A stretch of 64,000 nucleotides of DNA from Alphaproteobacteria bacterium (lineage in GTDB: Bacteria; Pseudomonadota; Alphaproteobacteria; RF32; CAG-239), in contig JAFXPE010000032.1 in the NCBI GenBank assembly GCA_017528205.1, forward strand, positions 145,986 through 209,985. The letters are read 5' to 3'. Of this stretch, positions 1-64,000 are shown one piece after another (within the stretch, counting starts at the first letter, position 1; the number at the start of each line of letters is the position of its first letter). Made by a program: the position numbers and the translations under genes. The notes beneath the pieces were generated by a model. That model was not told the DNA's origin and did not search any database. It saw only the letters and a program-made list of their open reading frames with translations.

Positions 1-1100
1 CGGTAGAAATTAACTGCCACGGCTCAAAGGCTGTAATTCGTAGTATTATCAATAGCTTAAGTACACTAACGAACTTTCGCACCGCCGAGCCGGGTGAATA
101 TTCCAAACGCGCATTTTATAACGGCAAAATGGACTTAACTGCGGCTGACGGCTTGGCAGATTTGATTGATGCCGAAACCTCGATGCAGCAAAAAACAGCG
201 TTACGCCAAATGGGTGGAACACTGCTCACGCTGTATGATTCGTGGCGTGAACAGCTTGTTTCTTTGTTGGCTTATGTTGAGGCCTACATTGATTTTCCGG
301 ACGAGGATATCCCGCAAGACACTGTTTTTAAAATCGAAAACAGCGTTTTTAAAATTGCTGAAGAAATTTCGCGGCATATCAACGATAATAAAATTGAAGA
401 ACGTTTGCGCGACGGCTTCAATGTGGTTATTTCCGGACCGGTTAATGCCGGCAAGTCCAGTCTGATTAACGCCATTGTCAACCGTAATGTGGCGATTGTT
501 TCCGATATTGCCGGCACAACTCGCGATGTTATAGATGCTTATGTCGATATTAATGGTTTTCCGGTAATTTTTTCCGATACGGCCGGTTTGCGTGAAACTG
601 AAGACAGTATCGAACTTTTGGGCATAAATCTGGCACGAGAAAAAATCGCCGCGGCCGACTTTAATATTTTTATTTTTGATGCTTCAACCACTTCACCGGA
701 AATTTTTGACAGTCGTTTGACGGCTGAAAAAAACAGTTTGCTGGTGGCTAATAAAGCCGATAAAATATCCGAGGCGCAAAAGGCGGAGTTGATAAATAAG
801 GGATGTGTCCTGATTTCGGCCAAAAACAATGAGAATGTCAGCCAAATAACCGACGCTTTGTATAAATATTTCAGCGAATTATTCGCCGACAGCTCAAGCC
901 ATTTAATTACACGGCATCGCTACAAAGAAGCCTTAAATGAGTGCCTCGATAACCTCAAACGCTTTAATTTGCAAAAAGAGATTGAATTGGCTGCCGAAGA
1001 TATCCGTTTGGCGGCACGAGCAATCGGTAAAATCACCGGCAGAGTTGAAGTTGAGGAAATTCTGGATAAGATTTTCAGTAGTTTTTGTATTGGAAAATAA
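1..1100 (+). CDS. mnmE: tRNA modification GTPase MnmE (TrmE), 5'-truncated by window edge
   Basis: ORF 129..1100 contains a G-domain (VVISGPVNAGKSSLINAIV, DTAGLRE, NKAD) and the C-terminal CIGK motif typical of MnmE. About 120 N-terminal residues expected from family length are missing upstream of the window. Confidence 0.9.
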   Translation, partial: VEINCHGSKAVIRSIINSLSTLTNFRTAEPGEYSKRAFYNGKMDLTAADGLADLIDAETSMQQKTALRQMGGTLLTLYDSWREQLVSLLAYVEAYIDFPDEDIPQDTVFKIENSVFKIAEEISRHINDNKIEERLRDGFNVVISGPVNAGKSSLINAIVNRNVAIVSDIAGTTRDVIDAYVDINGFPVIFSDTAGLRETEDSIELLGINLAREKIAAADFNIFIFDASTTSPEIFDSRLTAEKNSLLVANKADKISEAQKAELINKGCVLISAKNNENVSQITDALYKYFSELFADSSSHLITRHRYKEALNECLDNLKRFNLQKEIELAAEDIRLAARAIGKITGRVEVEEILDKIFSSFCIGK

Positions 1101-1114
1101 CACTGTATTTAAAT
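1099..1114 (+). repeat. oriented 15-17 bp motif copy 1 (AACACTGTATTTAAAT), intergenic mnmE-mnmG
   Basis: Matches recurrent motif RAACAGTGTATTTAAAA; see findings. Confidence 0.5.
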
Positions 1115-1181
1115 AAATTGAATCAATTTTTTAACATCGTCGGCTAAGATTCTGAATCGACTCATTAAATTTTTTCGCTCT

Positions 1182-1198
1182 GAACAGTGTATTTAAAT
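1182..1198 (+). repeat. oriented motif copy 2 (GAACAGTGTATTTAAAT), intergenic mnmE-mnmG
   Basis: Same motif, same orientation, 83 bp from copy 1. Confidence 0.5.
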
Positions 1199-1270
1199 GT
1201 TTTAGGTTAGCTTTTTAATTGCATTTTACTTTAAGTTGTGGTTTATTGTCTGCAAACAAAAGAGGCTTAT

Positions 1271-3118
1271 ATGATACAGAAAACGGATGTAATAGTGGTC
1301 GGCGGCGGTCATGCCGGATGCGAGGCGGCCGCGGCGGCTGCGCGAATGGGCGCGCACACGGTTTTGGTAACCCATAAAATTGATAAAATCGGCGAAATGT
1401 CGTGCAATCCGGCCATCGGCGGTTTGGGAAAAGGCCATCTGGTGCGTGAAATCGATGCGCTGGACGGATTGATGGCGCGGGTTATTGATAAAGCCGGCAT
1501 ACAATTCAGAATGCTCAATCTTTCCAAAGGTCCGGCCGTAAGAGGGCCGCGTGCACAGGCCGACCGCGATTTGTATCGTAAATATATGTTGGAGGCGCTG
1601 TCGAAAACGCCCGATTTAACCATCAAAGAAGCCGCGGTTGAGGGCTTGCTTTTGGATAATAACGTTATCAGCGGAGTGATTTTGGCTGATGGCACGGAAC
1701 TTTATGCTTCGGCGGTGGTGCTGACAACCGGAACTTTTTTGAACGGCATAATGTTTACCGGTCACGTTACCAGTGAAGGCGGACGTGTCGGCGATGAGGC
1801 TTGCAAAGGAATTACCCCGTATCTTAAACAAGTGGGGCTGACGTTGGGGCGCCTGAAAACCGGAACTCCGGCTAGGTTGAACGGCGATACAATCAACTGG
1901 GATATTTTAGAGCGCCAGGCCGGAGATGAATATCCGCAACCGTTTTCGTTTTTAACCCAAGAAATTGAAAATCCGCAAATCGAATGCGGAATTAGCTATA
2001 CAAATGAATCAACACATAAAATTATTCGCGAAAACTTTTCAAAATGCGCACTTTTTTCCGGTTTGATTACCGGCCGCGGGCCGCGTTATTGCCCGAGTAT
2101 TGAAGATAAATTGGTGCGTTTTGCCGACCGTACTTCACATCAAATCTTTTTGGAGCCGGAAGGATATAACACCAACGTGGTTTATCCGAACGGAATTTCT
2201 ACCTCGTTGCCGGCCGATGTGCAAGATGCGTTTATCCATACCATGAAAGGGTTGGAAGATGTGGAAATTTTGCGCTATGCTTATGCCATAGAATACGATT
2301 ATGTTGATCCGCGCGAGTTGGACCATTGTTTGGCGGTTAAAAAAGTAAAAGGACTTTATTTGGCCGGACAAATCAACGGTACCACCGGATATGAAGAAGC
2401 GGCGGCGCAAGGTTTGGTAGCCGGTGTTAATGCCGCGTTGTTTGCTCAAGGTGAGGGCAGGGAGTTTTACATTGACCGTAGTCAAGGCTATATCGGCGTG
2501 ATGATTGATGATTTGATTACCAAAGGCATCGACGAGCCGTATCGTATGTTTACTTCGCGCTCGGAATATCGTCTGTTGTTGCGTGCCGACAATGCGGATA
2601 TGCGCCTAACCGAGCTGGGACACGAAATCGGCTGTGTCAGCGCCGACAGATACAGTGTATTTAAACGCAAACAGGCCGCAATAGCCGATTTTGATGAATA
2701 TTGTCGCCATAAAATCGTACCGTTTGCAGAGATTGAAAAACAGGGCTTGAGTGTTAAACACAACGGCAAAAAATGTTTAAAAGATGTGATGAGTTATCCG
2801 AATGTTTCACGTGAAACAATGCTGAAAATAGACTCTAAAATCAATGAGGTAGATTCGCAAATTTATGAACAGGTTGAGATTGATGCTAAGTATTCCGGCT
2901 ATTTAAAGCGCGAGTACGAGGATATTGCCGTGTTTAAAAAAGACGAGAATCTTAAAATTCGTGATGACATAGATTATGCTAAAATCGGCGGTCTTTCTAC
3001 TGAAATGGTGCAGCGCTTTTCAACCGTCAGACCGAAAACCATCGGTGAGGCCTCGCGCATAACCGGAGTGACACCGGCGGCGGTAACCGCTTTATTGGGG
3101 TATATTAAAAATGCTTAA
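1271..3118 (+). CDS. mnmG: tRNA uridine 5-carboxymethylaminomethyl modification enzyme MnmG (GidA)
   Basis: FAD-binding N-terminus [14 protein letters not shown] and full-length GidA-like ORF. Start set at ATG 1271 preceded by an AAGAGG SD; ORF track starts at 1238. Confidence 0.95.
2650..2666 (+). repeat. oriented motif copy 3 (ATACAGTGTATTTAAAC) inside mnmG
   Basis: Motif match within coding sequence. Confidence 0.5.
2803..2818. promoter_or_regulatory. parS centromere site TGTTTCACGTGAAACA inside mnmG
   Basis: Perfect 16-bp palindromic consensus parS. Encodes NVSRET, the classic location of parS within gidA. Confidence 0.85.
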
Positions 3119-3956
3119 AATTCAGCCGTATTCATATCATAACCATACAGTTTTTTCCGATGGTCATAATACGTTGGAGGAAATGGTGGCGGCAGCCAAA
3201 AAAATCGGCTTTACCGAAATGGGTGTCAGCGACCACTTGATTGTGCATAAAAATATGAAGCGCGACGTAAGTTGGCCGATGTTACGCGGTTGTGATGCGC
3301 CGCACGTATATAACGATGATTTTAAATCCATTCTTGATGCTTATAAATATCATTGCGAACATATCCGCCGCGTCGCCCGAAAAGAAAATTTTAAATTGTA
3401 TGTCGGGTTTGAGGTTGACTATTTTCCTTATGACGGTTGGTTGGAAGAATTTAAGTGGTTTGTTTCGCAACTTGATTATGATTATCTGCAAACCGGCAAC
3501 CACTTTTTTTGTGAAGAAAATTGCACCGACATAATTAATATGACTTTCTTCAAAAAAGTTTGTCCGGACACTTCTTTATATAAGGAATATGTCCGCCGCC
3601 ATTTTGAGGTTATGCGTCAGGCGGTAGAAACCGGAATGTTTAAATTTTTGGCACATATTGATTATGTGCGCAAATACGGTCCCGAAGTCTATGATATTGA
3701 TGACTTTGCGGCGGAAAAAGATAGAATTATCGATGCCTTGTTGCGTACCGGTACGGCGATGGAAATTAGCACCAAAGGATTGCGTAAAATCGGAGATTTT
3801 TATCCGGACGACAAACTTATAACCAAAGCGGCCGACAAGGGTGTAACTTTTATAGTCAGCGACGATGCCCATAAAACAGAAGAACTTGGTGCCGACTTTG
3901 ACAAGGCGGAAGCCGTGTTGGCTAAACACCATATCACAAAAATTTTGAAATTTTAG
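3111..3956 (+). CDS. PHP-domain phosphoesterase (histidinol-phosphatase family)
   Basis: N-terminal [11 protein letters not shown] ... GVSDHL metal-binding motifs typical of the PHP/HisJ family. Confidence 0.7.
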
Positions 3957-4028
3957 ATTGTAGTTAATAACCGTTATATTTTGTTGCAAAATAAAAAGAA
4001 TCTTTCATACTATCCTCAAGAGGAAAAT

Positions 4029-4655
4029 ATGAATATAGAAAATGAATTACAACAATATAATGTTTCACGTGAAACATTGCAAAAATTGCAAGATTTTGTT
4101 GCGTTGCTGCAAGAATGGAATGCCAAAATGAATTTAGTCAGCAAAAAGTCGCTGGAAGATGTTTGGCAACGGCACGTTTTAGATTCTATACAACTTGTGA
4201 AATATTTGCCGCAAAATCCGCGGTGTTTGGTCGATATCGGTAGTGGCGCCGGATTTCCGGGAATCGTACTGGCTATCGTCTTACAAGAGAAGTTTCCGGA
4301 AGCTAAAGTGATTTTAGTGGAAAGCATTACTAAAAAAACGGTGTATTTAAAAGATGTGTGCACTAAATTAGGTTTAACTAACACCACGGTTGAAAATAGC
4401 CGAATCGAAAATATTTCCATTAAAAATGTTGATGTAATTACCGCTCGTGCCGTGGCCGCGTTGGATATGCTGTGTTTGTATGCTTTTGATTTGGCAACAA
4501 AAAATACACGTATGCTGTTTTTGAAAGGGCGTTCATACACTGATGAGGTTACAGCTGCCGAGCAAAAGTGGAAATTTAATCTTCAGGTATATCCGAATTT
4601 ATACAGTTCGGATGGTGTTGTTTTGGAATTAAGCAATTTAAGGAAAATCAAATGA
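4029..4655 (+). CDS. rsmG: 16S rRNA (guanine527-N7)-methyltransferase RsmG (GidB)
   Basis: VDIGSGAGFPGIVLAI SAM-binding motif and gidA-gidB-parAB synteny. Start chosen at ATG 4029; the ORF track start 3981 is upstream. Confidence 0.9.
   Translation: MNIENELQQYNVSRETLQKLQDFVALLQEWNAKMNLVSKKSLEDVWQRHVLDSIQLVKYLPQNPRCLVDIGSGAGFPGIVLAIVLQEKFPEAKVILVESITKKTVYLKDVCTKLGLTNTTVENSRIENISIKNVDVITARAVAALDMLCLYAFDLATKNTRMLFLKGRSYTDEVTAAEQKWKFNLQVYPNLYSSDGVVLELSNLRKIK
4061..4076. promoter_or_regulatory. parS centromere site TGTTTCACGTGAAACA inside rsmG
   Basis: Second perfect parS, again encoding NVSRET near the N-terminus of GidB. Confidence 0.85.
4336..4353 (+). repeat. oriented motif copy 4 (AAACGGTGTATTTAAAAG) inside rsmG
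   Basis: Motif match; read in a different codon frame (TVYLK) from the copies that encode SVFK. Confidence 0.5.
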
Positions 4656-5419
4656 AAATAATTTCAATTGCCAACCGTAAAGGGGGCGTGGGCAAAACCA
4701 CCACAACCATAAACATTGCAACTGCTTTGTCGGCAATCAATAAAAAAGTTTTGGTTATCGACTTTGATCCGCAGGGCAATGCGACAACCTCGTTGGGAAT
4801 TGCCAAGAAAAAGGGACAATTTTCATCTTATAACGTGCTGACACAGAGTTGCTCGGTTGCGGAGGCTATTATCCATACGGATATGCCGCGCTTTGACCTT
4901 ATCCCGTCATCGCCGGATTTGGCGGCAGCCGAAGTCGAACTGGTTAACTTGGAAAACCGCGAATTTGTGTTGAAAAATGCCTTAAGTCGGTTGGATAATC
5001 TGTATGATTATATTCTGATAGATTGTCCGCCATCGCTTAATTTGATAACCATCAACGCCTTGGTCAGCTCCAATTCGGTGATTGTGCCGTTGCAATGCGA
5101 ATTTTTGGCCCTAGAGGGCTTGGCCGATTTGATAAAAAATATCAATGCCATCAAGCGTAACTTTAATTCGGCATTGGCTTTACAAGGAATTATCCTGACT
5201 ATGTTCAGTAAGCAAAATAACTTAAGTAAGTTGATTGAGGCCGATGTGCGTAAATATTTCGGTGATAAGGTATACAGAACCGTAATTCCGAGATGTGTGC
5301 GCATTGCCGAAGCTCCATCCTTCGGCAAGCCGATACTGGTGTACGATTTTAAGAGTACCGGAGCACAGGCATATATTGAATTGGCGAAAGAATTTTTAAA
5401 ACGAGAAAAGGAGATGTAA
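4652..5419 (+). CDS. parA: chromosome partitioning ATPase ParA
   Basis: Deviant Walker A KGGVGKTTT, ParA-family length, directly upstream of parB. Confidence 0.9.
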   Translation: MKIISIANRKGGVGKTTTTINIATALSAINKKVLVIDFDPQGNATTSLGIAKKKGQFSSYNVLTQSCSVAEAIIHTDMPRFDLIPSSPDLAAAEVELVNLENREFVLKNALSRLDNLYDYILIDCPPSLNLITINALVSSNSVIVPLQCEFLALEGLADLIKNINAIKRNFNSALALQGIILTMFSKQNNLSKLIEADVRKYFGDKVYRTVIPRCVRIAEAPSFGKPILVYDFKSTGAQAYIELAKEFLKREKEM

Positions 5420-6307
5420 ATGAACGCTATTAACAAAATGGGCCGCGGATTAGAGGCTTTGTTAGGTGATGACGAACTTAATCTTGATGACGTGAAAGAT
5501 GTGGAAAATTTTGTAAATAACACTGTATTTAAAACTGAAAACAGTAACGAGGTTAAGGTTACGGATATTCGCCCTTGTGCTTTTCAGCCGCGAACCAATT
5601 TTGACGGCGAGGCTTTGCAGTCGCTGTGCGATTCCATTAAAGAAAAGGGAATTTTACAACCGCTTTTGGTGCGTTCCAAGAACGGTAAATACGAATTGAT
5701 TGCCGGCGAACGCCGTTGGCGGGCTGCGCAAATGGCCGGCTTGGAGAGAGTGCCGGTAATCATTAAAGAATTGTCAGACCAAGAAACTCTGGAAATTGCC
5801 TTAATTGAAAATTTGCAGCGCGAAAATCTGTCGGCCATCGAAGAAGCCGAAGGCTTGAATCGCCTGATGCATGAATATGAATACACGCAAGATGTTTTGG
5901 GTAAGGTTATCGGCAAGTCACGCAGTTACATTGCCAACAGCCTGCGTTTGCTAAGCTTGCCGGAAGAAGTGCGACGTATGATTGCGGAAAATAAGTTATC
6001 TGCCGGACATGCCAGAGCGTTGGTTGGATTGCCGAATGCCGTAGAATTGGCAAAGCGAATTATTGCTAAAGGTTTGAGTGTACGTCAAACCGAACAGTTA
6101 ATTGCTGATTTGAAAAACAAAAAAACACGCAAATTGGCCGAAAAAATTATGGATGCCGACCTGAACAAAATTATTGCTGATCTAGAACAAAAATTGCAGC
6201 TTAAAGTCAAAATAAATGCTGGTCAAAACGGAAAAGGTAGTGTAACATTAAAATACAATAATCCGGCGGAACTTAGTTCTATTCTGGATATTTTGGAACA
6301 ACGCTAA
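5420..6307 (+). CDS. parB: chromosome partitioning protein ParB
   Basis: ParB box GERRWRAA and HTH region; follows parA with one stop-start junction. Confidence 0.9.
   Translation: MNAINKMGRGLEALLGDDELNLDDVKDVENFVNNTVFKTENSNEVKVTDIRPCAFQPRTNFDGEALQSLCDSIKEKGILQPLLVRSKNGKYELIAGERRWRAAQMAGLERVPVIIKELSDQETLEIALIENLQRENLSAIEEAEGLNRLMHEYEYTQDVLGKVIGKSRSYIANSLRLLSLPEEVRRMIAENKLSAGHARALVGLPNAVELAKRIIAKGLSVRQTEQLIADLKNKKTRKLAEKIMDADLNKIIADLEQKLQLKVKINAGQNGKGSVTLKYNNPAELSSILDILEQR
5519..5535 (+). repeat. oriented motif copy 5 (AACACTGTATTTAAAAC) inside parB N-terminal region
   Basis: 27-nt stretch ACACTGTATTTAAAACTGAAAACAGTA is about 24/27 identical to mnmE 318..344. Confidence 0.5.
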
Positions 6308-6326
6308 AAACAAACTGGAGACTAAA

Positions 6327-6572
6327 ATGCCAACCATATTAGAGATGATGCTAGAAAATTGCAAAAAAGCCGGTTATTACCCGACACAAAACATAGAAAA
6401 AATCGCTCGCGCCAAAAACATGATGTTCGGTGAGGGCGAATGGCGCCGTTGTCCGTGTGACGGTCAAAATGAAGAAAGATATTGTATTTCCGAGCTTTGT
6501 CGCAGCGATATCGAACGCGACGGAATTTGTCATTGTCGTTGCTATCAAAAAGCAAGTCCGGACAGCAAATAA
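6327..6572 (+). CDS. ferredoxin-thioredoxin reductase catalytic-subunit-like Cys-rich protein
   Basis: CPC ... C..C ... CHC cysteine arrangement (WRRCPCDGQ ... YCISELC ... GICHCRCY) resembles the FTR catalytic-chain signature; 81 aa. Confidence 0.55.
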   Translation: MPTILEMMLENCKKAGYYPTQNIEKIARAKNMMFGEGEWRRCPCDGQNEERYCISELCRSDIERDGICHCRCYQKASPDSK

Positions 6573-6597
6573 TTTTCGTTGAGGCCAAACGGGATAA

Positions 6598-9500
6598 ATG
6601 CGCAATCCGAAATTTATAAATTTGCGAGTGCACACCGCCTATTCTTTGTCTTTAGGCGCTATTCCGGTTCCGACTTTGGCACATAAGCTACACGATTTGA
6701 ATGTGCCGGCCTGTGCCATAACCGACCGCGGTAATCTGTTTGGCGGCAAGGCCTTTTCCAAATATGCCTCCGACGAGGGAATTAAGCCGATTCTCGGCTC
6801 GGAATTATGCTTGCACAATGACGATTCGGAAAATTTATCCATTTCCAAGGGCGTGGAATTGGAGCCGAACCGCATCATTTTGCTGGTGCAAAACGAGCAG
6901 GGCTATAAGTCTCTGATGAAGCTCTTTCGGCGCTATTATATGGATAATATGGAAAACAGCATATATCCGCAGATAAATATGGAAGATTTACGCCGGTTTA
7001 ACGAAGGACTGATTTGCTTTACCGGCGGATATGACGGGCCGATCGGCAAATTGATTTTGCAAAATCGCAAAGAAGACGCCGAAAAAAAAGTTTTGGCCTT
7101 AAAGGAAATATTCGGCAATCGGTTGTATATGGAAATTTCGCGCGTCGGCTATGATGAGGAGCAGGCAACCGAGGGTGCGTTTTTGGAAATGGCTTTCAAA
7201 CATGATATTCCGCTGGTGGCTACCAATGATGTATTCTTTTTTAACGAAGAAATGTATGAGGCGCACGATGCGCTGATTTGTATTGCCGCCGGCGAATATG
7301 TGGCTGATGACACGCGGCGTAAATATCTGCCGACGAACCGTTGGCGTAGCGAAGATGAAATGTGTGAGCTGTTTTCCGATATTCCGGAAGCTGTTGAAAA
7401 TACGGTATTAATTGCCGAAAGATGTAACTTTTTATCTAAAAAAATCGACCCGCTGTTGCCGATATTCATTTGTCCGGACGGCAAAACTCAAGATGAATTC
7501 ATTACCGAAGAAGCCTACAAGGGTTTACACGAGCGTATGGTAGCGCAGGTTTACACCCCGCAAACCACTCCGGAGGAGCGGCTGGCCATAGACGAAGAAT
7601 ATTATGCGCGTTTGGAATATGAGCTCGGTGTAATAAAGAAAATGGGCTTTCCGGGCTATTTTCTTATCGTGTCCGATTTTATCCGCTGGTCGAAAACTCA
7701 CGGTGTGCCGATTGGTCCGGGGCGTGGTTCCGGTGCCGGATCGATAGTTGCCTGGGCGCTGAAAATTACCGACTTGGACCCGATACGTCTGGATTTGCTG
7801 TTTGAGCGTTTCTTAAATCCGGAACGTGTCAATATGCCGGATTTCGACGTTGATTTGTGTCAGGAAAATCGCCATAAAACCATTGAGTACGTGCAGGAGA
7901 AATACGGCTATGACAAGGTAGCGCAAATCATCACTTACGGCAAGTTGCAATCAAAGGCGGTGATTCGTGATGTGGCACGCGTTTTGCAAATGCCGTACAG
8001 TCAGGCTGACGCTATTTCTAAAATGATACCGGCCGGTTCCGGCGGTAAAAATCCGACCTTGCCGGAAGCGTTGGAACAGGTGGCCGAGCTTCGCGAAATG
8101 CGTGATAAAGATCCTCAGGTAAATAAATTGTTTGAAATTGCCATTCAGCTGGAAGGCTTATACCGCAACTCCGGAATGCACGCCGCCGGTGTGGTTATCG
8201 GCGACCGTCCTCTTGACGAGCTGGTGCCGCTGTATAAAGATCCGCGAGCGGATATGCCGGTTACCCAATACGATATGAAGTTTGTAGAAGAAACCGGCCT
8301 GATTAAGTTCGACTTTTTGGGCTTGAAAACTTTAACCGTTATCAAGCGCGCGGTAGATTGGGTGCAAAAAGTTCACGGCATAGAGCTGAATATGGCGGAA
8401 GTTCCTTTGGATGACGAGCCGACATATAAATTGATGCAAGAGGGCAATACCGGTGCGGTATTCCAATTTGAATCGTCCGGTATGCGCGACGTGATGAAAC
8501 AAATTAAGCCGGACCGCTTTGAAGACCTAATCGCTATCATCGCACTTTATCGTCCGGGGCCGATGGATAATATTCCGACCTTTATCAATCGCAAGCACGG
8601 GCGTGAAGAAATAAAGTATGAGCACCCCGATTTGGCGCCGATATTGAATGAAACTTACGGTATTATGGTTTATCAAGAGCAAGTAATGAAAATTGCTCAA
8701 GTGCTGGGCGGATATACGCTCGGGCAGGCCGATAAACTGCGTAAGGTTATGGGTAAAAAATTGCGCGATGAAATTCCGCACCAACGCGAAATGTTCGTCA
8801 ACGGCGCCCTCAAAAACGGCATTGCCGAAGACACGGCCAAAACTATTTTTGACCAAATGGAAAAATTTGCTTCGTACGGATTTAACAAATCGCACGCCGC
8901 CGCATACTCGCTGATTTCGTACCAAACAGCGTATTTAAAAGCGCATTATCCGGTGGAATTTATGTGCGCGGTGATGGATTTTGATATTATCAACACCGAC
9001 AAAATCGCGCTTTATACCGACGAAGTGCACAAAATGGGCTTTAAAGTTTTGCCGCCGGATATTAATTATTCCAACGCACTTTTCAAGGTCGAAAACGGCA
9101 ACATTCGTTTTGCCTTGTCCGGGGTTAAGGGCGTGGGCGAAGCCAATATGAACGCGATTGTTGAAGAACGTGAAAAGAACGGTGTATTTAAAAGCCTTTC
9201 GGACTTTATTCATCGGGTTGACATTAAACAAATAAATCGCCGTCAGCTTGAACAGTTGATAAAATCCGGTGCATTTGATTGTTTGGATAAAAATCGTGCC
9301 AAATTATATGCCAACATAGACAGTATTTTGCGCCATATTGCCGCTGATTGCGAAATGAAAAACAGTGCGCAAACTTCGCTGTTTGGAACACAGGAATTGA
9401 GCGCGGACATTAAGTTGGACGGTAAGGCCAGCTGGGCCGATTTGGAACAGTTGCAATATGAAGCGGAAGCCATCGGCTTTTATTTATCGGCGCACCCGCT

Positions 9501-10068
9501 TGATGTTTATGCCGACAGCGTAGAGCGTTTGGGCATCAAAACTTTTAATGAGGCAATATCCGGGATGAAAGACGGTGATAAAATTCTGGCAAATTTGGCC
9601 GGTTGCGTACAATCCTTCAGCAAGCGTCAGGGCAAAAAGGGAATGTATGCCATATTGCGCGTATCAGACACAACATCAGCCTATGACGGTTTTGTGTTTG
9701 AGCGAGAATTACCGCAGGCACAGGCCGCAATTGCCGCCGGAGTACCGCTGTTTTTGCAAGCACGCATCGAAAAAAACGGAGATGACGCACCGCCGCGAAT
9801 TATTTTTAACACCGTGCGCACGCTTGATGAGGAAATCACGCAAAATTCCAAAGGTTTGATTATTGAAATTGCCGACGTTTCCGCGGTGCGCCCGATTAGA
9901 GAAATGCTCTCGCACGAACACTTCGGCCCGTATAAAATATATTTGAAACCGGATCTTGAAGATTGGAATGTCCGCATTCAACTTAAAAACAGTTATGCGT
10001 TGGATAACGGCCGCATAATGACCGATATTCGCGCCATTCCGGGAGTAACGTTGGTGAAGGAATTGTAA
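6598..10068 (+). CDS. dnaE: DNA polymerase III alpha subunit DnaE
   Basis: 1156 aa with a PHP N-terminus, the conserved YQTAYLKAHYP motif, and polymerase core motifs. Confidence 0.95.
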   Translation: MRNPKFINLRVHTAYSLSLGAIPVPTLAHKLHDLNVPACAITDRGNLFGGKAFSKYASDEGIKPILGSELCLHNDDSENLSISKGVELEPNRIILLVQNEQGYKSLMKLFRRYYMDNMENSIYPQINMEDLRRFNEGLICFTGGYDGPIGKLILQNRKEDAEKKVLALKEIFGNRLYMEISRVGYDEEQATEGAFLEMAFKHDIPLVATNDVFFFNEEMYEAHDALICIAAGEYVADDTRRKYLPTNRWRSEDEMCELFSDIPEAVENTVLIAERCNFLSKKIDPLLPIFICPDGKTQDEFITEEAYKGLHERMVAQVYTPQTTPEERLAIDEEYYARLEYELGVIKKMGFPGYFLIVSDFIRWSKTHGVPIGPGRGSGAGSIVAWALKITDLDPIRLDLLFERFLNPERVNMPDFDVDLCQENRHKTIEYVQEKYGYDKVAQIITYGKLQSKAVIRDVARVLQMPYSQADAISKMIPAGSGGKNPTLPEALEQVAELREMRDKDPQVNKLFEIAIQLEGLYRNSGMHAAGVVIGDRPLDELVPLYKDPRADMPVTQYDMKFVEETGLIKFDFLGLKTLTVIKRAVDWVQKVHGIELNMAEVPLDDEPTYKLMQEGNTGAVFQFESSGMRDVMKQIKPDRFEDLIAIIALYRPGPMDNIPTFINRKHGREEIKYEHPDLAPILNETYGIMVYQEQVMKIAQVLGGYTLGQADKLRKVMGKKLRDEIPHQREMFVNGALKNGIAEDTAKTIFDQMEKFASYGFNKSHAAAYSLISYQTAYLKAHYPVEFMCAVMDFDIINTDKIALYTDEVHKMGFKVLPPDINYSNALFKVENGNIRFALSGVKGVGEANMNAIVEEREKNGVFKSLSDFIHRVDIKQINRRQLEQLIKSGAFDCLDKNRAKLYANIDSILRHIAADCEMKNSAQTSLFGTQELSADIKLDGKASWADLEQLQYEAEAIGFYLSAHPLDVYADSVERLGIKTFNEAISGMKDGDKILANLAGCVQSFSKRQGKKGMYAILRVSDTTSAYDGFVFERELPQAQAAIAAGVPLFLQARIEKNGDDAPPRIIFNTVRTLDEEITQNSKGLIIEIADVSAVRPIREMLSHEHFGPYKIYLKPDLEDWNVRIQLKNSYALDNGRIMTDIRAIPGVTLVKEL
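8925..8940 (+). repeat. oriented motif copy 6 (AACAGCGTATTTAAAA) inside dnaE
   Basis: Motif match. Confidence 0.45.
9177..9194 (+). repeat. oriented motif copy 7 (GAACGGTGTATTTAAAAG) inside dnaE
   Basis: Motif match. Confidence 0.5.
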
Positions 10069-10069
10069 T

Positions 10070-11038
10070 ATGCAAAACGAGAATAAATACACTTTTTTCA
10101 GCGTAATCGGCACATGGATAAATTTGTTGCCGCAAGTTATCAAACAATGGGGCGCAATTTTAACCTATGGTGTTGCGGTAACCGCACTCAGCGCGGCTTT
10201 CGGACGCTGGTCTTTTTCCTGCCAAGAAGGCAACACCGGCCCGTGGTGTTATGTTCCGAGCAACAATTTTGCGGTTATTGTCGCCTTTTTGCTGACATTC
10301 TTTATTTTGATGTGTTTGATTGTGGCGTTTTTTGTGTATGATTTTCAGCAAAACGTGAATCAGAACAGTGTATTTAAACTCCGAGATGCTTGCAGAATAT
10401 CGAAGTCGAAAATGAAATCGGCTCTATTTGTTTTGGGGGTTATCGCCGGTTTTATTGTTCCGGTGCTGATTGCCATGGCCATAATCAACAAGCCGGCCAA
10501 TCCGGATTATCGCATTGAATTTTGCTATTTTACCGTAATGTTTTTAATGTTTCTGGTGCCGCTGCTGCAAATTCGCCTTTCTGCCGGAATTGCTTATTTT
10601 TTGAACAAAGGTTATATTCCGGTGCGCAAAATTTTTAACATCACCGTCGGACGAAGCTTTATTCCGTTGTTGCTGTTTTTGCTTTTGGTGATTTTGATGT
10701 TGAGCGTGCATATGCGCTCTCTGGGATACTTTAATTATCTGACCTTCCGCTACGAAGGCTTTGCGGTGGTGTTGTTGACGGATTTTGCGGATAACGTGTT
10801 GAAATTAGCGTGTTTAGCCTTGTTTTTGCTCTTCTTTCAGGCACAATATCTGACCATGGAAAAAATGTTGCCGGCGGAAGATGATAAAATTGCGGAGCCG
10901 GAAATTGAAATGCCGGCAAACGACGATGAAGTTAAACCGGCGAAAAGTGCTAAAGCCGCGAGCAAAAAGAAAAACAAGCGCAAAGCGCAAAACGCGTCCT
11001 CGGGCTCCAAATCAAAAAAAGGAAAAAAAGATGAATAA
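10070..11038 (+). CDS. polytopic membrane protein with Lys-rich C-terminal tail (hypothetical)
   Basis: Multiple hydrophobic helices and a C-terminal KSAKAASKKKNKRKAQNASSGSKSKKGKKDE tail. The 3' end overlaps the start of the next gene by 8 nt. Confidence 0.5.
   Translation: MQNENKYTFFSVIGTWINLLPQVIKQWGAILTYGVAVTALSAAFGRWSFSCQEGNTGPWCYVPSNNFAVIVAFLLTFFILMCLIVAFFVYDFQQNVNQNSVFKLRDACRISKSKMKSALFVLGVIAGFIVPVLIAMAIINKPANPDYRIEFCYFTVMFLMFLVPLLQIRLSAGIAYFLNKGYIPVRKIFNITVGRSFIPLLLFLLLVILMLSVHMRSLGYFNYLTFRYEGFAVVLLTDFADNVLKLACLALFLLFFQAQYLTMEKMLPAEDDKIAEPEIEMPANDDEVKPAKSAKAASKKKNKRKAQNASSGSKSKKGKKDE
10363..10379 (+). repeat. oriented motif copy 8 (GAACAGTGTATTTAAAC) inside the membrane protein gene
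   Basis: Motif match. Confidence 0.5.
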
Positions 11039-11753
11039 GCTGAAACAATATATAGCGTTGTTTTTATTGGTGCCGACGATTGCCTACGCGGCGCCAGACA
11101 GCGGTGAGGCTTGGCAAGCCGTGGCCGAGCGGGATGCCCAAAAGCTGACAACCCTCATAAAAGAGGGCGCAAATCCGAATGAGCGCAACGAAAATGGCGA
11201 TACTCTGCTTTATTATGCCGTAAAACACAAAGCTCCGGTGGAAATTTTGCGCATTTTGATTGAAAGTGGTGCCGATGTAAACGCTCCGTCGTCAGAAAGC
11301 GGAATGACACCGCTGGTTTATATGACGATGACCGCCGACAGAACGCAACGGATAATTTTGCAAAAACTGTCGCGCTATTCCGGCGAAGAAAAACAAAATA
11401 TTGCCGCCGGACTGAAAGCAAAAGCCGCAAAAAATATGCGTTATGCCGCCAAAGTCATCAGATTTTTGGTTGAAAACGGGGCAAATGTCAATCAACAAAC
11501 TCCGTTTGGAACGGCGCTGATGAACGCCGCCAAAAATCCGTGGAACGCTGAAATTATAGAGTTTTTGCTTAAATCCGGTGCCGACATAAATATATGTGAC
11601 CGCAACGGACGCAGCGCTTTGTTTTATGCCGTGGTCTTTGCCGATAACGAAACGGTAATGCAACTTTTGGCCGCGGATGCCGATCCGGAAATAAAAGACA
11701 TAAACGGCAAAACTTATCTGGAAATAGAAAAAGAAGATATGCTCAAATCGTAA
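11031..11753 (+). CDS. secreted ankyrin-repeat protein
   Basis: Signal peptide MNKLKQYIALFLLVPTIAYA followed by ankyrin-like repeats (GDTLLYYAVKHKA..GADVNA; GRSALFYAVVFADNETVMQLLAADADPE). Start placed at ATG 11031 rather than the ORF-track 10881. Confidence 0.75.
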   Translation: MNKLKQYIALFLLVPTIAYAAPDSGEAWQAVAERDAQKLTTLIKEGANPNERNENGDTLLYYAVKHKAPVEILRILIESGADVNAPSSESGMTPLVYMTMTADRTQRIILQKLSRYSGEEKQNIAAGLKAKAAKNMRYAAKVIRFLVENGANVNQQTPFGTALMNAAKNPWNAEIIEFLLKSGADINICDRNGRSALFYAVVFADNETVMQLLAADADPEIKDINGKTYLEIEKEDMLKS

Positions 11754-11881
11754 ATTATCCACGATATGTAAAATTTTACAAAAATATGATGAAAAGTTTG
11801 TTTTTCTGATTTAGTATACTCTAAACGGTCGGCAAGGGAGAAATTGCTCGGATCGGAGTTTAATTTTAATAAAAGGAAGAT

Positions 11882-14404
11882 ATGATGTTTAGCAAAGCAA
11901 AAATTTGTAAAGTTGCTATGGCAGCTTTGACTATACTATTTTCTGCCGTAAGCGTCGCATCGGCTTCGGAATTGGATTTGGTCATTCCGAACTTGGGTAG
12001 CGCCACTTACAGCATTTTCGGTCACGAAAGCATATTTGGTCAGCCGATTACGGGTAATTTCTTGTTGTTATGCGGAATGGGCATTTGTTTGCTGGGTATG
12101 ATTTTCGGTTTGTGGGAATTTTTAAGCATTAAAAGAATGCCGGCCCACAAAGCAATGTTACAGGTTTCGGAAACAATTTACGCCACCTGCACCACTTATA
12201 TGAAACAACAGGCTAAGTTGTTGTTTGTGTTAGAGCTGTTTATCGGCGGTTGCATTGTTTATTATTTTGCCGGCTTAAACGGTACTCCGTTGCCGCAAGT
12301 GGCCTATATTTTATTGTGGTCGCTTTTGGGTATTCTCGGCTCGTTTACAGTGGCTTGGTTCGGTATGCGAATTAACACCTACGCCAATTCCCGCACTTCT
12401 TTTGCTTCGCTGAAAGGTAACGCTTATCCGGTTATGCACTTACCGCTTCGTTCCGGAATGTCCATCGGCGTATTGCTGATTTGCGTTGAATTGATTATGA
12501 TGATGTTTATTTTGGTGTTTGTTCCGCGTGAAACTGCCGGCGCTTGCTTTATCGGTTTTGCCATCGGTGAATCGCTCGGTGCTTCGGCTTTGCGTATTTG
12601 CGGCGGTATTTTCACCAAAATTGCCGACATCGGCGCCGATTTGATGAAGATTATTTTCAAAATTGACGAAGACGATGCCCGCAACCCGGGAGTTATTGCC
12701 GATTGTACCGGTGATAACGCCGGCGATTCCTGCGGTCCGACGGCTGACGGTTTTGAAACTTACGGCGTTACCGGTGTGGCTTTAATCAGCTTTATTGTTT
12801 TGGCCGCCGGTTACTATTTCACTTCGGAAGGCGCTTTGGCCGCGGATATTCACGCGCCGGAATTGCAAGCGCGCCTGATTACTTGGATTTTCGTGATGAG
12901 AATTTTGATGATTATAACTTCAATATTCTCTTATGCCATCAACGGCTTTTTCTCCAAGCTGATTTACGGCAAGTCCAAGGAATTTGATTTTGAAAAGCCG
13001 CTGACCAGCCTGATTTGGATTACCTCTTTGATATCCATTGCCGTTACTTTTGCCGCATCTTACTTTATGTTGCCGCAAGCGAATTTCGGCCCGAATATTT
13101 GGTGGGAAATGTCGGTAATCATCAGCTGCGGAACTTTGGCTGCGGCGATTATTCCGGAATTTACCAAAATATTTACTTCGTCAAAATCCAAACACGTTCA
13201 GGAAGTGGTTAACGCCAGCCGTGAAGCCGGTGCTTCTTTGAACATTTTATCCGGTATTGTTTCCGGTAACTTCTCCGGTTTTTGGCAGGGTTTGGTAATT
13301 GCCGGTTTGATGGGCTTGGCTTATGCTACCGCTTCCGGCCACTTGGCAGATTTGATTTACGGCCTGCTCGGTTACGGCATGTCGGGTGATACCCACATCG
13401 GCGCCATTATGATTTATCCGACGGTATTTGCCTTTGGTTTGGTGGCGTTCGGAATGCTCGGTATGGGGCCGGTTACCATTGCCGTTGACAGCTACGGTCC
13501 GGTTACGGATAACGCGCAGTCGGTGTTTGAACTTTCGCAAATTGAAAGCCTTAAAGGCATCAAAAAAGAAATCAAGAGCGACTACGGTTTTGAGCCGGAT
13601 TTCGAACACGGCAAACATTTGCTCGAGGCTAACGATTCGGCCGGAAATACCTTTAAGGCCACTTCTAAACCGGTGTTAATCGGTACGGCGGTAATCGGTG
13701 CAACCACGATGATTTTCTCGATTATATTGTTGTTGCATCTGGAATTGAACTTAATTGATGCTCGCGTGTTAATCGGTCTGATTTTGGGCGGTGCGGTCAT
13801 TTATTGGTTCTCCGGTGCGGCAATTCAAGCCGTTTCTACCGGTGCTTATCGTGCCGTAAACTACATTAAGGAACACATTAAACTGGATACCAAAAAGGCG
13901 GCATCGGTTGAAGATTCCAAGACGGTGGTTAAAATTTGCACTCAATATGCACAAAGAGGAATGTTCAATATCTTTATCACCATTTTCTCGTTTGCCATTG
14001 CCTTTGCCTTTTTCGGACCGGAATTGTTCGCCAGCTACCTGATTTCTATTGCCGTATTCGGCTTATATCAGGCTCTGTATATGGCAAATGCCGGCGGTGC
14101 GTGGGATAATGCCAAAAAGGTAGTAGAAGTTGATTTGGAAGAAAAGGGCACTCCGTTGCATGACGCATCGGTAGTCGGCGATACGGTCGGCGATCCGTAT
14201 AAAGATACGGCGTCGGTGGCCTTGAACCCGATTATCAAATTCACCACTTTGTTCGGCCTGTTGGCGGCAGAAATGTCGGCCAAAGTGTCCGAAAAGAACC
14301 CGAATTTGGCCTTTGGAATTGCCTGTGCATTCTTGGCTATCGGTTTGGTGTTTGTATGGCGTTCTTTCTACGCTATGCGCATTGAGGCTAAAAAAATGGA
14401 TTAG
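11882..14404 (+). CDS. hppA: membrane-bound proton-translocating pyrophosphatase (H+-PPase) with N-terminal extension
   Basis: GDTVGDPYKDTASVALNPIIKF and DNAGD..GD motifs of H+-PPases. 840 aa, with about 130 extra N-terminal residues including a signal-peptide-like segment. Confidence 0.9.
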   Translation: MMFSKAKICKVAMAALTILFSAVSVASASELDLVIPNLGSATYSIFGHESIFGQPITGNFLLLCGMGICLLGMIFGLWEFLSIKRMPAHKAMLQVSETIYATCTTYMKQQAKLLFVLELFIGGCIVYYFAGLNGTPLPQVAYILLWSLLGILGSFTVAWFGMRINTYANSRTSFASLKGNAYPVMHLPLRSGMSIGVLLICVELIMMMFILVFVPRETAGACFIGFAIGESLGASALRICGGIFTKIADIGADLMKIIFKIDEDDARNPGVIADCTGDNAGDSCGPTADGFETYGVTGVALISFIVLAAGYYFTSEGALAADIHAPELQARLITWIFVMRILMIITSIFSYAINGFFSKLIYGKSKEFDFEKPLTSLIWITSLISIAVTFAASYFMLPQANFGPNIWWEMSVIISCGTLAAAIIPEFTKIFTSSKSKHVQEVVNASREAGASLNILSGIVSGNFSGFWQGLVIAGLMGLAYATASGHLADLIYGLLGYGMSGDTHIGAIMIYPTVFAFGLVAFGMLGMGPVTIAVDSYGPVTDNAQSVFELSQIESLKGIKKEIKSDYGFEPDFEHGKHLLEANDSAGNTFKATSKPVLIGTAVIGATTMIFSIILLLHLELNLIDARVLIGLILGGAVIYWFSGAAIQAVSTGAYRAVNYIKEHIKLDTKKAASVEDSKTVVKICTQYAQRGMFNIFITIFSFAIAFAFFGPELFASYLISIAVFGLYQALYMANAGGAWDNAKKVVEVDLEEKGTPLHDASVVGDTVGDPYKDTASVALNPIIKFTTLFGLLAAEMSAKVSEKNPNLAFGIACAFLAIGLVFVWRSFYAMRIEAKKMD

Positions 14405-14432
14405 TTATTGACTAATCGACTTTAGTTTGCTA

Positions 14433-14468
14433 GAACGGCGGCATTGTTAAAATGTCGTCGTTCTTTTT
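14433..14468 (+). terminator. intrinsic terminator downstream of hppA
   Basis: Hairpin GAACGGCGGCATTG..TGTCGTCGTTC followed by TTTTT. Confidence 0.7.
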
Positions 14469-14484
14469 GTTAAAGGAGTTTGTC

Positions 14485-15114
14485 ATGCTTAATTCCGTGC
14501 TTGAATTTATAAAAACTTTTAATATAACGCAATTTACCGGTGCATTTATCGTTTTGTTCGCCATTATCGACATTATCGGTACCTTGCCGATAGTGATGAA
14601 TTTGCAACGCAACGGCCGTATTGTCAGCGCGTCGCGCGCCAGCATCATTTCGCTGATATTGTTTGTCGGCTTTATGTATATGGGAGAGGCGTTTTTAGGG
14701 TTGTTCAGCTTGGATATTTCTTCCTTTGCGGTGGCCGGTTCGATTATCATTTTCATTATTGCCATGGAAATGGTGCTGGATTTGGAAATTTTCCGCTCCA
14801 ACAGCAGTACCGGCAACGATGCCACATTCACGCCGGTGGTATTTCCGCTGATAGCCGGTGCCGGTTCGTTTACCACTTTGCTGTCCATTCGTTCGCAATA
14901 TTCCGATTTCAACATTTTATTGGCGGTTTTGGCCAATGTGCTCATTGTTTATTTTGCGCTCAAATCTTCTAAAAAGCTCGAAAAAATATTGTCACCGGGA
15001 ATTATTTGCATTTTCCAAAAGGCTTTCGGCATTATATTGCTTTCTATTTCGGTAAAACTGTTTACTTCCAACCTGACCATGATTGTAGAAAACATTTCCA
15101 AATGTGCTGAATAA
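14485..15114 (+). CDS. MarC-family integral membrane protein
   Basis: About 210 aa multi-pass membrane protein with MarC/UPF0056-like organisation. Start at ATG 14485 after an AAGGAG SD. Confidence 0.65.
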   Translation: MLNSVLEFIKTFNITQFTGAFIVLFAIIDIIGTLPIVMNLQRNGRIVSASRASIISLILFVGFMYMGEAFLGLFSLDISSFAVAGSIIIFIIAMEMVLDLEIFRSNSSTGNDATFTPVVFPLIAGAGSFTTLLSIRSQYSDFNILLAVLANVLIVYFALKSSKKLEKILSPGIICIFQKAFGIILLSISVKLFTSNLTMIVENISKCAE

Positions 15115-15123
15115 CATTTTTGC

Positions 15124-15151
15124 TTGCAATTTAGCGTTGATACGCTAATAT
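15124..15151 (+). promoter_or_regulatory. sigma70-like promoter (TTGCAA-N16-TAATAT) of leader RNA copy 1
   Basis: -35/-10-like hexamers conserved in identical arrangement upstream of copy 2 at 58202..58229. Confidence 0.55.
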
Positions 15152-15155
15152 AAGT

Positions 15156-15308
15156 CCGTCGGCGAGAGGTCGTCGGCGGAGTGTAACGGCTCCTTATACT
15201 GTATTGACTCCTCTGCAATGGGGAGCCGGTTGAATATATTGAATAAACCGGACTGCTAGTATAACAGTCGTTAACTCCCCACCTTAAAGGAATTTAGGGT
15301 GGTTTTTT
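15156..15308 (+). ncRNA. structured leader/sRNA element copy 1 (unclassified), ending in an intrinsic terminator
   Basis: Conserved blocks shared with copy 2 (GAGAGGTCGT, GGGGAGCCGGTTGAATATA, ACCGGACTG, AACTCCCCACCTT.AAGGAATTT.GGGTGGTTTTT). The 5' hairpin 15156..15179 has compensatory changes between the copies. Terminator hairpin 15279..15302 plus T-run. Confidence 0.5.
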
Positions 15309-15340
15309 GTTGTGATATTAACAAAAGAGGAGTTACGAAA

Positions 15341-15568
15341 ATGAGAATAAAGAGTTGTTGTATGGATAAACAAACCATACAAGAAATCGGTCATCAACTA
15401 TGGCAAATGCGTCAAGAACGCAGAATGTATCTGCATACGGTATCTTTTCAAACCCGAATTCCCGAAAGAGTAATAGAAGGTATGGAAATCGGTAAGTTTA
15501 TTAAATATGCACCATTACGCTGTTTAATAGCGTTCTACGGTAAAAAGATGCGGATTGTTTTTGAATAA
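15341..15568 (+). CDS. small XRE-family helix-turn-helix protein (paralog 1)
   Basis: 76 aa; IGHQLWQMRQERRMYLHTVSFQTRIPERVIEGMEIG HTH core. Paralog of 58417..58644. Start 15341 preceded by an AGAGGAG SD; the ORF-track start 15299 lies inside the terminator. Confidence 0.7.
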   Translation: MRIKSCCMDKQTIQEIGHQLWQMRQERRMYLHTVSFQTRIPERVIEGMEIGKFIKYAPLRCLIAFYGKKMRIVFE

Positions 15569-15572
15569 AAGA

Positions 15573-15600
15573 AAAGCCTCGCTTATCGGCGGGGCTTTTA
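15573..15600. terminator. bidirectional intrinsic terminator between the HTH gene (+) and the coupling-ATPase operon (-)
   Basis: Hairpin AGCCTCGC-ttatcg-GCGGGGCT flanked by an A-run and a T-run. Confidence 0.65.
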
Positions 15601-15618
15601 TCGTTAATAAGGCACTTT

Positions 15619-17832
15619 TTAGCTCAAAGGAGCGTCCATTTCAAATCCGGCGCTGTCATCCTCTTCGGCGTTGTATTCAATGCCCAATTTGGCCAGCATA
15701 TCGTCATTAATATCTTCACGCTGTGCCACAATCCAATCCGGAACATTCGGGCAAGCAGGCAACTTCGCCAATTTGCTCATTCTTTTATCCAAATACCAAC
15801 GCGGAGAGTCGGCAATAATCGGGCGGTCGATATGGCTTTGCATCAACACCACTTGCTTTAACATCGGCAAACTCAACAGCTGTGTCGAGCTGATAACCGG
15901 AATGCCTTGCAACTGATAGTTAACGTTTTTCGCCAGCGGGTTAAAGTCTTTACCCAAGCTACCCTCTGTTCGTGAAAATGACGAAATACGCACGGTTTTG
16001 TTACCAATCATCTTAGAGAAACGTTGTGCCGTAACTTCGTTGTTTTGCGAAAGAATAACTTTGCAGGCGGTGGTAGAAATCACCGTTTCCAAATCATCTT
16101 TTCCGTATTTGCCGGAGATTTGGCCCAAGTCTTGTCCGATTAGCAAATAAGACACTTTTTGACCACGACCTACGGCCGGTCCGTCGATAATAGCTTTCAT
16201 CTTAGGCATTTGCGGAAACTCGTCGAGCACGAACAACGCAGGGAAAGGTCCCATTTTGCCGTCGGTACGGTTAACGTGATTCGGCGGATTGGAAATCAAA
16301 TAAGACGACATCAACTCAATAAAGGTAGAGCTGATAACGCCCAACGCACGCGCATCAACCTGGTTAACCGACAGATATACGGAAATCGGCTTCCATTCTC
16401 CGGTAACCGGATCTTTCATACCGCGCAAATCCTTAAACAACAAATCCGAAAAACTTGTCCGCGCTTTAACCGCTTGGTTCTTGAATACGTTAATGCCGGC
16501 AAATGCAGTAGAAAGAATGGAACCGCGCTCTTTATCCGGAGTGTTGCTCAAGGTGCTCAATTCCGTAATGCAACGCTGAGCATAACCATAATTACGGGCT
16601 TCCTTAATTGCTTCTTCAAGCATATCTTTAGTCGGGTCGGCCATGGCCGCCATCTGATCGCCTTCGTCCAAACGACGTTGAATTTCGTGAGCGGCGTTGA
16701 TTTGCGCCTCCGTAATCCATTCCATAATCATGGCAATGCAAGCCTCACGTCCCATCCAACGCGATGGCAGCAAATTCCACGTTCCGATAGGTAGATAATT
16801 TTCCATGGTCAGTGTGCCGTTTTTCAAATTTTGTAAAGCACGTTGAACTCCCGGATCACGCATATCCATATAATAACCTTCGAGAACTTCCTTATCTTTT
16901 TCATCAAGCTTGCCTTCATAAATGCGGCCGATAAAATAATCGTTGGCACGGGCACGCTCACATTTGGAAACCACAAATTGAATAAATCCGGTTAAGGCTG
17001 CACGACCGGTTTGTGACCAGTGCGGATCGGCGCCGCCTTTCGGATCTTCAACCAAAATGTTACACATGGAATCCACATACATATCGCGGTCCGGACCTTG
17101 TTCCGGAATACAGCTCGGCGACAGCGGGTTCCAACTCGGATAATAAATGCCTTCACTCGGATTATCTTCTGCACCCCAGTTAATGATAAACACCGGCCCC
17201 ACTTTGGCGCGAGCACCCGAAGTGTTATAACAAAGCTCCGGTTTCGGGTCGTTAATCACCAAACTGAGCTTGTCGGAATTGAAAATCGTCGGAATCACCA
17301 CGCCGGCGGTTTTACCGGTACCAGGAGGTGCGCAGCACAGCGTGGCCAAGGTTTCTTTTAACATTAAAAATTTGCCGTCAAACTTGCCGACAACCTGGCA
17401 GAAACCGTCAAAACCCAACAGCGACATTTTCTTAATGTCGCGCAAATCGGCAATTTTGGCCTGACCTTGATAGTTAACCTGAAACTTATACGGACTGAAA
17501 ATGGCGCTGACAATCAAACCGAGCGGAATGGTAATAAACGGCAACAGCGGAATCCACAAACTGAGCGAAAACCCGCCTTGGTGATTCCACAGCTGATGTC
17601 CCCATTTTCCATACATGGTAAACAAGTGATTAGGATCTCTGGCAATAAGCGCCAAAAACTTCTGAATGACATCGGTTGAGGACTTAGAAACGCCGTGTCC
17701 CACCAAATAAGAAAGCGGTAGGGCGAAAATAAATAAAATTATGCTTAACACAAGGCAAATCAAGAAAGTTACCGTCATCCACCTGACGGCTTTGTCATAT
17801 TCTTTCCATTCTTCACCGCGATCGTTTGCCAT
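15619..17832 (-). CDS. type IV secretion/conjugation coupling ATPase, VirD4/TraG/DotL family
   Basis: Two N-terminal TM helices, Walker A LCCAPPGTGKTAGVVIPT, Walker B ALFVLDEFPQMP, conserved IGQDLGQI..GK region, acidic C-terminal tail; 737 aa. Confidence 0.8.
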   Translation of the reverse strand: MANDRGEEWKEYDKAVRWMTVTFLICLVLSIILFIFALPLSYLVGHGVSKSSTDVIQKFLALIARDPNHLFTMYGKWGHQLWNHQGGFSLSLWIPLLPFITIPLGLIVSAIFSPYKFQVNYQGQAKIADLRDIKKMSLLGFDGFCQVVGKFDGKFLMLKETLATLCCAPPGTGKTAGVVIPTIFNSDKLSLVINDPKPELCYNTSGARAKVGPVFIINWGAEDNPSEGIYYPSWNPLSPSCIPEQGPDRDMYVDSMCNILVEDPKGGADPHWSQTGRAALTGFIQFVVSKCERARANDYFIGRIYEGKLDEKDKEVLEGYYMDMRDPGVQRALQNLKNGTLTMENYLPIGTWNLLPSRWMGREACIAMIMEWITEAQINAAHEIQRRLDEGDQMAAMADPTKDMLEEAIKEARNYGYAQRCITELSTLSNTPDKERGSILSTAFAGINVFKNQAVKARTSFSDLLFKDLRGMKDPVTGEWKPISVYLSVNQVDARALGVISSTFIELMSSYLISNPPNHVNRTDGKMGPFPALFVLDEFPQMPKMKAIIDGPAVGRGQKVSYLLIGQDLGQISGKYGKDDLETVISTTACKVILSQNNEVTAQRFSKMIGNKTVRISSFSRTEGSLGKDFNPLAKNVNYQLQGIPVISSTQLLSLPMLKQVVLMQSHIDRPIIADSPRWYLDKRMSKLAKLPACPNVPDWIVAQREDINDDMLAKLGIEYNAEEDDSAGFEMDAPLS

Positions 17833-17847
17833 TTTTTCCTCTGTTTA

Positions 17848-26304: not shown

Positions 26305-29300
26305 ATGTTCTCAGCCTTTTTTATCAACCACCCCCGATTCGCGATGGTTATTTCCATTGTTATGGTGCTCGTCGGTTTGTTGGCGATTGCGGTGTTGCCG
26401 GTGGCACAATATCCCGAAATTACCCCGCCGCAAATTGTTGTTTCTACCAATTATATCGGTGCCAATGCCGAGGTTTTGGCTGACACGGTGGCGATTCCGT
26501 TGGAAAACGAAGTCAACGGAGTGGATAATATGCTGTATATGTCGTCATCTTCCGATGACAACGGAGCTTATAAATTGACGGTAACTTTTGAAGTGGGTAC
26601 CGACGCCGATATTGCTCAAGTAAAGGTGCAAAACCGCCTGCAACAGGCAACATCTGATTTGCCGCCGGAAGTTACGCAATACGGTTTGAATGTTAAAATT
26701 CAAAATTCCAATATGTTGGCAATGTTGGTTTTGCGTTCGCCAAACCATACCTATAATGATTTGTTCTTGAGTAACTATGCCTACACCAACTTAAAAAATG
26801 CCCTCTCGCGGGTAAAAGGTATCGGCGATGTGCAGATTTTCGGCCCGCAATACAGTATGCGCATTTGGCTCAACAGCGACAAATTGACGGCACTTGGTTT
26901 GACTTCGGCAGATGTGATGAATGCCGTCAAAACTCAAAATGTGCAGGCCTCTGTAGGCAGCATCGGCGCTGCTCCGAGCGACAAAAATAACAAAATCGTT
27001 CTTTCGCTGACCGCCAAAGGTTTATTAAGCACGGTAGAAGATTTTGAAAACATTACCGTTGCCACGGCCGACAACGGGGCGGCGGTATATTTGAAAGACG
27101 TAGCCCACATAGAGTTGGGAGCGGATATATATAATTTGAAGTCATCGTATAACAATGCACCGGCGCTGATTATCGGTATCAATCAAATGCCAAATTCCAA
27201 CTCGTTGCAGATTATGAAAAACATTCGCAAAGAAATGGCGCAGTTATCGCAGAAACTTCCCGAAGATTTGGAATTTCAGGTTATTTATGATTCCACCGAT
27301 TATGTGCGTGCTTCCATAAAAGGCATTATTGAAACGCTGGTGATAACCTTTATGTTGGTGGTGGCGGTAACCTATTTGTTTTTGCAAAAATTGACCACTA
27401 CGCTTATTCCGCTTTTAACCATTCCGGTTTCGCTGATTGCCACGTTTGCCGTTATTTATCTTTTGGGCTTCAACATCAATATTTTAACTTTGTTTGCCAT
27501 GATTTTGGCCATCGGACTGGTGGTTGATGACGCGATTATTGTGGTGGAGCGGGTAGAATATTTAATGGTTTATGACCATAAAAACGCACACGACGCCTCG
27601 GTTTTGGCCATGCAGCAAATCGGCAGCGCGGTGATTGCCACCACATTTGTTTTGTTGGCTATCTTTATTCCGGTGGGCTTAATGGCCGGAATCACCGGCA
27701 AAATTTATCAACAATTTGCGGTAACCATTGCCACGGCCGTTTCTTTTTCTTCTCTCAATGCCTTAACTTTAAGCCCGTCTTTGTGTGCGATTTTTTTACA
27801 AAATCCGCAAGCGCAAAATACCAAAAATCGCTTTTTTGCCCAATTTGACCGGCTGTTGGATTATTCACGCGACAAATATTTGCAGTTTGTGGGTTATTTT
27901 ACCGAACACCTCAAGCTTTCGGTGGCGCTGGTTGCCTTGACTATTGTGCTGATTGTGCTGATTTTCGGCAAAACTCCGACCTCTTTTTTGCCGGAAGAAG
28001 ATCAGGGCATATTGTTTGTCGATGTTCAGCTTGAAGATATTTCCGGTATAAATATGACCAACGAAGTGCTCGCGCAAATGAATAAAAAAGTGCTGAATAC
28101 GGACGGCGTAAAATATTTTATGACCGTTGCCGGTTACAGCATGTTGGGCGGTGGTGGCGAAAATGTGGCGTTCGGGGTGGTGGGGCTTGAGCCCTGGGAC
28201 AGCCGCAAGTCAAAAAAATTATCGGCCGACGGCATACGCAATACTTTGAGCCGCGAATTTGCCGGTTTCAAACAGGCAAAAATCAACTTTTTTGCCCCGC
28301 CGGCAATTGTCGGAGTGGGACAAAGCAACGGCATTTCTTTTCAGTTTTTAACCGCGGATAATGAGGTTTCGCCTTCGCAATTGGCCAAAGAATTAAACAA
28401 ATATCTGGCCGCGGTTAACCAATCGGCAGATTTCAGCTACGCCTTTTCTACCTTTACAGCGGATACGCCGCACGTTTATTTGGATATCGACCGCAAAAAG
28501 GCCGAATATTACAAAGTTTCAATCGCCGATTTATTTACGGTTTTGCAAGATAATTTAGGCTCGCGCTACATCAACAACATAACCTTAAGCGGACAGGTAA
28601 ACAAAGTGATTTTGCAGGCTGATTATGCTCATCGCGGCAACGTTGCCGACATCGGCAAGTTGTATGTTAAATCGCAAGAAGGGAAAATGATTCGCCTGGA
28701 TTCGTTTGCCGAAATTAAAACCGAGCTCGCGCCGAAAACCATTTATCGCTTTAACCAATACACAACGGCAAGCGTTACGGCATTGTCAAACAGCAAAGTC
28801 AGCAGCGGCACGGCGCTGAATACATTGCAAAAGTTGCAAAAAGAAGTGGTGCCGAAATACGGAATTTCGTGGACCGGATTGAGCTTGCAAGAAGTTGAAA
28901 ACCAAGGAGTTGCCGCGATTCTCATTGGTTTGGCCGCAGTTTTTTGCTATTTGTTTTTGGTGGCACTTTACGAAAGTTGGATGTTGGCGTTGTCGGTTAT
29001 TTTTTCTACGGTTTTTGCCATTATCGGAGCGCTAATCGGGTTGTTTGTTATGGGACAATCGCTGAGCATTTATGCGCAATTGGGCTTGGTTATGCTCATT
29101 GGTTTGGCGGCCAAAAACGCCATTTTGATTGTGGAATTTACCAAAATGTATCGTGAGCAGGGGCTGAGCATTGCCGAAGCGGCAAAAAAGGGCGCTGAAG
29201 AACGTTATCGCGCGGTGTTGATGACGGCTTTTACCTTTATTTTGGGCGTGTTTCCGATGATTGTGGCCAAAGGTGCAGGTGCCGGCTCGCAAATAGCCAT

Positions 29301-29439
29301 CGGCTCGGCGGTGTTTTTCGGCATGATTTTTGCTACCGCGGTCGGTATTATTTTTATTCCGCCGCTGTTTGCCGTTTTTGAAACCTTAAAAGAAAAGTTT
29401 GCCCAACGCAGTTTTCGAAAGGAGCAAAAAAATGCGTAA
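26305..29439 (+). CDS. RND multidrug efflux transporter, AcrB/AcrD family
   Basis: 1044 aa, 12-TM with two large periplasmic loops; N-terminus [22 protein letters not shown] is typical of AcrB. Confidence 0.9.
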
Positions 29440-30829
29440 ATGGCCTTATTGCGGCGTAGTGTGCTTGTGTTGTGCGGCTTGCAATGTCGGTCCGGATTAT
29501 AAATCTTCCGCCGTTTATTCGCCGCAAACGGTCGACGCCGAGTTAAATATAAAATTGGCGCATTCGGTGCCGCAAAACTGGTATAAAAAGCTGAATGACG
29601 AGCGGTTGGAACAGCTGATTGCCGCCGGTTTACGCTATAACACGGATATAAAAACGGCATTATCGCGCATAGAACAGGCGCGTGCCACTTTGCAGACGGA
29701 TAGGGCGGCGTATTTGCCGCAAATAAACGGGCAGGGAAGTTATAATTATCAAAAGGCCGATAATAACGTCGGAACGGCCGTGACCGCGCGCTATTACAAA
29801 GCAGGATTTGATGCTTCGTGGGAACTTGATTTGTGGGGCAAAGGACGGCGACAAACCGAAGCCGATGCGGCAACCTTGAGCGCAATGCAATATAATCTTG
29901 AAGATGCACGCTTATCCGTGGCCGCGGAAATCGCGTCCGATTATATCAGTCTGTTGCAAAACGTCGAGAATTTGCGCTTTGCCCGCCATAATCAAAAATT
30001 GCAGCAAGAAATATTCGATTCGGTTAATTCCAAATACAAAAACGGCCTAAGCGACGAGATGGCTTATGAGCAGTCTGCTTTTTTGCTGGAAAATACCAAA
30101 GCGCAAATTTCAGCCTATCAAACCCAAATTGAAAATTATAAAAATGCCTTGGCAGTTCTTATCGGGGTGTTGCCGTCAAAAATAGATATCGACGAAAGCC
30201 GACGCTCGCCGTTGTTTGCCGCAAATTCGGCTGATTATCGTCAGCAGATATTGCATTTGCCGGCAAATATCGTGCGTTTAAGACCGGACGTGGCCGCGGC
30301 GGAAGAAAATTTAATTGCGCAAAATGCTTTGGTGGGCAAGGCGGTGGCGGAATTGTATCCCGACGTCAGCATCAGCGGTTTGTGGGGATTTGCCGCCCAA
30401 AAAACAGACAACCTTTTTAATTCGAGCAATAAACAATACGGTTACGAGCCGTTGGTCACTTTGCCTTTGCTGGATTGGAATCGTTTGCAAAATAACGTAA
30501 GGTTACAAAAATACATTCGCGATGAGGCTTTGCTTAATTATAAGCAAACCGTTCTGAATGCCTTAAGCGAAATTAAAAACGCCTCGTATGCTTATTTGGA
30601 AACGCTGGCGAGCAACAAACACAAACTGAGCGCCTTGCACAATATGCAAAAAACCGTGCGTTTGGCGCAAGACAAATACAACAACGGATTGATAGAATTT
30701 TCCGATGTTTTAAGCACTCAGCAAAATCTGATTTCGGCTCAAGAAAATTACGTTGCCGGTCGGGCGGACGAATGGCAAAATCTGATAGCTTATTATAAGG
30801 CCGTAGCCGCTCCGATTAGTAGTAATTAA
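29432..30829 (+). CDS. outer membrane efflux lipoprotein (TolC/OprM/NodT family)
   Basis: Lipoprotein signal (CCAAC), two OEP repeats; completes an MFP-RND-OMF operon. Start 29432 after an AAGGAG SD. Confidence 0.85.
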
Positions 30830-31271
30830 GCTCTTCCAGCGGAATATGATCCGCAGGCTTTTGCGGACGATATACATAAACGTTGGTAACCGTCGGAATA
30901 TCGTATTTGCGGTGCCAGTAACCCTTCTTTTCCATACACAAGCGATATTCACGCGGGTCTGAATCTGCTGAATCGCGAATTGAATTTACCAACAGCGGTG
31001 AAGCGCCCCGATAAGGAACATAACTTGACCAAATACCCTTTTCTTTATGCCAATTCACATGAATATTGTAGCGATATTCTTCGGTGTAAAACCAGCTGGC
31101 GATATCCGGCCAATGAAACCAACCCTCGGCTTCTTTCAAACACTCGGAGTGGTCGCGTGAAAATTTCGGAACGCCGGTTTTTTCGCGTTCCCAATGATAA
31201 ATAACCTGACCTTTGCCGCCCGAAGAGCAGGCACTCAGAACCAAAAAAAGAACAATCAAAAAATATCTCAT
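30816..31271 (-). CDS. lipoprotein (hypothetical)
   Basis: Lipobox LVLSAC after a signal peptide; Trp/Tyr-rich mature protein. Confidence 0.5.
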   Translation of the reverse strand: MRYFLIVLFLVLSACSSGGKGQVIYHWEREKTGVPKFSRDHSECLKEAEGWFHWPDIASWFYTEEYRYNIHVNWHKEKGIWSSYVPYRGASPLLVNSIRDSADSDPREYRLCMEKKGYWHRKYDIPTVTNVYVYRPQKPADHIPLEELNYY

Positions 31272-31272
31272 G

Positions 31273-31938
31273 TTAAAAATCCAAATTTGTGTAATGGGTT
31301 GACGGATAAATATTTTTAATTCTGTCGTTCAAAATTTCCTTAAAGCTGGGACGTGATTTTATTTTAGAATACCAAAGTTTGGCGTTGCCGTATTCTTCCC
31401 ACGGCACATCTCCCAAATAATCAATGATGGAAAGTTGAGCCGCCGCGCTGATATCGGCCAAAGAAAACTCGTTGCCCACCAAATAATTGTTGCGCTCGAC
31501 AATCCAATCTATATATTCCAAATGAAATCGCAAATTGTTGATGCCGACTTGGATTTTTTTGGATTCCGGCGGTTGATGCATGGCAAATCGCTTATAAATT
31601 TTTTCTCCGGCAATATATTGATAAACCTCGCGATAAAATTTGTTATCAAACCAGTCAATCAGGCGACGGGCTTCGGCTCGCTCTTTATTGTTGCCGATAA
31701 TCAAGCGATTTTGTGTGTATGTTTCTTCTAAAAATTCGGTAATAGCATAATTTCCGGCAATAATATTGCCGTCAAAAATAAACACCGGAAGCTCTCCTGC
31801 CGGATTGATTTTCTTAATATCTTTGGATAAAGCCCAAGGCGTTTCTTCTTTCAAGACGTACAGCATTTTCTTTTCCGCCATCAAAATACGAATTTTGCGG
31901 CAATGCGGTAAAATATTGCTATGTACCAAAAGAACCAT
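31273..31938 (-). CDS. glutathione S-transferase family protein
   Basis: GST N-terminal thioredoxin-like fold plus C-terminal helical domain (ADISAAAQLS ...); true start may be the internal Met near 31881. Confidence 0.7.
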   Translation of the reverse strand: MVLLVHSNILPHCRKIRILMAEKKMLYVLKEETPWALSKDIKKINPAGELPVFIFDGNIIAGNYAITEFLEETYTQNRLIIGNNKERAEARRLIDWFDNKFYREVYQYIAGEKIYKRFAMHQPPESKKIQVGINNLRFHLEYIDWIVERNNYLVGNEFSLADISAAAQLSIIDYLGDVPWEEYGNAKLWYSKIKSRPSFKEILNDRIKNIYPSTHYTNLDF

Positions 31939-31948
31939 TTATTTCCTC

Positions 31949-32920
31949 CTAAATCCCCTCTAAAACATCGTCTATGGATTTTTCTTCCACTTTTTGTTCA
32001 ACAATATGACCTTCCGGCTTCTTTTCCACCTGATCGGCCTCCAAAACATCATCTTCGTCGCCTTCAATATCATGCTTGGCAAAAGACGGCGGTACCGTGC
32101 CGTCATATTTTTCGATTTCTGCGTTAATCATCCGGATAATTTCCTGCTTTACCGCCTGGGCGAATTCCGGCTTGGAAAATTCTTCTCTGAAGGCGTTAAG
32201 ATATTGTGACAAACGCGGCGTAACTTTTGAAATGGCAATAAATACCGGAATTTTAAACAGCGGATTTTTGGAATAGGTCAAAAAGTTGCTCAAACCGTAG
32301 TGACTGAGCATTATGCGGTTATAATATTGGCTGCCTATCATATAATCGGCCTCGCCGGTAATAACCATGCGATAGGCTTCAAACGAATTGTCGGTAAATT
32401 GCACGCCCAATTCGGCCAATTTGCGATTTACAAAATCGCTGAAATATTCGGTTTTGGAAGCAACTCCGCGCAAAGATTTCAAATCTTCCAAAGTTTTAAT
32501 TTTTTCTTGTTCGTCCGGCATGGTAATCAAGTGTATCGGATTGGAAATGCTGGCCGGAAAAATCATTTGCAGGCCTTTATACATTTGGGTATCGGTATAT
32601 GCGCCGATAAACAACTTTAATTTTCCGCTGCGCACATTTAACAGCAACATATCGGCACCGATGTTAGCATCGGAAACATTGGTCGGAATTATCTTCATTT
32701 GATGCTTTTCCATAACATCAAGCATCGGCTGCAAAAAGGCACTTTCCAATACAGCCGAATCTGCACCGACCTGTATGTATTGCGAAAACGGAGGATAGTT
32801 CGGTAATCCGGTTGTTTCCAGAGGAACATCGAAATAACTTTCTTCTTGCACCATATTGACTGCTTTGGCTTGCGGTGCGCAAAACAATATAAAAAATATA
32901 ATCAACCACAAATTTTTCAT
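31949..32920 (-). CDS. periplasmic substrate-binding-like protein with acidic C-terminal tail (hypothetical)
   Basis: Signal peptide; two-lobed SBP-like length; acidic tail IEGDEDDVLEADQVEKK. Confidence 0.5.
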   Translation of the reverse strand: MKNLWLIIFFILFCAPQAKAVNMVQEESYFDVPLETTGLPNYPPFSQYIQVGADSAVLESAFLQPMLDVMEKHQMKIIPTNVSDANIGADMLLLNVRSGKLKLFIGAYTDTQMYKGLQMIFPASISNPIHLITMPDEQEKIKTLEDLKSLRGVASKTEYFSDFVNRKLAELGVQFTDNSFEAYRMVITGEADYMIGSQYYNRIMLSHYGLSNFLTYSKNPLFKIPVFIAISKVTPRLSQYLNAFREEFSKPEFAQAVKQEIIRMINAEIEKYDGTVPPSFAKHDIEGDEDDVLEADQVEKKPEGHIVEQKVEEKSIDDVLEGI

Positions 32921-33062
32921 TTTCCAAATCCGTCAAAAATAACTCAAACACAACAAATTCTGCCGTATTCAGCATAAATAAATTGTGTTAAAAAGATTTT
33001 AACCGATTGCATAAAAGCAATAATACTGTAACATAATACAAGATAAAAATAAAAAGTACAAG

Positions 33063-33845
33063 ATGATAAATATAGATAAAAACTTATTTTTGCAACAGGC
33101 GCACAACATAATTGCCATAACCTCCGGTGTTGGCAGTATGGGTAAAACTTGGCTGGCAACCACCTTGGCGCACGCTTTGAATATTTTGCACGAGTCGGTG
33201 TTGTTGTTTGATGCCGACAACGGCTTGTTAAACGTTGAAGCTCAGCTCGGAGTGGATAATGAAAATTCGCTCAACAAGGTATTAAGCGGCGAAATAACGC
33301 TCAATCAGGCCATAATCTCGCTAAATCGTCGCAAGTTCGAGATAATATCGGGAACTGCCGGCAGCAATATTTTGGAAAGTACCCCGCTGGGCCGGTTGCA
33401 CATATTGCGTGAAGAACTGTTGCTGGTGGCGCGAAATTATCAGCATTTGCTCATAGATTTGCCGGCCTCGGATAAAATATCTGACAACATATTGCCGTTT
33501 GGCAGCGAGCTGATTTTGGTGTGTACCAATGAACCGTCGAATATTGTATCCACCTACAAGTTTTTGCAAGAATGTGTCGGCAACGACAAATACAAAAATA
33601 TGCAAATTATTGTCAATTATGTTAATTCTTATGAAGAAGGGTTGCAAACTTTTAATACTCTGCGCCGCGCTTGCGAAAAATATATCAGCAAAACACCGTC
33701 TTTGCTTGGTGTGGTGCGCCGTGATACGCGAGTGCGCGATGCCATTCGCAACCATACGCTGTTGCTGACACGCTATCCCAATTCGGAAGCGGCAGATGAC
33801 ATAATGCAAATTGCGCATAAGCTGTTACAAAAAGGAGAAGCCTAA
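33063..33845 (+). CDS. ParA/MinD/FlhG-family P-loop ATPase with degenerate Walker A
   Basis: AITSGVGSMGKTWLA in place of the canonical KGGxGK[ST]; FDADNGLLNVEAQLG matches MinD/FlhG switch region. Confidence 0.6.
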   Translation: MINIDKNLFLQQAHNIIAITSGVGSMGKTWLATTLAHALNILHESVLLFDADNGLLNVEAQLGVDNENSLNKVLSGEITLNQAIISLNRRKFEIISGTAGSNILESTPLGRLHILREELLLVARNYQHLLIDLPASDKISDNILPFGSELILVCTNEPSNIVSTYKFLQECVGNDKYKNMQIIVNYVNSYEEGLQTFNTLRRACEKYISKTPSLLGVVRRDTRVRDAIRNHTLLLTRYPNSEAADDIMQIAHKLLQKGEA

Positions 33846-36117
<2,272 letters not shown>

Positions 36118-36119
36118 CT

Positions 36120-37067
36120 ATGGCAAAAAAAGACGTTAGTGATGAAGTTCTGGAAAGTTTCAAAAAAGAAAACAAAAAAGCCGGTATTCGTGTGTTTGTT
36201 GCCGGCGGCTCACGTTCCGGAAACAATACTCAGTATGTGGAAGAGGCTTATGCCTTAGGGCGCAAAATCGTGGAAATGGAATTTAAGCTTGATTTCGGAC
36301 TTTCTAACCGTGGTATAATGGGGGCGGTGGCCAAAGGTGTTCTTGACGGCTGGAACGATAAACGCGAAAACGGCGGAGAATTTCCGATTCAGGGTATCAC
36401 TACCCAAAAATATTTCGATTTATATCCCAGCGATGATGATTTAATCAGCAAAATGGATATAGTGGTGGCGCGCACTTTGGAAGAGCGCAAGCGCAAATTG
36501 CTGAAAGCCGACTTTGTGGTATTTACTCCCGGCGGAGTGGGAACATTGGATGAATTGGCCTATGATTGCGTAGCCATGCAAGACGGAATGTTACCGATAA
36601 AACCGTTTATTATTTACAATATCAACGGCTATTTTCATCACTTACTGGAATTTTTGAAAGCAATTACCAAAGAAGGATTCGCTGATCCGACACCGTTCAT
36701 TGTGGTGGATAATGCCGACGAGATGGAAATAGCGTTTCGCTTGCTGAAACTCAAATATTCGGATTACAGCAGCGGCGAAGAAGTTTTTGTGATGTCGCGC
36801 AAATTGGTTTATGAACTTCCGTATTTTATCAAACAAAAAGAAGACTACGATATGGACGTTGAAACCTGCTCCGAACGTATGGATTTTATCCGCGAGCACG
36901 GCTCAGACTTTGATCGACAGGTTTTGCAAAATGAAATTCATACGGCTTATTTGGAAAAAGAAATCGAAAAAATGTATGACCGTTTGGCGCAAACCGGACG
37001 AGATACCGGAGTTGTCAGTGAAAAGCTTGCAGAATTGAAAAAACGTCGGAAAGATATGATGAAATGA
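36120..37067 (+). CDS. LOG-family (TIGR00730) nucleotide-binding protein with C-terminal extension
   Basis: PGGVGTLDEL and GIMGAV motifs of the LOG/Rossmann family; about 130 extra C-terminal residues. Confidence 0.7.
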   Translation: MAKKDVSDEVLESFKKENKKAGIRVFVAGGSRSGNNTQYVEEAYALGRKIVEMEFKLDFGLSNRGIMGAVAKGVLDGWNDKRENGGEFPIQGITTQKYFDLYPSDDDLISKMDIVVARTLEERKRKLLKADFVVFTPGGVGTLDELAYDCVAMQDGMLPIKPFIIYNINGYFHHLLEFLKAITKEGFADPTPFIVVDNADEMEIAFRLLKLKYSDYSSGEEVFVMSRKLVYELPYFIKQKEDYDMDVETCSERMDFIREHGSDFDRQVLQNEIHTAYLEKEIEKMYDRLAQTGRDTGVVSEKLAELKKRRKDMMK

Positions 37068-38800
37068 ATGTGTTTTCCTTTATTTTCAAATATTTACGCA
37101 AAACAAAATTTATGGCAAGTGTTATCGTAATCGGCCTGATAATCCGCAGTGCGGCCGATCGCGGTGAGGTTTATGCTATGTCACAAACAATCGGAATTTT
37201 GCCGCAATATGCCACCGACCACAGCGTATTACACAATATTATTTTTTATATCGGGTTGTTGGCCTTCTTTTTATTTATTGAGGCGGTTTCCAACTATGTG
37301 TGGCGCTATATGGGCGGCAAATTCCAGCCTTATTTTACCAGTTTGGTTTATAAGGATATTTTTGCGGCGGTACATCATCAGTCTGTCAATTTTTTCAATG
37401 TGGAAATGTCGGGCAAAGTGGCCTCCAAAACCAAAAATATCGTAACCGGAATACGTGATATATACGGGCATATTTTATTCGGATTGTTGCGGCCGATTTC
37501 CGGCATTGTCGTCAGTTTGTTTTTAATTTGTCGCGCCGATTTGCTGATGGGAGCGGTAATTACCGTTTTAAACCTGATTTTTATCGGCGTAAACGTGGTG
37601 ATTCGCAAAAAAATCGGCTCATTTTCGGAAAAGCGCGCTCGTTTCAGCGCCGAAACCGATGGAGTTTTTATTGATACCGTTACCAACTCTGATTTAGTGA
37701 AAAGTTTTGCCAATTATTTCTACGAAAAAGGACGATTTTATCGGGTGTTGCGCACTGCCGTACGTTCCGAACAGGAAGAGCGCACCAAAGATGCTTGGTT
37801 TGATTTGCAAGGCAAAATAGTGTTTTATTTGGTATATTTAGCCTCGTGCATCTGCGTATTTTATTTTTGGTACTTGGGCCGTTTGGAGTTGGCGGACGTA
37901 GTAATGTCAACTTCATTGATGACCGGTTTGATGATGGAAGTTACCAACATCGGCTTTTTTGCCGGCGAATTTTCGCAACTTTACGGGCAGGTAAAAGACG
38001 GTTTGAATTTAGTGTTTCAACCGTTTCAGGTTAAGGATTTGCCTGATGCTCACAATATAAGAATGCGTGGTCAGGCGGTTAATTTCAATCACATAACCTA
38101 TCATTACGAGGGCAAAGAAAACTTATTCAATCAATTTAATCTCAAAATTAAGTCCGGAGAAAAAGTCGGGTTGGTCGGACATTCCGGCAGTGGTAAATCG
38201 ACATTGATAAAACTTTTGGTGCGTTATTATGATGTCGATGACGGCAAAATAACGGTCGGCGGTGAAGATATATCCAAAGTCCGGCAAAACAGTCTGCGGG
38301 CGCAAATCGCCGTGATTCCGCAAGATACCACGCTGTTCAATCGCACCATTATGGAAAATATCCGCTACGGTAATGTAAATGCCTCTGATGATGAAGTGAT
38401 AAAAGCAGCCAAAGCGGCGTATGCCGACGAATTTATCAAAGAATTACCACACGGCTATGAGAGCCGTGTCGGCGAGCGCGGGGTTATGCTCTCCGGCGGC
38501 GAACGACAGAGAATAGCCATTGCCAGGGCTATTTTGAAAGATGCGCCGATTTTGATTTTGGACGAAGCTACCTCGGCGTTGGATAGCGAAAGTGAGCAAT
38601 ATATTCAAAAATCACTCAAAAAACTGATGAAGGGCAAAACCGTAATCGCCATAGCTCACCGTTTATCCACCTTAAAAGAAATGGACAGGCTGGTAGTGAT
38701 GGATAAGGGTAAAATCCTCGAAGAAGGTTCTCACGATAAATTGTTGTCAAATCAAGGTGCATATTTTGAATTTTATAAAATACAAAGTATGAATAAGTAG
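37064..38800 (+). CDS. ABC transporter, fused permease and ATP-binding protein (MsbA-like exporter)
   Basis: Six N-terminal TM helices; Walker A GHSGSGKST, signature LSGGERQR, Walker B ILILDEATS. Confidence 0.85.
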   Translation: MNVFSFIFKYLRKTKFMASVIVIGLIIRSAADRGEVYAMSQTIGILPQYATDHSVLHNIIFYIGLLAFFLFIEAVSNYVWRYMGGKFQPYFTSLVYKDIFAAVHHQSVNFFNVEMSGKVASKTKNIVTGIRDIYGHILFGLLRPISGIVVSLFLICRADLLMGAVITVLNLIFIGVNVVIRKKIGSFSEKRARFSAETDGVFIDTVTNSDLVKSFANYFYEKGRFYRVLRTAVRSEQEERTKDAWFDLQGKIVFYLVYLASCICVFYFWYLGRLELADVVMSTSLMTGLMMEVTNIGFFAGEFSQLYGQVKDGLNLVFQPFQVKDLPDAHNIRMRGQAVNFNHITYHYEGKENLFNQFNLKIKSGEKVGLVGHSGSGKSTLIKLLVRYYDVDDGKITVGGEDISKVRQNSLRAQIAVIPQDTTLFNRTIMENIRYGNVNASDDEVIKAAKAAYADEFIKELPHGYESRVGERGVMLSGGERQRIAIARAILKDAPILILDEATSALDSESEQYIQKSLKKLMKGKTVIAIAHRLSTLKEMDRLVVMDKGKILEEGSHDKLLSNQGAYFEFYKIQSMNK

Positions 38801-38887
38801 CAAATATCGGCATTAGAGCAAGGTATAAGCGAAAAAAATACTTGATTTTAAATTTAATTTGCATAATATCACCTTTATAAGATACGG

Positions 38888-38920
38888 CGACTGCGAAGAG
38901 ATTCGGCAGTCGGATTTTTT
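38888..38920 (+). terminator. intrinsic terminator after the ABC transporter gene
   Basis: Hairpin CGACTGC..GCAGTCG followed by TTTTTT. Confidence 0.6.
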
Positions 38921-38986
38921 AACCTTAAATAGGATACCTATATGATGAATGATATAGGTGTTTTTTGTTTGATTAGGGAGGATAAA

Positions 38987-39460
38987 ATGGATAAATTTCC
39001 GCTGACCAAAGTCGGTTATGCTATGTTGGAGCAAGAATTGAAAAGACGCAAGGGAGAAGATCGCCCGAGCATTATTGAGGAAATTGCCGAAGCACGCGCT
39101 AAAGGTGATTTATCGGAAAATGCTGAATATTCCGCGGCCAAGGAAAAACAGAGTTTTAATGAAGGACGCATTCAGGAGCTGGAAGCGGTTATCAGCCGTG
39201 CTCAAGTTATTGACCCGACGCAGATGAGCGGCGATGTAGTGCGTTTCGGCGCTACTGTTTTGTTGGCTAACATTGACACCGATGAAGAAAGTGAATATCA
39301 AATTGTGGGCGATTATGAAGCCGATATCGAAAAACATAAAATATCGCTGTCTTCGCCGTTGGCCAAGGCCTTAATCGGCAAAGAAATCGGTGATGTTGCC
39401 GAATATCTTGCTCCGTCGGGCAAACGCTCGTATGAAATATTGGAAGTTAAATGGTTATAA
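38987..39460 (+). CDS. greA: transcription elongation factor GreA
   Basis: KFPLT..GYAMLEQEL N-terminal coiled coil and FKBP-like C-terminal domain; start 38987 after a GGGAGGA SD. Confidence 0.9.
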   Translation: MDKFPLTKVGYAMLEQELKRRKGEDRPSIIEEIAEARAKGDLSENAEYSAAKEKQSFNEGRIQELEAVISRAQVIDPTQMSGDVVRFGATVLLANIDTDEESEYQIVGDYEADIEKHKISLSSPLAKALIGKEIGDVAEYLAPSGKRSYEILEVKWL

Positions 39461-39466
39461 AACATC

Positions 39467-39488
39467 GGCCCTCGCAAGAGGGCTTTTT
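39467..39488 (+). terminator. intrinsic terminator after greA
   Basis: GCCCTC-gcaa-GAGGGC then TTTTT. Confidence 0.75.
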
Positions 39489-39519
39489 GCGTTAAAAAAT
39501 TTAATTACGCTAAAAATAT

Positions 39520-39765
39520 ACTTGCCTATTATAAAAAAATAAATTAACGTCTAACTAGGTTATGTTCCTTAGAAAAGAATATAACCGAGGGCTTAGAAAA
39601 CCCTTTATACAAGCAGTCATGGATCCATGACTTTAAATAAAAATTATCGACAATACGTCTTTGTTGGACGGATGTCGACTTGATAAGGCTTTGCGCGAAA
39701 ACGTCGAGCCGTCTGCTTGTATACGGTTTTCTAACATCCGCCCGCCTCAAAACGCGGGCTTTTTT
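39520..39765 (+). ncRNA. candidate structured sRNA or leader between greA and the glycosyltransferase gene
   Basis: No ORF. 16-bp perfect palindrome GTCATGGATCCATGAC (39616..39631) enclosed by a long-range inverted repeat ATACAAGCAGTC/GTCTGCTTGTAT (39607..39618 and 39711..39722). Own intrinsic terminator GCCCGC-ctcaaaac-GCGGGC plus T6 at 39740..39765. Confidence 0.35.
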
Positions 39766-39786
39766 GTAACCAAAAGGACGTTAGAA

Positions 39787-41463
39787 ATGAGTATAGACAG
39801 TAAAAAAATCGGAAAACCCAAAGTTTCCGTCTTAATGCCGGTTTATAAAACACCGGAAAATTATTTAAAAGAAGCGATTGAAAGTATTTTAAATCAAACT
39901 TTTAGCGATTTTGAATTTTTAATTCTGGACGATTGTCCCGAGCAATCGGTTGAAAATATTGTAAAATCATATAAGGATAAACGCATAATATATGCTAAAA
40001 ATCAGCATAATATGGGGATATCGGCAACCCGCAACAAATTGATGAGTATGGCAAGAGGGGAATATCTTGCAATTATGGATCATGATGATGTCGCTTTGCC
40101 AGAGCGCTTTGCCAAAGAAGTGGAATTTTTGGATTCGCATCAGGATGTGGGAGTGGTTGGTACTTGGTATGAACGATTCCCTCGCACAAAAATTAAGAAA
40201 AGGTATATAATAAACAGCCAAATTGAGCGCGATTTAATGTATAATTGCAGTATCTTGCATCCGTCGGCGATGATCAGAAAATCGGTTTTGACAGATAATA
40301 ATATTTGTTACGAAGCCGAATTTTCTCCCGCTGAAGACTATCGTTTATGGACACGGCTCATTGGCAAAACCAAATTTGCCAATATTCCTGAGGTTTTGCA
40401 GAAATACCGTGAATATGTCGGTAACACTTCTAAATTGCAACTTCAAAAGCAACGGAACGCAACCTTAAAAATCAGGCAAGAAGCAATCAAAACTCATCCG
40501 GAACTTATAAGAGGGGGTTCTGATATACAAGTATATAAATTTTGCGGTATTCCGCTGTATAGGCGCAAGTATAAAGGTTGCATCATCAAAGATACTTATT
40601 GCGGATTGATTAAAAAGACTTATCACGAGCCGATTATGACGTTTGATACTTCGACTTTACAGATTTATATAATCAACTTTAATCGGTTGTCTTATCTGAA
40701 AAAGATGATAGAAATGCTTGAAAAATACGGTTTACATAATATTCACATCATTGATAATGCTTCTACTTATCCGCCGATGTTGGAATACTTAAAACAAACA
40801 CCGTACACAGTACATTATATGCAAAGAAATCAGGGACATATGGTGTTCTTTTCGGACGATGAATTTAAGAGTGTGCGCGAAAATGAATATTATATCTTAA
40901 CAGATCCTGATGTTATAGCAATTGAAGAATGTCCGTATGATTTTATGGACTATTTTTATTTGCTTTTGCAACAATATCCAGAATTCAATAAGGTGGGTTT
41001 TTCGCTTAAAACGGACGATATAACCGGAACACCGGAAGCTAAGGAATTGCTAATCAAATGGGAAAAATTATTCTATAAAAAACGGCTGAATCGGTTAAAA
41101 CCGTATATTTATAACTCTTCAATTGATACTACTTTTGCTATGTATCGCCCGCAAAAAGAATGGAAAAATAAAGATTTTTATAAAGCGATTCGTACCGGAT
41201 ATCCGTATGAAGCGCGCCATTTACCGTGGTATAACAATTTGCATGATTTATCAGATGAAGACAAATTTTATAATAAAACCGATTGTGGTAGCGGAAATTG
41301 GAACAGTCTTTTCGGCTTGGAACGCATCAGAGACTGTATGGCAAGTAAGAGAGTTGACCATTGGTGGAACAACATATTTTCGCTTCAAAAAACTTATCGG
41401 CGCACGATAATTCGCATATTAGGCATAAAAATAACACTTAACAAAGAGATGCGAGGTGACTAG
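39787..41463 (+). CDS. two-domain glycosyltransferase (N-terminal GT2 plus second GT-A-like domain)
   Basis: VSVLMPVYKTPE..ILDDCP..DHDD GT2 motifs N-terminally; C-terminal half again has a GT-A-like IIDNAST..DPDV pattern. Start 39787 after an AAGGACG SD. Confidence 0.75.
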   Translation: MSIDSKKIGKPKVSVLMPVYKTPENYLKEAIESILNQTFSDFEFLILDDCPEQSVENIVKSYKDKRIIYAKNQHNMGISATRNKLMSMARGEYLAIMDHDDVALPERFAKEVEFLDSHQDVGVVGTWYERFPRTKIKKRYIINSQIERDLMYNCSILHPSAMIRKSVLTDNNICYEAEFSPAEDYRLWTRLIGKTKFANIPEVLQKYREYVGNTSKLQLQKQRNATLKIRQEAIKTHPELIRGGSDIQVYKFCGIPLYRRKYKGCIIKDTYCGLIKKTYHEPIMTFDTSTLQIYIINFNRLSYLKKMIEMLEKYGLHNIHIIDNASTYPPMLEYLKQTPYTVHYMQRNQGHMVFFSDDEFKSVRENEYYILTDPDVIAIEECPYDFMDYFYLLLQQYPEFNKVGFSLKTDDITGTPEAKELLIKWEKLFYKKRLNRLKPYIYNSSIDTTFAMYRPQKEWKNKDFYKAIRTGYPYEARHLPWYNNLHDLSDEDKFYNKTDCGSGNWNSLFGLERIRDCMASKRVDHWWNNIFSLQKTYRRTIIRILGIKITLNKEMRGD

Positions 41464-41554
41464 ACATACGCAATCAAAAATAAATAATGCTTGCAAAAAA
41501 AGTCAAATGTCATATATTCAAGCCAGTTAAATTTTAATTTTTAAGGAGATAAAT

Positions 41555-42604
41555 ATGCCTTTAGTTTCAATGCGTCAAATTCTTGACGATGCCGCCGAAC
41601 ATAATTACGGTGTTCCGGCATTTAATATCAACAATATGGAACAAATTATTGCCGTTATGCAGGCCGCGCAAAAGGTTAATGCGCCGGTTATTATGCAAAC
41701 TTCAACGGGTGCGCGCAAATATGCCGGCGATCCGATGATTCGCCACATGGTTGCGGCCGCAATCGAGATGTTTCCGAACATTCCGGTATGTATTCACCAA
41801 GACCACGGCACTTCGGTAGATATTTGCCAATCCGCAATCGTTAACGGTTATTCTTCGGTAATGATGGACGGTTCGCTTGAAACAGACGGTAAAACTCCTT
41901 CTTCCTTTGAATATAATGTTCGCGTAACGCAAGAAGTTGTGGCCCGTGCCCACGCTGTTGGTGCTTCGGTAGAAGGCGAGTTGGGAGTTATCGGCTCTCT
42001 TGAAACCGGAAAAGCCGACAAAGAAGACGGCATCGGTGCCGAAGGCAAGTTGGATAAAAAACGCTTGGTTACCGATCCGGATGAAGCAGCGGAGTTTGTT
42101 CGTTTGACTCATTTGGACGCTTTGGCGGTTGCGGTGGGAACTTCTCACGGCGCATACAAATTTACTCGCAAACCGGACGGCGAAATTTTGGCCATTGACG
42201 TGATTGAAAAAATCCACGCCAAATTGCCGAATACCCACCTCGTGATGCACGGCTCTTCTTCGGTTCCGCAAGAATTGCAAGATTTAATCAACGCTTACGG
42301 CGGTCAAATTCCGCAAACCTACGGCGTGCCGATGGAAGAAATTGTTCGCGGCATTAAATCCGGCGTGCGTAAAGTTAACGTTGATACCGATTCGCGTATG
42401 GCAATTACCGGCGCAATTCGTAAGATTTATGCCGAAAAGCCGTCAGAATTTGATCCGCGTAAATATCTCAAACCGGCAATCGAAGAAATGCAAAAAGTTT
42501 GCGAAGAACGCTATATTGCGTTTGGTGCGGCCGGTTACGGTGATAAAATTAAGGCGATTAAACTTTCGGATATGGCAAAGCGTTACGCCGCCGGCGAAAT
42601 TTAA
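41555..42604 (+). CDS. fba: fructose-bisphosphate aldolase, class II
   Basis: NYGVPAFNINN, HQDHG, GSLE metal/substrate motifs; 349 aa. Confidence 0.9.
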   Translation: MPLVSMRQILDDAAEHNYGVPAFNINNMEQIIAVMQAAQKVNAPVIMQTSTGARKYAGDPMIRHMVAAAIEMFPNIPVCIHQDHGTSVDICQSAIVNGYSSVMMDGSLETDGKTPSSFEYNVRVTQEVVARAHAVGASVEGELGVIGSLETGKADKEDGIGAEGKLDKKRLVTDPDEAAEFVRLTHLDALAVAVGTSHGAYKFTRKPDGEILAIDVIEKIHAKLPNTHLVMHGSSSVPQELQDLINAYGGQIPQTYGVPMEEIVRGIKSGVRKVNVDTDSRMAITGAIRKIYAEKPSEFDPRKYLKPAIEEMQKVCEERYIAFGAAGYGDKIKAIKLSDMAKRYAAGEI

Positions 42605-42626
42605 TTTTTGCAAAACACAAACAAAA

Positions 42627-42658
42627 AGCTGTCGGAATAAAATCCGACAGCTTTTTTA
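42627..42658. terminator. bidirectional intrinsic terminator (fba + / hypothetical -)
   Basis: AGCTGTCGGA-ataaaa-TCCGACAGCT flanked by A5 and T6. Confidence 0.75.
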
Positions 42659-42659
42659 T

Positions 42660-43982
42660 TTAACAGATAATCTTACCTGCACTGTGGTTGGAAGGAGGTA
42701 ACTTAATCCAACCGGCCGAAATTGCCTTGAGCATAACCTCATCATCAAGAGTGTAGCCTTGGGCAAAATACTTACAAATGAGTTCCTCGGCATTTTCCGG
42801 TTCAAGCATGCGCTTGTGTAACTCCTGCGGCAGAGGCCATTTAGTAATATACTCCAGCGCCAAATCCCCGGCCGACGGGCAGTCAAACATCTTTTCGATA
42901 TCAACAGAATCCGGCTTAATGCCTTTCTTCATCTGCTTTTTCAGTCGCTTTTCGAAATCCTCGATTTCTTCCTGCAAAATCGGCGGAATGTTCACGAACC
43001 TCTTTAAGCAGAATTTGATGTTTTCGCTCTGAATACCGAACTTTGGCTCATAGCGGAAAATCAACCGACAATAAGGAGGCGTAGTGTTGCAAAGCAGATA
43101 GGCAATTGCCGCCTTATCCAACAGATGCCCCGTTTCGTGGAAGATTTTGTACTGTTCCTCATCCATCTCCATTTGCGCACCGGCATAAATTTTGCTGTTG
43201 AGCTTGCAGAATTTCCGCCATTTTGCCGGATTTTTCTCATCTTTCCAACAAGCCAAATCGCGCACGATACACTTTTGCAAATGCGTCTGATGAGCATCAG
43301 CGACGCGTTCTTTGAACTCCGGCGTTGCTTCGCTGTCGGCAATCTTGTTCAGCAAATCTTTACGCAGATTGCAGCGATCAATGTATTCGCACAAAATTCG
43401 CGCCAGACAACCTTCCGGATAATCTTTACTCTCCGCAATCGCCTTATCTACCAGAATAGTCGCCTTTTGCTGTGTCAGCGTGCCAAAGTGCGTATACTCC
43501 TTCATCAGCGAGCTTTCTTTTTGTTCGGCTAAGGTGAAATCCACCAGAGCGATAAACAAATCGTCGCGCAAATCAAGGTTGCTCATAGCATACGAAAGCC
43601 TGCTGATATGGCCGTTTTTCATACACAAAATCCACGCTTCGGGACTCATCGCACTAAACACATCATAGTCGTTGCGCACATCTTTCAGATAAATCAACTG
43701 CTCATCAACAGAGTAGTTTTTTAAATCATCGAGCTTAATCCACCACTTTGCCCACTTGAAAGGCCACTTTAAGGCCAATCGGGTATAAAAAGCGCGAATG
43801 CGATCACCGAACAGAACATCACAATGGACAAGCTTTGCCGCGGTTTGCGGTCGACACCAATGGAGTAAAAACATCGAAAGAGGATTTCCCACTAGGAGAA
43901 AGAACACAGAAGCCATGCCGTAGACACAAAAGCTCATCAGCTTGGTCGATACCGGCGTTTGAATGAAATTTTTGAAAATCAT
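42660..43982 (-). CDS. hypothetical protein with N-terminal transmembrane anchor
   Basis: 440 aa, one or two N-terminal hydrophobic helices, no recognised motif; about 350 bp of non-coding DNA upstream. Confidence 0.55.
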   Translation of the reverse strand: MIFKNFIQTPVSTKLMSFCVYGMASVFFLLVGNPLSMFLLHWCRPQTAAKLVHCDVLFGDRIRAFYTRLALKWPFKWAKWWIKLDDLKNYSVDEQLIYLKDVRNDYDVFSAMSPEAWILCMKNGHISRLSYAMSNLDLRDDLFIALVDFTLAEQKESSLMKEYTHFGTLTQQKATILVDKAIAESKDYPEGCLARILCEYIDRCNLRKDLLNKIADSEATPEFKERVADAHQTHLQKCIVRDLACWKDEKNPAKWRKFCKLNSKIYAGAQMEMDEEQYKIFHETGHLLDKAAIAYLLCNTTPPYCRLIFRYEPKFGIQSENIKFCLKRFVNIPPILQEEIEDFEKRLKKQMKKGIKPDSVDIEKMFDCPSAGDLALEYITKWPLPQELHKRMLEPENAEELICKYFAQGYTLDDEVMLKAISAGWIKLPPSNHSAGKIIC

Positions 43983-44283
43983 AGTCGTAAAATTTTACGA
44001 TTACTGCTCTGTCCCTCTTGAGCAAATATTTGTGAGACTGTTCGGGGGAACATGAAAACCGCATGGCACTTCTCAGACGAACAATCTGCTTACGTGCAAT
44101 GAACTCCTTGGTTTGACTTATCTTGACTTTACCGCTTGATCCACAAACCAGATCGGATAAATAATAAATCAATAATAGAATATCATTATACAAAAAGCAG
44201 TACAATTGTAGCAAATACGGAAAATTTGTCAATATTGTTTTTTTGTGGTTTAGCGTGGTAAAAGCGCAAATTTGCATACAAAA

Positions 44284-44311
44284 AATCCCGCTGTTCACAG
44301 CGGGATTTTAA
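44284..44311 (-). terminator. intrinsic terminator downstream of the atp F0 operon
   Basis: ATCCCGCTG-ttca-CAGCGGGAT with flanking A/T runs. Confidence 0.7.
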
Positions 44312-44327
44312 GTTCTACTTTTGTAAA

Positions 44328-44972
44328 TTAAGAAGCGAATTTATCCAAATCGGCGATGGCCTCATCAATCAACTTACTGCGGTCGGTGTTTTGCAAATAG
44401 TGGTTGATGGTCTTGTAGGCCAAATCGATGGAAACTTTACTCGCCGACTGATTTATCTCCTCTTTAGCCTTGGCTGTGGAAGCGGCAATTCTTCTTTCGG
44501 CCTCGTTTTCTTTATTTTTCAACTCGGTTTTGAGGCGTGAAAGCTCGTGCTTTTTAATATTCTGCAAATTCTTTCGCGACTGCTCGACAATATGCTCCGC
44601 TTCGGCTTGAGCGTTTACAAACTTGCGCTCGTATTCTGCCAACAACAGCTGTGCGTCGTCACGTAATTTTGCCGCATCGTCGATTTCTTTTACCACGTTA
44701 TTTATGCGGTTTTCCAAACCGGCGCGAACAGCCTTTGTCAGCGGTTTCAACAAAACAAGCACCGACAGCACAAAGGCAACCGCAATCCAAAATTCGATTT
44801 CCGTATAAAAAGGAACTTCGTTAATTTTCGTGGCGGCGGTTTTGCCGGCAGCAATTATTTCCGAAACGTTTTCCGCCGCGCCGATAATGGCGTTCTGGGT
44901 AGCGTCAATCAATCCCTGACCGGAGGAATTAAGAGAATCTTGAGTGTTTTCAAGCAAAATTTCTTCATTCAT
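44328..44972 (-). CDS. atpF: ATP synthase F0 subunit b
   Basis: Single N-terminal TM then a long charged helix; last gene of the atpI-B-E-F'-F cluster. Confidence 0.85.
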   Translation of the reverse strand: MNEEILLENTQDSLNSSGQGLIDATQNAIIGAAENVSEIIAAGKTAATKINEVPFYTEIEFWIAVAFVLSVLVLLKPLTKAVRAGLENRINNVVKEIDDAAKLRDDAQLLLAEYERKFVNAQAEAEHIVEQSRKNLQNIKKHELSRLKTELKNKENEAERRIAASTAKAKEEINQSASKVSIDLAYKTINHYLQNTDRSKLIDEAIADLDKFAS

Positions 44973-45453
44973 GAGATTTACCCCTTAAGGCGGTTTGGGC
45001 GATGTCCGATTTGCTGATATTGTTAAAGCCGAGCTTTTTAACAATTTCGTAGGCCAAATCCTGCGCAATAAATTCTATTTGTTGCAGGGTTTCTCTTTTT
45101 TCGGTTGCCAAAGCAAATTCATTGTCGGCAATTTTTTTGTTCAGATTCTTAGTCAAATCGGATTCGGCTTTTTGCAAATATTCCTTCAGCTCCTGTTTGC
45201 CTTTAGCCACTTCCTGTTGCGAAGTTTTTTCAGCCTCCGCCAGCGTGTCATGATATTTTTCCAGCGAAGTTTTGGCCTGCAAATTAAGTGCATCGGCCTT
45301 TTGCACATATTCATCTATTTTGCGTTTTCTCTGCTCGATAATATCAGCGATTTTCGGAATAACGAAAACCGAAAGCAACCCCCATAAACTGCAAAAGCAG
45401 ACGAGAAGCCAAAAAATTTGCGAAACATATGATGAAGGATCCAGTTGCGGCAT
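44965..45453 (-). CDS. atpF2: ATP synthase F0 subunit b'
   Basis: Second b-type subunit; a b/b' pair is typical of alphaproteobacteria. Confidence 0.8.
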   Translation of the reverse strand: MPQLDPSSYVSQIFWLLVCFCSLWGLLSVFVIPKIADIIEQRKRKIDEYVQKADALNLQAKTSLEKYHDTLAEAEKTSQQEVAKGKQELKEYLQKAESDLTKNLNKKIADNEFALATEKRETLQQIEFIAQDLAYEIVKKLGFNNISKSDIAQTALRGKSHE

Positions 45454-45474
45454 GGCACGTCCTTTAAGCGGCTA

Positions 45475-45711
45475 TTACAAAATCATCAAAAGGGCAATAA
45501 CCAGAATATACAATGCGATGGATTCGATGGTACCCATACCGAGGAAGCCGAAAACGGTAACATCTTTTTTAACCTGCGGATTGCGGCCCACGGTTTCAAT
45601 CAAAGATGTCCACAATTTAGTCAAACCCCAAGCGGCAACACTCATACCCAAGGCGCAAATGCCGGCGGCGATGAATGCCAAAGATTTGTTTTGCAAGATT
45701 TCGTTTTCCAT
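45475..45711 (-). CDS. atpE: ATP synthase F0 subunit c
   Basis: 78 aa two-helix hairpin with GxGxGxG packing motif and a conserved carboxylate in helix 2. Confidence 0.9.
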   Translation of the reverse strand: MENEILQNKSLAFIAAGICALGMSVAAWGLTKLWTSLIETVGRNPQVKKDVTVFGFLGMGTIESIALYILVIALLMIL

Positions 45712-45742
45712 TTTTTTATCCTTTCATTAGAGTTAAGTTATT

Positions 45743-46468
45743 TTATTCTTCGTTGCTGATTGCCTGACTTAAGTACACACAGCTCAAAATCGTGTATATA
45801 TAAGCTTGCAATAAAGCAATAAACATTTCAAACATAATGATGCACATATCCGCAATTAACGGTATAAAACCGAAAAATCCCATAGCGATGATAAATGTGC
45901 CCAAAACTTTCAACATAATGTGGCCGACAGACATATTGATAGCCAAACGCAAGGTTAAGCTGAACGGTTTTGCCAGCAAAGACAGCGTTTCCACCGGAAT
46001 AATCAGCGGCGCCATAAACAGCGGCAACCCTTCCGGACAGAAGGTGTGCAAATAAGACAGTCCGCGATGCTTGATGCCCAAAATTATGTTCAATACAAAA
46101 CAAAGCATCGAAAGTGTGCCAACTGCGGCAATATGTGACGTAAACGTAAAGCTGTACGGGAACAATCCGAGCAAATTACCGAAGGCCACAAATACAAACA
46201 AGCTGAATACAAACGCCACAAATTTTGTGCCTTCACGCCCCAAAGTTTCGCCGATAATACCTTGCACAAAATCATAAATGGCTTCTGAAAACGCCTGACT
46301 TTTGGTCGGCACAATATCGCGTTTTGCCAAACACAAAAGCAAACCCAAAAACACCACAGCCACGGTGATAACCATACATAAGGACGAGTTGGTAAAAGAT
46401 ATATCTATCCCGTTTATATCAAGCGGAAATATCTTTTTAATCTCAAACTGTTCCAAAGGATTTTCCAT
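45743..46468 (-). CDS. atpB: ATP synthase F0 subunit a
   Basis: Five or six TM helices; conserved Arg-containing helix (LTLRLAINM). Confidence 0.9.
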   Translation of the reverse strand: MENPLEQFEIKKIFPLDINGIDISFTNSSLCMVITVAVVFLGLLLCLAKRDIVPTKSQAFSEAIYDFVQGIIGETLGREGTKFVAFVFSLFVFVAFGNLLGLFPYSFTFTSHIAAVGTLSMLCFVLNIILGIKHRGLSYLHTFCPEGLPLFMAPLIIPVETLSLLAKPFSLTLRLAINMSVGHIMLKVLGTFIIAMGFFGFIPLIADMCIIMFEMFIALLQAYIYTILSCVYLSQAISNEE

Positions 46469-46470
46469 TA

Positions 46471-46776
46471 TTACTCCTTTATATCCTTATCCAACTTTTG
46501 CGCAGCTCTGTACGCATTCAACGTCCCGGCTGCAATACCGAAAAACAGCATCACCAGCATAATTATCGGCATTGTATTCCAAAATTTATCCGCCATATAA
46601 CCGATGCACAAAGCAATGATAATCGGCGAAACAAATTCCGCAACCATTCGAAACGCATATTCCATAAAAATACCGAGTTGCGAACGGCGCTTATGGTGTT
46701 TGACGGCTGTCGAGCGCTTAAATTTCTGAATTCGGGAATCCAATTCTTCAATATCGCGTGGCAGCTTTTTCATCAA
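46471..46776 (-). CDS. atpI: ATP synthase protein I (AtpI/AtpZ-like)
   Basis: Small two-TM protein immediately upstream of atpB. Confidence 0.65.
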   Translation of the reverse strand: MMKKLPRDIEELDSRIQKFKRSTAVKHHKRRSQLGIFMEYAFRMVAEFVSPIIIALCIGYMADKFWNTMPIIMLVMLFFGIAAGTLNAYRAAQKLDKDIKE

Positions 46777-46787
46777 CCCCTCAAATG

Positions 46788-47474
46788 CTATTGCAACCGA
46801 GCCAGACGGCTGTCCAAATATTCTTTAAACTTTTGGTGACTGACCGCCCCGTAAATAATTTCGTTGCCGTCGGAACCGCTGACCAAAAATGCCGGCGTTC
46901 CTTCCATTTTCAAACGTGTGATTGCTTCTTGACGCTGAGCGATAATTTCCATGGCTTGAGTTTTATTGTTGATGCACTCCAACGCCTCGTCGTAACTCAA
47001 TCCGAATTCTGAAGCATAGCGGAACAAGCGATCATTGTCGGTATCCATCCACCAAGAACGCTGTGTGTCAAACAACTTATCGATAAAGCCGAAATAATTT
47101 TGAAAAGTCATACATTGTGACAACATTGCACCTTTCATCGAATTTTTATCCAGCGGAAAATTAACAAAAACCACACGTAATAAGCCCTTATCAACGTATT
47201 CGGTCTCAATCAGCGGCATCACGTCAAGATGAAAGTCGGCACAATGCGGACAACCCAGAGAAGAATATTCGTAAAGTGTTAGCGGCGCGCTGGCCGAGCC
47301 GAAAGCGTATTTCTGTGAAACATTTACCAACAAATCTGCCGGCAAAACTGTGGCGATACCATTATGCTCGGCGGCATCAGCGGTTTGTGTTTTCAAATAA
47401 ATCTTGCCGTTTTCATAAACAAAACCTTTGTAATTAAAATAAAAAACGGCAGAAAGGCAAAATACAATCGCCAT
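46788..47474 (-). CDS. DsbA-family thiol:disulfide oxidoreductase
   Basis: CPHC active site (LGCPHCADFH), signal anchor. Start taken at the internal Met 47474 to avoid a 146-nt overlap; ORF track extends to 47663. Confidence 0.7.
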   Translation of the reverse strand: MAIVFCLSAVFYFNYKGFVYENGKIYLKTQTADAAEHNGIATVLPADLLVNVSQKYAFGSASAPLTLYEYSSLGCPHCADFHLDVMPLIETEYVDKGLLRVVFVNFPLDKNSMKGAMLSQCMTFQNYFGFIDKLFDTQRSWWMDTDNDRLFRYASEFGLSYDEALECINNKTQAMEIIAQRQEAITRLKMEGTPAFLVSGSDGNEIIYGAVSHQKFKEYLDSRLARLQ

Positions 47475-47517
47475 AGACAATATATTGCTTATCTTTTTTA
47501 TAAAATTATCCAAAACG

Positions 47518-48045
47518 CTATTCCTCCGAACGCTTATCGGCAAAGACTGCGTGTCCAAGCTTTTCGAGAGCTTCACGCAGTTCGTCGCTCTTAATATCTC
47601 TAACTGATTCCGTAATATAGGATTCTTCTTTTGCAGATACAACAACTTTTTTAACTTTATCACTCGGTTTTTTCCGGATTAAAAAATTTTCCGGAGTTCC
47701 GCTTTGCAAAATTTTCAGCTTATTTACTGCCGGATATCCGAAAAAAGTGTTGATATTTCCGATAATGCGCGGTTCATTTTGCGCAATTTCCATAGCAAAC
47801 GCACCGGCCGGCACCATAATGGTCAAACAGCCGTTAGCACGCTCATCTTTTGGAAATACCAACTTTTGCGGCAAACTGTATTGTGCCAGATTTTCCCCCA
47901 CGATATCCGACCACGATGACAATAGCTCCATTTGCGTAAAACCGCGCGGACCAAGCAATTGCTTGGCAATCGGCAAGGCGGTTTGCGCAATGTTGGTTAA
48001 ACCTTTCAGCGTGTGTTCTTTGTTTATTTTAATGCCGCGTGCCAT
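47518..48045 (-). CDS. DUF721/DciA-like protein (low confidence)
   Basis: 175 aa basic protein between xerD and dsbA; assignment from overall resemblance only. Confidence 0.4.
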   Translation of the reverse strand: MARGIKINKEHTLKGLTNIAQTALPIAKQLLGPRGFTQMELLSSWSDIVGENLAQYSLPQKLVFPKDERANGCLTIMVPAGAFAMEIAQNEPRIIGNINTFFGYPAVNKLKILQSGTPENFLIRKKPSDKVKKVVVSAKEESYITESVRDIKSDELREALEKLGHAVFADKRSEE

Positions 48046-48048
48046 GGT

Positions 48049-48966
48049 TTATTCCTCACTTTCACGATATTGCGCCAGAGGGTGTTTAGTGCAAACGGTG
48101 TTCATTAATTTTTGCGAAGTGATGTGCGTATAAATTTCCGTAGTGGTGATATTTTCGTGGCCGAGCATTTTTTGCACCGAGCGCAAATCGGCGTTGTTAT
48201 TGAGCAAATGTGTGGCAAACGAATGGCGCAAAACGTGTGGCGTAACTCGCGACGGATAAATGCCGCAAGCGGCCGCCAGATTTTTCAAATCCTTATAAAA
48301 AGCGTCGCGGGTTAGGTGTCCGCCAGCGCCGGAAGTTGAAGGAAACAGCCATGCGGAAGCGCAATTTTTCGCCACAAAATTCTCGCGCAATTGTGTATAT
48401 TTCTCAAGAGTTTGCAACGTGTGTTTGGCAATCGGCACAATGCGTTCTTTGCTGCCTTTGCCGAAAATGGTTATCTGCTCTTTTTTGTAATTTATCGCGG
48501 TTTCCGGCAACGCCACCAATTCCGAAACTCTGAGTCCGGTTGCATACATCAGCTCAATCATTACGGCAATTCGCTGAATGCGATAATCTTTGCTGTTTGT
48601 CGCGGTTTTAATCAGATTTTCGATTTCTTCGGCGGTCAAAAATTTCGGCAACGGTTTTTCTTGTTTCGGAGTAAGAATATTTTGCGCCGGATTATCCTCG
48701 ATAATTTTTTCCGAATAAAGAAATTTGCAAAATTCTTTAATGGCGGAAAGTTTGCGCGCCAATGTTTTCGGGGCAAAAGCGCGCGAGTGCAGATATTGCA
48801 TAAAATCTTCTATTTTGCGCTTGGTAATATCGCTTGCAGCCACAAAATTACCCCAAAGCAAAAACTGCTCCAAATCACGGTCATAAGCCGCAATGGAATT
48901 CTGCGCGGCGCCTTTTTCCGCCGCCATCATTTGCAAAAAATCGTCTTTATCCTTACCGAGAGTCAT
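48049..48966 (-). CDS. xerD: tyrosine site-specific recombinase XerD (could be XerC)
   Basis: N-terminal SAM-like domain, catalytic R..HxxR..Y (HVLRHSFATHLL ... EIYTHI). Confidence 0.85.
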   Translation of the reverse strand: MTLGKDKDDFLQMMAAEKGAAQNSIAAYDRDLEQFLLWGNFVAASDITKRKIEDFMQYLHSRAFAPKTLARKLSAIKEFCKFLYSEKIIEDNPAQNILTPKQEKPLPKFLTAEEIENLIKTATNSKDYRIQRIAVMIELMYATGLRVSELVALPETAINYKKEQITIFGKGSKERIVPIAKHTLQTLEKYTQLRENFVAKNCASAWLFPSTSGAGGHLTRDAFYKDLKNLAAACGIYPSRVTPHVLRHSFATHLLNNNADLRSVQKMLGHENITTTEIYTHITSQKLMNTVCTKHPLAQYRESEE

Positions 48967-49324
48967 GAGTTTTATTTCCGTTTTCCGAGGCAAATGATTT
49001 CAGGTTGCGAAGTGCATCCGCATTGTTTTTGATAATCATACCGACTTTTTCGCACGTTTGCAGTTTATCGCAACTGCCGCAGGTGGCGAATTTTTGGCTT
49101 ATACAGCATTTTCTGATAGGGCAAAGCGAAGCGCAATATGGCGTTTTTACACCGTCAATCCGACAGCCGGAACAATTTATCTGTTCGGAGGTAATCTCCA
49201 CTCCGTTCAGCTCAGACCAAAGTTTAGCCACTTTTCGGCGCAACTCGTCATCGTTATTTAAGGTGGCTATGCGTGCTTCGCAAGTTTCACAATCAAGCCC
49301 GCAACAGGCGATAAAATCTTTCAT
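48953..49324 (-). CDS. Cys-rich DUF3795-like protein
   Basis: MKDFIACCGLDCETCEAR opening and 13 further cysteines. Confidence 0.5.
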   Translation of the reverse strand: MKDFIACCGLDCETCEARIATLNNDDELRRKVAKLWSELNGVEITSEQINCSGCRIDGVKTPYCASLCPIRKCCISQKFATCGSCDKLQTCEKVGMIIKNNADALRNLKSFASENGNKTHDSR

Positions 49325-49369
49325 TTTTTTCAGCCTTTCTCCGGCATTTTATAAACTCGAGAGCGGAAA

Positions 49370-49525
49370 TTATTTTTCCAGCGTTACCTCAACCGGTTGC
49401 GAAACATGGTCGGTCGGAATTTCGATATCCTGTATCACTACGGCACCGACACCGAGCAATAAAGCCAAAATAACGGCATAAACAACAATTTTGGTATTAT
49501 TTGATTTTTTGTAATAGTCTCTCAT
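49370..49525 (-). CDS. possible 51-aa single-TM small protein (not in ORF track)
   Basis: MRDYYKKSNNTKIVVYAVILALLLGVGAVVIQDIEIPTDHVSQPVEVTLEK; AGGGA-like SD upstream; unverified. Confidence 0.25.
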   Translation of the reverse strand: MRDYYKKSNNTKIVVYAVILALLLGVGAVVIQDIEIPTDHVSQPVEVTLEK

Positions 49526-49625
49526 TTGAATTTCCCTTTTATAATCTGCGAAAATTTATTGATTATATATTAACAAGGTTATATTCTGAGGTCAACATAA
49601 GAGTTTTAATAATAACAAAAAGAAA

Positions 49626-50192
49626 ATGCCGAAAATAAATAAAATAATATTGTTGGTCGGTCTGATGGGAAGCGGTAAAACCAGCGTCGGAAAACGATTG
49701 GCACGCAAGTTGTCTTTGCCGTTTGTAGATGGGGACCAAGAAATTGAAAAAGCCGCGGGGCTTTCGTTGGTGGATGTGCTGAAATGCTTTGGCGAAAAAG
49801 AATATCGCGCCGGCGAAGAACGCGTAATGAAACGTTTGTTGCAAGGTGCACCTTGCGTTTTAGCTTCCGGCGGTGGTTCTTTTGTGGCCCAAAAAACGCG
49901 TGAGCTGGCCAAAGATAAGGCGCTGACCATATGGCTTAAGGCCGATATCGATACTTTATATCATCGCACCGCAGGGCGAACTCGTCGACCTTTTTTGTTA
50001 GGTGATAACGATACGGTAAAGGCTAAATTGCAAGAATATATTACCGAAGAATATCCGTATTATTCCGAAGCTGATATTGTGGTGGAAACCAAAGAGGAAA
50101 AGGTTGAAAACACGGTGCGTCATGTTTTGGCGGCTATCAATCGCTATTATCGTAATCAGGAAAATAACAGGAGGAAAAATGCGTCCGAATAA
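49626..50192 (+). CDS. aroK: shikimate kinase
   Basis: Walker A GLMGSGKTSVGKRLA plus shikimate-binding region. Confidence 0.85.
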   Translation: MPKINKIILLVGLMGSGKTSVGKRLARKLSLPFVDGDQEIEKAAGLSLVDVLKCFGEKEYRAGEERVMKRLLQGAPCVLASGGGSFVAQKTRELAKDKALTIWLKADIDTLYHRTAGRTRRPFLLGDNDTVKAKLQEYITEEYPYYSEADIVVETKEEKVENTVRHVLAAINRYYRNQENNRRKNASE

Positions 50193-50889
50193 TCGCACCG
50201 CCGAACAAATGCGGACTTTGGAAATTACGCCCGATGTGAATTTATATGCCGAGGGTTCGTGTTTGATAACGGTTGGCAACACCAAAGTTTTGTGTACGGC
50301 CACGGTGGATAAAAATGTTCCGGCGTGGTTAAAAGGCCAAAATCGCGGCTGGATAACCGCCGAATACTCGCTTTTGCCGCGAGCCACCCAAACCAGAGTG
50401 GCGCGAGAAACCAAGGGAGTGGGCGGCAGAACGCACGAAATTCAGCGTTTAATCGGTCGCTCGCTAAGGGCAGTTACGGATTTGACGGCAATGCCGGAAA
50501 TTTGCATACAAATTGACTGCGATGTTCTGCAGGCCGACGGCGGTACGCGCACGGCTTCGATTTCCGGTGCGTTTGTGGCTTTATATATTGCGTTGCGCAA
50601 ACTGGTGCAAAACGGAGAGTTGCCGCGAAACCCGATTCGCGAATATCTGGCGGCGGTTTCCTGCGGAATTTATGACGGCGAGCCGGTGCTTGATTTGGAA
50701 TATGTCGAGGATTCGCACGCCGATGCCGATACCAATTTTGTTTTAACCGAAAGCGGGAGAATTGTGGAAATTCAGGCCACAGCCGAAGGTGCAACTTTTG
50801 ACGAGGCGCAGTTTAACGAATTATTCCGTTTGGCGAAAGCAGGCGTGCACCAAATTATTTGTGCACAGAAAAAAGTTTTGGGAGAATAA
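50179..50889 (+). CDS. rph: ribonuclease PH
   Basis: MRPNNRTAEQMR..GSCL..GNTKVLC, the typical Rph N-terminus. Start 50179 after a GGAGGA SD; overlaps the aroK end by 14 nt. Confidence 0.9.
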   Translation: MRPNNRTAEQMRTLEITPDVNLYAEGSCLITVGNTKVLCTATVDKNVPAWLKGQNRGWITAEYSLLPRATQTRVARETKGVGGRTHEIQRLIGRSLRAVTDLTAMPEICIQIDCDVLQADGGTRTASISGAFVALYIALRKLVQNGELPRNPIREYLAAVSCGIYDGEPVLDLEYVEDSHADADTNFVLTESGRIVEIQATAEGATFDEAQFNELFRLAKAGVHQIICAQKKVLGE

Positions 50890-50890
50890 A

Positions 50891-51484
50891 ATGAAAATAA
50901 CGGAGATATTGTTTGCCAGCCATAACGCCGGAAAAATCAAAGAAATTAAGCAAATGCTTGAGCCGTTGGGAATTAGCGTTAAATCGGCCGAAGACTTGGA
51001 ATTTCCTGATGTTGAAGAAACCGGAACCACCTTTGCCGAAAATTCGTTATTGAAATCGCAAACCATTGCCAAAGCTTTGGGAAAACCGTGTATTGCCGAT
51101 GATTCCGGTTTGTGCGTTGATGCCTTAAACGGTGCACCCGGAGTTTATTCGGCCAGATATGCTCCCGACCGTGATTTTGATAAGGGAATGGATAAGTTGT
51201 TGCAGGAAATGGCGGCCAGCAATAATCCCAGCCGCAAAGCACATTTCGCATGTGTGATATCTTTGGCCTATCCCGACGGAACGCACAAAATTTTTGAAGG
51301 ACGTGTCGAAGGACATATTGCCGAACAAAAAATAGTCGGAGCACAAGGATTCGGCTATGATCCGGTGTTTGTTCCCGATGGATTTGATAAAAGTTTTGCC
51401 CAAATGAGCAAAGAAGATAAAAACAAAATATCACATCGCGGTCGAGCAATGCAAAAATTAAAGGAATATCTTTCCACATTATAA
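50891..51484 (+). CDS. rdgB: dITP/XTP pyrophosphatase RdgB (Ham1 family)
   Basis: ASHNAGKIKE ... FGYDPVF motifs. Confidence 0.9.
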   Translation: MKITEILFASHNAGKIKEIKQMLEPLGISVKSAEDLEFPDVEETGTTFAENSLLKSQTIAKALGKPCIADDSGLCVDALNGAPGVYSARYAPDRDFDKGMDKLLQEMAASNNPSRKAHFACVISLAYPDGTHKIFEGRVEGHIAEQKIVGAQGFGYDPVFVPDGFDKSFAQMSKEDKNKISHRGRAMQKLKEYLSTL

Positions 51485-51494
51485 GGAAAAGAAA

Positions 51495-54410
51495 ATGGGC
51501 GGTCAAAAAATTTACAACGTCAATGCCGAGGCTTCGTTTGTTGATGTTTTGGCGGAGCGTTATCTTGAAGAATATGCCGAGCGTCCGGAAGAATTGGCAC
51601 AGGTTTTGTTTTTGTTGCCAAACCGGCGTGCCTGCCAAAGTTTGGCCGAGGCGTTTGTACGCTGTCGCGGTTTAACTCCAACGATATTGCCGCAAATGAA
51701 ACCGATTGCCGAAACCGACGAAGACGAAGTTTTTTTAACCGGCGATGCCGCGGTGATAAAAGACTTGTTGCCGGCAGTCAATCAAACCGACAGAGTATTG
51801 CAATTTACCCGACTGATTTTGAAAAAATCTTCTTTGAACTTAGATAAAATGTCGCTGGCTCAGGCCTACGCTTTGGCGCAAAATCTGTCGGAACTGCTGG
51901 ATACGGTGTATAACGAACAGCAAAGTTTTGCTAAGTTTGATACTCTGGAAACTTTGGTTGGCGCGGAATATGCCGAACATTGGCAACAAACGGTGGAATT
52001 GCTGAAAATAATTACGCAAAATTGGCCGAATATTTTGGCGCAAAATCGTAAAACCAACGCGGTAGAGAGAAAAAATTCGCTGTTGCGGGCAGAAATCGAT
52101 TATTGGCAAAAAACTCAGCCGCAACGCCGAATTGTGGTTGCCGGAACTACGGCCGCGTTTCCGATTTTAAAAGAACTGGTGCAAACGGTTTTGCAGTTGC
52201 CGAACGGCGAGGTATATCTTTACGGATTGGATAAATATTTGTCGGATGCGGAGTGGAAAAAAATTGATGAAAATCACCCGCAGTACGAACTGAAAGAATT
52301 ACTGGAATATTTAAAAATATCGCGTGCCGACGTGCAAAATCTCAATCAAATTCCGTTTACCGTGCGCGAAAAAATCGTGGCAGAAACCATGCGTCCGGCC
52401 GAAACTACAAAAGCTTGGTGCAATTTGAGTGCACACCCGATTGCTCGGGAAGATTTTTCGCATATAAAACTGCTGAATTGCGATGATATGCGTCAAGAGG
52501 CCGAAGCAATTGCTCTGATTATCCGCCACACTTTGGAAACGCCGAAAAAAACTGCGGTTTTGGTAACTATGGATCGAGATTTGTCGCGGCGGGTGGTTTC
52601 CGAATTGCAAAAATGGAACATAGCCGCCGACGATTCGGCCGGTAAACCGCTGAGCTTGACGCCAATCGGCATATATTTACAGCTTATTTGCGACTATATG
52701 GAAAATAAAACCGACACCGCCTTGATATCGCTGATGAAGCACCCGTTCACCAATTGCAGACAAAGTATTGCCGATTTTAATGCCCGTTTGCGAAAGCTGG
52801 AATATACCTTGCGCAAAGGTGAAGCGTTTGATGCGGAAACACAAAATTTTTATAACGAAATATGCCGTCGTTTGCAACCGCTGACGGATTTGTATGCCCA
52901 ACCGTACGTTTCTTTGGAACAAATTTTTATAACCCACATTAAAGTTGCCGAAGATTTAGCCGATACCGATTTGAAAAAAGGCGCGCAGATTATTTGGAAA
53001 AACGATGCCGGTAATGTGGCGGCCAAATTTGTGGGAGATTTCGCCGGTCGTTGCGGGCAAATGGACAGCATTAAAACCAACGATTACAGCGCATTTTTAT
53101 CGCTGTTGCTGGCCGAACAAAGCGTGCGTACGCGATTCGGTACACACCCGCGTGTGAAGATTCTCGGTCCGATAGAGGCAAGGCTGGCACAATATGACGT
53201 GACGATTATCGGCGAGGCCAACGAAGGTGTGTGGCCGAAAATTCCCGAAGCCGATATGTGGATGTCGCGCCCGATGAAAAAGGATTTTGAACTTCCGCAA
53301 CCTGAGCGGCAAATCGGGGTAATGGCCGCGGATTTTGCGCATTTGATGCACGCTCCAGAAGTTTATATTACTCGGGCGCAAAAGGTCGGCAAATATCCGA
53401 CCAATAAATCTCGCTGGTGGTTGCGTTTTGAAACCGTTTTAAAGGCCATTTTCGGACCTAAAGAAAAGGACTTTGCCTTTATTTTTGACCAACCCTATGC
53501 CTATTGGGCCAAAAATTTGGACCGCCGCGACGGATATCATCCCATTTCGGCACCGGAACCGCGCCCGGAAGTTGAACGTCGGCCGACAGAATTATGGGCA
53601 ACCAATGTGGAAAAATGGATTCGCAATCCGTACGAAATTTATGCCAAATGTGTGTTGTCGCTTTATAAAATGGATGAAATTGATCGGGAGCGTCAACCGT
53701 ATGAATTGGGCAATATCATTCACGACGTGTTGAAGGAATTTAACAACATTTACAACACTTCCGATTATCCGTCGGAGGAAAAAGCCCGCAAACAGCTTTT
53801 GCAAATGGGACGCGAGGCTTTTGCCGCCAACGACATTCCGCCGGAAATTGAGGCTTTTTGGTGGCCTAAATACGAAGATGAAATCAACTGGGTGATTGAG
53901 CACGAATGTTCTTGCCGAGACAGGATTCGCACCTTGCACAACGAGGTTAAGGGCAGTATGGAAATGAACGGACCGCGGGGCAAGTTTACGATTTCGGCCA
54001 TTGCCGACCGAATAGAGGAGTTGGAAAACGGCGAGCTGAACATCATCGATTATAAAACCGGCAAAAAACGCTCAACGGACGAGCTGGAAAAAGGCAAAGC
54101 TCCACAGCTGCCGATAGAGGGATTAATCGCGCAAAAGGGCGGATTTACCGACGTTGCTCCGGCCAATGTTGAGGGTTTGCAATATTGGGGGTTGAAAGAT
54201 GAAAGCATCAGCAAAGTGGAGGGAGATAAAACCGCCGGTGTTATGGATATAGTTGAACAAACGGTGCAAAATCATATCAACGCTTATGCTCGCAAAGAAC
54301 AACCGTATTGGGTGAAACCGCGTCCGGCTGATGTTAAAAACCCTTCTGATTATGACCATTTGTCACGCCTGAAAGAATGGAGCGTGCACTCAAATTCGGC
54401 GGAGGATTAG
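51495..54410 (+). CDS. addB: double-strand break repair protein AddB (alphaproteobacterial type)
   Basis: 971 aa, inactive-helicase-like N-terminus; immediately precedes addA. Confidence 0.75.
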   Translation: MGGQKIYNVNAEASFVDVLAERYLEEYAERPEELAQVLFLLPNRRACQSLAEAFVRCRGLTPTILPQMKPIAETDEDEVFLTGDAAVIKDLLPAVNQTDRVLQFTRLILKKSSLNLDKMSLAQAYALAQNLSELLDTVYNEQQSFAKFDTLETLVGAEYAEHWQQTVELLKIITQNWPNILAQNRKTNAVERKNSLLRAEIDYWQKTQPQRRIVVAGTTAAFPILKELVQTVLQLPNGEVYLYGLDKYLSDAEWKKIDENHPQYELKELLEYLKISRADVQNLNQIPFTVREKIVAETMRPAETTKAWCNLSAHPIAREDFSHIKLLNCDDMRQEAEAIALIIRHTLETPKKTAVLVTMDRDLSRRVVSELQKWNIAADDSAGKPLSLTPIGIYLQLICDYMENKTDTALISLMKHPFTNCRQSIADFNARLRKLEYTLRKGEAFDAETQNFYNEICRRLQPLTDLYAQPYVSLEQIFITHIKVAEDLADTDLKKGAQIIWKNDAGNVAAKFVGDFAGRCGQMDSIKTNDYSAFLSLLLAEQSVRTRFGTHPRVKILGPIEARLAQYDVTIIGEANEGVWPKIPEADMWMSRPMKKDFELPQPERQIGVMAADFAHLMHAPEVYITRAQKVGKYPTNKSRWWLRFETVLKAIFGPKEKDFAFIFDQPYAYWAKNLDRRDGYHPISAPEPRPEVERRPTELWATNVEKWIRNPYEIYAKCVLSLYKMDEIDRERQPYELGNIIHDVLKEFNNIYNTSDYPSEEKARKQLLQMGREAFAANDIPPEIEAFWWPKYEDEINWVIEHECSCRDRIRTLHNEVKGSMEMNGPRGKFTISAIADRIEELENGELNIIDYKTGKKRSTDELEKGKAPQLPIEGLIAQKGGFTDVAPANVEGLQYWGLKDESISKVEGDKTAGVMDIVEQTVQNHINAYARKEQPYWVKPRPADVKNPSDYDHLSRLKEWSVHSNSAED

Positions 54411-54412
54411 TG

Positions 54413-57400
54413 ATGACGGATATCCAAAAACTTAAAGAAGAAATCGAAGAATTTGCCACCGATCAGCAACGCCGTGCCGCCGATCCCGAGAGCTCGGTAT
54501 GGGTTGAGGCCTCGGCCGGAACCGGCAAAACCAAAGTGCTGTCGGATAGAGTTTTACGCCTGCTTTTAAACGGAGTTGAACCGATTCGGCTGTTGTGCTT
54601 AACATATACCAAAGCCGCGGCGGTGGAAATGCAAACGCGTGTTTCAAAGCGTTTGAGCGAATGGGCGGTGGAAGATAAAAAAACGTTGCAAGATAATTTA
54701 ACCAAGCTGTTGGGCAACGCCGTCAAATCGGCCGATGAGCTGAGCGCATATTGCGGTTTGGCGCGAACATTGTTTGCCAAGCTATTGGATACTCCCGGCG
54801 GTATAAAAGTTCAAACCTTGCATAGTTTTTGCGCCGATGTGCTGAAAAGATTTCCGCTGGAAGCCGGAATTTCACCTTATTTTTCGGTGTTGGATGACGA
54901 AGAAACCCAAAATGCCTTGGCGCAAATCAAAATTGCCATCATTCAAAGCAAAGATAGTCTCGAAAATCCGGAATTGAGCCAAGCCGTAAACTATTTTATT
55001 GCCAATATGGCCGAGCAAACATTCGACAGTATGTTGAAAAAAATTATCGAATCTCGCCTGAGTATGGCCAAAATAATTGTTAAAAACAACGGACTTTCAG
55101 GATTTTTAGGTGCGCTGGCCACTAAGTTGAACGTAAATATTACGGATACGGAAGAAAGCATCAAACAAGAATTTATGGATTCGTTGCGCTTGCGACGGGC
55201 CGAATTTCTCTCGTATATTGATGCTTTGATGCACGGCTCGCCGAAAAAGGATAAAGAAAAAGCTTTAAAGTTGGCGCAAGTCGTTGAGCACGATTTTCGG
55301 CTTCAGGATTATGAAAAATATAAAAGTTGCTATTTCGGAAGCAATAATCAACCGTATAAAGTTTTGGCCACTAAAGATGCCGTAAATTATGACCCGCAGC
55401 TGACAGAAAAATTGACGGCCGAACTATGGCGTTTGGAAGCACTTGAAAATAAAATGTTGAAATTGCGTCTTTTCTTTTCAACCAAGGCGGCATTTACCAT
55501 TGCGGCGGAAATCAATCGGCGCTACGACGCGTATAAAGCTGAGCGCGCTTGTATGGATTTTGAAGATTTGATTTATCATACGCGCCGTTTGCTTGCGGAG
55601 GCTGATGCGCGTCAATGGGTGTTATACAAGCTCGACGGCGGTATTGACCACATATTGCTTGACGAGGCACAGGACACTTCGTCGGACCAATGGGATATCG
55701 TGTCCGGTTTGTGCGACGACTTTTTCAGCGGCGAAGGACAATCGGAGAATAATCGCACCTTGTTTGTGGTCGGCGATCGCAAACAATCGATATACAGTTT
55801 TCAGGGCGCGGATCCGGAAAAGTTTGATAAAATATCTTATGATTTTGAAAAAAAGGCCAAGGAAGCAGACAAAGATTTTCAGCGCATAAATCTGGAAATA
55901 TCTTTCCGTTCCGCACCGGCGATATTGGACGCGGTGAACAAAATTTTTGCCACCCATCCGGCGGCCGACGGAGTGGTGTCGGAAACGCAAAAAGTGGAAC
56001 ATAAGCCGTTTCGTGTCGGGCAATTCGGCAAAGTAACGATTATGCCGATTATGCTGCCGGAAAAAGACCAGAAAACTCATACCGAAAACGAATATTTGCA
56101 ACCGCCGATGGAGCGCGTTTATAAAACGGCTTTGGTCACCAAAATCGCAGAAACCGTGGCACACCAGATTCGCTGTTTGATGGATCAATCGGCAACCACC
56201 GACAAGCCTTTGCATTATCGGGACATTATGGTTTTGGTGCGGCGCCGTAATGATTTTGTGGGTGAATTTATCCGTGCTTGCGAAAAAGAGGGAGTTCGCA
56301 TTTCCGGTGCCGACAGATTAAAACTTTCCGACCAAATAGCAATTGACGATTTGATTTCTCTGGGCAAATTTTTGCTGTTTCCGAAAGACAACTTATCGCT
56401 GGCCGAAGTTTTGACTTCGCCGCTGTTTTCCATTGACGAAAACTTGCTTGAAGATTTGTGCTACGGCCGCGGAGAAGATGACTTATGGACCAGAATCCAA
56501 AAGGATTCGCGTTGCACCGAAATTAAAAACAGCTTAAAAACGTTGCTTGATAAATTAGATTATGTGCGACCTTATGAGTTGTTCAATTATGTGCTTTCCA
56601 CCATGGGCGGACGGCGCAAATTTGTGCGACGTATGGGACAGGAAGTTGAAGATGCGCTCGATGAATTTATCAACATAACCTTGGATTATGAACAACATCA
56701 AACGCCGAGTTTGCAAGGTTTTATTTCGTGGTTTGGCCAATGCGACCGCGAAATTAAGCGCGAAAGCGACGATCCGGAAATTGATGCCGTTCGCCTTTGC
56801 ACGGTGCATCATTCCAAGGGTTTGCAAGCGCCGATTGTTATTTTGCCGGATACCAATATGCTACCGAACGGCAGTCGCAAACAACAACTGTTGCAAGACG
56901 ATTCGCTCGGTTATTATCCGCTTAATTCTGCGGCTTATGATGATATATGCAGCGAGCTGAACGACAAAATTCACGCCCGCGAAATGCTGGAATATCATCG
57001 CTTGCTTTATGTGGCCTTAACCCGTGCGGAAAACGAATTGTATATATACGCATACGGCAACAAAAACCAAGAAGCGTGGTACAATTTGTGCCGTGAGGCT
57101 TTGGCTGAACCCGGAACCGATGAAAAAGAGCCGATTGAGTTGATTTCGGCGGCCGAAGAAGTGGCAAAAGATGATGAAGAAACACCGGAGCCGCCAAAGG
57201 TATATAAGATGGAAGAGTGGATAGACCAAAGCGTCAAAGCAGAATCGGCGTTGTCGAAGCCATACACTCCGTCTAAGGAAGAAAGCGATGAGGAGCCGGA
57301 TTCGGCATCGCCGCTTATCGATAACGGAAAGTTTTATCGTCGCGGCACACTCATTCACCGCTTGTTGCAGTTTTTGCCGCAAAACAGCGGAAATCGCGAA

Positions 57401-57793
57401 GATGCGATAGATACTTTCTTACAACAAAACAGCGAAAATTTCTCTTTGCAAGAATGCAAACAAATAAAAACCGAAGTGTTGCAATTGCTTAAAAATCCGG
57501 AGTTTGCGGAAATTTTCGGTGCGGATTCACAAGCCGAAGTGCCGATAATGGGCGAGGTTGACGGTAAAATATTGTCGGCGCAAATCGACAGATTGATAAT
57601 TTTGCCGGATAAAATCAAAATCGTGGATTTCAAAACCAACCGTCCGCCGGCAAAAACCGTTGCCGAAACGCCACCGCAATATATCAAACAGCTTGAGGCT
57701 TATGCCAAATTGGCGCGCAAAATATATCCGCAAAAGCAAATCGAGACCTATATTTTATGGACCAACGAAACCCGACTGATGAAAGTTGCATAA
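54413..57793 (+). CDS. addA: double-strand break repair helicase/nuclease AddA
   Basis: UvrD-like helicase motifs (ASAGTGKTKVL, LLDEAQDTS) and C-terminal nuclease domain; start 54413 after a GGAGGA SD. Confidence 0.85.
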   Translation: MTDIQKLKEEIEEFATDQQRRAADPESSVWVEASAGTGKTKVLSDRVLRLLLNGVEPIRLLCLTYTKAAAVEMQTRVSKRLSEWAVEDKKTLQDNLTKLLGNAVKSADELSAYCGLARTLFAKLLDTPGGIKVQTLHSFCADVLKRFPLEAGISPYFSVLDDEETQNALAQIKIAIIQSKDSLENPELSQAVNYFIANMAEQTFDSMLKKIIESRLSMAKIIVKNNGLSGFLGALATKLNVNITDTEESIKQEFMDSLRLRRAEFLSYIDALMHGSPKKDKEKALKLAQVVEHDFRLQDYEKYKSCYFGSNNQPYKVLATKDAVNYDPQLTEKLTAELWRLEALENKMLKLRLFFSTKAAFTIAAEINRRYDAYKAERACMDFEDLIYHTRRLLAEADARQWVLYKLDGGIDHILLDEAQDTSSDQWDIVSGLCDDFFSGEGQSENNRTLFVVGDRKQSIYSFQGADPEKFDKISYDFEKKAKEADKDFQRINLEISFRSAPAILDAVNKIFATHPAADGVVSETQKVEHKPFRVGQFGKVTIMPIMLPEKDQKTHTENEYLQPPMERVYKTALVTKIAETVAHQIRCLMDQSATTDKPLHYRDIMVLVRRRNDFVGEFIRACEKEGVRISGADRLKLSDQIAIDDLISLGKFLLFPKDNLSLAEVLTSPLFSIDENLLEDLCYGRGEDDLWTRIQKDSRCTEIKNSLKTLLDKLDYVRPYELFNYVLSTMGGRRKFVRRMGQEVEDALDEFINITLDYEQHQTPSLQGFISWFGQCDREIKRESDDPEIDAVRLCTVHHSKGLQAPIVILPDTNMLPNGSRKQQLLQDDSLGYYPLNSAAYDDICSELNDKIHAREMLEYHRLLYVALTRAENELYIYAYGNKNQEAWYNLCREALAEPGTDEKEPIELISAAEEVAKDDEETPEPPKVYKMEEWIDQSVKAESALSKPYTPSKEESDEEPDSASPLIDNGKFYRRGTLIHRLLQFLPQNSGNREDAIDTFLQQNSENFSLQECKQIKTEVLQLLKNPEFAEIFGADSQAEVPIMGEVDGKILSAQIDRLIILPDKIKIVDFKTNRPPAKTVAETPPQYIKQLEAYAKLARKIYPQKQIETYILWTNETRLMKVA

Positions 57794-57877
57794 AAAAGGT
57801 TGTAATTATTTTGTTTATCTTTAATATAACAAATACACACATTATATATATGCAAAATTAACAATAGGAGATAAGAA

Positions 57878-58195
57878 ATGACACAACCTTTAACAGACAG
57901 CCAGTTTGGCGAAAACGTATTAAATGCCAAAGGACTGGTGCTGGTGGATTTTTGGGCCGAATGGTGCGGACCATGCCGTCAGCTCGGACCGATTTTGGAA
58001 GCAATCGACAACGAAATCGGCAGTGATGTGAAAATATATAAGATGAACGTTGATGATTCGCCGCAAATTGCCGGACAGTTGGGGATTCGCAGTATTCCGA
58101 CCATGTTTTTGTTCAAAGACGGTAAGCAGGTTGATGTTAAGGTTGGATTAAATACCCAATCTAACATTCAAAGCTGGATTCAGTCTTATAAATAA
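57878..58195 (+). CDS. trxA: thioredoxin
   Basis: WAEWCGPC active site; 105 aa. Confidence 0.9.
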   Translation: MTQPLTDSQFGENVLNAKGLVLVDFWAEWCGPCRQLGPILEAIDNEIGSDVKIYKMNVDDSPQIAGQLGIRSIPTMFLFKDGKQVDVKVGLNTQSNIQSWIQSYK

Positions 58196-58201
58196 AAAAA
58201 C

Positions 58202-58229
58202 TTGCAATTTGCTGCAAATACTTTAATAT
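58202..58229 (+). promoter_or_regulatory. sigma70-like promoter (TTGCAA-N16-TAATAT) of leader RNA copy 2
   Basis: Same hexamers and spacing as copy 1. Confidence 0.55.
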
Positions 58230-58234
58230 TAACT

Positions 58235-58382
58235 CCGCAGACGAGAGGTCGTTTGCGGAGTTTCACAACTCCTCTCTTGAAATAACTCCTCTTAACGGGG
58301 AGCCGGTTGAATATACCGAATAGACCGGACTGACAAGAGCAGTTGTGAACTCCCCACCTTGAAGGAATTTGAGGTGGTTTTT
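58235..58382 (+). ncRNA. structured leader/sRNA element copy 2 (paralog of 15156..15308)
   Basis: Same conserved blocks; 5' hairpin 58235..58258 with compensatory substitutions relative to copy 1; terminator hairpin 58353..58376 plus T-run. Confidence 0.5.
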
Positions 58383-58416
58383 GTTTTTAAATTAACAAAA
58401 TCAGGAGTTCAAAACA

Positions 58417-58644
58417 ATGGGAAAATATGAATATTTTGTAGATAAAGAAACCCAAAAAGAAATCGGACACGAATTGTGGAAAATACGTCAGGAAAAACGC
58501 TTGTTGTTGCATCAGGTGCAAAGCAAAACGCATGTTCCAGAGCGGATTATTGATGGCATAGAAATCGGCCGTCATCTTAATTACGGAATGGTACGCAAAC
58601 TCATTAAATTTTACGGCAAGAATATGCTGGTGGTATTTGAATGA
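58417..58644 (+). CDS. small XRE-family helix-turn-helix protein (paralog 2)
   Basis: 75 aa; IGHELWKIRQEKRLLLHQVQSKTHVPERIIDGIEIG; AGGAG SD. Confidence 0.7.
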   Translation: MGKYEYFVDKETQKEIGHELWKIRQEKRLLLHQVQSKTHVPERIIDGIEIGRHLNYGMVRKLIKFYGKNMLVVFE

Positions 58645-58662
58645 AAAATGTCATATAACAAA

Positions 58663-58696
58663 AACGCCGCCCGAAAAGGCGGCGCTTTAATTTTTA
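58663..58696. terminator. bidirectional intrinsic terminator (HTH gene + / rplQ -)
   Basis: GCCGCC-cgaaaa-GGCGGC with flanking T/A runs. Confidence 0.7.
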
Positions 58697-58708
58697 GCTT
58701 ACAGAAAA

Positions 58709-59167
58709 CTATTTGCTTTCAGAGCTTTCGTTTTCTGCTTTTTCAGCTTCGGCAGCAGCAGCTTTTTCTGCGGCAACGCGAGCCAAATCTTTAGCGCCTT
58801 TGGCATTAACATCGCGGTCAACCAATTCGATAATCGCCATCGGAGCGCAATCGCCGTAACGGAAACCGGACTTCAAAACGCGAGTATAACCGCCGTTGCG
58901 GTCTTTATAGCGTTCAGCCAAAGTAGAGAAAAGTTTAGAAACAACTTCATTGTTGCGTAAAAAACCGGCGGCAAGGCGACGGCTGTTCAAATCACCTTTT
59001 TTGGCATATGTAATCATATTGTCGGCAAAAGTTCTTAATTCTTTGGCACGAGTTAAAGTGATTGTAATTTGTTCGTGTGTCAACAACGCAGCTGTTAAAT
59101 TAGAGAACAAAGCTCTTCTCTGACTTTTCGGCATACTGAATTTTCTATGTGCATCACCATGTCTCAT
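58709..59167 (-). CDS. rplQ: 50S ribosomal protein L17
   Basis: MRHGDAHRKFSMPKSQRRALFSNL, the typical L17 N-terminus; acidic/Ala-rich C-terminal extension. Confidence 0.9.
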   Translation of the reverse strand: MRHGDAHRKFSMPKSQRRALFSNLTAALLTHEQITITLTRAKELRTFADNMITYAKKGDLNSRRLAAGFLRNNEVVSKLFSTLAERYKDRNGGYTRVLKSGFRYGDCAPMAIIELVDRDVNAKGAKDLARVAAEKAAAAEAEKAENESSESK

Positions 59168-59333
59168 GATGTTATTCCTTTCTTTTTCTCTGTGCTTTGC
59201 AAGGCAAAGCGGATTAATACAGTGCTTTTACTACGGTGGCAAAATTTGCTCATACATAAAAGCGATTCGTTTATCGTGGCTATGCTTAACACAATATTTT
59301 ATGAAAAGCAAGCAGATTCTTTGGGGTTATAAT

Positions 59334-59358
59334 GAAAAAAATCCCTGTAAAAGGGACT
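59334..59358 (-). terminator. intrinsic terminator after minus-strand ORF 59415..59663
   Basis: TCCCTGT-a-AAAGGGA hairpin with a T-run on the minus strand. Confidence 0.55.
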
Positions 59359-59414
59359 TTATCAATTTGCGGCACAATATCAAAAAGTGTCGCTATGCTC
59401 ACCAAGGCCGAAAA

Positions 59415-59663
59415 CTAATTGTAATCAACCCGACCGCGTTGAATTTTGCTGCTCGGGGTGTTAGATTGTTCTCTAGCCAAATTTTTCAAAGCATTCGGAG
59501 TAAGTCGAACAGCTTCGGCAGAATTAGAATGCTCGTCCAGTTTGATGTTAAATTGCTTCAAAGCATTTTCCTTATCATAACCGGAGCGCGGCAAAACCAA
59601 ATCCTCCGGACCTGTTCCGAGTAATCTTCCTCCTACTTTGGTAAAATCATCTTTCATACTCAT
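59415..59663 (-). CDS. hypothetical 82-aa protein
   Basis: ORF with its own downstream terminator; no recognised motif. Confidence 0.4.
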   Translation of the reverse strand: MSMKDDFTKVGGRLLGTGPEDLVLPRSGYDKENALKQFNIKLDEHSNSAEAVRLTPNALKNLAREQSNTPSSKIQRGRVDYN

Positions 59664-59822
59664 TTTTTTGTCCTCATAAATACAACCTTTTGTCTAACAT
59701 TAACATATACAATATTTTTTGTCAAGATATTTTTGCACAGAAATTAATTAGTTGTGATAAAAAAATCTTTTTATTATACAAATCGGCGCAAATCGGTTAA
59801 AAATAACAAAAAAAGGAGAACT

Positions 59823-61394
59823 ATGTCTTTATTTAAATCAATAGCAACATTCGGCGGTTTTACGCTAATCAGCCGCGTTACCGGCTTTGTTCGCGATATG
59901 GTGCTGGCTTATTTTATGGGCGCGGGCGTAATGTCCGATGCTTTTGTGGTGGCCTTCAAATTGCCGAATTTGTTTCGCAACTTGTTTGCCGAAGGGGCGT
60001 TCACCAGCGCATTTGTGCCTTTATTTTCGCAAAAGCTGGTGAGTGAAGGCAAGAAAAAATCGGTGTTTTTCGCTTCGCAAGCGATGATGATTTTAGTGGT
60101 TATCGTCAGTTTGCTGATAGTGTTGTTTGAGTTGCTGATGCCGTATATCGTAACGATTTTGGCGCCGGGTTTTCATAATAATCCGGAAAAAATTGCCTTG
60201 GCGGTACAGCTTTGCCGCATAACTTTTCCGTTTTTGCTGTTGGTTTCCATTGTTTCTTTTCAAAGCGGCATCTTAAATTCTTTTGAAAAGTTTGCTGCGC
60301 CGGCGGTAACACCGGTTATTCTCAACTTGACCATGATTTTGTCGGCATTTGTGTTTGTGCCGTTTATGCCGACGGCGGCCCACGGTTTTGCCTTGGGTAT
60401 CACTACGGCCGGTTTGCTGGAAATGTTGTGGTTGTATTTTAATTTGCGCCGCATCGGAATAACTTTGCATCCGTATCTTCGATTGGCCAAGATTATGCAT
60501 AATCCGGAAATCAAAACTTTGTTCAAGCGTATTGCTCCCGGAGTGGTCGGTGCCGGCATTTATCAGATAAATATGGCGGTGGACACCATTTTGGTTTCCT
60601 TAATCGGCACGGGCGCAATTTCGTGGCTTTATTATGCCAATCGGTTGCAACAGTTGCCGCTGGGCGTCGTTGGGGCGGCGATAAGTGTGGCGTTGTTGCC
60701 GATATTGTCCAAATATTTGAAGGCCGGCGATATTGAAAATGCTCGCACCACGCAAAATCAGGCGGTGGAATACGGTTTGTTGTTATCTCTACCGGCCGCG
60801 GTTTTGCTGATTGTGCTGGCCAATCCGATAGTAGCCTTTTTATTCCGGCACGGTGCGTTTAACGCTCACGCGGCGCAAATGACTGCCTACGCCGTGGCGG
60901 CTTATTCCGTGGGATTGCCTTGTTATGTGATGACCAAGGCGCTGATGCCGAACTTTTTTGCCCGAGGAGATACCGTAACTCCGGTAAAATACAGTTTTTG
61001 GGTGTTTGTAACCAACTTAATATTCAACTTGCTGCTGATGCGTCCGTTCGGCCATGTGGGAATAGCGGTTGCCACCACCATTGCGGCGTTTGTTTCCCTC
61101 GGACAATATGTCGTCGGTTTGCAAAAAAGGGAGTATTGGCGCTTTACGCCTCTGCTAATTAAAAAGATGCTGAAAATAGCGTTGGCTTCCATAACGATGG
61201 GTATTGTCGTGTGGGGTGCAAATAAAGCTTTATGCTTATATTTGCCACAATATATGCAAAGCTCGTTATATCTGTTTTGCGGGTTGGCATTTTTGGGCAT
61301 AATCGCACTTGCAATTTTTTTATTAATGGCTAAAATACTTAACATCATTGATTTTCGGCAAATCCTGAATATGGTGCGGAGAAAACATGGCTGA
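59823..61394 (+). CDS. murJ: lipid II flippase MurJ (MviN)
   Basis: 14-TM MOP-superfamily protein, N-terminus MSLFKSIATFGGFTLISRVTGFVRD; start 59823 after an AAGGAGAA SD. Confidence 0.85.
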   Translation: MSLFKSIATFGGFTLISRVTGFVRDMVLAYFMGAGVMSDAFVVAFKLPNLFRNLFAEGAFTSAFVPLFSQKLVSEGKKKSVFFASQAMMILVVIVSLLIVLFELLMPYIVTILAPGFHNNPEKIALAVQLCRITFPFLLLVSIVSFQSGILNSFEKFAAPAVTPVILNLTMILSAFVFVPFMPTAAHGFALGITTAGLLEMLWLYFNLRRIGITLHPYLRLAKIMHNPEIKTLFKRIAPGVVGAGIYQINMAVDTILVSLIGTGAISWLYYANRLQQLPLGVVGAAISVALLPILSKYLKAGDIENARTTQNQAVEYGLLLSLPAAVLLIVLANPIVAFLFRHGAFNAHAAQMTAYAVAAYSVGLPCYVMTKALMPNFFARGDTVTPVKYSFWVFVTNLIFNLLLMRPFGHVGIAVATTIAAFVSLGQYVVGLQKREYWRFTPLLIKKMLKIALASITMGIVVWGANKALCLYLPQYMQSSLYLFCGLAFLGIIALAIFLLMAKILNIIDFRQILNMVRRKHG

Positions 61395-62541
61395 AAAAGC
61401 ACGTCGAAATAAAAATTCATCGTCTTCCGTAAAGCGTGATTCTACGGAAGAGCGTAAAGTCGGAGGTCTTAAGGATATTATCCGGTCGCATCCGGAGCTG
61501 AATAATTTTTTACAACAAAAAGGTCGTTATTTGCAAACTGTGTATCGCCGCAAAAAGCCGAAAGCTATAAAAGTTTGCAAAAAAACTTTCAACTTTTGCC
61601 GTCGCACGCTGAATAAATTGCGCAAGCCGCTTAAAAACATCGTTGAGCATTGGAAATTTTTGACGGTATTTTTGCCTACATTTTTTCTTGGGTATTACCT
61701 CATCGGCAGTATGATTTCCGAAAATATCGACGTTAAAAATGAATATAAATCGGCGACCGTGCCGGCAAAAAATTTTGAAACACCCACGGTTATGGCGTTT
61801 TTGCTCAAGCGAGAACTTGACGACAAAATGTGGACACCGAATGTACCATTTATTTTTCCGGCCTATGTTTTGGATAATATGCCGAATTTTCAAATCGGCA
61901 TCGTTAACGCAGTTAAAGATACGGCATCTTCGTTGCGCCGCATAAAACAAAGCACGCCGAAACAAAAAGAAAACATCAAAACCGCGTATAAATATTTGAA
62001 TTATTCGCCGCGAATTTGGATTATGTCGCGCAAAGGCAATTTTAACTTGGCACCGTCTTCCAACACGCAATATCGCAAGGCGGCGGCCGAATTGCAGCGG
62101 TTTGTTCAAAACGGTGATTTTTATCCGCAAACGACGGATTTAGAGGCGATATTGCAAAAATTGAATAAATCTTTGCAAAAAATTATTATGCGCAGTGAGG
62201 CTTATCAGCGGGAAAATTCTGCGGCTTGGTTAGATACCGGAGCTGACGATATTTTTTATTATAACCGCGGCTATGCCTTCGCTATGTGGCAAATCAGCAA
62301 AACATTGGGTGCGGATTATAAAGAAAACATATTGGCCGACAATCTTTACACCGAGTGGACATATTTGGTTAATTCACTCAAAAAAGCCGCCGAATTTGCG
62401 CCGACGGTGGTGCTGAACGGCGCACCGGACAGTTTGTGGGAGCCGAACCATTTGATGATGCAGGGGTATTATTTGCAACGGGCGATAATTGCCGCCGAAA
62501 ATGTTTATGAGGGATTGGGTAAAAATGCAAATCAAGATTGA
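61387..62541 (+). CDS. conserved hypothetical protein (DUF2333-like, low confidence) with one TM segment
   Basis: Basic N-terminus, TM FLTVFLPTFFLGYYLIG, Trp-rich globular remainder; overlaps the murJ stop by 8 nt. Confidence 0.5.
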   Translation: MAEKARRNKNSSSSVKRDSTEERKVGGLKDIIRSHPELNNFLQQKGRYLQTVYRRKKPKAIKVCKKTFNFCRRTLNKLRKPLKNIVEHWKFLTVFLPTFFLGYYLIGSMISENIDVKNEYKSATVPAKNFETPTVMAFLLKRELDDKMWTPNVPFIFPAYVLDNMPNFQIGIVNAVKDTASSLRRIKQSTPKQKENIKTAYKYLNYSPRIWIMSRKGNFNLAPSSNTQYRKAAAELQRFVQNGDFYPQTTDLEAILQKLNKSLQKIIMRSEAYQRENSAAWLDTGADDIFYYNRGYAFAMWQISKTLGADYKENILADNLYTEWTYLVNSLKKAAEFAPTVVLNGAPDSLWEPNHLMMQGYYLQRAIIAAENVYEGLGKNANQD

Positions 62542-63043
62542 AGAATTGGCAAACTCGAAAATAATCAATTTTTATCCGGTGCAAAATATTGCCATGACCG
62601 AAAAATTGGCAATGGCCGACAAAACGTCGGCACCCGCAAATGATTTGTTGCGCAATATCGCAGAAATTGACGGGATAGAGCGTTGTTTGGCGGCAACCGA
62701 TATTTTGTCGGTTAAGCACAGCGTAGAAGATACGGCGGATATAAAAGCTTTGGTGATGGCCGAACTTGACGATTTTTTGACAGCGGGTGAGCCTTTGTTG
62801 GCCGAAAAAAAGTTTAGTGACAAAGAATATGCCGAGGCGGTTGCCGATGCGCTGATTCGCCCGACGCTTAATCGCGACAACGGCGATATCGAAATTCATT
62901 CGGCGGAAAACGGAATTGTTGAGCTGTCTTTTACCGGACATTGTGCCGGTTGTCCGTATGCGCAAAACACGTTGCAAAATGTCGTAACTCGCACGTTTTT
63001 GAAATATATGCCGCATTTGCGGGAAGTTAAACTGAAGGAATAA
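62525..63043 (+). CDS. NifU/Nfu-family Fe-S cluster scaffold protein
   Basis: C-terminal GHCAGCPYA CxxC motif of the Nfu domain preceded by an Nfu_N-like domain; start 62525. Confidence 0.7.
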   Translation: MQIKIEELANSKIINFYPVQNIAMTEKLAMADKTSAPANDLLRNIAEIDGIERCLAATDILSVKHSVEDTADIKALVMAELDDFLTAGEPLLAEKKFSDKEYAEAVADALIRPTLNRDNGDIEIHSAENGIVELSFTGHCAGCPYAQNTLQNVVTRTFLKYMPHLREVKLKE

Positions 63044-63044
63044 A

Positions 63045-63932
63045 ATGAAGAAACTGGTGGCCGTATTTTTGCTGATGTTGTCAATTAAGCCGGTGTCTGC
63101 CGAAATGCTTAAGTCGGTTGCCGACGGTGCGATTACGGTCGAAAAGGCGACAACTGCGGAAATTGAGGAGTTGTTTCGCCAAAACAAATATGACGATTAC
63201 ACCGTTAGCAGAGGCAAATTTCCGCGAATTTATATGCAATCGCTTCCCACCGATTGGAACGAAGTTGCCGAAAACGCCGCCAAGCATCGCACTTTTATCC
63301 GCATTTTATTGCCGTTGGTGCTGAGAATAAACGAAGAAATCCTTAAAGAACGCGCCGAAATCGAAAGATTGGTTATAAAGTTTGTGAAAACCAAAAATTT
63401 GACTGCCGATGAAATAAAATATATCGAGGATATGGCTCAAAAATATGATGCGTTTACCCGCGCCGAAGGCGATGCAAAAACGGAAATTTTGTTGCGTGAA
63501 TTATTAAGACGCGTTGATTCCGTTCCGCCGTCCATAATGATATCAACCGCCGCTATATACACCGATTGGGGCAAATCACGCCTGGCCCGCGAGGCACATT
63601 CGCTCTATCAGGAAGAAGTGTGGTATACCGATGAGGGCTTAAAACCGTTAGATGACGAAAATGCGCAATATCGCTACAAAATTTATCATGATTTATCCGA
63701 ATGTATCCGCGCTCGCGCCCTAAAACTTAATTCGCACGTCAATTACGATTATTTCCGCGCCTCGCGTTATATTGCCCACAATATGGACCGTCCGCCGTAT
63801 GGGGAGCAGCTGGCGGCCAAAATGATGAATGACAGCAACTTTCAAAATATATCCGGTTTGATTGATTATACCTTCACTTTTTATAAGTTAAATCGCACGG
63901 ATTATTTTCCGGAATTGCGGGATGTCGAATAA
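63045..63932 (+). CDS. Bax/FlgJ-like glucosaminidase-domain protein (secreted)
   Basis: Signal peptide; STAAIYTDWGKSRLAREAHSLYQEEVW resembles the mannosyl-glycoprotein endo-beta-N-acetylglucosaminidase core. Confidence 0.55.
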   Translation: MKKLVAVFLLMLSIKPVSAEMLKSVADGAITVEKATTAEIEELFRQNKYDDYTVSRGKFPRIYMQSLPTDWNEVAENAAKHRTFIRILLPLVLRINEEILKERAEIERLVIKFVKTKNLTADEIKYIEDMAQKYDAFTRAEGDAKTEILLRELLRRVDSVPPSIMISTAAIYTDWGKSRLAREAHSLYQEEVWYTDEGLKPLDDENAQYRYKIYHDLSECIRARALKLNSHVNYDYFRASRYIAHNMDRPPYGEQLAAKMMNDSNFQNISGLIDYTFTFYKLNRTDYFPELRDVE

Positions 63933-64000
63933 TGCAAAGATAAAAGGAATAAGAAAATGTTTATCAGTTTGAATAAAAAAATATTATACAGCATTTTTGC

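Follow-up and report, generated by a model that had tools for sequence, protein, structure and literature searches.

Ten co-oriented copies of an asymmetric 15-base motif interleaved with parS in an uncultured alphaproteobacterium: a candidate set of protein docking sites

The closest described systems are ricS/RicO and ram/RacA. In Staphylococcus aureus, nine non-palindromic 18-bp ricS sites are reported around oriC, where they recruit a protein that anchors the region (bioRxiv 10.64898/2026.03.06.710092). In Bacillus subtilis, ram is a centromere-like array near the origin, distinct from parS, through which RacA serves pole tethering (PMC4914108). In plasmid RK2, KorA, acting at its OA operator, and TrbA lock the ParB-family clamp KorB (PMC11790492, PMC13584720). 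By analogy, the first two systems may be considered a precedent for arrays such as the one described here, and the KorA-KorB pair offers a possible model of how sites dispersed in a ParB zone might work. The ram sites are sporulation-specific GC-rich inverted repeats, about 25 over hundreds of kb, and the KorA and TrbA operators are palindromic and located at promoters. Co-oriented repeats of 10-22 bp are known from the plasmid centromeres parC (R1) and sopC (F) and from Rep iterons; they are bound by one protein head-to-tail, giving rise to a higher-order complex, and the repeats adjoin one another or are phased over 100-500 bp of non-coding DNA.

The window, i.e., the whole stretch of 64,000 nucleotides that was analysed, contains ten copies of a 15-base motif, AAC-R-N-Y-GTATTTAAA, that is AAC-R-N-Y-GT(A/T)TTTAAA. 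All are located at 318-10378 on the + strand, and no copy is present in the other 54 kb of the window or in the 4.5 kb upstream of it. The initial annotation had listed all ten, with coordinates off by at most one base. The copies are mostly intragenic, at about one site per kb, and are given below together with two perfect parS sites; a third parS lies 73 bp ahead of the window start. The scores come from a matrix built only from the sites of other species.

318..332, + strand: motif copy 1, GACACTGTTTTTAAA, in mnmE (D-T-V-F-K), 21.7 bits; first half of a 21-bp tandem doublet; orthologue in L085, L086, L088, L005 and L006
339..353, + strand: motif copy 2, AACAGCGTTTTTAAA, in mnmE (N-S-V-F-K), 22.5 bits; orthologue reaching also the distant lineage L170-L173
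1099..1113, + strand: motif copy 3, AACACTGTATTTAAA, overlapping and then following the mnmE stop codon, 25.9 bits; kept in L085, L086 and L170-L173
1183..1197, + strand: motif copy 4, AACAGTGTATTTAAA, intergenic, 24.2 bits; 84 bp past copy 3 and 74 bp ahead of the mnmG ATG (1271); the pair, with 83-84 bp spacing, is also found in L085, L086 and L005
2651..2665, + strand: motif copy 5, TACAGTGTATTTAAA, in mnmG (Y-S-V-F-K), 22.0 bits; 152 bp ahead of the parS at 2803
2803..2818, no strand assigned: perfect parS, TGTTTCACGTGAAACA, within mnmG; 16-bp perfectly conserved run in four species
4061..4076, no strand assigned: perfect parS, TGTTTCACGTGAAACA, within rsmG; 17-bp run, the longest in an 11.5-kb four-species alignment
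4337..4351, + strand: motif copy 6, AACGGTGTATTTAAA, in rsmG, second frame (T-V-Y-L-K), 26.0 bits; kept in 6 species, weaker in L007
5519..5533, + strand: motif copy 7, AACACTGTATTTAAA, in parB, within its variable N-terminal part (N-T-V-F-K), 27.2 bits; an identity island amid variable flanks
8925..8939, + strand: motif copy 8, AACAGCGTATTTAAA, in dnaE (T-A-Y-L-K), 22.6 bits; kept in L085 and L088, weaker in L086 and L005
9178..9192, + strand: motif copy 9, AACGGTGTATTTAAA, in dnaE (N-G-V-F-K), 24.6 bits; 253 bp past copy 8; kept in L085 and L086
10364..10378, + strand: motif copy 10, AACAGTGTATTTAAA, in a gene for a 322-aa membrane protein (N-S-V-F-K), 23.7 bits; right-hand limit of the array; kept in L085 and L086

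Both ricS and the present array are made up of multiple copies of one specific, non-palindromic motif (15-18 bp) that lie in the chromosomal origin or centromere region, close to parS. However, the nine ricS sites are spread over ~700 kb, whereas ten sites are here interleaved with parS within 10 kb, and neither strict co-orientation nor embedding in coding frames is known from ricS. The sequences are unrelated, the phyla differ, and RicO is known whereas the present binder is putative. The array also resembles ram, a centromere-like set of specific sites near the origin that are not parS, but the present motif is asymmetric and AT-rich, and its copies are co-oriented and densely placed. In the KorA/TrbA-KorB system the parallel is a second sequence-specific protein which, near the clamp loading site, captures or holds a sliding ParB-type CTP clamp; this is a plasmid system, however, and an interaction with ParB at the present motif is hypothetical only. 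Plasmid centromeres and iterons are likewise co-oriented repeat arrays, whereas the spacing of the present copies ranges from 21 bp to 3.4 kb and most of them lie within genes. With parS itself the motif shares location, comparable conservation in coding DNA and the presence of several copies per locus, but parS is a 16-bp palindrome, the motif is asymmetric and unrelated to it, and the genuine parS sites at 2803 and 4061 are separate. The motif is neither a parS site nor a DnaA or CtrA box, and it is likewise no promoter, uptake sequence or mobile repeat.

The 11-mer GTGTATTTAAA occurs exactly five times, at 1187, 2655, 4341, 9182 and 10368, against an expectation of 0.08 per 64 kb, and five occurrences were reached in 0 of 100 shuffles. 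The initial annotation correctly expected it less than once per 64 kb, but its figure of 6-8 occurrences was too high; the shorter core GTATTTAAA is the one that occurs 8 times in the window. A 17-mer search with up to three mismatches gave ten matches at 317-10379 and a weak one at 41098 (expectation 1.0), a count again reached in 0 of 100 shuffles. In the matrix scan, exactly the ten sites score 21.7-27.2 bits. The runner-up, at 3312 on the + strand within the array, scores 12.3 bits, which leaves a gap of 9 bits between the ten sites and all other matches, and the top score on the minus strand is 8 bits. In shuffled sequence the best match averages 12.1 bits and reaches 19.2 at most. Scoring below this, the match at 35562 (9.4 bits), noted initially as weak, and the one at 41098 (7.7 bits) are noise.

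In a logo of 83 sites, the motif is asymmetric and its information is limited to ~17 bp, as expected for the footprint of one protein; no conserved flank or structure was found around it. Variation within the motif is by transition, A/G at position 3 and T/C at position 5. The palindrome ACASTGT proposed for the left part of the motif is only partial, since its three central positions are R-N-Y without covariation.

The motif is present 5-11 times per locus in eleven related species belonging to two deep lineages, with a ParB identity of 52-100% and a GC content of 29-44%. At a threshold of 18 bits or more, 89 sites are found on the parB strand and 0 on the opposite strand, and the single orientation is kept on both sides of the parS sites and between them. 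The arrays are 4.9-12 kb long, extend in every case from mid-mnmE to 1.5-5 kb past parB, and all enclose 2-3 parS sites. At least 20 site positions are non-orthologous, and all of these are on one strand. The parB loci of other lineages gave 0 matches in 157 loci (1.93 Mb), and viral contigs contain only single chance matches. The motif is restricted to a single clade of uncultured alphaproteobacteria from gut and rumen, probably the GTDB order RF32 as judged from MAG names. Over the 69 kb of the window genome and ~20 kb per relative (~200 kb of relatives in all), it is confined to the neighbourhood of parS; a uniform distribution and a common peptide, the outcomes initially named as refuting an array of binding sites, are excluded within this sequence.

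The motif is used in two reading frames, as had been stated: N/D-S/T-V-F-K in mnmE (two copies), mnmG, parB, dnaE at 9178 (as N-G-V-F-K) and the membrane protein gene, and T-V/A-Y-L-K in rsmG and dnaE at 8925. The protein segments that bear these motif-imposed residues are variable and unrelated in outgroups, in agreement with the earlier view that conservation is exerted on the DNA. The suggested comparison of codons in relatives gave the same picture: copy 5 is found at identical mnmG codons in 9 of the 11 species, and the outgroup residues there are unrelated. When perfectly conserved runs are ranked without bias over 11.5 kb in four species, the two parS sites (17 and 16 bp) come first, followed by the parB copy of the motif (15 bp, tied in length with one other run). 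Sites are gained and lost among lineages; for example, the first, the second or both positions of the mnmE doublet are filled, depending on the lineage, and a new site has been made in the rsmG of L005 by a 4-codon insertion. On the evidence of these alignments, the motif is under purifying selection at the DNA level and under positive selection for site gain, because of the two frames, the peptides variable in outgroups, the site turnover and the parS-like conserved run.

The reading preferred here, with a probability of roughly 0.5, is that the ten copies form a cis-acting array of putative double-stranded DNA sites for one sequence-specific protein at the centromere zone, that is, the parS cluster and ~10 kb around it, where ParB would be expected to accumulate. 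Chances are about even that these sites, previously undescribed as a set, serve for the docking of a centromere-associated protein, a reading adopted because the motif is conserved like parS itself. The protein would probably bind as a monomer or head-to-tail, since the sites are asymmetric, and their co-orientation would permit head-to-tail or parallel cooperative assembly. Placed at about one site per kb and facing uniformly, it may constitute a second, lineage-specific layer of the partition complex, and could tether the centromere region to a cellular landmark or orient it there, as with RacA-ram and RicO-ricS. Alternatively, the bound protein might hold or delimit ParB-CTP clamps, as KorA does with KorB; a function linked to ParB sliding outward from parS would, however, predict an orientation mirrored about parS, and a uniform one is seen. 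The initial proposal of an array of protein sites is borne out in that the motif is cis-acting, selected as DNA and tied to mnmEG-rsmG-parAB-parS; as to the binder, the loci yielded no candidate, and no unknown gene is common to those of both lineages.

The proposed adjacency to oriC was not confirmed for this genome: no DnaA-box cluster occurs either in the window or over the 4.5 kb ahead of it. Only in the sister lineage L170-L173 do 6-8 DnaA-box-like sites, clustered 2.5 kb upstream of mnmE, mark a probable oriC, from which the motif sites point away, i.e., co-directionally with the fork. The array tracks parS and not a recognisable origin. This bears on a rather unlikely alternative, named as a polarity signal in the initial annotation, according to which the motif is a polar signal for a machine crossing the region one way, or a strand-specific mark. 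Such a signal could be a Ter-like fork-pausing array, a sequence orienting a translocase, or an element recognised on one strand, either in the single-stranded lagging-strand template or by one-strand methylation through a non-palindromic methyltransferase, in which case sister centromeres would differ after replication. The asymmetry of the motif and its direction relative to the fork in L170-L173 favour this alternative, its uniform orientation across parS (89 versus 0) is predicted by a directional reader and not by a symmetric ParB-related function, and strict strand polarity set by the chromosome rather than by the genes is shared with KOPS, Chi and Ter. However, KOPS (FtsK) and Chi (RecBCD/AddAB) have 5-8 bases and occur genome-wide, and Ter sites (Tus or RTP) are at termini in two opposed groups, whereas the present motif has 15 bases and occupies a single 10-kb centromere patch. 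Moreover, the array is kept in the window lineage without an oriC signature nearby, and the motif could not be tied to any Tus- or RTP-like protein or to a methyltransferase.

Neither coding nor transcription accounts for the co-orientation. The motif leaves two stop-free frames in either orientation, and in five species (L007 and L170-L173) two to three conserved sites are antisense in the convergent CCA-adding-enzyme gene, beyond terminator-like hairpins 3' of parB. These antisense sites, cut off from parB, argue against a role at the RNA level, an improbable explanation in which the motif would be read in the non-template strand or the mRNA, for example as an ops-like site that recruits a NusG paralogue, or by an sRNA or RNA-binding protein for which mnmE, mnmG, rsmG, parB and dnaE would be common, co-regulated targets. 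It is favoured by the position of all sites of the window lineage within or between + strand genes, by the lack of sites in the minus-strand genes inserted in the arrays (an M3 peptidase gene in L005 and a 445-aa gene in L170-L173; ~3.2 kb in total), and by the A/G and T/C variation at positions 3 and 5, tolerable by wobble pairing. The siteless genes are also somewhat surprising if the element, at about one site per kb, acts purely at the DNA level. On the other hand, Rfam gave no family match, flanks and structure are not conserved, no complementary sequence is present in the window, and the tight co-localisation with parS would have no rationale.

It is still less probable that the sites regulate mnmE-mnmG-rsmG-parAB-dnaE, whether as internal promoters or as operators bound by an ordinary transcription factor. 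Two copies do lie in the mnmE-mnmG intergenic region, 74-160 bp ahead of the mnmG start, as a pair kept in several species, but 8 of the 10 sites are deep in coding sequence, sigma-70 resemblance is absent and promoter-like matches in the region are at chance level. Ten co-oriented copies in 10 kb, with intragenic positions kept down to 52% ParB identity, would also be atypical of operators. Secondary, non-canonical ParB sites (half-parS, or accessory boxes like P1 box B) are very improbable, even if the motif co-localises with parS and Pseudomonas ParB binds half-parS heptamers: direct comparison with TGTTTCAC and GTGAAACA gives an ungapped match of 4/8 at best, the motif is asymmetric, and the ParB of the clade is ordinary in length and domains (PF02195, PF17762, PF23552).

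Chance, composition or codon bias, a mobile repeat in dispersed copies (such as a remnant of a MITE or REP; a dispersed repeat had been raised initially as an alternative) or a common peptide has almost no probability left: the sequence is AT-rich, and AYLK and NGxFK, which match the two dnaE copies, are common in DnaE proteins, but this reading is refuted by the shuffles (0 of 100), the 9-bit separation, flanks without similarity, peptides that differ by frame and are missing in outgroups, and the 0 matches in the 1.93 Mb of control loci. The similarity of ~27 nt between parB and mnmE, already pointed out in the initial annotation, is real and corresponds to the 21-bp tandem doublet, intact in mnmE and decayed in parB.

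The 64-kb window contains five exact copies of the 11-mer GTGTATTTAAA, which fall between 1187 and 10378 and share the + strand. By chance, 0.08 copies per 64 kb would be expected, fewer than one, as the initial annotation had estimated, and none of 100 shuffled sequences contained five. With up to three mismatches to the 17-mer, ten + strand matches are found at 317-10379, plus a weak one at 41098, with 1.0 expected. A position matrix constructed from 65 sites of other species only was used to scan both strands of the whole window and returned exactly the ten sites of the initial annotation, at 21.7-27.2 bits. The best match outside the ten scores 12.3 bits at 3312 (+ strand, within the array). 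Shuffled sequence scored with the same matrix reaches 12.1 bits as the mean best and 19.2 as the maximum, and the matches at 35562 (9.4 bits, already called weak in the initial annotation) and 41098 (7.7 bits) are therefore noise. The two copies in mnmE, which had been described as degenerate, are present, but they are not merely degenerate, as the matrix scores them as genuine members. A chance origin of the pattern is excluded.

The boundaries of the array are sharp. Beyond its ends, the matrix scan finds no copy in the other 54 kb of the window, and none is found in the 4.5 kb 5' of the window (polA and two uncharacterised genes), which were taken from the 298-kb metagenomic contig that includes it. 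The sequence covered was 69 kb for this genome and, for each relative, about 20 kb. A logo drawn from 83 sites reads (A)AAC-R-N-Y-GTATTTAAA, with C2, G6, and the TTTAAA block all but invariant. It holds about 22 bits over 15 bases, with no information outside about 17 bp. Copies are spaced from 21 bp to 3.4 kb apart, and eight of the ten lie in coding DNA.

The genes and parS sites of the locus are the following.

Genes and parS sites around the array (window positions unless stated; gene calls from NCBIfam and Pfam)
to 1100, + strand: mnmE (partial)
1271-3118, + strand: mnmG
2803: perfect parS TGTTTCACGTGAAACA, in mnmG
3111-3956, + strand: PHP/HisJ-like phosphatase
4061: perfect parS TGTTTCACGTGAAACA, in rsmG
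to 4655, + strand: rsmG
4652-5419, + strand: parA
5420-6307, + strand: parB
6327-6572, + strand: 81-aa Cys-rich ORF, between parB and dnaE
6598-10068, + strand: dnaE
10070-11038, + strand: 322-aa multi-pass membrane protein
3' of the membrane protein gene, + strand: ankyrin protein
3' of the ankyrin protein gene, + strand: H+-pyrophosphatase
4508-4523 of the source contig sequence (L001): third parS with one mismatch, in mnmE, 73 bp before window position 1

The third parS is perfect or near-perfect in three relatives (L085, L086, and L088). Since parS sites stand at 2803, at 4061, and just 5' of the window, the array blankets the chromosomal centromere. A degenerate parS-like site with two mismatches, TGTTCCGCGTGAAACT, is also present at 12520-12535 within the pyrophosphatase gene.

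Metagenomes from the gut, the rumen, and other animal-associated sources are rich in ParB homologues. A scan of GTDB genomes with ParB gave, among the matches listed, at least three genomes of the motif-bearing clade (L005-L007) and 77 control loci of other lineages, and eight further clade loci were obtained by exact-protein look-up. The three GTDB genomes are a rumen MAG, a roe-deer jejunum MAG, and a human-gut MAG labelled 'Rickettsiales' UMGS1453; further members carry labels such as 'Acetobacter sp.' MAG. The MAG names suggest that the clade consists of CAG-type gut alphaproteobacteria of the GTDB order RF32. In a metagenome scan with a ParB alignment, the matches listed were all distant ParB loci (at most 48% identity), and these were used as controls.

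In eleven species, with ParB 52-100% identical to the query and GC of 29-44%, each locus carries 5-11 sites at 18 bits or more. All 89 sites are on the parB strand and none is on the opposite one, which extends to the eleven species the strict co-orientation noticed initially in the window. The arrays are 4.9-12 kb long, run from mid-mnmE to 1.5-5 kb past parB, and enclose 2-3 parS in every case, and at least 20 of the site positions are non-orthologous. Conversely, 157 parB loci of other lineages (1.93 Mb) gave zero matches, about 100 kb of the relatives' flanks contained essentially no sites, and viral contigs gave single chance matches only in the motif scan. No description of the motif was found in the searchable literature on the core sequence, parS-accessory arrays, or RF32 genomes; matches to the core sequence were primers or unrelated.

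Selection acts on the DNA itself. In a four-species alignment of the 11.5-kb locus, 54.5% of the columns are identical, and the longest perfect runs are two parS (17 and 16 bp), followed by the parB copy of the motif with a 15-bp run, tied with one other run. Codon alignments with outgroups show that the motif segments are variable and unrelated in other alphaproteobacteria, whereas within the clade the motif imposes N-S/T-V-F-K when read in frame 0 and T-x-Y-L-K when read in the other open frame. The conservation at the DNA rather than the protein level proposed earlier is thus upheld, and the motif dictates amino acids in MnmE, MnmG, RsmG, ParB, and DnaE. Third-codon-position conservation is also higher at the motif (0.83 vs 0.60, p = 3.5e-9), but this comparison is circular, because the columns were picked for holding the motif, and it carries no weight as evidence.

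Individual sites come and go. Both positions of the 21-bp mnmE doublet are filled in the window lineage, only the first in L005 and L006, and only the second in four species of a distant sister lineage (L170-L173), and the parB copy is restricted to the window lineage. In rsmG of L005, at about 8900-8930, a four-codon insertion relative to all other species (D-K-N-T, GATAAAAACACT) produces an extra perfect copy, an apparent gain of a site by insertion. The maintenance of site number, place, and strand despite this turnover indicates a functional cis-array.

Several known elements were considered and rejected. The motif is asymmetric and matches either half-site of parS (16-bp palindrome near TGTTNCACGTGAAACA) at no more than 4 of 8 positions, and the true parS are separate (2803 and 4061). 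Its agreement with DnaA boxes (9-mers near TTATCCACA) is limited to 5-6 of 9 positions, and the G shared with the box is not a conserved base of the motif; for a CtrA box (TTAA-N7-TTAA) it offers at best AAC-N7-TTAA, with the seven 'spacer' bases nearly invariant (GTAT), which the spacer of a CtrA box is not. In a by-eye logo comparison, both boxes, as well as LexA (GAAC-N7-GAAC; alphaproteobacterial), IHF, the XerD arm of dif, and the extended -10, were unfit at the invariant positions. DNA uptake sequences (DUS/USS) recur about once per kb genome-wide, and 54 kb outside the array have no site. KOPS or Chi words have 5-8 bases, are genome-wide, and switch strand at ori/dif, but this motif has 15 bases and is confined to 10 kb. 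Direct-repeat plasmid centromeres and iterons are contiguous or phased over a few hundred non-coding bp, unlike copies 21 bp to 3.4 kb apart that are coding in 8/10 cases. MITE and REP elements are discounted by the single orientation, the lack of information past about 17 bp, and the mostly intragenic position of the copies. Rfam covariance models at the gathering score found no match in 1-12000. Matches resembling sigma-70 promoters (-35/-10 with a 16-18 bp spacer) number 28 vs 23 +/- 6 expected, that is, chance; the mnmE doublet alone overlaps one, as an artefact of TTTAAA-N17-TAAAAT.

On the best-supported reading, which we consider about an even bet (probability near 0.5), the array provides double-stranded DNA docking sites for one putative, asymmetrically binding protein that would supply the partition complex with a further layer particular to this lineage. 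Anchoring arrays have many copies at the origin or centromere only, and here 5-11 copies per species are found, always around parS. Among the closest working models is ricS/RicO of S. aureus, recently described in a preprint, in which nine non-palindromic 18-bp sites around oriC tie this part of the chromosome to the membrane (bioRxiv 10.64898/2026.03.06.710092). The others are ram/RacA (PMC4914108) and the locking of the ParB-family clamp KorB by KorA or TrbA (PMC11790492, PMC13584720). Compared with all these, the present array is about 70 times denser, interleaved with parS, situated in coding DNA, and strictly co-oriented. The kind of element, namely, origin- or centromere-proximal arrays of specific sites, is already known; the motif, the clade, the density, and the strict polarity are new. 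Such arrays are bound by a dedicated protein with a membrane or pole anchor; no candidate for such a binder was found beside the locus, where the uncharacterised genes differ between lineages and contain no DNA-binding domain in Pfam or NCBIfam.

Both orientations of the motif, read directly, have two stop-free frames, so that coding constraints do not explain the polarity of the array. A directional role, whether in pausing forks, in guiding a translocase, or as a mark on one strand that distinguishes sister centromeres, is judged unlikely overall; it stays alive because co-orientation is not predicted by any parS-symmetric function. The motif would resemble Tus-Ter and RTP-Ter (asymmetric site of ~20 bp, contrahelicase, one-sided fork block) in asymmetry and polarity, to judge from its sequence.

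An RNA-level or transcription-coupled role is less likely than a directional one and appears improbable. In L007 and L170-L173, parB is followed by a convergent - strand gene for the CCA-adding enzyme (PF01743), whose 3' part has two to three conserved copies on the parB strand, antisense to the gene, and terminator-like hairpins lie between parB and these copies. This arrangement argues that polarity is chromosomal rather than transcript-linked, although read-through from parB across the copies is possible. One point against a purely DNA-level element is that - strand genes inserted between mnmE and mnmG have no copy (a peptidase in L005 and a 445-aa gene in L170-L173).

A strand-specific centromere mark, by which a one-strand reader would decorate one sister centromere after fork passage, is a long shot. 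As all copies face one way, such a reader would mark only one sister. It might take the form of a non-palindromic methyltransferase acting on one strand, of binding to the single-stranded lagging-strand template, or of polar fork pausing. If true, the cell would have an intrinsic means of distinguishing the sisters or of timing their release, which would represent a new principle for bacterial chromosome segregation. That the copies are ordinary operators is quite improbable and that they are secondary ParB sites very much so, both ranking below a directional role as less likely.

The location had been described as origin-proximal, which is not borne out here, as there is no DnaA-box cluster in the window or the 4.5 kb upstream, and no 500-bp stretch of the window-lineage DNA examined has more than four loose DnaA boxes. 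In L170-L173, the coaE-rho divergent spacer of ~500 bp contains 6-8 DnaA-box-like 9-mers in all four species (L170 and L171, 650-1150; L172, 900-1400; L173, 700-1200). Judging from these boxes, the spacer, which lies 2.5 kb upstream of mnmE, is probably oriC in these four species, and the motif copies point away from it. The window lineage has no equivalent of this spacer.

Bacterial centromeres are held to be defined by parS and ParB alone. To our knowledge, only a few Firmicutes are known to have extra cis-sites (ram, ricS, and RefZ motifs), and these are scattered over hundreds of kb. The whole clade described here, made up of uncultured alphaproteobacteria from gut and rumen that are common in human and ruminant metagenomes, keeps a second, dense, strictly one-way array in the ParB zone. 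The array points to a putative centromere-associated factor and supplies its exact recognition sequence, so that the factor can be sought directly. The strict polarity lies outside current ParB/SMC models and could reveal how the partition complex is oriented or anchored or how sisters are distinguished.

Spacings near multiples of 10.5 bp recur (21, 31, 73, 84, 85, 116, 179, and 253 bp), with 19, 29, and 56 off; the copies measured include 1099/1183, 318/339, and 8925/9178 in the window, 8897/8970 in L088, 8831/8916 in L005, and 11156/11335/11451 in L170. Such spacing would be suggestive of copies on the same helix face, but it is post hoc, comes from about 12 independent pairs, and is not counted as evidence. 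In L005, the two intergenic copies and a parS follow one another at distances of 84 and 82 bp.

Several neighbouring genes have features of their own. The 81-aa Cys-rich ORF (CPC...C..C...CHC) is far more conserved than its neighbours, with 85-89% identity in L005 and L006 vs 61-66% for ParB. It has no significant Pfam family, and its cysteine pattern presumably resembles that of ferredoxin-thioredoxin-reductase-like proteins. The last motif copy lies in the gene for the 322-aa membrane protein, which is conserved beside dnaE in the window lineage only, and the lysine-rich C-terminal tail of the protein, KPAKSAKAASKKKNKRKAQNASSGSKSKKGKKDE, could bind DNA non-specifically. At 15619-23071 there is a - strand block with negative GC skew, whose first gene encodes a VirD4/TraG-type type IV coupling protein and whose next four ORFs have no Pfam family; the coupling-protein gene is similarly near the array in L088 and in another parB locus, L089. 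At a distance of 28 kb from parAB, a second gene of the ParA family encodes an orphan ParA/MinD-like ATPase (260 aa) and is directly followed by that of a DnaJ-domain protein (33063-34988, + strand).

When the control loci were screened by de novo k-mer enrichment for analogous arrays of other motifs, mostly parS itself and compositional repeats emerged, with a few leads. Across the 21-kb parB locus of the gammaproteobacterium Litoribrevibacter euphylliae (L039), one strand carries the 10-mer CGTCTACTTG at five positions (2882, 7873, 9089, 12517, and 14662) and the other strand lacks it, with 0.017 expected; it may be another polar or uptake-type word. In a Verrucomicrobiota MAG (L014), the palindrome CTTGGCCAAG, in most cases in the form CGCTTGGCCAAGCG, is present nine times in 10 kb around parB (172-10215), and a metagenome contig (L146) has 9 + 5 copies of GTCGTCTGAA, like a Neisseria-type uptake sequence.

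Follow-up and report, generated by a model that had tools for sequence, protein, structure and literature searches.

A new structured RNA family before small XRE-type HTH genes in uncultured ruminant-gut Alphaproteobacteria, a candidate riboswitch-like leader

The window, by which is meant the whole 64,000-nucleotide stretch of DNA analysed here, holds twice a module made up of a promoter-like site, an RNA of about 150 nt, an intrinsic terminator and a gene for a 75-aa XRE-type helix-turn-helix (HTH) protein (15124-15568 and 58202-58644). The RNA belongs to a family that is real, robust and new; it has one fold, carried on one strand, its linkage to the HTH gene is exclusive, and it is confined so far to uncultured ruminant-gut Alphaproteobacteria. 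It amounts to a well-supported structured RNA class from never-cultured bacteria that is present in no curated library. The best reading of its role, held with moderate confidence, is that of a new riboswitch-like cis-regulatory leader, in which a leaky terminator and sequestration of the Shine-Dalgarno (SD) sequence would act together in front of small XRE-type HTH genes. Such a leader probably controls the amount of the regulator through an early end to transcription and a hidden ribosome-binding site. Of the original prediction, the claim of an undescribed structured RNA stands, on the strength of the covariation and of the lack of any Rfam match; its suggestion of either a cis-acting leader or attenuator or an sRNA-regulator module keeps the standing of a proposal.

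The module in the window and its family

Copy 1
15124-15151, + strand: promoter-like site read from the sequence (-35 TTGCAA 15124-15129, 16-nt spacer, -10 TAATAT 15146-15151)
About 15157-15308, + strand: non-coding stretch of about 150 nt
15156-15179, + strand: helix P1, the 5' hairpin (core 15158-15165 with 15170-15177, loop GAGG)
15178-15278, + strand: junction domain, from minimum free energy (MFE) and consensus folds, pair counts and mutual information
15178-15182 with 15274-15278, + strand: P2a, GGAGU with ACUCC
15184-15191 with 15266-15273, + strand: P2b
15195-15201 with 15257-15264, + strand: P3
15208-15213 with 15220-15225, + strand: P4, CUCCUC with GGGGAG
15226-15231 with 15246-15251, + strand: P5, capped by the invariant GAAUAUAUUGAAUA (15232-15245)
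15252-15255 and 15265-15268, + strand: invariant ACUG and CAGU
15279-15308, + strand: intrinsic terminator T from the terminator scan (10-bp hairpin 15279-15302, U-tract 15303-15308)
15303-15328, + strand: predicted helix P6, U-tract UUUUUUGUUG (15303-15312) with UAACAAAAGA (15319-15328)
15329-15334, + strand: SD GGAGUU, complementary to AACUCC 15273-15278 (proposed SD-sequestering helix P7)
15341-15568, + strand: gene for the 75-aa XRE-family HTH protein (ORF list, Pfam, profile hits)

Copy 2
58202-58229, + strand: promoter-like site from the sequence and the alignment between copies (TTGCAA 58202-58207, 16-nt spacer, TAATAT 58224-58229)
About 58235-58382, + strand: non-coding stretch of about 150 nt
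58235-58353, + strand: structured RNA core (MFE z-score -7.0, architecture as in copy 1)
58235-58258, + strand: P1
58257-58261 with 58349-58353, + strand: P2a, GGAGU with ACUCC
58297-58302, + strand: P4 3' arm, GGGGAG
58303-58308 with 58323-58328, + strand: P5, loop 58309-58322
58329-58332 and 58340-58343, + strand: ACUG and CAGU
58354-58409, + strand: predicted expression platform (terminator hairpin 58354-58377, U-tract 58378-58382)
58379-58385 with 58394-58400, + strand: predicted P6
58404-58409, + strand: SD GGAGUU
58417-58644, + strand: gene for the second 75-aa XRE-family HTH protein, a paralogue with 54% identity to that of copy 1

Between the two copies the RNA is better conserved than the protein gene: identity is 75.6% over the entire non-coding part (the leader) and 78.5% over the RNA core, within the 75-80% of the first estimate, vs 61.4% at the nucleotide level and 54% at the protein level for the reading frames. 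The module is the top repeat family of the window, in which a covariance-model scan found no third copy. The blocks GAGAGGTCGT, GGGGAGCCGGTTGAATATA and ACCGGACTG, which the original prediction had named as shared, were located in both copies, and the window has exactly two occurrences of the 19-mer GGGGAGCCGGTTGAATATA, where chance would give 0.01. The SD and 75-aa HTH reading frame reported after each element are likewise as described, and so are the TTGCAA-N16-TAATAT hexamers, at 15124-15151 and 58202-58229. These hexamers agree with the consensus at 8 of 12 positions and are not listed by a promoter scan with a threshold of 9. The call of a putative promoter is based on a reading of the sequence and on conservation in relatives, the motif CTTGCW-N16/17-TAATAT being kept in all family members (upstream alignment of 33 copies).

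Among 5.8 billion proteins, close relatives of the window HTH protein are few and make up 6 clusters, from rumen MAGs labelled Alphaproteobacteria (ruminal_MAG_381, RUG13901, RGIG3536, RUG10918, RGIG7040 and RUG10838; RGIG3536 is a goat and RGIG7040 a sheep rumen MAG). The RNA core lies about 110-140 nt upstream in every locus retrieved via the protein. A degenerate core-pattern scan of metagenomes then added another 26 stretches on JGI and WGS metagenome contigs, for which the scan output names no environment of origin, for a total of 33 distinct RNA variants; overall, 37 or more distinct copies were collected from ruminant-gut MAGs and metagenomes. All 33 pattern-derived variants are followed by GGAGUU and an HTH-family reading frame of about 75 codons, three of these frames being interrupted or truncated. 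The reverse test gave the same picture. A profile of 22 HTH proteins retrieved 87 clusters, nearly all of 72-92 aa, and when six divergent homologues were chosen by protein only (P0066, P0085, P0053, P0021, P0086 and P0059), the RNA was found immediately upstream of each, with covariance-model scores of 74-137 bits. Linkage is complete in both directions, from RNA to HTH and from HTH to RNA; the RNA sits at a constant 5' UTR position on the strand of the HTH gene in 33 of 33 pattern-derived and 6 of 6 protein-derived cases, and across more than 40 loci of unrelated genomic context the two are always adjacent and in the same orientation. The further homologues by which the original prediction was to be judged are thus many, and covariation among them is abundant. 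Its own counter-hypothesis, the recent duplication of an arbitrary UTR, is refuted by the 37 or more copies and their compensatory changes.

The genes flanking the module vary by locus, and include MarC/VirD4, thioredoxin/L17, ATP synthase b/FBA, enolase, rpoA, the S10 operon, the S6 operon, lnt and others. Across the loci compared, no second conserved neighbour gene was found; the small convergent reading frames 3' of the HTH gene in three loci (L001, L039 and L052) were considered as one and proved mutually unrelated. Hence the unit consists of promoter, RNA, terminator and HTH gene, and it is present in several paralogous copies per genome, two of them within the 64 kb examined here.

The HTH protein is, as far as profiles and a structure model tell, an ordinary small DNA-binding regulator. 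Pfam gives the window proteins sub-threshold HTH_25 and HTH_3 matches only (HTH_25 at 19.4 bits vs a gathering score of 24.6; E=9e-4 for the copy 1 protein, below gathering). Many relatives carry precomputed PF01381, PF13560 or PF13413 matches, and the family profile matches the solved XRE proteins CT009, DdrOC, HigA, SinR and CylR2. For the copy 2 protein, an AF2 model built on an 80-sequence alignment (pLDDT 89) has the four-helix XRE fold, and its closest Foldseek matches are BldD-DBD, the controller protein C.BclI and HipB (TM about 0.73). Profile hits and AF2 fold together place the protein among the XRE, or lambda-repressor-like, HTH proteins; searches of NCBIfam, PHROG and PADLOC yielded no fitting family for it.

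RNA fold and expression platform

No known family had come to mind for the element when it was first described, and Rfam 15 agrees. Its 4227 covariance models gave 0 matches at family gathering threshold when applied to the entire window, and at a permissive cut-off (E<=10) the two copies returned chance-level matches only, far below gathering, the best of those overlapping the RNA being mir-8186 (20.9 bits vs 80) and L10_leader (19.6 vs 44). Viral contigs, phage records and plasmid records hold no match to the RNA. The papers searched contain no description of an XRE-associated RNA motif, and nothing in a paper on 224 motifs is relevant to this RNA (PMC5737381); one study of human microbiomes remarks, in general terms, that candidate RNAs are often found next to HTH-XRE genes (PMC8040213).

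The two copies share one architecture, with MFE z-scores of -6.35 (copy 1) and -7.0 (copy 2) relative to dinucleotide shuffles, and RNAalifold returns the identical structure from 10 and from 33 sequences. P1 is an 8-bp 5' hairpin directly adjoined by P2a (GGAG/CUCC), from which a one-base bulge leads to P2b (8 bp); beyond P2b lie an internal loop, P3 (7 bp) and a three-way junction P3/P4/P5, with a P5 of 6 bp. Two single strands are conserved, ACUG 3' of P5 and CAGU ahead of the P2b 3' strand, and junction and loop nucleotides are almost invariant across the family. In a MAFFT alignment of the 33 sequences, 95.6% of cells are paired vs 79.5% when shuffled (0 of 500 shuffles attain the observed value) and 33-48% for slid partners, with a covariation score of 0.529 vs 0.226 and double changes in 23 of the 39 pairs. 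The model-guided alignment of 37 distinct copies gives 98.7% vs 80.3% (again 0 of 500) and 32-46%, a score of 0.584 vs 0.217, and double changes in 25 of 39 pairs. A covariance model (R1) scores copy 2 at 125 bits, a detection that is not independent, copy 2 being in the training set.

Covariation is found at nearly every position of P1, P2b, P3 and P5. In P1, 7 of the 8 pairs show double compensatory changes and many are G-U, so that the compensatory changes originally seen in this hairpin between the two copies hold for the family of 37 sequences; the predicted CCGGTT/AACCGG stem is a real helix, P5, with covariation in 6 of its 6 pairs. The GGGGAG/CTCCCC stem fared worse. The fold supported by covariation pairs GGGGAG with the upstream CUCCUC (P4), and the GGGGAG/CUCCCC stem would cross the strongly covarying P2 and P3; it is an alternative conformer at most. 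P2a and P4 are invariant, so that their pairing, though plausible, is unproven by covariation. The top mutual-information pairs are exclusively the predicted nested ones, and this ranking revealed no pseudoknot beyond the nested helices. Because G-U pairs are frequent, the structure is a property of the RNA, on the + strand. In L049, the member that diverges most, the P5 cap consists of GAUAUA, an 11-nt insert and GAAUA; its two halves are conserved and its centre is expandable, and we infer that the cap is no open loop and that its halves extend P5 in a non-canonical way. A leader peptide was considered and rejected, the AUG or UUG near GGGGAG being unconserved across members.

The terminator directly abuts the closing helix P2a. 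Its stems are wholly replaced between members (CCACCUU.., GACCG.., GACCAC.., CCUUGCC..) with pairing and U-run kept, and by their sequence they are predicted intrinsic terminators (stems of 7-11 bp, -10 to -16 kcal/mol, 4-7 U); the scan finds both of the hairpins, 15279-15302 and 58354-58377, that had been described as shared and followed by a T-run. In the predicted ensembles of the terminated RNA, the T hairpin has a probability of about 0.98 in every member, and no general antiterminator competing with T appears in the ensembles of the members. One candidate, in which the P4 loop and GGGGAG pair with CUCCCC and the terminator 5' arm, has extended complementarity limited to a single clade (E8, E19, E25); T is still at about 0.98 in the full RNA, and the candidate is therefore not general. 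Since no competing antiterminator was found, regulated termination is unsupported. The terminator may simply set the 3' end of an sRNA.

In the predicted helix P6, the U-tract UUUUUGUU pairs with the A-rich AACAAAA just 5' of the SD. P6 is 5-10 bp long and is predicted in 38 of 39 members, and the purine within the U-run is always opposite its partner, with covariation from G-C, the pair in most members, to A-U, seen in six. Only a transcript that reads through the terminator could form P6, and closed T and P6 bring AACUCC, from the P2a 3' strand, next to the SD. That SD is GGAGUU in 33 of 33 family members vs 12 of 73 (16%) GGAG-type SDs of other long reading frames in the same DNA, the trailing UU being what is counted. 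The terminator-like hairpin, P6 and the conserved complementarity of SD and AACUCC are thus plainly legible in the sequences, and their combination would allow a helix P7 (AACUCC:GGAGUU) enclosing T and P6. P7 is part of the MFE fold of roughly every second member, both window copies among them; the full-length MFE fold of the others keeps P2a and leaves the SD free. By constrained ensemble energies, which as thermodynamic predictions ignore co-transcriptional folding, the SD-free and SD-sequestered folds are nearly isoenergetic, with a mean difference of -1.05 +/- 2.2 kcal/mol and a gap of at most 2 kcal/mol in 22 of 33 members. By conservation and predicted energetics, not covariation, this would fit a two-state platform. 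An AA-to-AU change is compensated in the P2a 5' strand and not in the SD in one member (L034, E28), and in neither in another (L039).

Candidate mechanisms and known systems

The scheme below is inferred as regards transcription start and stop, a leaky terminator, the switch and any ligand. Transcription would start from the sigma-70-like promoter a few bases ahead of P1, and the following 120 nt or so would fold into the closing helix P2a/P2b, the internal loop, P3 and the three-way junction. The intrinsic terminator probably ends most transcripts, leaving a stable RNA of about 150 nt. In those transcripts that read through, the U-tract would zip with the downstream A-tract as P6 and so place the SD GGAGUU beside AACUCC. 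That strand could then take either of two partners: with the 5' GGAGU, the junction domain would be closed, the SD free and the HTH protein translated; with the SD, the junction domain would be open at its base, the SD hidden and the HTH protein off. Translation would be switched on by whatever small ligand or conserved cellular factor holds the junction in its folded state.

Some features expected of a riboswitch are present, namely a conserved fold whose stems covary around unchanging junction and loop positions, and a constant place in the 5' UTR of the HTH gene; an expression platform of mutually exclusive structures coupled to that fold is predicted from the SD-AACUCC complementarity. A more specific proposal, that a small molecule or second messenger binds the junction domain as the aptamer of a so far undescribed riboswitch class, so that one signal fans out to many paralogous XRE factors, is tentative and, on balance, doubtful. 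The associated gene, being a regulator, gives no clue to a ligand. Should the proposal be true, the family would have a two-tier architecture of RNA sensor and protein output, with one conserved sensor before many XRE transcription factors per genome, and an unusual expression platform in which the terminator U-tract is reused as a helix arm that delivers the SD to the sequestering strand. If ligand-sensing, it would be an orphan riboswitch with a transcription-factor family as its only output, a rare kind of wiring, and might lead to a signal that matters to bacteria living in the rumen. The proposed platform, with its reuse of the U-tract, also merits notice as a mechanism. The strict RNA-HTH linkage, the multi-copy nature of the family and public ruminant metatranscriptomes, which probably exist, make it easy to test.

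By analogy, the functional resemblance is greatest to translational ON riboswitches such as the add adenine riboswitch of Vibrio vulnificus, which has a three-way-junction aptamer. As in add, the closing-helix 3' strand could instead pair with the SD region, so that a closed domain would free the SD, and the stems covary around invariant junction and loop nucleotides. Neither by sequence nor by covariance model, however, does it resemble the purine family or any other in Rfam, and unlike add this RNA has an extra 5' hairpin and a full intrinsic terminator between closing helix and SD, is multi-copy per genome, has no known ligand, and always precedes the gene for a transcription factor. The SD-masking RNA thermometers ROSE and fourU, in which a short weak helix hides the SD, offer a second comparison. 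A weak SD-hiding helix and two states close in energy are predicted here too, but the large conserved junction domain with its invariant unpaired nucleotides goes far beyond what a thermometer needs, and Rfam gave no ROSE match.

That the terminated RNA of about 150 nt is itself the main product, a trans-acting or protein-sequestering sRNA with the HTH protein as a dedicated partner made at low read-through, is the main rival reading, which we consider rather unlikely. Under such an arrangement the HTH partner could be, for example, a transcriptional regulator of the RNA, and the CUCC-rich segments could target GGAG-type SDs, including the GGAGUU of all paralogous HTH mRNAs. A strong terminator with no predicted antiterminator is what an sRNA would have, and a 5' hairpin, a 3' hairpin and a U-tail are found in stable sRNAs. 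Each RNA has two AACUCC, and every HTH mRNA an invariant GGAGUU; the P5 cap, an invariant A/U-rich stretch of 14 nt, could serve as a seed or protein site, and the several paralogous copies per genome would also fit. The CUCC segments are nevertheless base-paired within the RNA, and the absolute adjacency and orientation of RNA and HTH gene speak against this reading. So does the arrangement of P6 and SD-AACUCC, which is conserved in a part of the transcript made only by read-through and would be puzzling if read-through served no purpose; the sRNA is thus unlikely to be the whole story. The sRNA and the cis-leader readings are mutually compatible.

Two further known systems can be compared. 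SreA and SreB of Listeria are transcripts terminated by a SAM riboswitch that also act in trans. Our RNA resembles, by analogy, such terminated riboswitch leaders that double as sRNAs, in that the leader's own terminator is predicted to yield a discrete short RNA with a possible second role; it differs in having no homology to them and no known ligand or trans target. The alpha-r14 RNAs, also called 'cuckoo' or CcsR, are alphaproteobacterial multi-copy sRNAs that carry CCUCCUCCC anti-SD motifs in hairpin loops and come after a DUF1127 gene. Alphaproteobacterial hosts, several copies per genome, C/U-rich CUCC motifs and a small protein gene predicted to be co-transcribed are common to both, whereas the RNA described here has its CUCC motifs engaged in base pairs and lies ahead of its protein gene, that of the HTH protein. 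Scans of the window and of both copies with Rfam matched no alpha-r family.

We regard as improbable a cognate RNA-protein pair, in which the HTH protein binds its own leader, whether for autoregulation or as a TA-like or defence-like two-part module. The order promoter-RNA-terminator-protein is that of such modules, multi-copy units are scattered among housekeeping genes, and the solved structures nearest in fold to the HTH protein are, among others, the antitoxins HipB and HigA and MBF1/EDF1, an XRE-fold protein that binds the ribosome. Type III toxIN, for instance, consists of a promoter, an RNA of tandem 36-nt repeats, a terminator and an endoribonuclease, with part order, scattered multi-copy modules and a terminator that sets the RNA-to-protein ratio by read-through all resembling what is seen or proposed here. 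The RNA is, however, a single unit with one complex fold rather than a repeat array, and its protein, 75 aa of plain DNA-binding XRE domain, has neither a nuclease nor a toxin domain; PADLOC gave no meaningful match, and no partner toxin gene is conserved nearby. Tandem-repeat RNA and endoribonuclease, the hallmarks of type III toxin-antitoxin systems, are both missing. Moreover, the HTH proteins diverge to about 20-30% identity family-wide, recognition helix included, whereas the unpaired RNA positions are fixed, and one locus (L004) combines a copy-1-like RNA with a copy-2-like HTH protein, which contradicts co-variation of the RNA stems with HTH identity. Taken together, divergent proteins, an invariant RNA and the mixed locus point to a partner common to all copies instead of the cognate HTH protein, and argue, from sequence comparison, that the RNA is recognised by something shared across copies. 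The RNA is a member of neither the add type nor SreA/SreB, the type III toxin-antitoxin systems nor alpha-r14, and Rfam has no match.

A feature of the DNA instead of a functional RNA, be it some UTR that happened to be duplicated recently, a set of operators for a protein, or a mobile repeat, can be dismissed with near certainty, because more than 37 divergent copies show compensatory changes that include G-U pairs, which are A-C mismatches on the other strand; homology between the copies, moreover, begins at the promoter and ends at the stop codon, no terminal repeats flank the module, and phage, plasmid and viral collections are blank. Short palindromes in the promoter spacers of both window copies (TTAGCGT-N4-ACGCTAA in copy 1, ATTTGC-T-GCAAAT in copy 2) had seemed candidate operators, and were dropped because orthologous loci whose HTH proteins are nearly the same, L009 and L038 for example, do not share them; the copy 1 palindrome is missing there. 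MITE-like repeats do exist in these genomes, and in five loci (L029, L034, L036, L044 and L046) MITE-like insertions of 40-70 nt are confined to the P6 loop and leave the P6 arms intact.

Apparent mosaic modules and interrupted or shortened ORFs

At L004 6001-6369, a retrieved locus that is orthologous to copy 1 and keeps the order MarC-module-VirD4, the leader RNA is copy-1-like and the HTH ORF copy-2-like. This mix suggests that paralogous modules recombined. The same arrangement, with the same sequence, was found in L005 and L006, and thus in 3 independent assemblies. The L004 HTH ORF reaches 122 aa following an apparent frameshift or stop loss, and it overlaps the 3′ end of virD4. A second mosaic lies within a leader, at L048 2744-2871, where the 5′ half comes from one paralogue and the 3′ half from another. 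The join disrupts helices P2b and P3, and the leader scores 105 bits with R1, the covariance model of the leader RNA, versus 128 for L046. A chimera made during metagenome assembly is the probable cause, though the leader may instead be a genuine recombinant.

Behind intact leaders in L017 (RNA variant E13), L035 (E29), and L049 (4001-4183), the HTH ORF is broken or cut short, at 17, 27, and 60 codons. Loss of gene function, homopolymer errors in the sequencing, or programmed frameshifting could each account for this.

Short repeats near and inside leaders

A second repeat type, distinct from the leader RNA, is MITE-like and about 110-150 nt long, with ends of the type GTCATRC... / ...GGCATGAC. 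Its inner hairpin, ACUCCCC-GCAAG-GGGGAGCCGG, is similar to leader P4-P5, and R1 scores the repeat weakly (14-22 bits). The P6 loop is a specific insertion site of related short elements in several leaders.

L024 8278-8391, minus strand: MITE-like repeat
L024 8448-8561, minus strand: MITE-like repeat
L024 9991-10106, minus strand: MITE-like repeat
L029, L034, L036, L044, L046, in the stretch from the terminator to the HTH ORF: related short elements

Flanking genes and the HTH fold

Window 15619-17832, minus strand: VirD4/TraG-type type IV secretion coupling protein gene (PF02534, E=5e-56), convergent with copy 1
Window 17848-19338, minus strand: adjoining 496-aa ORF
Window 58661-58688: G+C-rich hairpin with a terminator score on both strands, flanked by the HTH gene of copy 2 and the convergent rplQ (L17) gene

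The 496-aa ORF, for which no Pfam match was found, has a low-complexity, highly charged middle part (DDDEDD, DRDRDKDRD). Ankyrin-repeat genes lie nearby in a relative, L004, and hint at a host-associated lifestyle.

Foldseek matches of the AlphaFold HTH model (m93e3042008f2) include eukaryotic and archaeal MBF1/EDF1 (7o81_AU, 9f9s_CN), XRE-fold proteins whose binding partners are ribosomes and rRNA, not DNA. Their presence is a reminder that RNA contact is possible for the XRE fold.

Follow-up and report, generated by a model that had tools for sequence, protein, structure and literature searches.

Background

The closest known system to the one that we describe here is from Bartonella, where the RNAs Brt1-9 are encoded together with the downstream XRE-HTH genes trp1-9 (Tu et al. 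2016, PMC5387305; reviewed in PMC8070961). When the 3' stem-loop of Brt1 is deleted, the XRE gene trp1, which lies downstream of it and lacks its own promoter, is de-repressed (PMC8070961, PMC5387305). The Brts were reported to be specific to the genus Bartonella (PMC5387305, PMC8070961).

Here we describe a ~150-base, highly structured RNA with its own terminator, which lies 5' of a small XRE-type HTH gene in a group of uncultured rumen Alphaproteobacteria. Comparative sequence analysis indicates that it is a new structured RNA family. This leader would probably gate the HTH gene, both by stopping transcription and by hiding the ribosome-binding site, and it would do so via other tracts than those proposed originally. 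It adds to the families that are absent from Rfam 15 a well-supported one, with 30 distinct sequences and 23 covarying pairs, from bacteria that are known only from rumen or gut metagenomes. It is also the first parallel to the Brt/Trp arrangement that we could find outside of Bartonella, and it provides a concrete model of such modules that can be tested, with a terminator and a Shine-Dalgarno (SD) gate in series and with a 5' GGAGU and the SD as rivals for a single AACUCC.

Comparison to described systems

As judged from the sequences, the leader and Brt/Trp have a common organization without detectable homology. Both are from Alphaproteobacteria, and both comprise a very stable, structured RNA of ~150-200 nt directly 5' of a small XRE-HTH gene that shares its strand and has no evident promoter of its own. 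Also, there are several paralogous pairs of RNA and HTH gene per genome. The 3' stem-loop of Brt is an attenuator; our leader has a canonical terminator hairpin with a U-run at this place, and we predict attenuation. At the Brt locus of plasmid pBGR3 (L039, 26470-26680, identified by an exact probe match), the minimum free energy (MFE) structure has UUUUAACUCCC paired with GGGGGGAAUUAAAG, the SD region, on either side of a GC-rich hairpin. In this one Brt locus, the topology is the same as in the AACUCC-[terminator]-GGAGUU arrangement of our leader.

In contrast, the covariance model of the leader scores the pBGR3 Brt locus, which is a single Brt sequence, at 5.3 bits or less with the filters off. 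Similarly, comparing the HTH family to the pBGR3 Trp with hhalign gave a probability of 0.3%; both are XRE-type folds. Trp proteins have 108-152 amino acids, while the HTH protein has 75, and the 3' hairpin of the pBGR3 Brt has no U-run directly before the gene, unlike the canonical terminator of the leader. Searching plasmids, we found no match to the leader (blastn) and no Bartonella match to the HTH protein (tblastn), and Rfam had no match over the verified pBGR3 Brt locus.

The leader also resembles dual-platform riboswitches and related cis-acting leaders. Like them, it has an intrinsic terminator and a conserved, covarying domain of several helices in which the junction and a loop are invariant, and a predicted alternative pairing that would sequester the SD shares a strand with the closing helix of the domain. 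But the leader falls outside of all 4227 families in Rfam 15: no family matched within the window (the whole 64-kb stretch of DNA that we analyzed) at the gathering threshold. With the cut-off relaxed to E ≤ 10, copy 1 of the leader still had no match, and copy 2 had only chance-level ones (miRNA and sRNA families). Furthermore, the only associated gene encodes a transcription factor, and the gene neighborhoods vary, so nothing points to a ligand. We found no conserved antiterminator in the leader that would compete with the terminator. Its SD is downstream of the terminator, which places the two controls in series.

Some sRNAs of Alphaproteobacteria, such as the cuckoo/CcsR-type RNAs, have anti-SD (CCUCC-type) motifs. 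As in BbsR14 from Bartonella bacilliformis (PMC7717549), our leader has several CUCC-type motifs in a small RNA that ends in a terminator. The anti-SD sRNAs act in trans through CU motifs that lie open in the loops of hairpins, whereas the three CU tracts of the leader are paired with GGAG-type blocks of the same RNA, and the leader is, at the loci that we examined, strictly linked to one downstream gene.

A conserved leader upstream of a small HTH gene

The window contains two copies of the module, and all of the features that we discuss are on the + strand. The HTH gene of copy 1 (15341..15568, with its ATG at 15341) and that of copy 2 (58417..58644, with its ATG at 58417) both encode XRE-type proteins of 75 amino acids, which are 51% identical. 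The leader of copy 2 spans 58232..58416 and matches the covariance model with 190 bits. Between the two copies, the leader is more conserved than the coding sequence.

We collected 30 distinct homologous leaders. All of them are upstream of a 75-aa XRE-type HTH gene in rumen or gut Alphaproteobacteria. At every place with enough upstream DNA (35 of 35, or 33 loci and both copies in the window), there is one leader 5' of the HTH gene. Across the 204 kb that we examined, there was no second copy of the leader away from the HTH gene; because all loci were retrieved through the HTH protein, copies of the RNA that lack the gene could have been missed. A pattern scan for the leader in viral contigs gave 0 matches. 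The gene neighborhoods vary from locus to locus, so the leader and the HTH gene are a self-contained module.

We considered whether the leader might encode a leader peptide (ATG GGG AGC... in copy 1). This was ruled out, as copy 2 has ACG at that site.

The consensus fold

RNAalifold on the 30 leaders gave a fold that consists of a hairpin (P1), a helix of ~20 bp (P2), a three-way junction with hairpins P3 and P4, and the intrinsic terminator. The consensus has 44 pairs, with 97.9% of cells paired, and 23 pairs and 197 cells are changed on both sides. None of 500 shuffles was as good, and slid controls were 34-45% paired. The MFE structure of the terminated transcript reproduces the consensus fold in nearly all of the sequences, and z-scores of -6 to -7 indicate that it is highly stable.

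P1 (GTCGGCGA / TCGTCGGC; 15158..15177 in copy 1 and 58237-58256 in copy 2) has 8 pairs, with 99.6% of cells paired and 4 pairs changed on both sides. Its loop is mostly AGAGRU. The targets of ANTAR antitermination, as reportedly described by Ramesh et al. in 2012, have two tandem hexaloop hairpins with A at position 1 and G at position 4 of the loop, and the second hairpin is said to overlap the terminator. Only the P1 loop of our leader fits this description: there is no second such hairpin at the terminator and no adjoining ANTAR gene, so we rejected ANTAR-type antitermination.

Just 3' of P1 is a nearly invariant GGAGU block (15178..15182; GGAGT at 58257-58261 in copy 2), which closes P2 with ACUCC at 15274-15278 (alignment columns 27-31:125-129). 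Alternatively, it can form a small hairpin with the first CU tract (columns 27-31:38-42). This hairpin is 100% paired, and its fifth pair varies (UA19/UG9/AU2).

The 5' strand of P2 (15184..15201) has a lower part, TAACGGCT (15184-15191), and an upper part, TATACTG (15195-15201). Correspondingly, the 3' strand (15257..15273) has an upper part, TAGTATA (15257-15263), and a lower part, AGTCGTTA (15266-15273). There are compensatory changes in 4 pairs of lower P2 and in 7 pairs of upper P2, 95-99% of cells are paired, and P2 gave the top mutual-information pairs in our column scan. Tract 1 (CTCCTT at 15190-15195; CTCCTC at 58269-58274 in copy 2) lies within P2: the CT is base-paired as part of lower P2, and the CC falls in a conserved CC/C internal loop.

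In P3 (15206..15225), the CTCCTC of tract 2 (GACTCCTCT, 15206-15214; AACTCCTCT at 58284-58292 in copy 2) is paired with GGGGAG (15220-15225; 58297-58302 in copy 2). In the RNAalifold consensus, 97% of the cells of P3 are paired. Covariation is not possible in P3 because both sides are invariant.

P4 (CCGGTT / AACCGG; 15226..15255 in copy 1 and 58303-58328 in copy 2) has a nearly invariant 14-nt loop, GAATATATTGAATA (15232-15245), and is followed by the invariant junction ACTG (15252-15255). Five of its six pairs have compensatory changes, as in CCGATG/CATCGG. The loop of P4 is a direct repeat, GAAUA-N4-GAAUA. Another hairpin (GACTG/CAGTC), with an enclosing GGGGAG:CTCCCC stem, was ruled out because the homologues show that its loop is the 3' strand of upper P2.

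Invariant GGAG and CUCC blocks thus stand amid stems that covary freely. This would be expected if the blocks each have two or more partners, in a network that is anchored to the SD. (An SD must also match the 16S rRNA.)

Promoter and terminator

Upstream of copy 1, there is a putative sigma-70-type promoter (15124..15151), with a -35 hexamer TTGCAA (15124-15129), a 16-nt spacer, and a -10 hexamer TAATAT (15146-15151). Both hexamers are retained, at constant spacing, upstream of the 30 leaders. In a consensus promoter scan of copy 1, both hexamers score under the threshold. From this pattern in the sequence, we infer that copy 1 has a promoter here and that transcription starts near 15156-15159.

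Our terminator scan identified an intrinsic terminator in copy 1 (15279..15308; a 10-bp stem, CCACCTTAAAGGAATTTAGGGTGG, followed by TTTTTT) and in copy 2 (58354-58377, followed by a T-run). A terminator hairpin with a U-run is present in all 30 leaders. The U-run is invariant, while the stem is lineage-specific, with compensatory changes (GC16/AU14 and CG21/AU9). The distance from the terminator to the ATG is only about 35 nt, which is too short for the HTH gene to have a separate promoter there.

Between the terminator and the SD is a spacer (15303..15328) that we recognized by its sequence conservation and from MFE folds. It is predicted to form another hairpin, P6, in which the U-tract pairs with a CAAAA-rich stretch just 5' of the SD. 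P6 is rich in U and A, and its support from covariation is weak. In these models, P6 can bring the SD beside AACUCC in the read-through RNA.

Which CU tract would pair with the Shine-Dalgarno sequence?

The original prediction was that two CU tracts in the leader are anti-SD sequences that change in step with the SD of the gene that they precede. The sequences that it quoted are where they were said to be: in copy 1, CTCCTT at 15190-15195, GACTCCTCT at 15206-15214, and the SD AGAGGAG at 15326-15332; and in copy 2, AACTCCTCT at both 58267-58275 and 58284-58292 and the SD AGGAGTT at 58403-58409. Such tracts are concentrated in the leaders. Counting both strands, ACTCCTC is found 7 times in the window, compared to 1.5 expected; all three of the + strand matches are within the two leaders, and one of the four matches on the - strand (GAGGAGT on the + strand) is the SD of copy 1. 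Similarly, CTCC occurs 3-4 times per ~190-nt leader but just 1.4 times per kb in the window.

The changes in step disappear when the two copies are aligned. Copies 1 and 2 share the same tract 2 (ACTCCTCT) and the same SD core (AGGAGTT), and the apparent covariation arose from comparing different parts of the same conserved strings: CTCCTCT/AGAGGAG was quoted for copy 1 and AACTCCT/AGGAGTT for copy 2. The sole real difference between the copies in tract 2 is a G or an A at its 5' end, which converts a G.U to an A-U pair opposite an unchanged U. Among the 30 leaders, tract 1 does not covary with the SD (490 of 500 shuffles do as well), and tract 2 has only a weak signal in its flank (columns 64:182, UA16/AU5), while the adjoining pair (63:183) is broken in 10 of 30. 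All three CU tracts can pair with the SD in 82-91% of cells, but this is because both sides are invariant: any CUCC complements any GGAG SD. Composition alone guarantees that a CU-rich tract will be complementary to the SD, and two paralogues cannot show covariation.

Nor are tracts 1 and 2 predicted to be available. Tract 2 pairs with GGGGAG in P3 with a predicted probability of about 0.88 across the 30 leaders, versus 0.01 with the SD. Tract 1 belongs to P2 or to the small hairpin with the 5' GGAGU, and its predicted probability of pairing with the SD is 0.04. The broader idea of SD sequestration does hold up: the structured leader is real, and a CU-rich tract can hide the SD, although it is neither tract 1 nor tract 2.

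The third CU tract, T-AACTCC (15272..15278; G-AACTCC at 58347-58353 in copy 2), is the 3' strand of the closing helix of P2 and is directly 5' of the terminator. The sequences indicate that this (N)AACUCC (15272-15278) is likely the true anti-SD. In copy 1, the SD region is AGAGGAGTTA (15326..15335), with the core GGAGTT at 15329-15334; copy 2 has GGAGTT-C at 58404-58410. The core is GGAGTT in 29 of 30 homologues, with one natural variant (GATGAGTT), and GAGUU is invariant in all 30. Among the other GGAG-containing SDs in the window, only 2 of 15 are followed by TT. The pair that joins the flank of AACUCC to the base after GGAGUU (columns 123:191) is GC in 18 sequences, UA in 7, and GU in 4; one sequence (L009) has a G/A mismatch. 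In an unbiased all-against-all scan of the columns, this pair had the strongest covariation outside of the main fold (mutual information of 0.80). Also, RNAalifold on the 3' part by itself gave an N-AACUCC:GGAGUU-N helix that encloses the terminator. The evidence for this helix thus consists of one covarying pair and invariant pairs, and as the sequences of the U:A class may all belong to one clade, there were probably few independent events at 123:191.

The two partners of AACUCC are closely matched in predicted energy. Across the 30 leaders, the median ΔΔG above the MFE is 0.0 kcal/mol for GGAGU:AACUCC and 0.7 kcal/mol for SD:AACUCC, and the mean ensemble probabilities are 0.57 and 0.27, respectively. 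These are nearest-neighbor predictions for the full-length RNA at equilibrium, rather than for co-transcriptional folding.

Proposed mechanism

We propose that the leader combines attenuation at the terminator with an SD gate, in which the 5' GGAGU and the SD compete for AACUCC. We consider this to be the best account, with somewhat better than even chances. In this model, transcription from the putative conserved promoter would produce an RNA of ~150 nt, whose fold is established by the comparative analysis: P1, the ~20-bp P2 that is closed by 5' GGAGU:ACUCC, and the three-way junction with P3 and P4. Most transcripts would probably stop at the terminator, some 35 nt before the start codon. 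The case for attenuation is from the sequence and from the precedent of Brt in Bartonella.

The HTH protein would then be made only from read-through RNA, in which the SD, GGAGUU(N), would rival the 5' GGAGU for (N)AACUCC. In the open state, P2 would be fully closed and the SD free. In the closed state, the base of P2 would open, and AACUCC would sequester the SD around the terminator hairpin. Because these states are predicted to be nearly isoenergetic in all 30 homologues, we suggest a bistable translational gate. This step of the model is based on one covarying pair, the invariance of GGAGUU, and the energy calculations. The candidate sensor surfaces are the conserved junction (ACUG and an A-rich linker) and the loop of P4.

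A more ambitious version is that the leader represents a sensor RNA of a new class, which could be a riboswitch or could be switched by a bound factor. The junction and the P4 loop would bind a ligand, and a network of SD-like and anti-SD-like blocks, five or six in number and all invariant, would switch between several states and so couple termination to exposure of the SD of a transcription-factor gene. Together with Brt/Trp, this would be a wider alphaproteobacterial design, in which an XRE regulator is coupled to a structured RNA that acts as its attenuator. We view this version as possible but doubtful.

Alternative explanations

The conformational switch in the original prediction differs from our model in that tracts 1 and 2 are duplicated anti-SDs that can instead pair with GGGGAG, while GGGGAG pairs with CUCCCC as an antiterminator. 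The CUCC and GGAG blocks do have several alternative partners, and the forced SD:tract 2 and GGGGAG:CUCCCC pairings are usually equal in energy, so they are parts of one coherent alternative fold. The terminator stem would lose its first 2-3 pairs to GGGGAG:CUCCCC; three leaders (L026, L027, and L034) have GGU-G-GGGAG opposite CUCCC-G-ACC; tracts 1 and 2 complement the SD in 87-91% of cells; and there is the flank signal at 64:182. But this fold has a median of about 7-7.5 kcal/mol above the MFE, its pairings cross the strongly supported P2, and as described above, the predicted probabilities of tract 1 or tract 2 pairing with the SD are negligible, tract 1 does no better than shuffles, and the pair at 63:183 is often broken. 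The leading AA of tract 2 is not conserved, although the UU of the SD is invariant. As for the antiterminator, its flank (70:132) is unpaired in 7 of 30 leaders and is not significant (48 of 500 shuffles do as well). We found no conserved antiterminator across the 30 leaders when we considered the GGGGAG(+1):CUCCCC(+1) flank and the 3' strand of P1, which complements the 5' strand of the terminator only if the terminator is of the CCGACCG type. An antiterminated state with a hidden SD would also be self-defeating. We consider this switch to be improbable.

Might the ~150-nt terminated RNA be mainly a stand-alone sRNA that acts in trans, with CU tracts that are seeds for the SDs of other mRNAs and with read-through as a secondary matter? 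A stand-alone role in trans was proposed for Brt1. The terminator is strong and conserved, and the fold is very stable. In Bartonella, there is much Brt RNA and little trp mRNA, and Brt was proposed to have a dual role (PMC5387305); there is also an example of an anti-SD sRNA in the Alphaproteobacteria (PMC7717549). However, in the terminated RNA, all three CU tracts are base-paired in both the consensus and the MFE structures, which leaves no exposed seed. In the DNA that we examined, whose loci were retrieved via the HTH protein, the RNA is never apart from the HTH gene. And the spacer, the SD, and the covariation of the SD flank are conserved along with the RNA, which points to a function in cis. 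A primarily trans-acting role thus seems unlikely. If the leader instead responds to a protein, then the HTH protein or another factor could bind the P4 loop or the junction, or could bind the DNA (TTGAATA-TA-TTGAATA), and autoregulate termination or translation. XRE regulators commonly autoregulate. The near-invariance of the 14-nt P4 loop, with its repeat, and of the ACUG junction, next to stems that covary, would fit with this, as would the lack of a conserved antiterminator made of RNA only. On the other hand, the model of the HTH protein is an ordinary XRE fold of the DNA-binding kind, nothing in it hints at RNA binding, and the conserved loop is about 75 nt downstream of the putative transcription start, which would be unusual for an operator. 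On balance, control by a protein is rather unlikely. An RNA thermometer, in which the SD:AACUCC helix melts as the temperature rises, is the least probable of these explanations, and we give it very little weight. The helix is short (6-7 bp), some homologous loci adjoin hsp20 or dnaK, and a thermometer was raised for Brt as well (PMC8070961). Yet the predicted accessibilities of the SD at 25, 39, and 50 C are much alike (0.28, 0.30, and 0.34, respectively), and the probabilities of its partners barely shift. Heat-shock genes are neighbors in just 2 of roughly 12 neighborhoods, Rfam gave no match to ROSE or to other thermometers, a large conserved three-way junction with an invariant loop is not needed for a thermometer, and transcription of trp in Bartonella is unaffected by temperature (PMC8070961).

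The HTH protein

The HTH protein has homologs in 54 protein clusters. Searches of NCBIfam and PHROGs for its function gave no match, and comparison to PDB sequences gave only weak matches to XRE proteins. The protein from copy 1 has a weak match to HTH_25. Its AlphaFold model (pLDDT of 83.6) is similar to HipB, to the DNA-binding domain of BldD, and to C-proteins, according to Foldseek (TM of about 0.72).

Two copies of a leader and HTH gene

In the window, a leader is followed directly by a 75-aa ORF at two places. Copy 1 has a leader of ~190 nt at 15154-15340 (+) and its ORF at 15341-15568 (+), and copy 2 has its leader at 58232-58416 (+) and its ORF at 58417-58644 (+). The leaders are 83% identical while the encoded proteins are only 51% identical. 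The 75-aa product is a small XRE-type helix-turn-helix (HTH) protein: it has a weak match to HTH_25, and its AlphaFold model (pLDDT 83.6) resembles HipB, the DNA-binding domain of BldD, and C-proteins (TM about 0.72 with Foldseek).

Copy 1 is flanked by marC and a traG/virD4 gene, and copy 2 by trxA and rplQ. Of the genes at 15619-17832 (-) and 17848-19338 (-), the former encodes a TraG/VirD4-type type IV secretion coupling protein and is convergent with copy 1; the latter encodes a protein of 496 aa that has no Pfam match and whose long low-complexity center is acidic and rich in lysine/arginine. As this pair of genes suggests, copy 1 may adjoin a conjugative or integrative element.

Every homologous locus was retrieved via the HTH protein. 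By this protein-based retrieval, the distribution of the module is narrow, with four genome loci (all in MAGs of uncultured rumen Alphaproteobacteria), 54 protein clusters, 13 metagenome loci, and 21 further contigs. The leader is present once, directly 5' of the HTH gene, in 35/35 places with enough upstream DNA (33 loci and the two copies in the window), and it was found nowhere else in the 204 kb examined. A covariance model of the leader (R1) matched the window just twice, at copies 1 and 2 (198 and 190 bits). Because the neighboring genes differ from locus to locus, leader and HTH gene form a self-contained module. We found no match to the leader in Rfam 15 and no leader in viral contigs. 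We conclude that it is a new family of structured leader RNAs.

Upstream of the copy 1 leader, the inverted repeat TTAGCGT-TGAT-ACGCTAA (15131-15148) lies between the putative -35 and -10, extending into the latter. TTGCA-N-TGCAA palindromes surround the -35 in other copies, such as TTGCAAATTTTTGCAA at locus L034 and TTGCATTTTGCAA at L012. The sequences of these repeats are not conserved; the HTH protein could use them as operators to regulate its own gene. Some modules are near chaperone genes (L018 and L031, dnaK and an AAA+ gene; L019-L021, a convergent hsp20); these neighborhoods are too few to call an association.

A conserved fold

We aligned 30 distinct leaders with MAFFT and determined their fold with RNAalifold and pair counting. 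The consensus comprises helix P1, a long P2, P3, P4, and an intrinsic terminator. P2 consists of a closing helix, in which the 5' GGAGU (15178-15182) pairs with ACUCC, and a lower and an upper part. Support for this fold is strong: 97.9% of cells are paired across its 44 pairs, 23 pairs change on both sides (197 cells), 0/500 shuffles were as good, and slid controls were 34-45% paired. The terminator stems are lineage-specific with compensatory changes, and the U-run is invariant. The minimum free energy (MFE) structure of the terminated transcript has the same fold in almost all sequences. In copy 2, a fourth CUCC (AACUCC, 58231-58236) and the 5' GGAGUU (58257-58262) can lengthen P1, as also at L035; given how near it is to the -10, this CUCC may lie outside the transcript.

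The 14-nt loop of P4, GAAUAUAUUGAAUA, is nearly invariant in the 30 leaders. It is a direct repeat, GAAUA-N4-GAAUA (15232-15245 and 58309-58322), that varies only at two central bases (UU, CC, CA, GC, or UC). The loop could form an extended non-canonical helix with a tetraloop cap, or it could bind a protein or ligand. The loop and the conserved junction ACUG are candidate binding surfaces for a signal.

Which tract is the anti-SD?

The original prediction was that two CU-rich tracts pair with the Shine-Dalgarno sequence (SD) of the HTH gene and covary with it between the copies. The strings behind it are all present: CTCCTT (tract 1; 15190-15195, +), GACTCCTCT (15206-15214, +), and the SD AGAGGAG (15326-15332, +) in copy 1, and AACTCCTCT twice plus AGGAGTT in copy 2. 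Nor are they random: ACTCCTC has 7 matches on both strands of the window versus 1.5 expected, and CTCC is ~12-fold enriched in the leaders. The three + strand matches are all within the two leaders; one of the four on the - strand (GAGGAGT on +) is the SD of copy 1. When the copies are aligned, however, the covariation disappears: both have ACTCCTCT as tract 2 and AGGAGTT as the SD core, and the apparent changes came from comparing different stretches of these conserved strings.

A third tract, (N)AACUCC (15272-15278), lies directly 5' of the terminator. With both sides invariant, each of the three tracts can pair with the SD in 82-91% of cells, and only the variable flanks can tell the tracts apart. 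Tract 1 shows no covariation with the SD (490/500 shuffles do as well). For tract 2, the flank pair 64:182 is UA in 16 leaders and AU in 5, the adjacent pair is broken in 10/30, and the leading AA of the tract is not conserved. For the third tract, the flank and the base after GGAGUU are GC in 18 leaders, UA in 7, and GU in 4, with none unpaired, from few independent events; with an MI of 0.80 in an all-against-all scan of columns, this pair covaries more strongly than any other outside the main fold. Given the 3' part alone, RNAalifold predicts an N-AACUCC:GGAGUU-N helix around the terminator. GAGUU is present in 30/30 leaders and GGAGUU in 29/30 (L019 has GAUGAGUU); among other GGAG SDs in the window, TT is next in only 2/15. 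Sequestration of the SD is thus likely, as originally proposed, but probably by the third tract and not by tracts 1 or 2.

Pairing energies, as equilibrium predictions, agree with the flank covariation on the third tract. With partition functions at 39 C, the SD pairs with AACUCC at a mean probability of 0.27, with tract 1 at 0.04, and with tract 2 at 0.01; the 5' GGAGU pairs with AACUCC at 0.57. We also forced each pairing in turn and took the median ddG above the MFE, which was 0.0 kcal/mol for GGAGU:AACUCC, 0.7 for SD:AACUCC, 6.8 for SD:tract 1, and 7.5 for SD:tract 2. The L019 and L020 leaders are identical except in the SD (GAUGAG and GAGGAG, respectively), and with its weakened SD, L019 has the least favorable SD:AACUCC pairing of all sequences (ddG 5.6 kcal/mol). 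Temperature is predicted to have little effect on pairing in the leader.

Alternative pairing of the tracts with GGGGAG, which had been suggested to give competing antiterminator and anti-SD conformations, holds in one respect: in P3, CUCCUC of tract 2 forms the 5' strand and pairs with GGGGAG (mean probability 0.88). In tract 1, which is within P2, the CU is paired and the CC is in a conserved CC/C internal loop. Forcing GGGGAG to pair with CUCCCC costs a median of 7.0 kcal/mol, and within one sequence this usually equals the cost of SD:tract 2. The proposed alternative thus amounts to a single coherent fold, though a clearly disfavored one at ~7 kcal/mol above the MFE, and the antiterminator is unsupported.

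We found no conserved antiterminator among the homologous leaders. Only CCGACCG-type terminators (L008, L011, L019-L022, L030, and L037) are complementary to the 3' strand of P1: pairing of UCGUCGG with the 5' strand of the terminator, CCGACCGA, would lengthen P2. In this lineage, it could serve as an antiterminator, as neither P1 nor the terminator could form alongside it. The pairing is absent from the CCACC-type terminators of the window. At L026, L027, and L034, the terminator foot is CUCCC-G-ACC instead of CUCCCC, and UGGU before GGGGAG yields the complementary GGU-G-GGGAG. Covariation in favor of a GGGGAG antiterminator is hinted at only here, and it may come from a single clade.

A proposed mechanism

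We propose that the leader acts in series, by transcription attenuation and then by gating of the SD. From the sequence and the precedent of Brt (below), the intrinsic terminator would attenuate transcription ~35 nt upstream of the start codon. When the terminator is read through, the 5' GGAGU and the SD would compete for the single AACUCC tract: with P2 closed, the SD would be free, and with the base of P2 open, it would be sequestered. The near-degenerate energies of these pairings in all 30 homologs are compatible with a selected bistable gate. Also, the GGAG and CUCC blocks are invariant while other stems covary freely, which would fit blocks with multiple partners, anchored to an SD that presumably must also match 16S rRNA.

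Comparison to Brt/Trp of Bartonella

The closest described system is the Brt/Trp tandem of Bartonella. The Brts are nine highly expressed structured RNAs of 194-203 nt; each immediately precedes an XRE-HTH gene without a promoter of its own (PMC5387305). The trp1 gene is de-repressed when the 3' stem-loop of Brt1 is deleted; heme is a suggested signal, and action both in cis and in trans has been proposed (PMC8070961). Published accounts describe the 3' hairpin only as a terminator or riboswitch-like stem-loop.

We verified one Brt on the B. grahamii plasmid pBGR3 (L039), where the published 29-nt probe matches exactly (26641-26669) and the BrtR primer site has a single mismatch. In the MFE structure of this Brt, UUUUAACUCCC pairs with the trp SD region GGGGGGAAUUAAAG around a GC-rich hairpin, which is the topology of the leader. 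Several GGGAG and CUCCC/CUUCCC blocks are present at 26470-26700. For the one Brt compared, the designs are strikingly alike without detectable homology: R1 scored at most 5.3 bits at this locus with filters off, hhalign of the HTH protein against pBGR3 Trp gave a probability of 0.3%, and BLAST searches against plasmids gave no matches. The leader would thus work like Brt/Trp and riboswitch-type leaders while belonging to neither family. It would be of more interest if a ligand or factor were found or if it illuminated the mechanism of Brt. About 500 nt upstream of the pBGR3 Brt (25880-25967, -), there is a near-threshold match to sRNA-Xcc1 from Rfam (49.5 bits; gathering score 53).

Follow-up and report, generated by a model that had tools for sequence, protein, structure and literature searches.

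Organization of the locus

The module studied here occupies positions 58202-58644 on the forward strand of the window, the 64,000-nucleotide stretch of alphaproteobacterial DNA that was analysed, and lies between the thioredoxin gene trxA (57878-58195; Pfam E 4e-30) upstream and the convergent gene for ribosomal protein L17 (rplQ, 58709-59167; E 6.5e-38) downstream. It opens with a promoter read from the sequence (58202-58229), in which a -35 hexamer TTGCAA (58202-58207) is separated by a 16-nt spacer from a -10 hexamer TAATAT (58224-58229). Of the 12 positions in the two hexamers only 8 agree with the sigma-70 consensus, and a generic scanner missed the promoter for that reason. The arrangement TTGNNN-16/17-TANNNT is nevertheless shared by 118 of the 144 distinct regions that lie upstream of family members, most commonly as TTGCAA or TTGCCA with TAATAT, which bears out the internal promoter proposed in the original prediction.

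A structured RNA follows at about 58235-58353 (covariance-model score of 166.1 bits) and runs into an intrinsic terminator (58354-58388), which a terminator scan resolves into a hairpin (58354-58377) and the U-tract UUUUUGUUUUU (58378-58388). Beyond it lie the Shine-Dalgarno sequence GGAGUU (58404-58409, with GGAG at 58404-58407) and an open reading frame (58417-58644, ATG at 58417) for a 75-aa XRE-family helix-turn-helix (HTH) protein. A two-way terminator hairpin (58661-58688), called on both strands by the same kind of scan, is common to the HTH gene and rplQ.

A paralogous module, copy 1, is found on the same strand at 15124-15568, with its -35 and -10 hexamers at 15124-29 and 15146-51, its RNA at about 15152-15319 (161.8 bits), and its HTH reading frame at 15341-15568. 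As had been claimed, the present module (copy 2) has the same architecture: every element is in place, the two modules align end to end, and their promoter hexamers and spacing are identical. The HTH proteins are 54% identical, close to the earlier estimate of about 50%. Both modules carry the 19-mer GGGGAGCCGGTTGAATATA, at positions 15220 and 58297, which are separated by 43 kb; the window has no third occurrence of it, and two matches were obtained in 0 of 100 shuffles.

A covarying RNA of five helices

The ~150-nt RNA is a real covarying structure, built from five helices (P1-P5) and observed in two independent sets of sequences. In the minimum free energy (MFE) fold of copy 2, P1 is a 5' hairpin (CCGCAGACGA-GAGG-UCGUUUGCGG, 58235-58258), whose purine-rich apical loop (AGAG/GGAGG) is kept. 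The 5' strand of P2, GGAGUU-U-CACAACU (58257-58270), pairs with AGUUGUGAACUCC (58341-58353), and P3 is formed by 58274-79 with 58334-39, its 5' strand being followed by an A-rich junction; both helices are seen in the MFE fold and in covariation, which is strong for P3. P4 joins CUCCUC (58286-91) to GGGGAG (58297-302) in the MFE fold and covaries in the gut set only. P5, which pairs CCGGUU (58303-08) with GACCGG (58323-28) and covaries strongly, closes a conserved loop, GAAUAUAccGAAUA (58309-58322).

Across the rumen set, comprising 75 distinct copies and 36 pairs in the five helices, 95.4% of cells are paired, compared with 83.0% in shuffles and 32-47% when the partners are slid, and both-sided changes occur at 21 pairs. 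The independent gut set (95 distinct copies) gives 92.4% against 76.8% and 28-49% in the same controls, with both-sided changes at 24 pairs. All seven pairs of P1 show such changes in the rumen set and six of seven do so in the gut set. P2 is 99.1% paired in the rumen set and five inner pairs covary, as in the compensatory variants UCGAAAC/GUUUCGA, UAACGGC/GUCGUUA, and UAGCAAC/GUUGCUA. Within these covarying helices are set unpaired nucleotides that are invariant, namely the A-rich junction, a GAAUAUA..GAAUA internal loop, and ACUG. In the gut variants the P5 loop takes the form of an internal loop, GAUAUAAG/CGAAUAA, with an additional hairpin inserted on top of it; the sequence of this hairpin varies from copy to copy, as checked by eye only. 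Both RNAs of the window also fold more stably than their shuffles (z of -6.2 and -5.3), and together with the covariation in two independent sets this upholds the earlier view of the module as a functional unit as opposed to a chance fold.

Searches of Rfam 15 gave zero matches for the whole window at the gathering score, nothing on the RNA when its region was searched at E up to 10, and zero matches for four gut-variant loci at E up to 0.1. A leader peptide was considered and rejected: an 8- or 12-codon reading frame runs across GGGGAGCC...GAAUA in some copies, with start and stop codons that are unconserved.

Distribution and copy number

The RNA is present in 85 copies in 27 rumen alphaproteobacterial metagenome-assembled genomes (MAGs), with a maximum of 7 per MAG, and a variant form accounts for at least 114 further copies in at least 80 metagenome loci, mostly from the human gut. 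Among the matches listed, rumen and metagenome together, the total is at least about 200. The hundreds of orthologous and paralogous modules thus found in relatives dispose of the possibility, raised with the original prediction, that only the two copies exist. As far as sampled, the family is confined to uncultured Alphaproteobacteria of rumen or human-gut origin. The pattern also matched sequences of Bacillota (Lactobacillus, Lachnospiraceae, and others) and a single Candidatus Opimibacter contig; these matches are due to chance, none of them scoring with the covariance model, and several read as lying inside coding sequence. A 25-bit hit at 3583-3826 of locus L021 was set aside as well, since it looks like an unrelated leader.

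Some copies stand in RNA-only tandem arrays, which among the matches listed reach 5 units in gut loci (L178, L100, and L167), and pairs of RNAs occur in rumen loci (L010, L044, L051, L055, and L075). Every unit of an array carries a promoter and a terminator of its own. Modules closely related to copy 2 are found in varied contexts (after atpF in L001, beside eno in L002, and after trxA in the window). The marC-module-virD4 context of copy 1 is syntenic in six fetched loci (L003-L005, L039, L049, and L062).

Fremin and Bhatt 2021 name HTH_XRE as the commonest domain downstream of their candidate RNAs. Signature strings of the present RNA are absent from the 200 of 408 supplement files of that study that were searched.

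The associated HTH family

By its sequence, the 75-aa protein is a member of the XRE/Cro-C1 HTH superfamily (Pfam HTH_3 clan). Taken singly, the two window proteins match Pfam HTH_25/HTH_3 below the gathering score (17.8 and 19.4 bits vs 24.6), and among 26 members of the family HTH_25 is matched by 23, HTH_31 by 13, and HTH_3 by 12 (best E 5e-8 to 7e-10). The best Pfam match of the family is HTH_25, a RodZ-type domain (best E 5e-8), and the family profile detects structures of HigA, DdrOC, CylR2, C.BclI, and SinR in the PDB with E to 2e-7. Pfam, NCBIfam, PDB profiles, and PADLOC revealed no toxin, nuclease, or recombinase domain in the HTH protein; PADLOC returned only weak HTH or controller-protein matches.

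Linkage of the RNA to this family is tight. At the rumen loci nearly every RNA copy is followed by a gene for a family HTH protein of 74-77 aa, with the ATG 106-126 nt past the core, and in the gut set the next element is a family HTH gene after 64 of 76 copies and another RNA unit after the other 12. No such RNA accompanies P0047 and P0048, two XRE proteins of a weakly related outgroup.

It was first supposed that each RNA-protein pair co-evolves. RNA and protein distances show a moderate correlation (Mantel r 0.38) that is explicable by physical linkage alone. In 17 module pairs the proteins diverge by less than 8% and the RNAs by 15-28%, and in two further pairs the relation is reversed. 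The recognition helices of the HTH paralogues differ, whereas all the paralogous modules share one unpaired RNA core; divergence between paralogous RNAs consists of changes in helix sequence with compensation. Pair-specific co-evolution is therefore not supported.

A terminator and a predicted second conformation

An intrinsic terminator, with a hairpin of -11 to -16.7 kcal/mol and a U-run, follows the RNA in 75 of 75 distinct rumen copies. Its hairpin occurs in 47 different sequences that fall into several unrelated types. No antiterminator was found, no terminator type is complementary to the conserved core, and no conserved alternative pairing overlapping the terminator was detected.

The last six bases of P2, AACUCC (58348-58353), are also complementary to the Shine-Dalgarno sequence GGAGUU (58404-58409), with which they would form a helix designated P6. 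Because the same six bases serve both helices, P2 and P6 are mutually exclusive. For the 3' domain, P6 closes the MFE structure of every one of 96 distinct sequences, and in folds of the whole leaders of 53 modules about half have the ribosome-binding site paired to the 3' strand of P2. This pairing encloses the terminator and a further helix, P7 (58379-58400), which is predicted in read-through transcripts between UUUUGUU of the U-tract and the downstream A-tract AACAAAA (58394-58400). The original prediction had overlooked this conformation, in which the ribosome-binding site is hidden.

A CUCC stretch is by nature complementary to any ribosome-binding site, and several features bear on whether P6 and P7 go beyond this. 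GGAGUU is kept in nearly all modules listed; among other GGAG sites 5' of long reading frames in the window, 4 of 27 (15%) read GGAGUU. The central pair of P7, mostly G:C, is C:G in L126, L144, L173, and L174 and A:U in L052 and L072, and the helix survives an extra hairpin inserted between the two tracts (e.g., in L103); covariation in P6 and P7 was read from individual sequences and a partial table. P6 is mostly invariant, and its covariation comes from one flanking position in related, non-independent sequences. A seventh pair could form in 33 of 41 sequences. Outside the 6-bp core of P6, complementarity within modules exceeds that of shuffled pairings, a level reached by 59 of 5000 and 195 of 5000 shuffles. 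The energy of the P2 state minus that of the P6 state has a median of +0.4 kcal/mol, lies within 2 kcal/mol in 51% of 110 leaders, and amounts to +1.0 and +1.2 kcal/mol for the two window copies, gaps of about 1 kcal/mol being within the error of the folding model.

Taken together, structure prediction and limited covariation suggest that P2 and P6 may constitute an expression platform, one that excludes part of an aptamer-like fold when the ribosome-binding site is sequestered. Some RNA-only units in the gut arrays retain the A-tract and a GGGAGUG box in the absence of a reading frame, which could reflect either a role of P6/P7 other than hiding a ribosome-binding site or recent duplication.

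Proposed mechanism and alternatives

We favour, with modest confidence, a reading of the module as a doubly locked leader, in which a terminator and a hidden ribosome-binding site both restrain the HTH gene and which also yields an abundant short RNA. A sigma-70-type promoter would drive transcription of the ~150-nt RNA, folding into P1, the long closing helix P2, and P3-P5 around the conserved junction. Given the strong terminator at the end of the RNA, most transcripts are expected to end at this point, so that a short stable RNA builds up. The HTH gene starts about 30 nt further on, leaving no room for a promoter of its own, so that its expression should come only from read-through transcripts. 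In these a second lock would operate: pairing of the U-tract with the downstream A-tract (P7) would juxtapose GGAGUU with AACUCC of the P2 3' strand and allow P6 to form, such that the ribosome-binding site would be free when P2 is closed and hidden when P2 is open. Since the two states have about equal predicted energy, the level of translation would depend on any factor that opens the P2-P5 domain or makes it more stable, with a small ligand, a protein, or a further RNA as candidate triggers. The structure, the terminator, the HTH linkage, the complementarity of P6/P7 with some covariation, and the predicted bistability are directly supported. From the sequence we infer the abundance of the RNA, the efficiency of termination, and the read-through, and likewise that termination is leaky or regulated and that the switch works in cells. 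The RNA-only tandem units with their own promoters and terminators suggest a separate job in trans for the short RNA.

The same features can be accommodated by a metabolite-sensing riboswitch, with P2-P5 as an aptamer; the bound ligand would make P2 more stable and leave the ribosome-binding site exposed, as in an ON switch. Covarying helices around invariant unpaired nucleotides, near-isoenergetic P2 and P6 states, and a closing-helix 3' strand that doubles as an anti-Shine-Dalgarno sequence, as in a classic translational expression platform, are consistent with such a device. However, the sole associated gene is a tiny XRE regulator that gives no hint of a ligand, and no coherent metabolic or transport gene lies downstream; the repetition of the RNA in front of paralogous regulators, 5-7 times in a genome, the RNA-only units, which are atypical of riboswitch deployment, and a terminator that is uncoupled from the aptamer also make this explanation an unlikely one. 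If the RNA were instead chiefly a trans-acting small RNA, serving as a base-pairing regulator or protein sponge, with the HTH gene expressed by leaky read-through and P6/P7 incidental, its own promoter, the strong terminator with a U-tail, and the RNA-only arrays and rumen pairs would all be expected, and the invariant loop could be a seed or protein site; trans action has been proposed for Brt1 of Bartonella (PMC5387305). Such a role does not explain why the RNA is coupled at a fixed distance to one HTH family in two diverged subfamilies, or why GGAGUU and the A-tract are conserved past ordinary ribosome-binding needs. The window also holds no convincing target for the loop: allowing up to 2 mismatches, its complement has 4 matches, including both RNA copies, and as many arise in 4 of 100 shuffles. 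We accordingly doubt that trans action is the chief function.

XRE proteins commonly autoregulate at DNA, and the original prediction envisaged an autoregulatory pair in which the HTH protein binds its own leader RNA or a promoter operator and each pair co-evolves. An inverted repeat, TTGC-N2-12-GCAA, does overlap the -35 element in 25 of 144 promoters versus 2.4 expected, and the HTH_25 match agrees with this idea, but the repeat is found in just 17% of promoters, the RNA core is invariant though the recognition helices differ, and the RNA and protein parts are discordant in many pairs, which leaves autoregulation of this kind quite improbable. That the module is a selfish or mobile cassette, for example a toxin-antitoxin pair resembling type III or a transposon guide RNA, we find very hard to credit. 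The multiple copies, the different gene contexts of the close relatives of copy 2, and the ToxIN-like layout of tandem RNA units, terminator, and protein gene would fit, but the protein is a plain XRE HTH lacking a toxin, nuclease, or recombinase domain, PADLOC has nothing beyond its weak matches, and each array unit carries its own promoter and terminator. The mobility that had been suggested is not borne out by the searches either: plasmids gave no match, the covariance model does not recognise as a family member the one viral contig that matched the pattern, the only 'Bacteriophage sp.' record is an unverified faecal contig with a lipoprotein-like reading frame, and the copy 1 locus is syntenic in the six fetched loci. 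The flanks of the modules were viewed only in passing.

The doubly locked leader can be extended to a more speculative scheme, which we regard as unlikely: P2-P5 would be an orphan aptamer or protein-binding RNA that senses a gut or rumen signal, the 5-7 paralogous copies would gate different XRE regulators, and the terminated form, amplified in tandem arrays, would act in trans. If so, the family would be a distributed RNA switch coupling one signal to many regulators, so far seen only in uncultured gut Alphaproteobacteria. Whatever its mode of action, this is a large and well-supported structured RNA family (at least about 200 copies) with no counterpart in Rfam 15, and its hosts are uncultured Alphaproteobacteria of rumen and human gut whose regulation has hardly been described. 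Should the conserved core bind a ligand, it would represent a new riboswitch class with an unusual deployment; should it bind none, the module would still offer a clean model for dual-lock leaders and for the amplification of small-RNA genes.

Comparison with known systems

In its layout of promoter, RNA unit or units, intrinsic terminator setting the ratio of RNA to protein, and protein gene, the module resembles type III toxin-antitoxin systems of the ToxIN kind. It differs in that the protein is an XRE HTH and not an endoribonuclease, and in that the RNAs are independent units of ~150 nt and not short processed repeats; searches with Pfam, NCBIfam, and PADLOC gave HTH-type matches only, and no ToxN/AbiEii-type toxin downstream of the RNA. 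With translational riboswitches that carry an anti-Shine-Dalgarno closing strand it shares a covarying multi-helix domain, conserved unpaired nucleotides, and mutually exclusive helices of similar predicted energies. Unlike them it has an uncoupled terminator inside the sequestering junction, multiple copies before paralogous regulators, stand-alone units, and no Rfam family, and it implies no ligand. SreA and SreB of Listeria are leader-derived small RNAs that arise by premature termination (cited in PMC5387305); they come from SAM riboswitches before metabolic genes, whereas the present RNA precedes an XRE regulator. The short terminated leader predicted here would similarly accumulate and may act in trans, the full-length transcript encoding the regulated gene.

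The closest published analogue, alike in layout only, is the Brt/Trp system, the Brt1-9 RNAs of Bartonella and the Trp1-9 XRE regulators downstream of them (Tu et al. 2016/2017, MicrobiologyOpen, PMC5387305). With 2-34 copies per genome, each Brt is a structured RNA directly 5' of a small XRE HTH gene on the same strand; Brt RNAs are abundant in Bartonella henselae, where transcription of the downstream trp genes is poor, and a dual role was proposed by the authors, as a cis-acting 'riboswitch-like' leader and a trans-acting small RNA (PMC5387305). Both systems are thus alphaproteobacterial, multi-copy (here up to 7 per MAG), and composed of a structured RNA before a co-oriented small XRE HTH gene. 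In one Bartonella plasmid copy, moreover, a AACUCCCGG box has two alternative pairing partners, the CCGGGAGUU boxes upstream of it and the CCGGAGG ribosome-binding site, a toggle of the same kind as P2/P6.

The details diverge. Brt RNAs measure 194-203 nt and Trp proteins 108-152 aa, compared with an RNA of about 150 nt and proteins of 74-77 aa in the present family; the helix order of Brt differs, and no canonical terminator was seen directly 5' of trp in one plasmid copy. Brt is reported to be Bartonella-specific and clustered in a plastic genome region (PMC5387305), whereas the present RNA sits between core genes in uncultured rumen and gut lineages. Homology was considered, with the Brt ends rebuilt from the primers of that paper and two plasmid copies compared, and was rejected, as neither the RNA model nor the protein profile indicates a relation. 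In a one-way test, the covariance model of the present RNA was run against two Bartonella loci that carry Brt (L090 and L091) and had no hit at E up to 10; a query derived from the Brt primers matched Bartonella plasmids only; and hhalign of the family HTH profile with one Bartonella plasmid HTH beside Brt gave a probability of 0.3% (E 0.19), nothing but the HTH core being in register. The design of an abundant RNA and a silent XRE gene, reported as unique to Bartonella, would therefore seem from these comparisons to exist here also, with unrelated sequence. The work on Bartonella lacked a covariation-backed secondary structure and a concrete switch; both are supplied for the present family, the proposed switch being the opposition of P2 to P6/P7.

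Architecture of the module in the window

Copy 2 of the module, on the forward strand at 58202–58644, opens with a promoter evident from sequence reading, its −35 box TTGCAA (58202–07) lying 16 nt from the −10 box TAATAT (58224–29). Folding yields a multi-helix RNA stretch of ~120 nt between the −10 box and a terminator hairpin of 9–10 bp that a terminator scan places, with the UUUUUGUUUUU that follows it, at 58354–58377. AACAAAA and then GGAGUU (58404–09) precede the ATG at 58417, which begins a 75-codon open reading frame (ORF) ending at 58644. Terminator scoring identifies a GC-rich hairpin at 58661–58688 as a two-way terminator, common to the HTH gene and the convergent gene for ribosomal protein L17 (rplQ); a thioredoxin gene lies upstream of the module. 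Copy 1 (15124–15568) is flanked by a MarC-family gene and by a convergent minus-strand gene (15619–17832), the latter encoding a 737-aa type IV secretion coupling protein of the VirD4/TraG type. Alignment of the two modules extends along their entire length, their HTH proteins are 54% identical, and their RNAs fold 5–6 standard deviations better than shuffles. A 19-mer highlighted in the original prediction matches the window exactly twice (15220 and 58297), and no shuffle contained two matches. Reading, alignment, folding z-scores and the 19-mer count thus bear out both the predicted architecture at 58202–58644 and a second copy with the same layout.

Family size and range

A search of 5.8 billion clustered proteins returned only six close relatives of the copy-2 protein, all on contigs with the same RNA upstream (after atpF, beside eno or after marC). 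Scanning one genome per species for GGGGAGC-N5-GAATATA-N2-GAATA gave 84 stretches, about 70 of them in MAGs of uncultured rumen or ruminant-gut Alphaproteobacteria, as assigned from NCBI titles (RUG, RGIG, UBA3307, UBA2723 and 'Rhodospirillaceae'). A covariance model trained on 75 distinct rumen copies found 85 copies in the rumen-scan loci, spread over 27 assemblies with up to seven in one (incomplete) MAG, and no copy in the Bacillota and Opimibacter loci that match the pattern. The matches in three Lactobacillus loci (L031, L053, L083) and three from Bacillota (L013, L033, L067), which receive no model score, were rejected as chance; by reading alone, several of these appear to fall inside protein-coding sequence.

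A gut pattern, derived from the variant RNA of an unverified human-faecal contig in a phage collection (L099), matched at least 120 metagenome stretches, many from named human-gut assemblies. The rumen-built model scored 114 copies, at 25–117 bits, in 80 of these, and the arrays among the matches listed comprise up to five units spaced by about 255 nt. The original prediction of a functional unit depended on more than two copies and on modules in relatives; with 85 rumen and 114 gut-variant copies among the matches listed, the module is a large family rather than a pair. Neither the rumen nor the gut subfamily matches Rfam 15. In L099 itself (MT835910.1, 'UNVERIFIED: Bacteriophage sp.'), three tandem diverged units occupy 2654–3408 at the end of the 15.6-kb contig, beside a 205-aa ORF that resembles a bacterial lipoprotein; MT835910.1 probably derives from bacterial DNA present in a virome preparation.

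RNA structure and covariation

Structural support for the RNA family is strong. For the rumen set, RNAalifold gives five helices: a 5′ hairpin (P1), a long-range closing helix (P2, GGAGU..UCGAAAC with GUUUCGA..ACUCC), its very variable continuation (P3), P4 (CCUC with GGGG) and P5 (AGCCGGnn with nnCCGG-A-CU). Standard pairs fill 95.4% of the cells in the rumen set (75 distinct copies, alignment A3), compared with 83.0% in column shuffles and 32–47% when the 3′ partners are slid by 1–3 columns. The equivalent values for the gut set (95 distinct copies, A4), which leans towards the rumen structure because it was aligned to the rumen model, are 92.4%, 76.8% and 28–49%. Changes on both sides occur in 21 of 36 pairs in the rumen set and 24 of 36 in the gut set, those in P4 being confined to the latter, and the covariation score was reached by 0 of 500 shuffles in each set. 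All 75 rumen copies have a terminator, consisting of a U-run and a hairpin with a folding energy between −11 and −16.7 kcal/mol, with 47 different hairpin sequences among them.

Unpaired positions that are invariant or nearly so include the A-rich junction 5′ of P4, the ACUG that follows P5, and the loop of P5, GAAUAUA-nn-GAAUA. Gut variants carry a hairpin inserted at the 'nn' of this loop, with a sequence that varies between copies and a pairing judged by eye; the conserved P5 bases would thus form two internal-loop strands, GAUAUAAG and CGAAUAA, which may resemble a UAA/GAN-type loop.

Linkage to the HTH gene and promoter

Nearly every rumen RNA copy is followed by an ORF of 74–77 aa from a single family, with its ATG 106–126 nt past the GGGGAGC core; the exceptions are at contig ends, are first units of tandem pairs, or belong to a few decayed copies. 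Among the 76 gut copies with enough downstream sequence, 64 precede a family HTH gene and 12 another RNA unit. The family is XRE-type (HTH_25 in 23 and HTH_31 in 13 of 26 members), and the solved structures matched by its profile include HigA, DdrOC, CylR2, C.BclI and SinR. Two weak outgroup XRE proteins are without such an RNA. One decayed module (locus L081, 5170–5412, minus strand) has an intact RNA to P3 that is fused directly to the C-terminal half of the HTH ORF (...QTGIPAKVIESMELGRS...), so the deletion has removed the 3′ part of the RNA together with the N-terminal half of the HTH gene; its model score is down to 63 bits.

The internal promoter on which the original prediction relied, as opposed to transcription solely from upstream genes, is conserved: TTGNNN-16/17-TANNNT, ending a few bases 5′ of P1, is present in 118 of 144 distinct upstream cases. 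The gap from the U-tract to the ribosome-binding site, roughly 30 nt, is too short to hold a further promoter. An inverted repeat, TTGC-N2-12-GCAA, overlaps the −35 box in 25 of the 144 distinct promoters, where shuffles predict 2.4 (for example, window 58202–58219, TTGCAatttgcTGCAA, and locus L044, CTTGCTTttttAAGCAAA), and may serve some paralogues as an operator.

A proposed second conformation

In folds of the whole leader to the start codon, about half of 53 modules pair the GGAG of the ribosome-binding site with CUCC in the 3′ strand of P2. The isolated 3′ domain (AACUCC to GGAGUU) is predicted to form a three-way junction in 96 of 96 distinct sequences, composed of P6 (AACUCC with GGAGUU), the terminator hairpin, and P7 (the U-tract with the downstream A-tract). 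P7 is more than U against A: most sequences have G:C as its central pair, four distinct sequences have C:G there (GGUUUC with GGAAACC or AGAAACC), and two have A:U (UUUUAUUU with AAUAAAA). The helix is retained despite an extra hairpin between the tracts. This insertion of ~40 nt (e.g. UUUUCGUC...GACGGCGAGAAUUUU) is seen in loci L103, L105, L106, L112, L127 and other gut variants, where the leader is longer and P7 and GGAGUU are still present.

GGAGUU is nearly invariant in the modules, whereas only 4 of the 27 other GGAG sites that precede long ORFs in the window have it. In 33 of 41 distinct combinations, the base following GGAGUU could pair with the one preceding AACUCC. Complementarity within modules exceeds that of shuffled pairings (reached in 59 and 195 of 5000 shuffles), a result weakened by the relatedness of the copies. 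The same six bases are used by P2 and P6, and the energy difference between folds with either helix enforced has a median of +0.4 kcal/mol and is within 2 kcal/mol in 51% of 110 leaders; for the window copies it is +1.0 and +1.2 kcal/mol.

We propose that the P1–P5 domain would fold once the promoter fires, and that the terminator would halt most polymerases to give a short stable RNA. Read-through transcripts would carry the HTH gene, with the ribosome-binding site free only while P2 holds; upon opening of P2, P7 would zip up and P6 would hide the site. A ligand, a protein, or an RNA in trans could set the balance between P2 and P6. Based on these predicted folds, the switch between P2 and P6/P7 is a specific, testable proposal; no antiterminator was found for the family leaders. 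RNA-only units have their own promoters and terminators, which argues for an additional function of the short RNA in its own right. Tandem arrays of 3–5 such units, about 255 nt apart, are located in L178 (6563–7776), L100 (350–1303) and L167 (9–704); each unit has its own TTGCCA...TAATAT promoter and terminator and retains the A-tract and a GGGAGUG box without a following ORF.

Co-evolution and locus conservation

Pair-specific co-evolution of RNA and protein, suggested in the original prediction, is not upheld. RNA and protein distances among modules correlate with an r of 0.38; several UBA3307 modules combine near-identical protein with differing P2, P3 and terminator sequences, and two module pairs display the opposite pattern, with RNA alike and protein differing. 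All paralogues share the RNA core and differ in their HTH recognition helices. The pattern fits linkage and recombination between the parts instead.

The copy-1 site, marC-module-virD4, is syntenic in six fetched loci (L003–L005, L039, L049, L062). None of the other loci fetched showed the copy-2 site, the L17 gene of one gut relative has no module beside it, and a plasmid search returned no copy of the module. In the marC-virD4 context of L003 (3001–3369), as in L004 and L005, the run GGCAAAAAAAATG contains an additional A that changes the reading frame immediately ahead of the usual ...GKKM.IVFE end, extending the HTH ORF to 122 aa and into overlap with the virD4 3′ end; the additional A represents a genuine frameshift allele or else a sequencing error in the homopolymer.

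Comparison with published RNAs

A human-microbiome candidate-RNA survey names HTH_XRE as the commonest downstream domain, and the signature of the module RNA was not found in the searchable part of its supplement (PMC8040213). The RNA is a real, new family of a kind for which the literature offers one precedent. That nearest published system is Brt/Trp of Bartonella, in which nine abundant RNAs of 194–203 nt each directly precede an XRE gene that is poorly transcribed; it was reported as genus-specific, with action proposed both in cis and in trans (PMC5387305).

Two plasmid copies from Bartonella were recovered for comparison. On Bartonella kosoyi plasmid pTLV-1 (L090, 1476–1700, minus strand), a Brt-like RNA lies upstream of a plasmid HTH gene; CCCGGAGUU, CCGGGAGUU and the ribosome-binding site CCGGAGG can each pair with its single AACUCCCGG box, and its U-tract (GUUUUUGUU) is complementary to a later AAGCAAAAAG. 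The kinds of parts are the same as in the rumen/gut family, but their order differs. The rumen-built covariance model matches neither plasmid copy, and the Bartonella HTH next to the Brt-like RNA is unrelated to the rumen/gut HTH family beyond the HTH core. The Bartonella RNA does have its AACUCCCGG box, for which both the CCGGGAGUU boxes further upstream and the ribosome-binding site are possible pairing partners. Thus, as far as can be judged, the rumen/gut family works like Brt/Trp yet is no member of that family.
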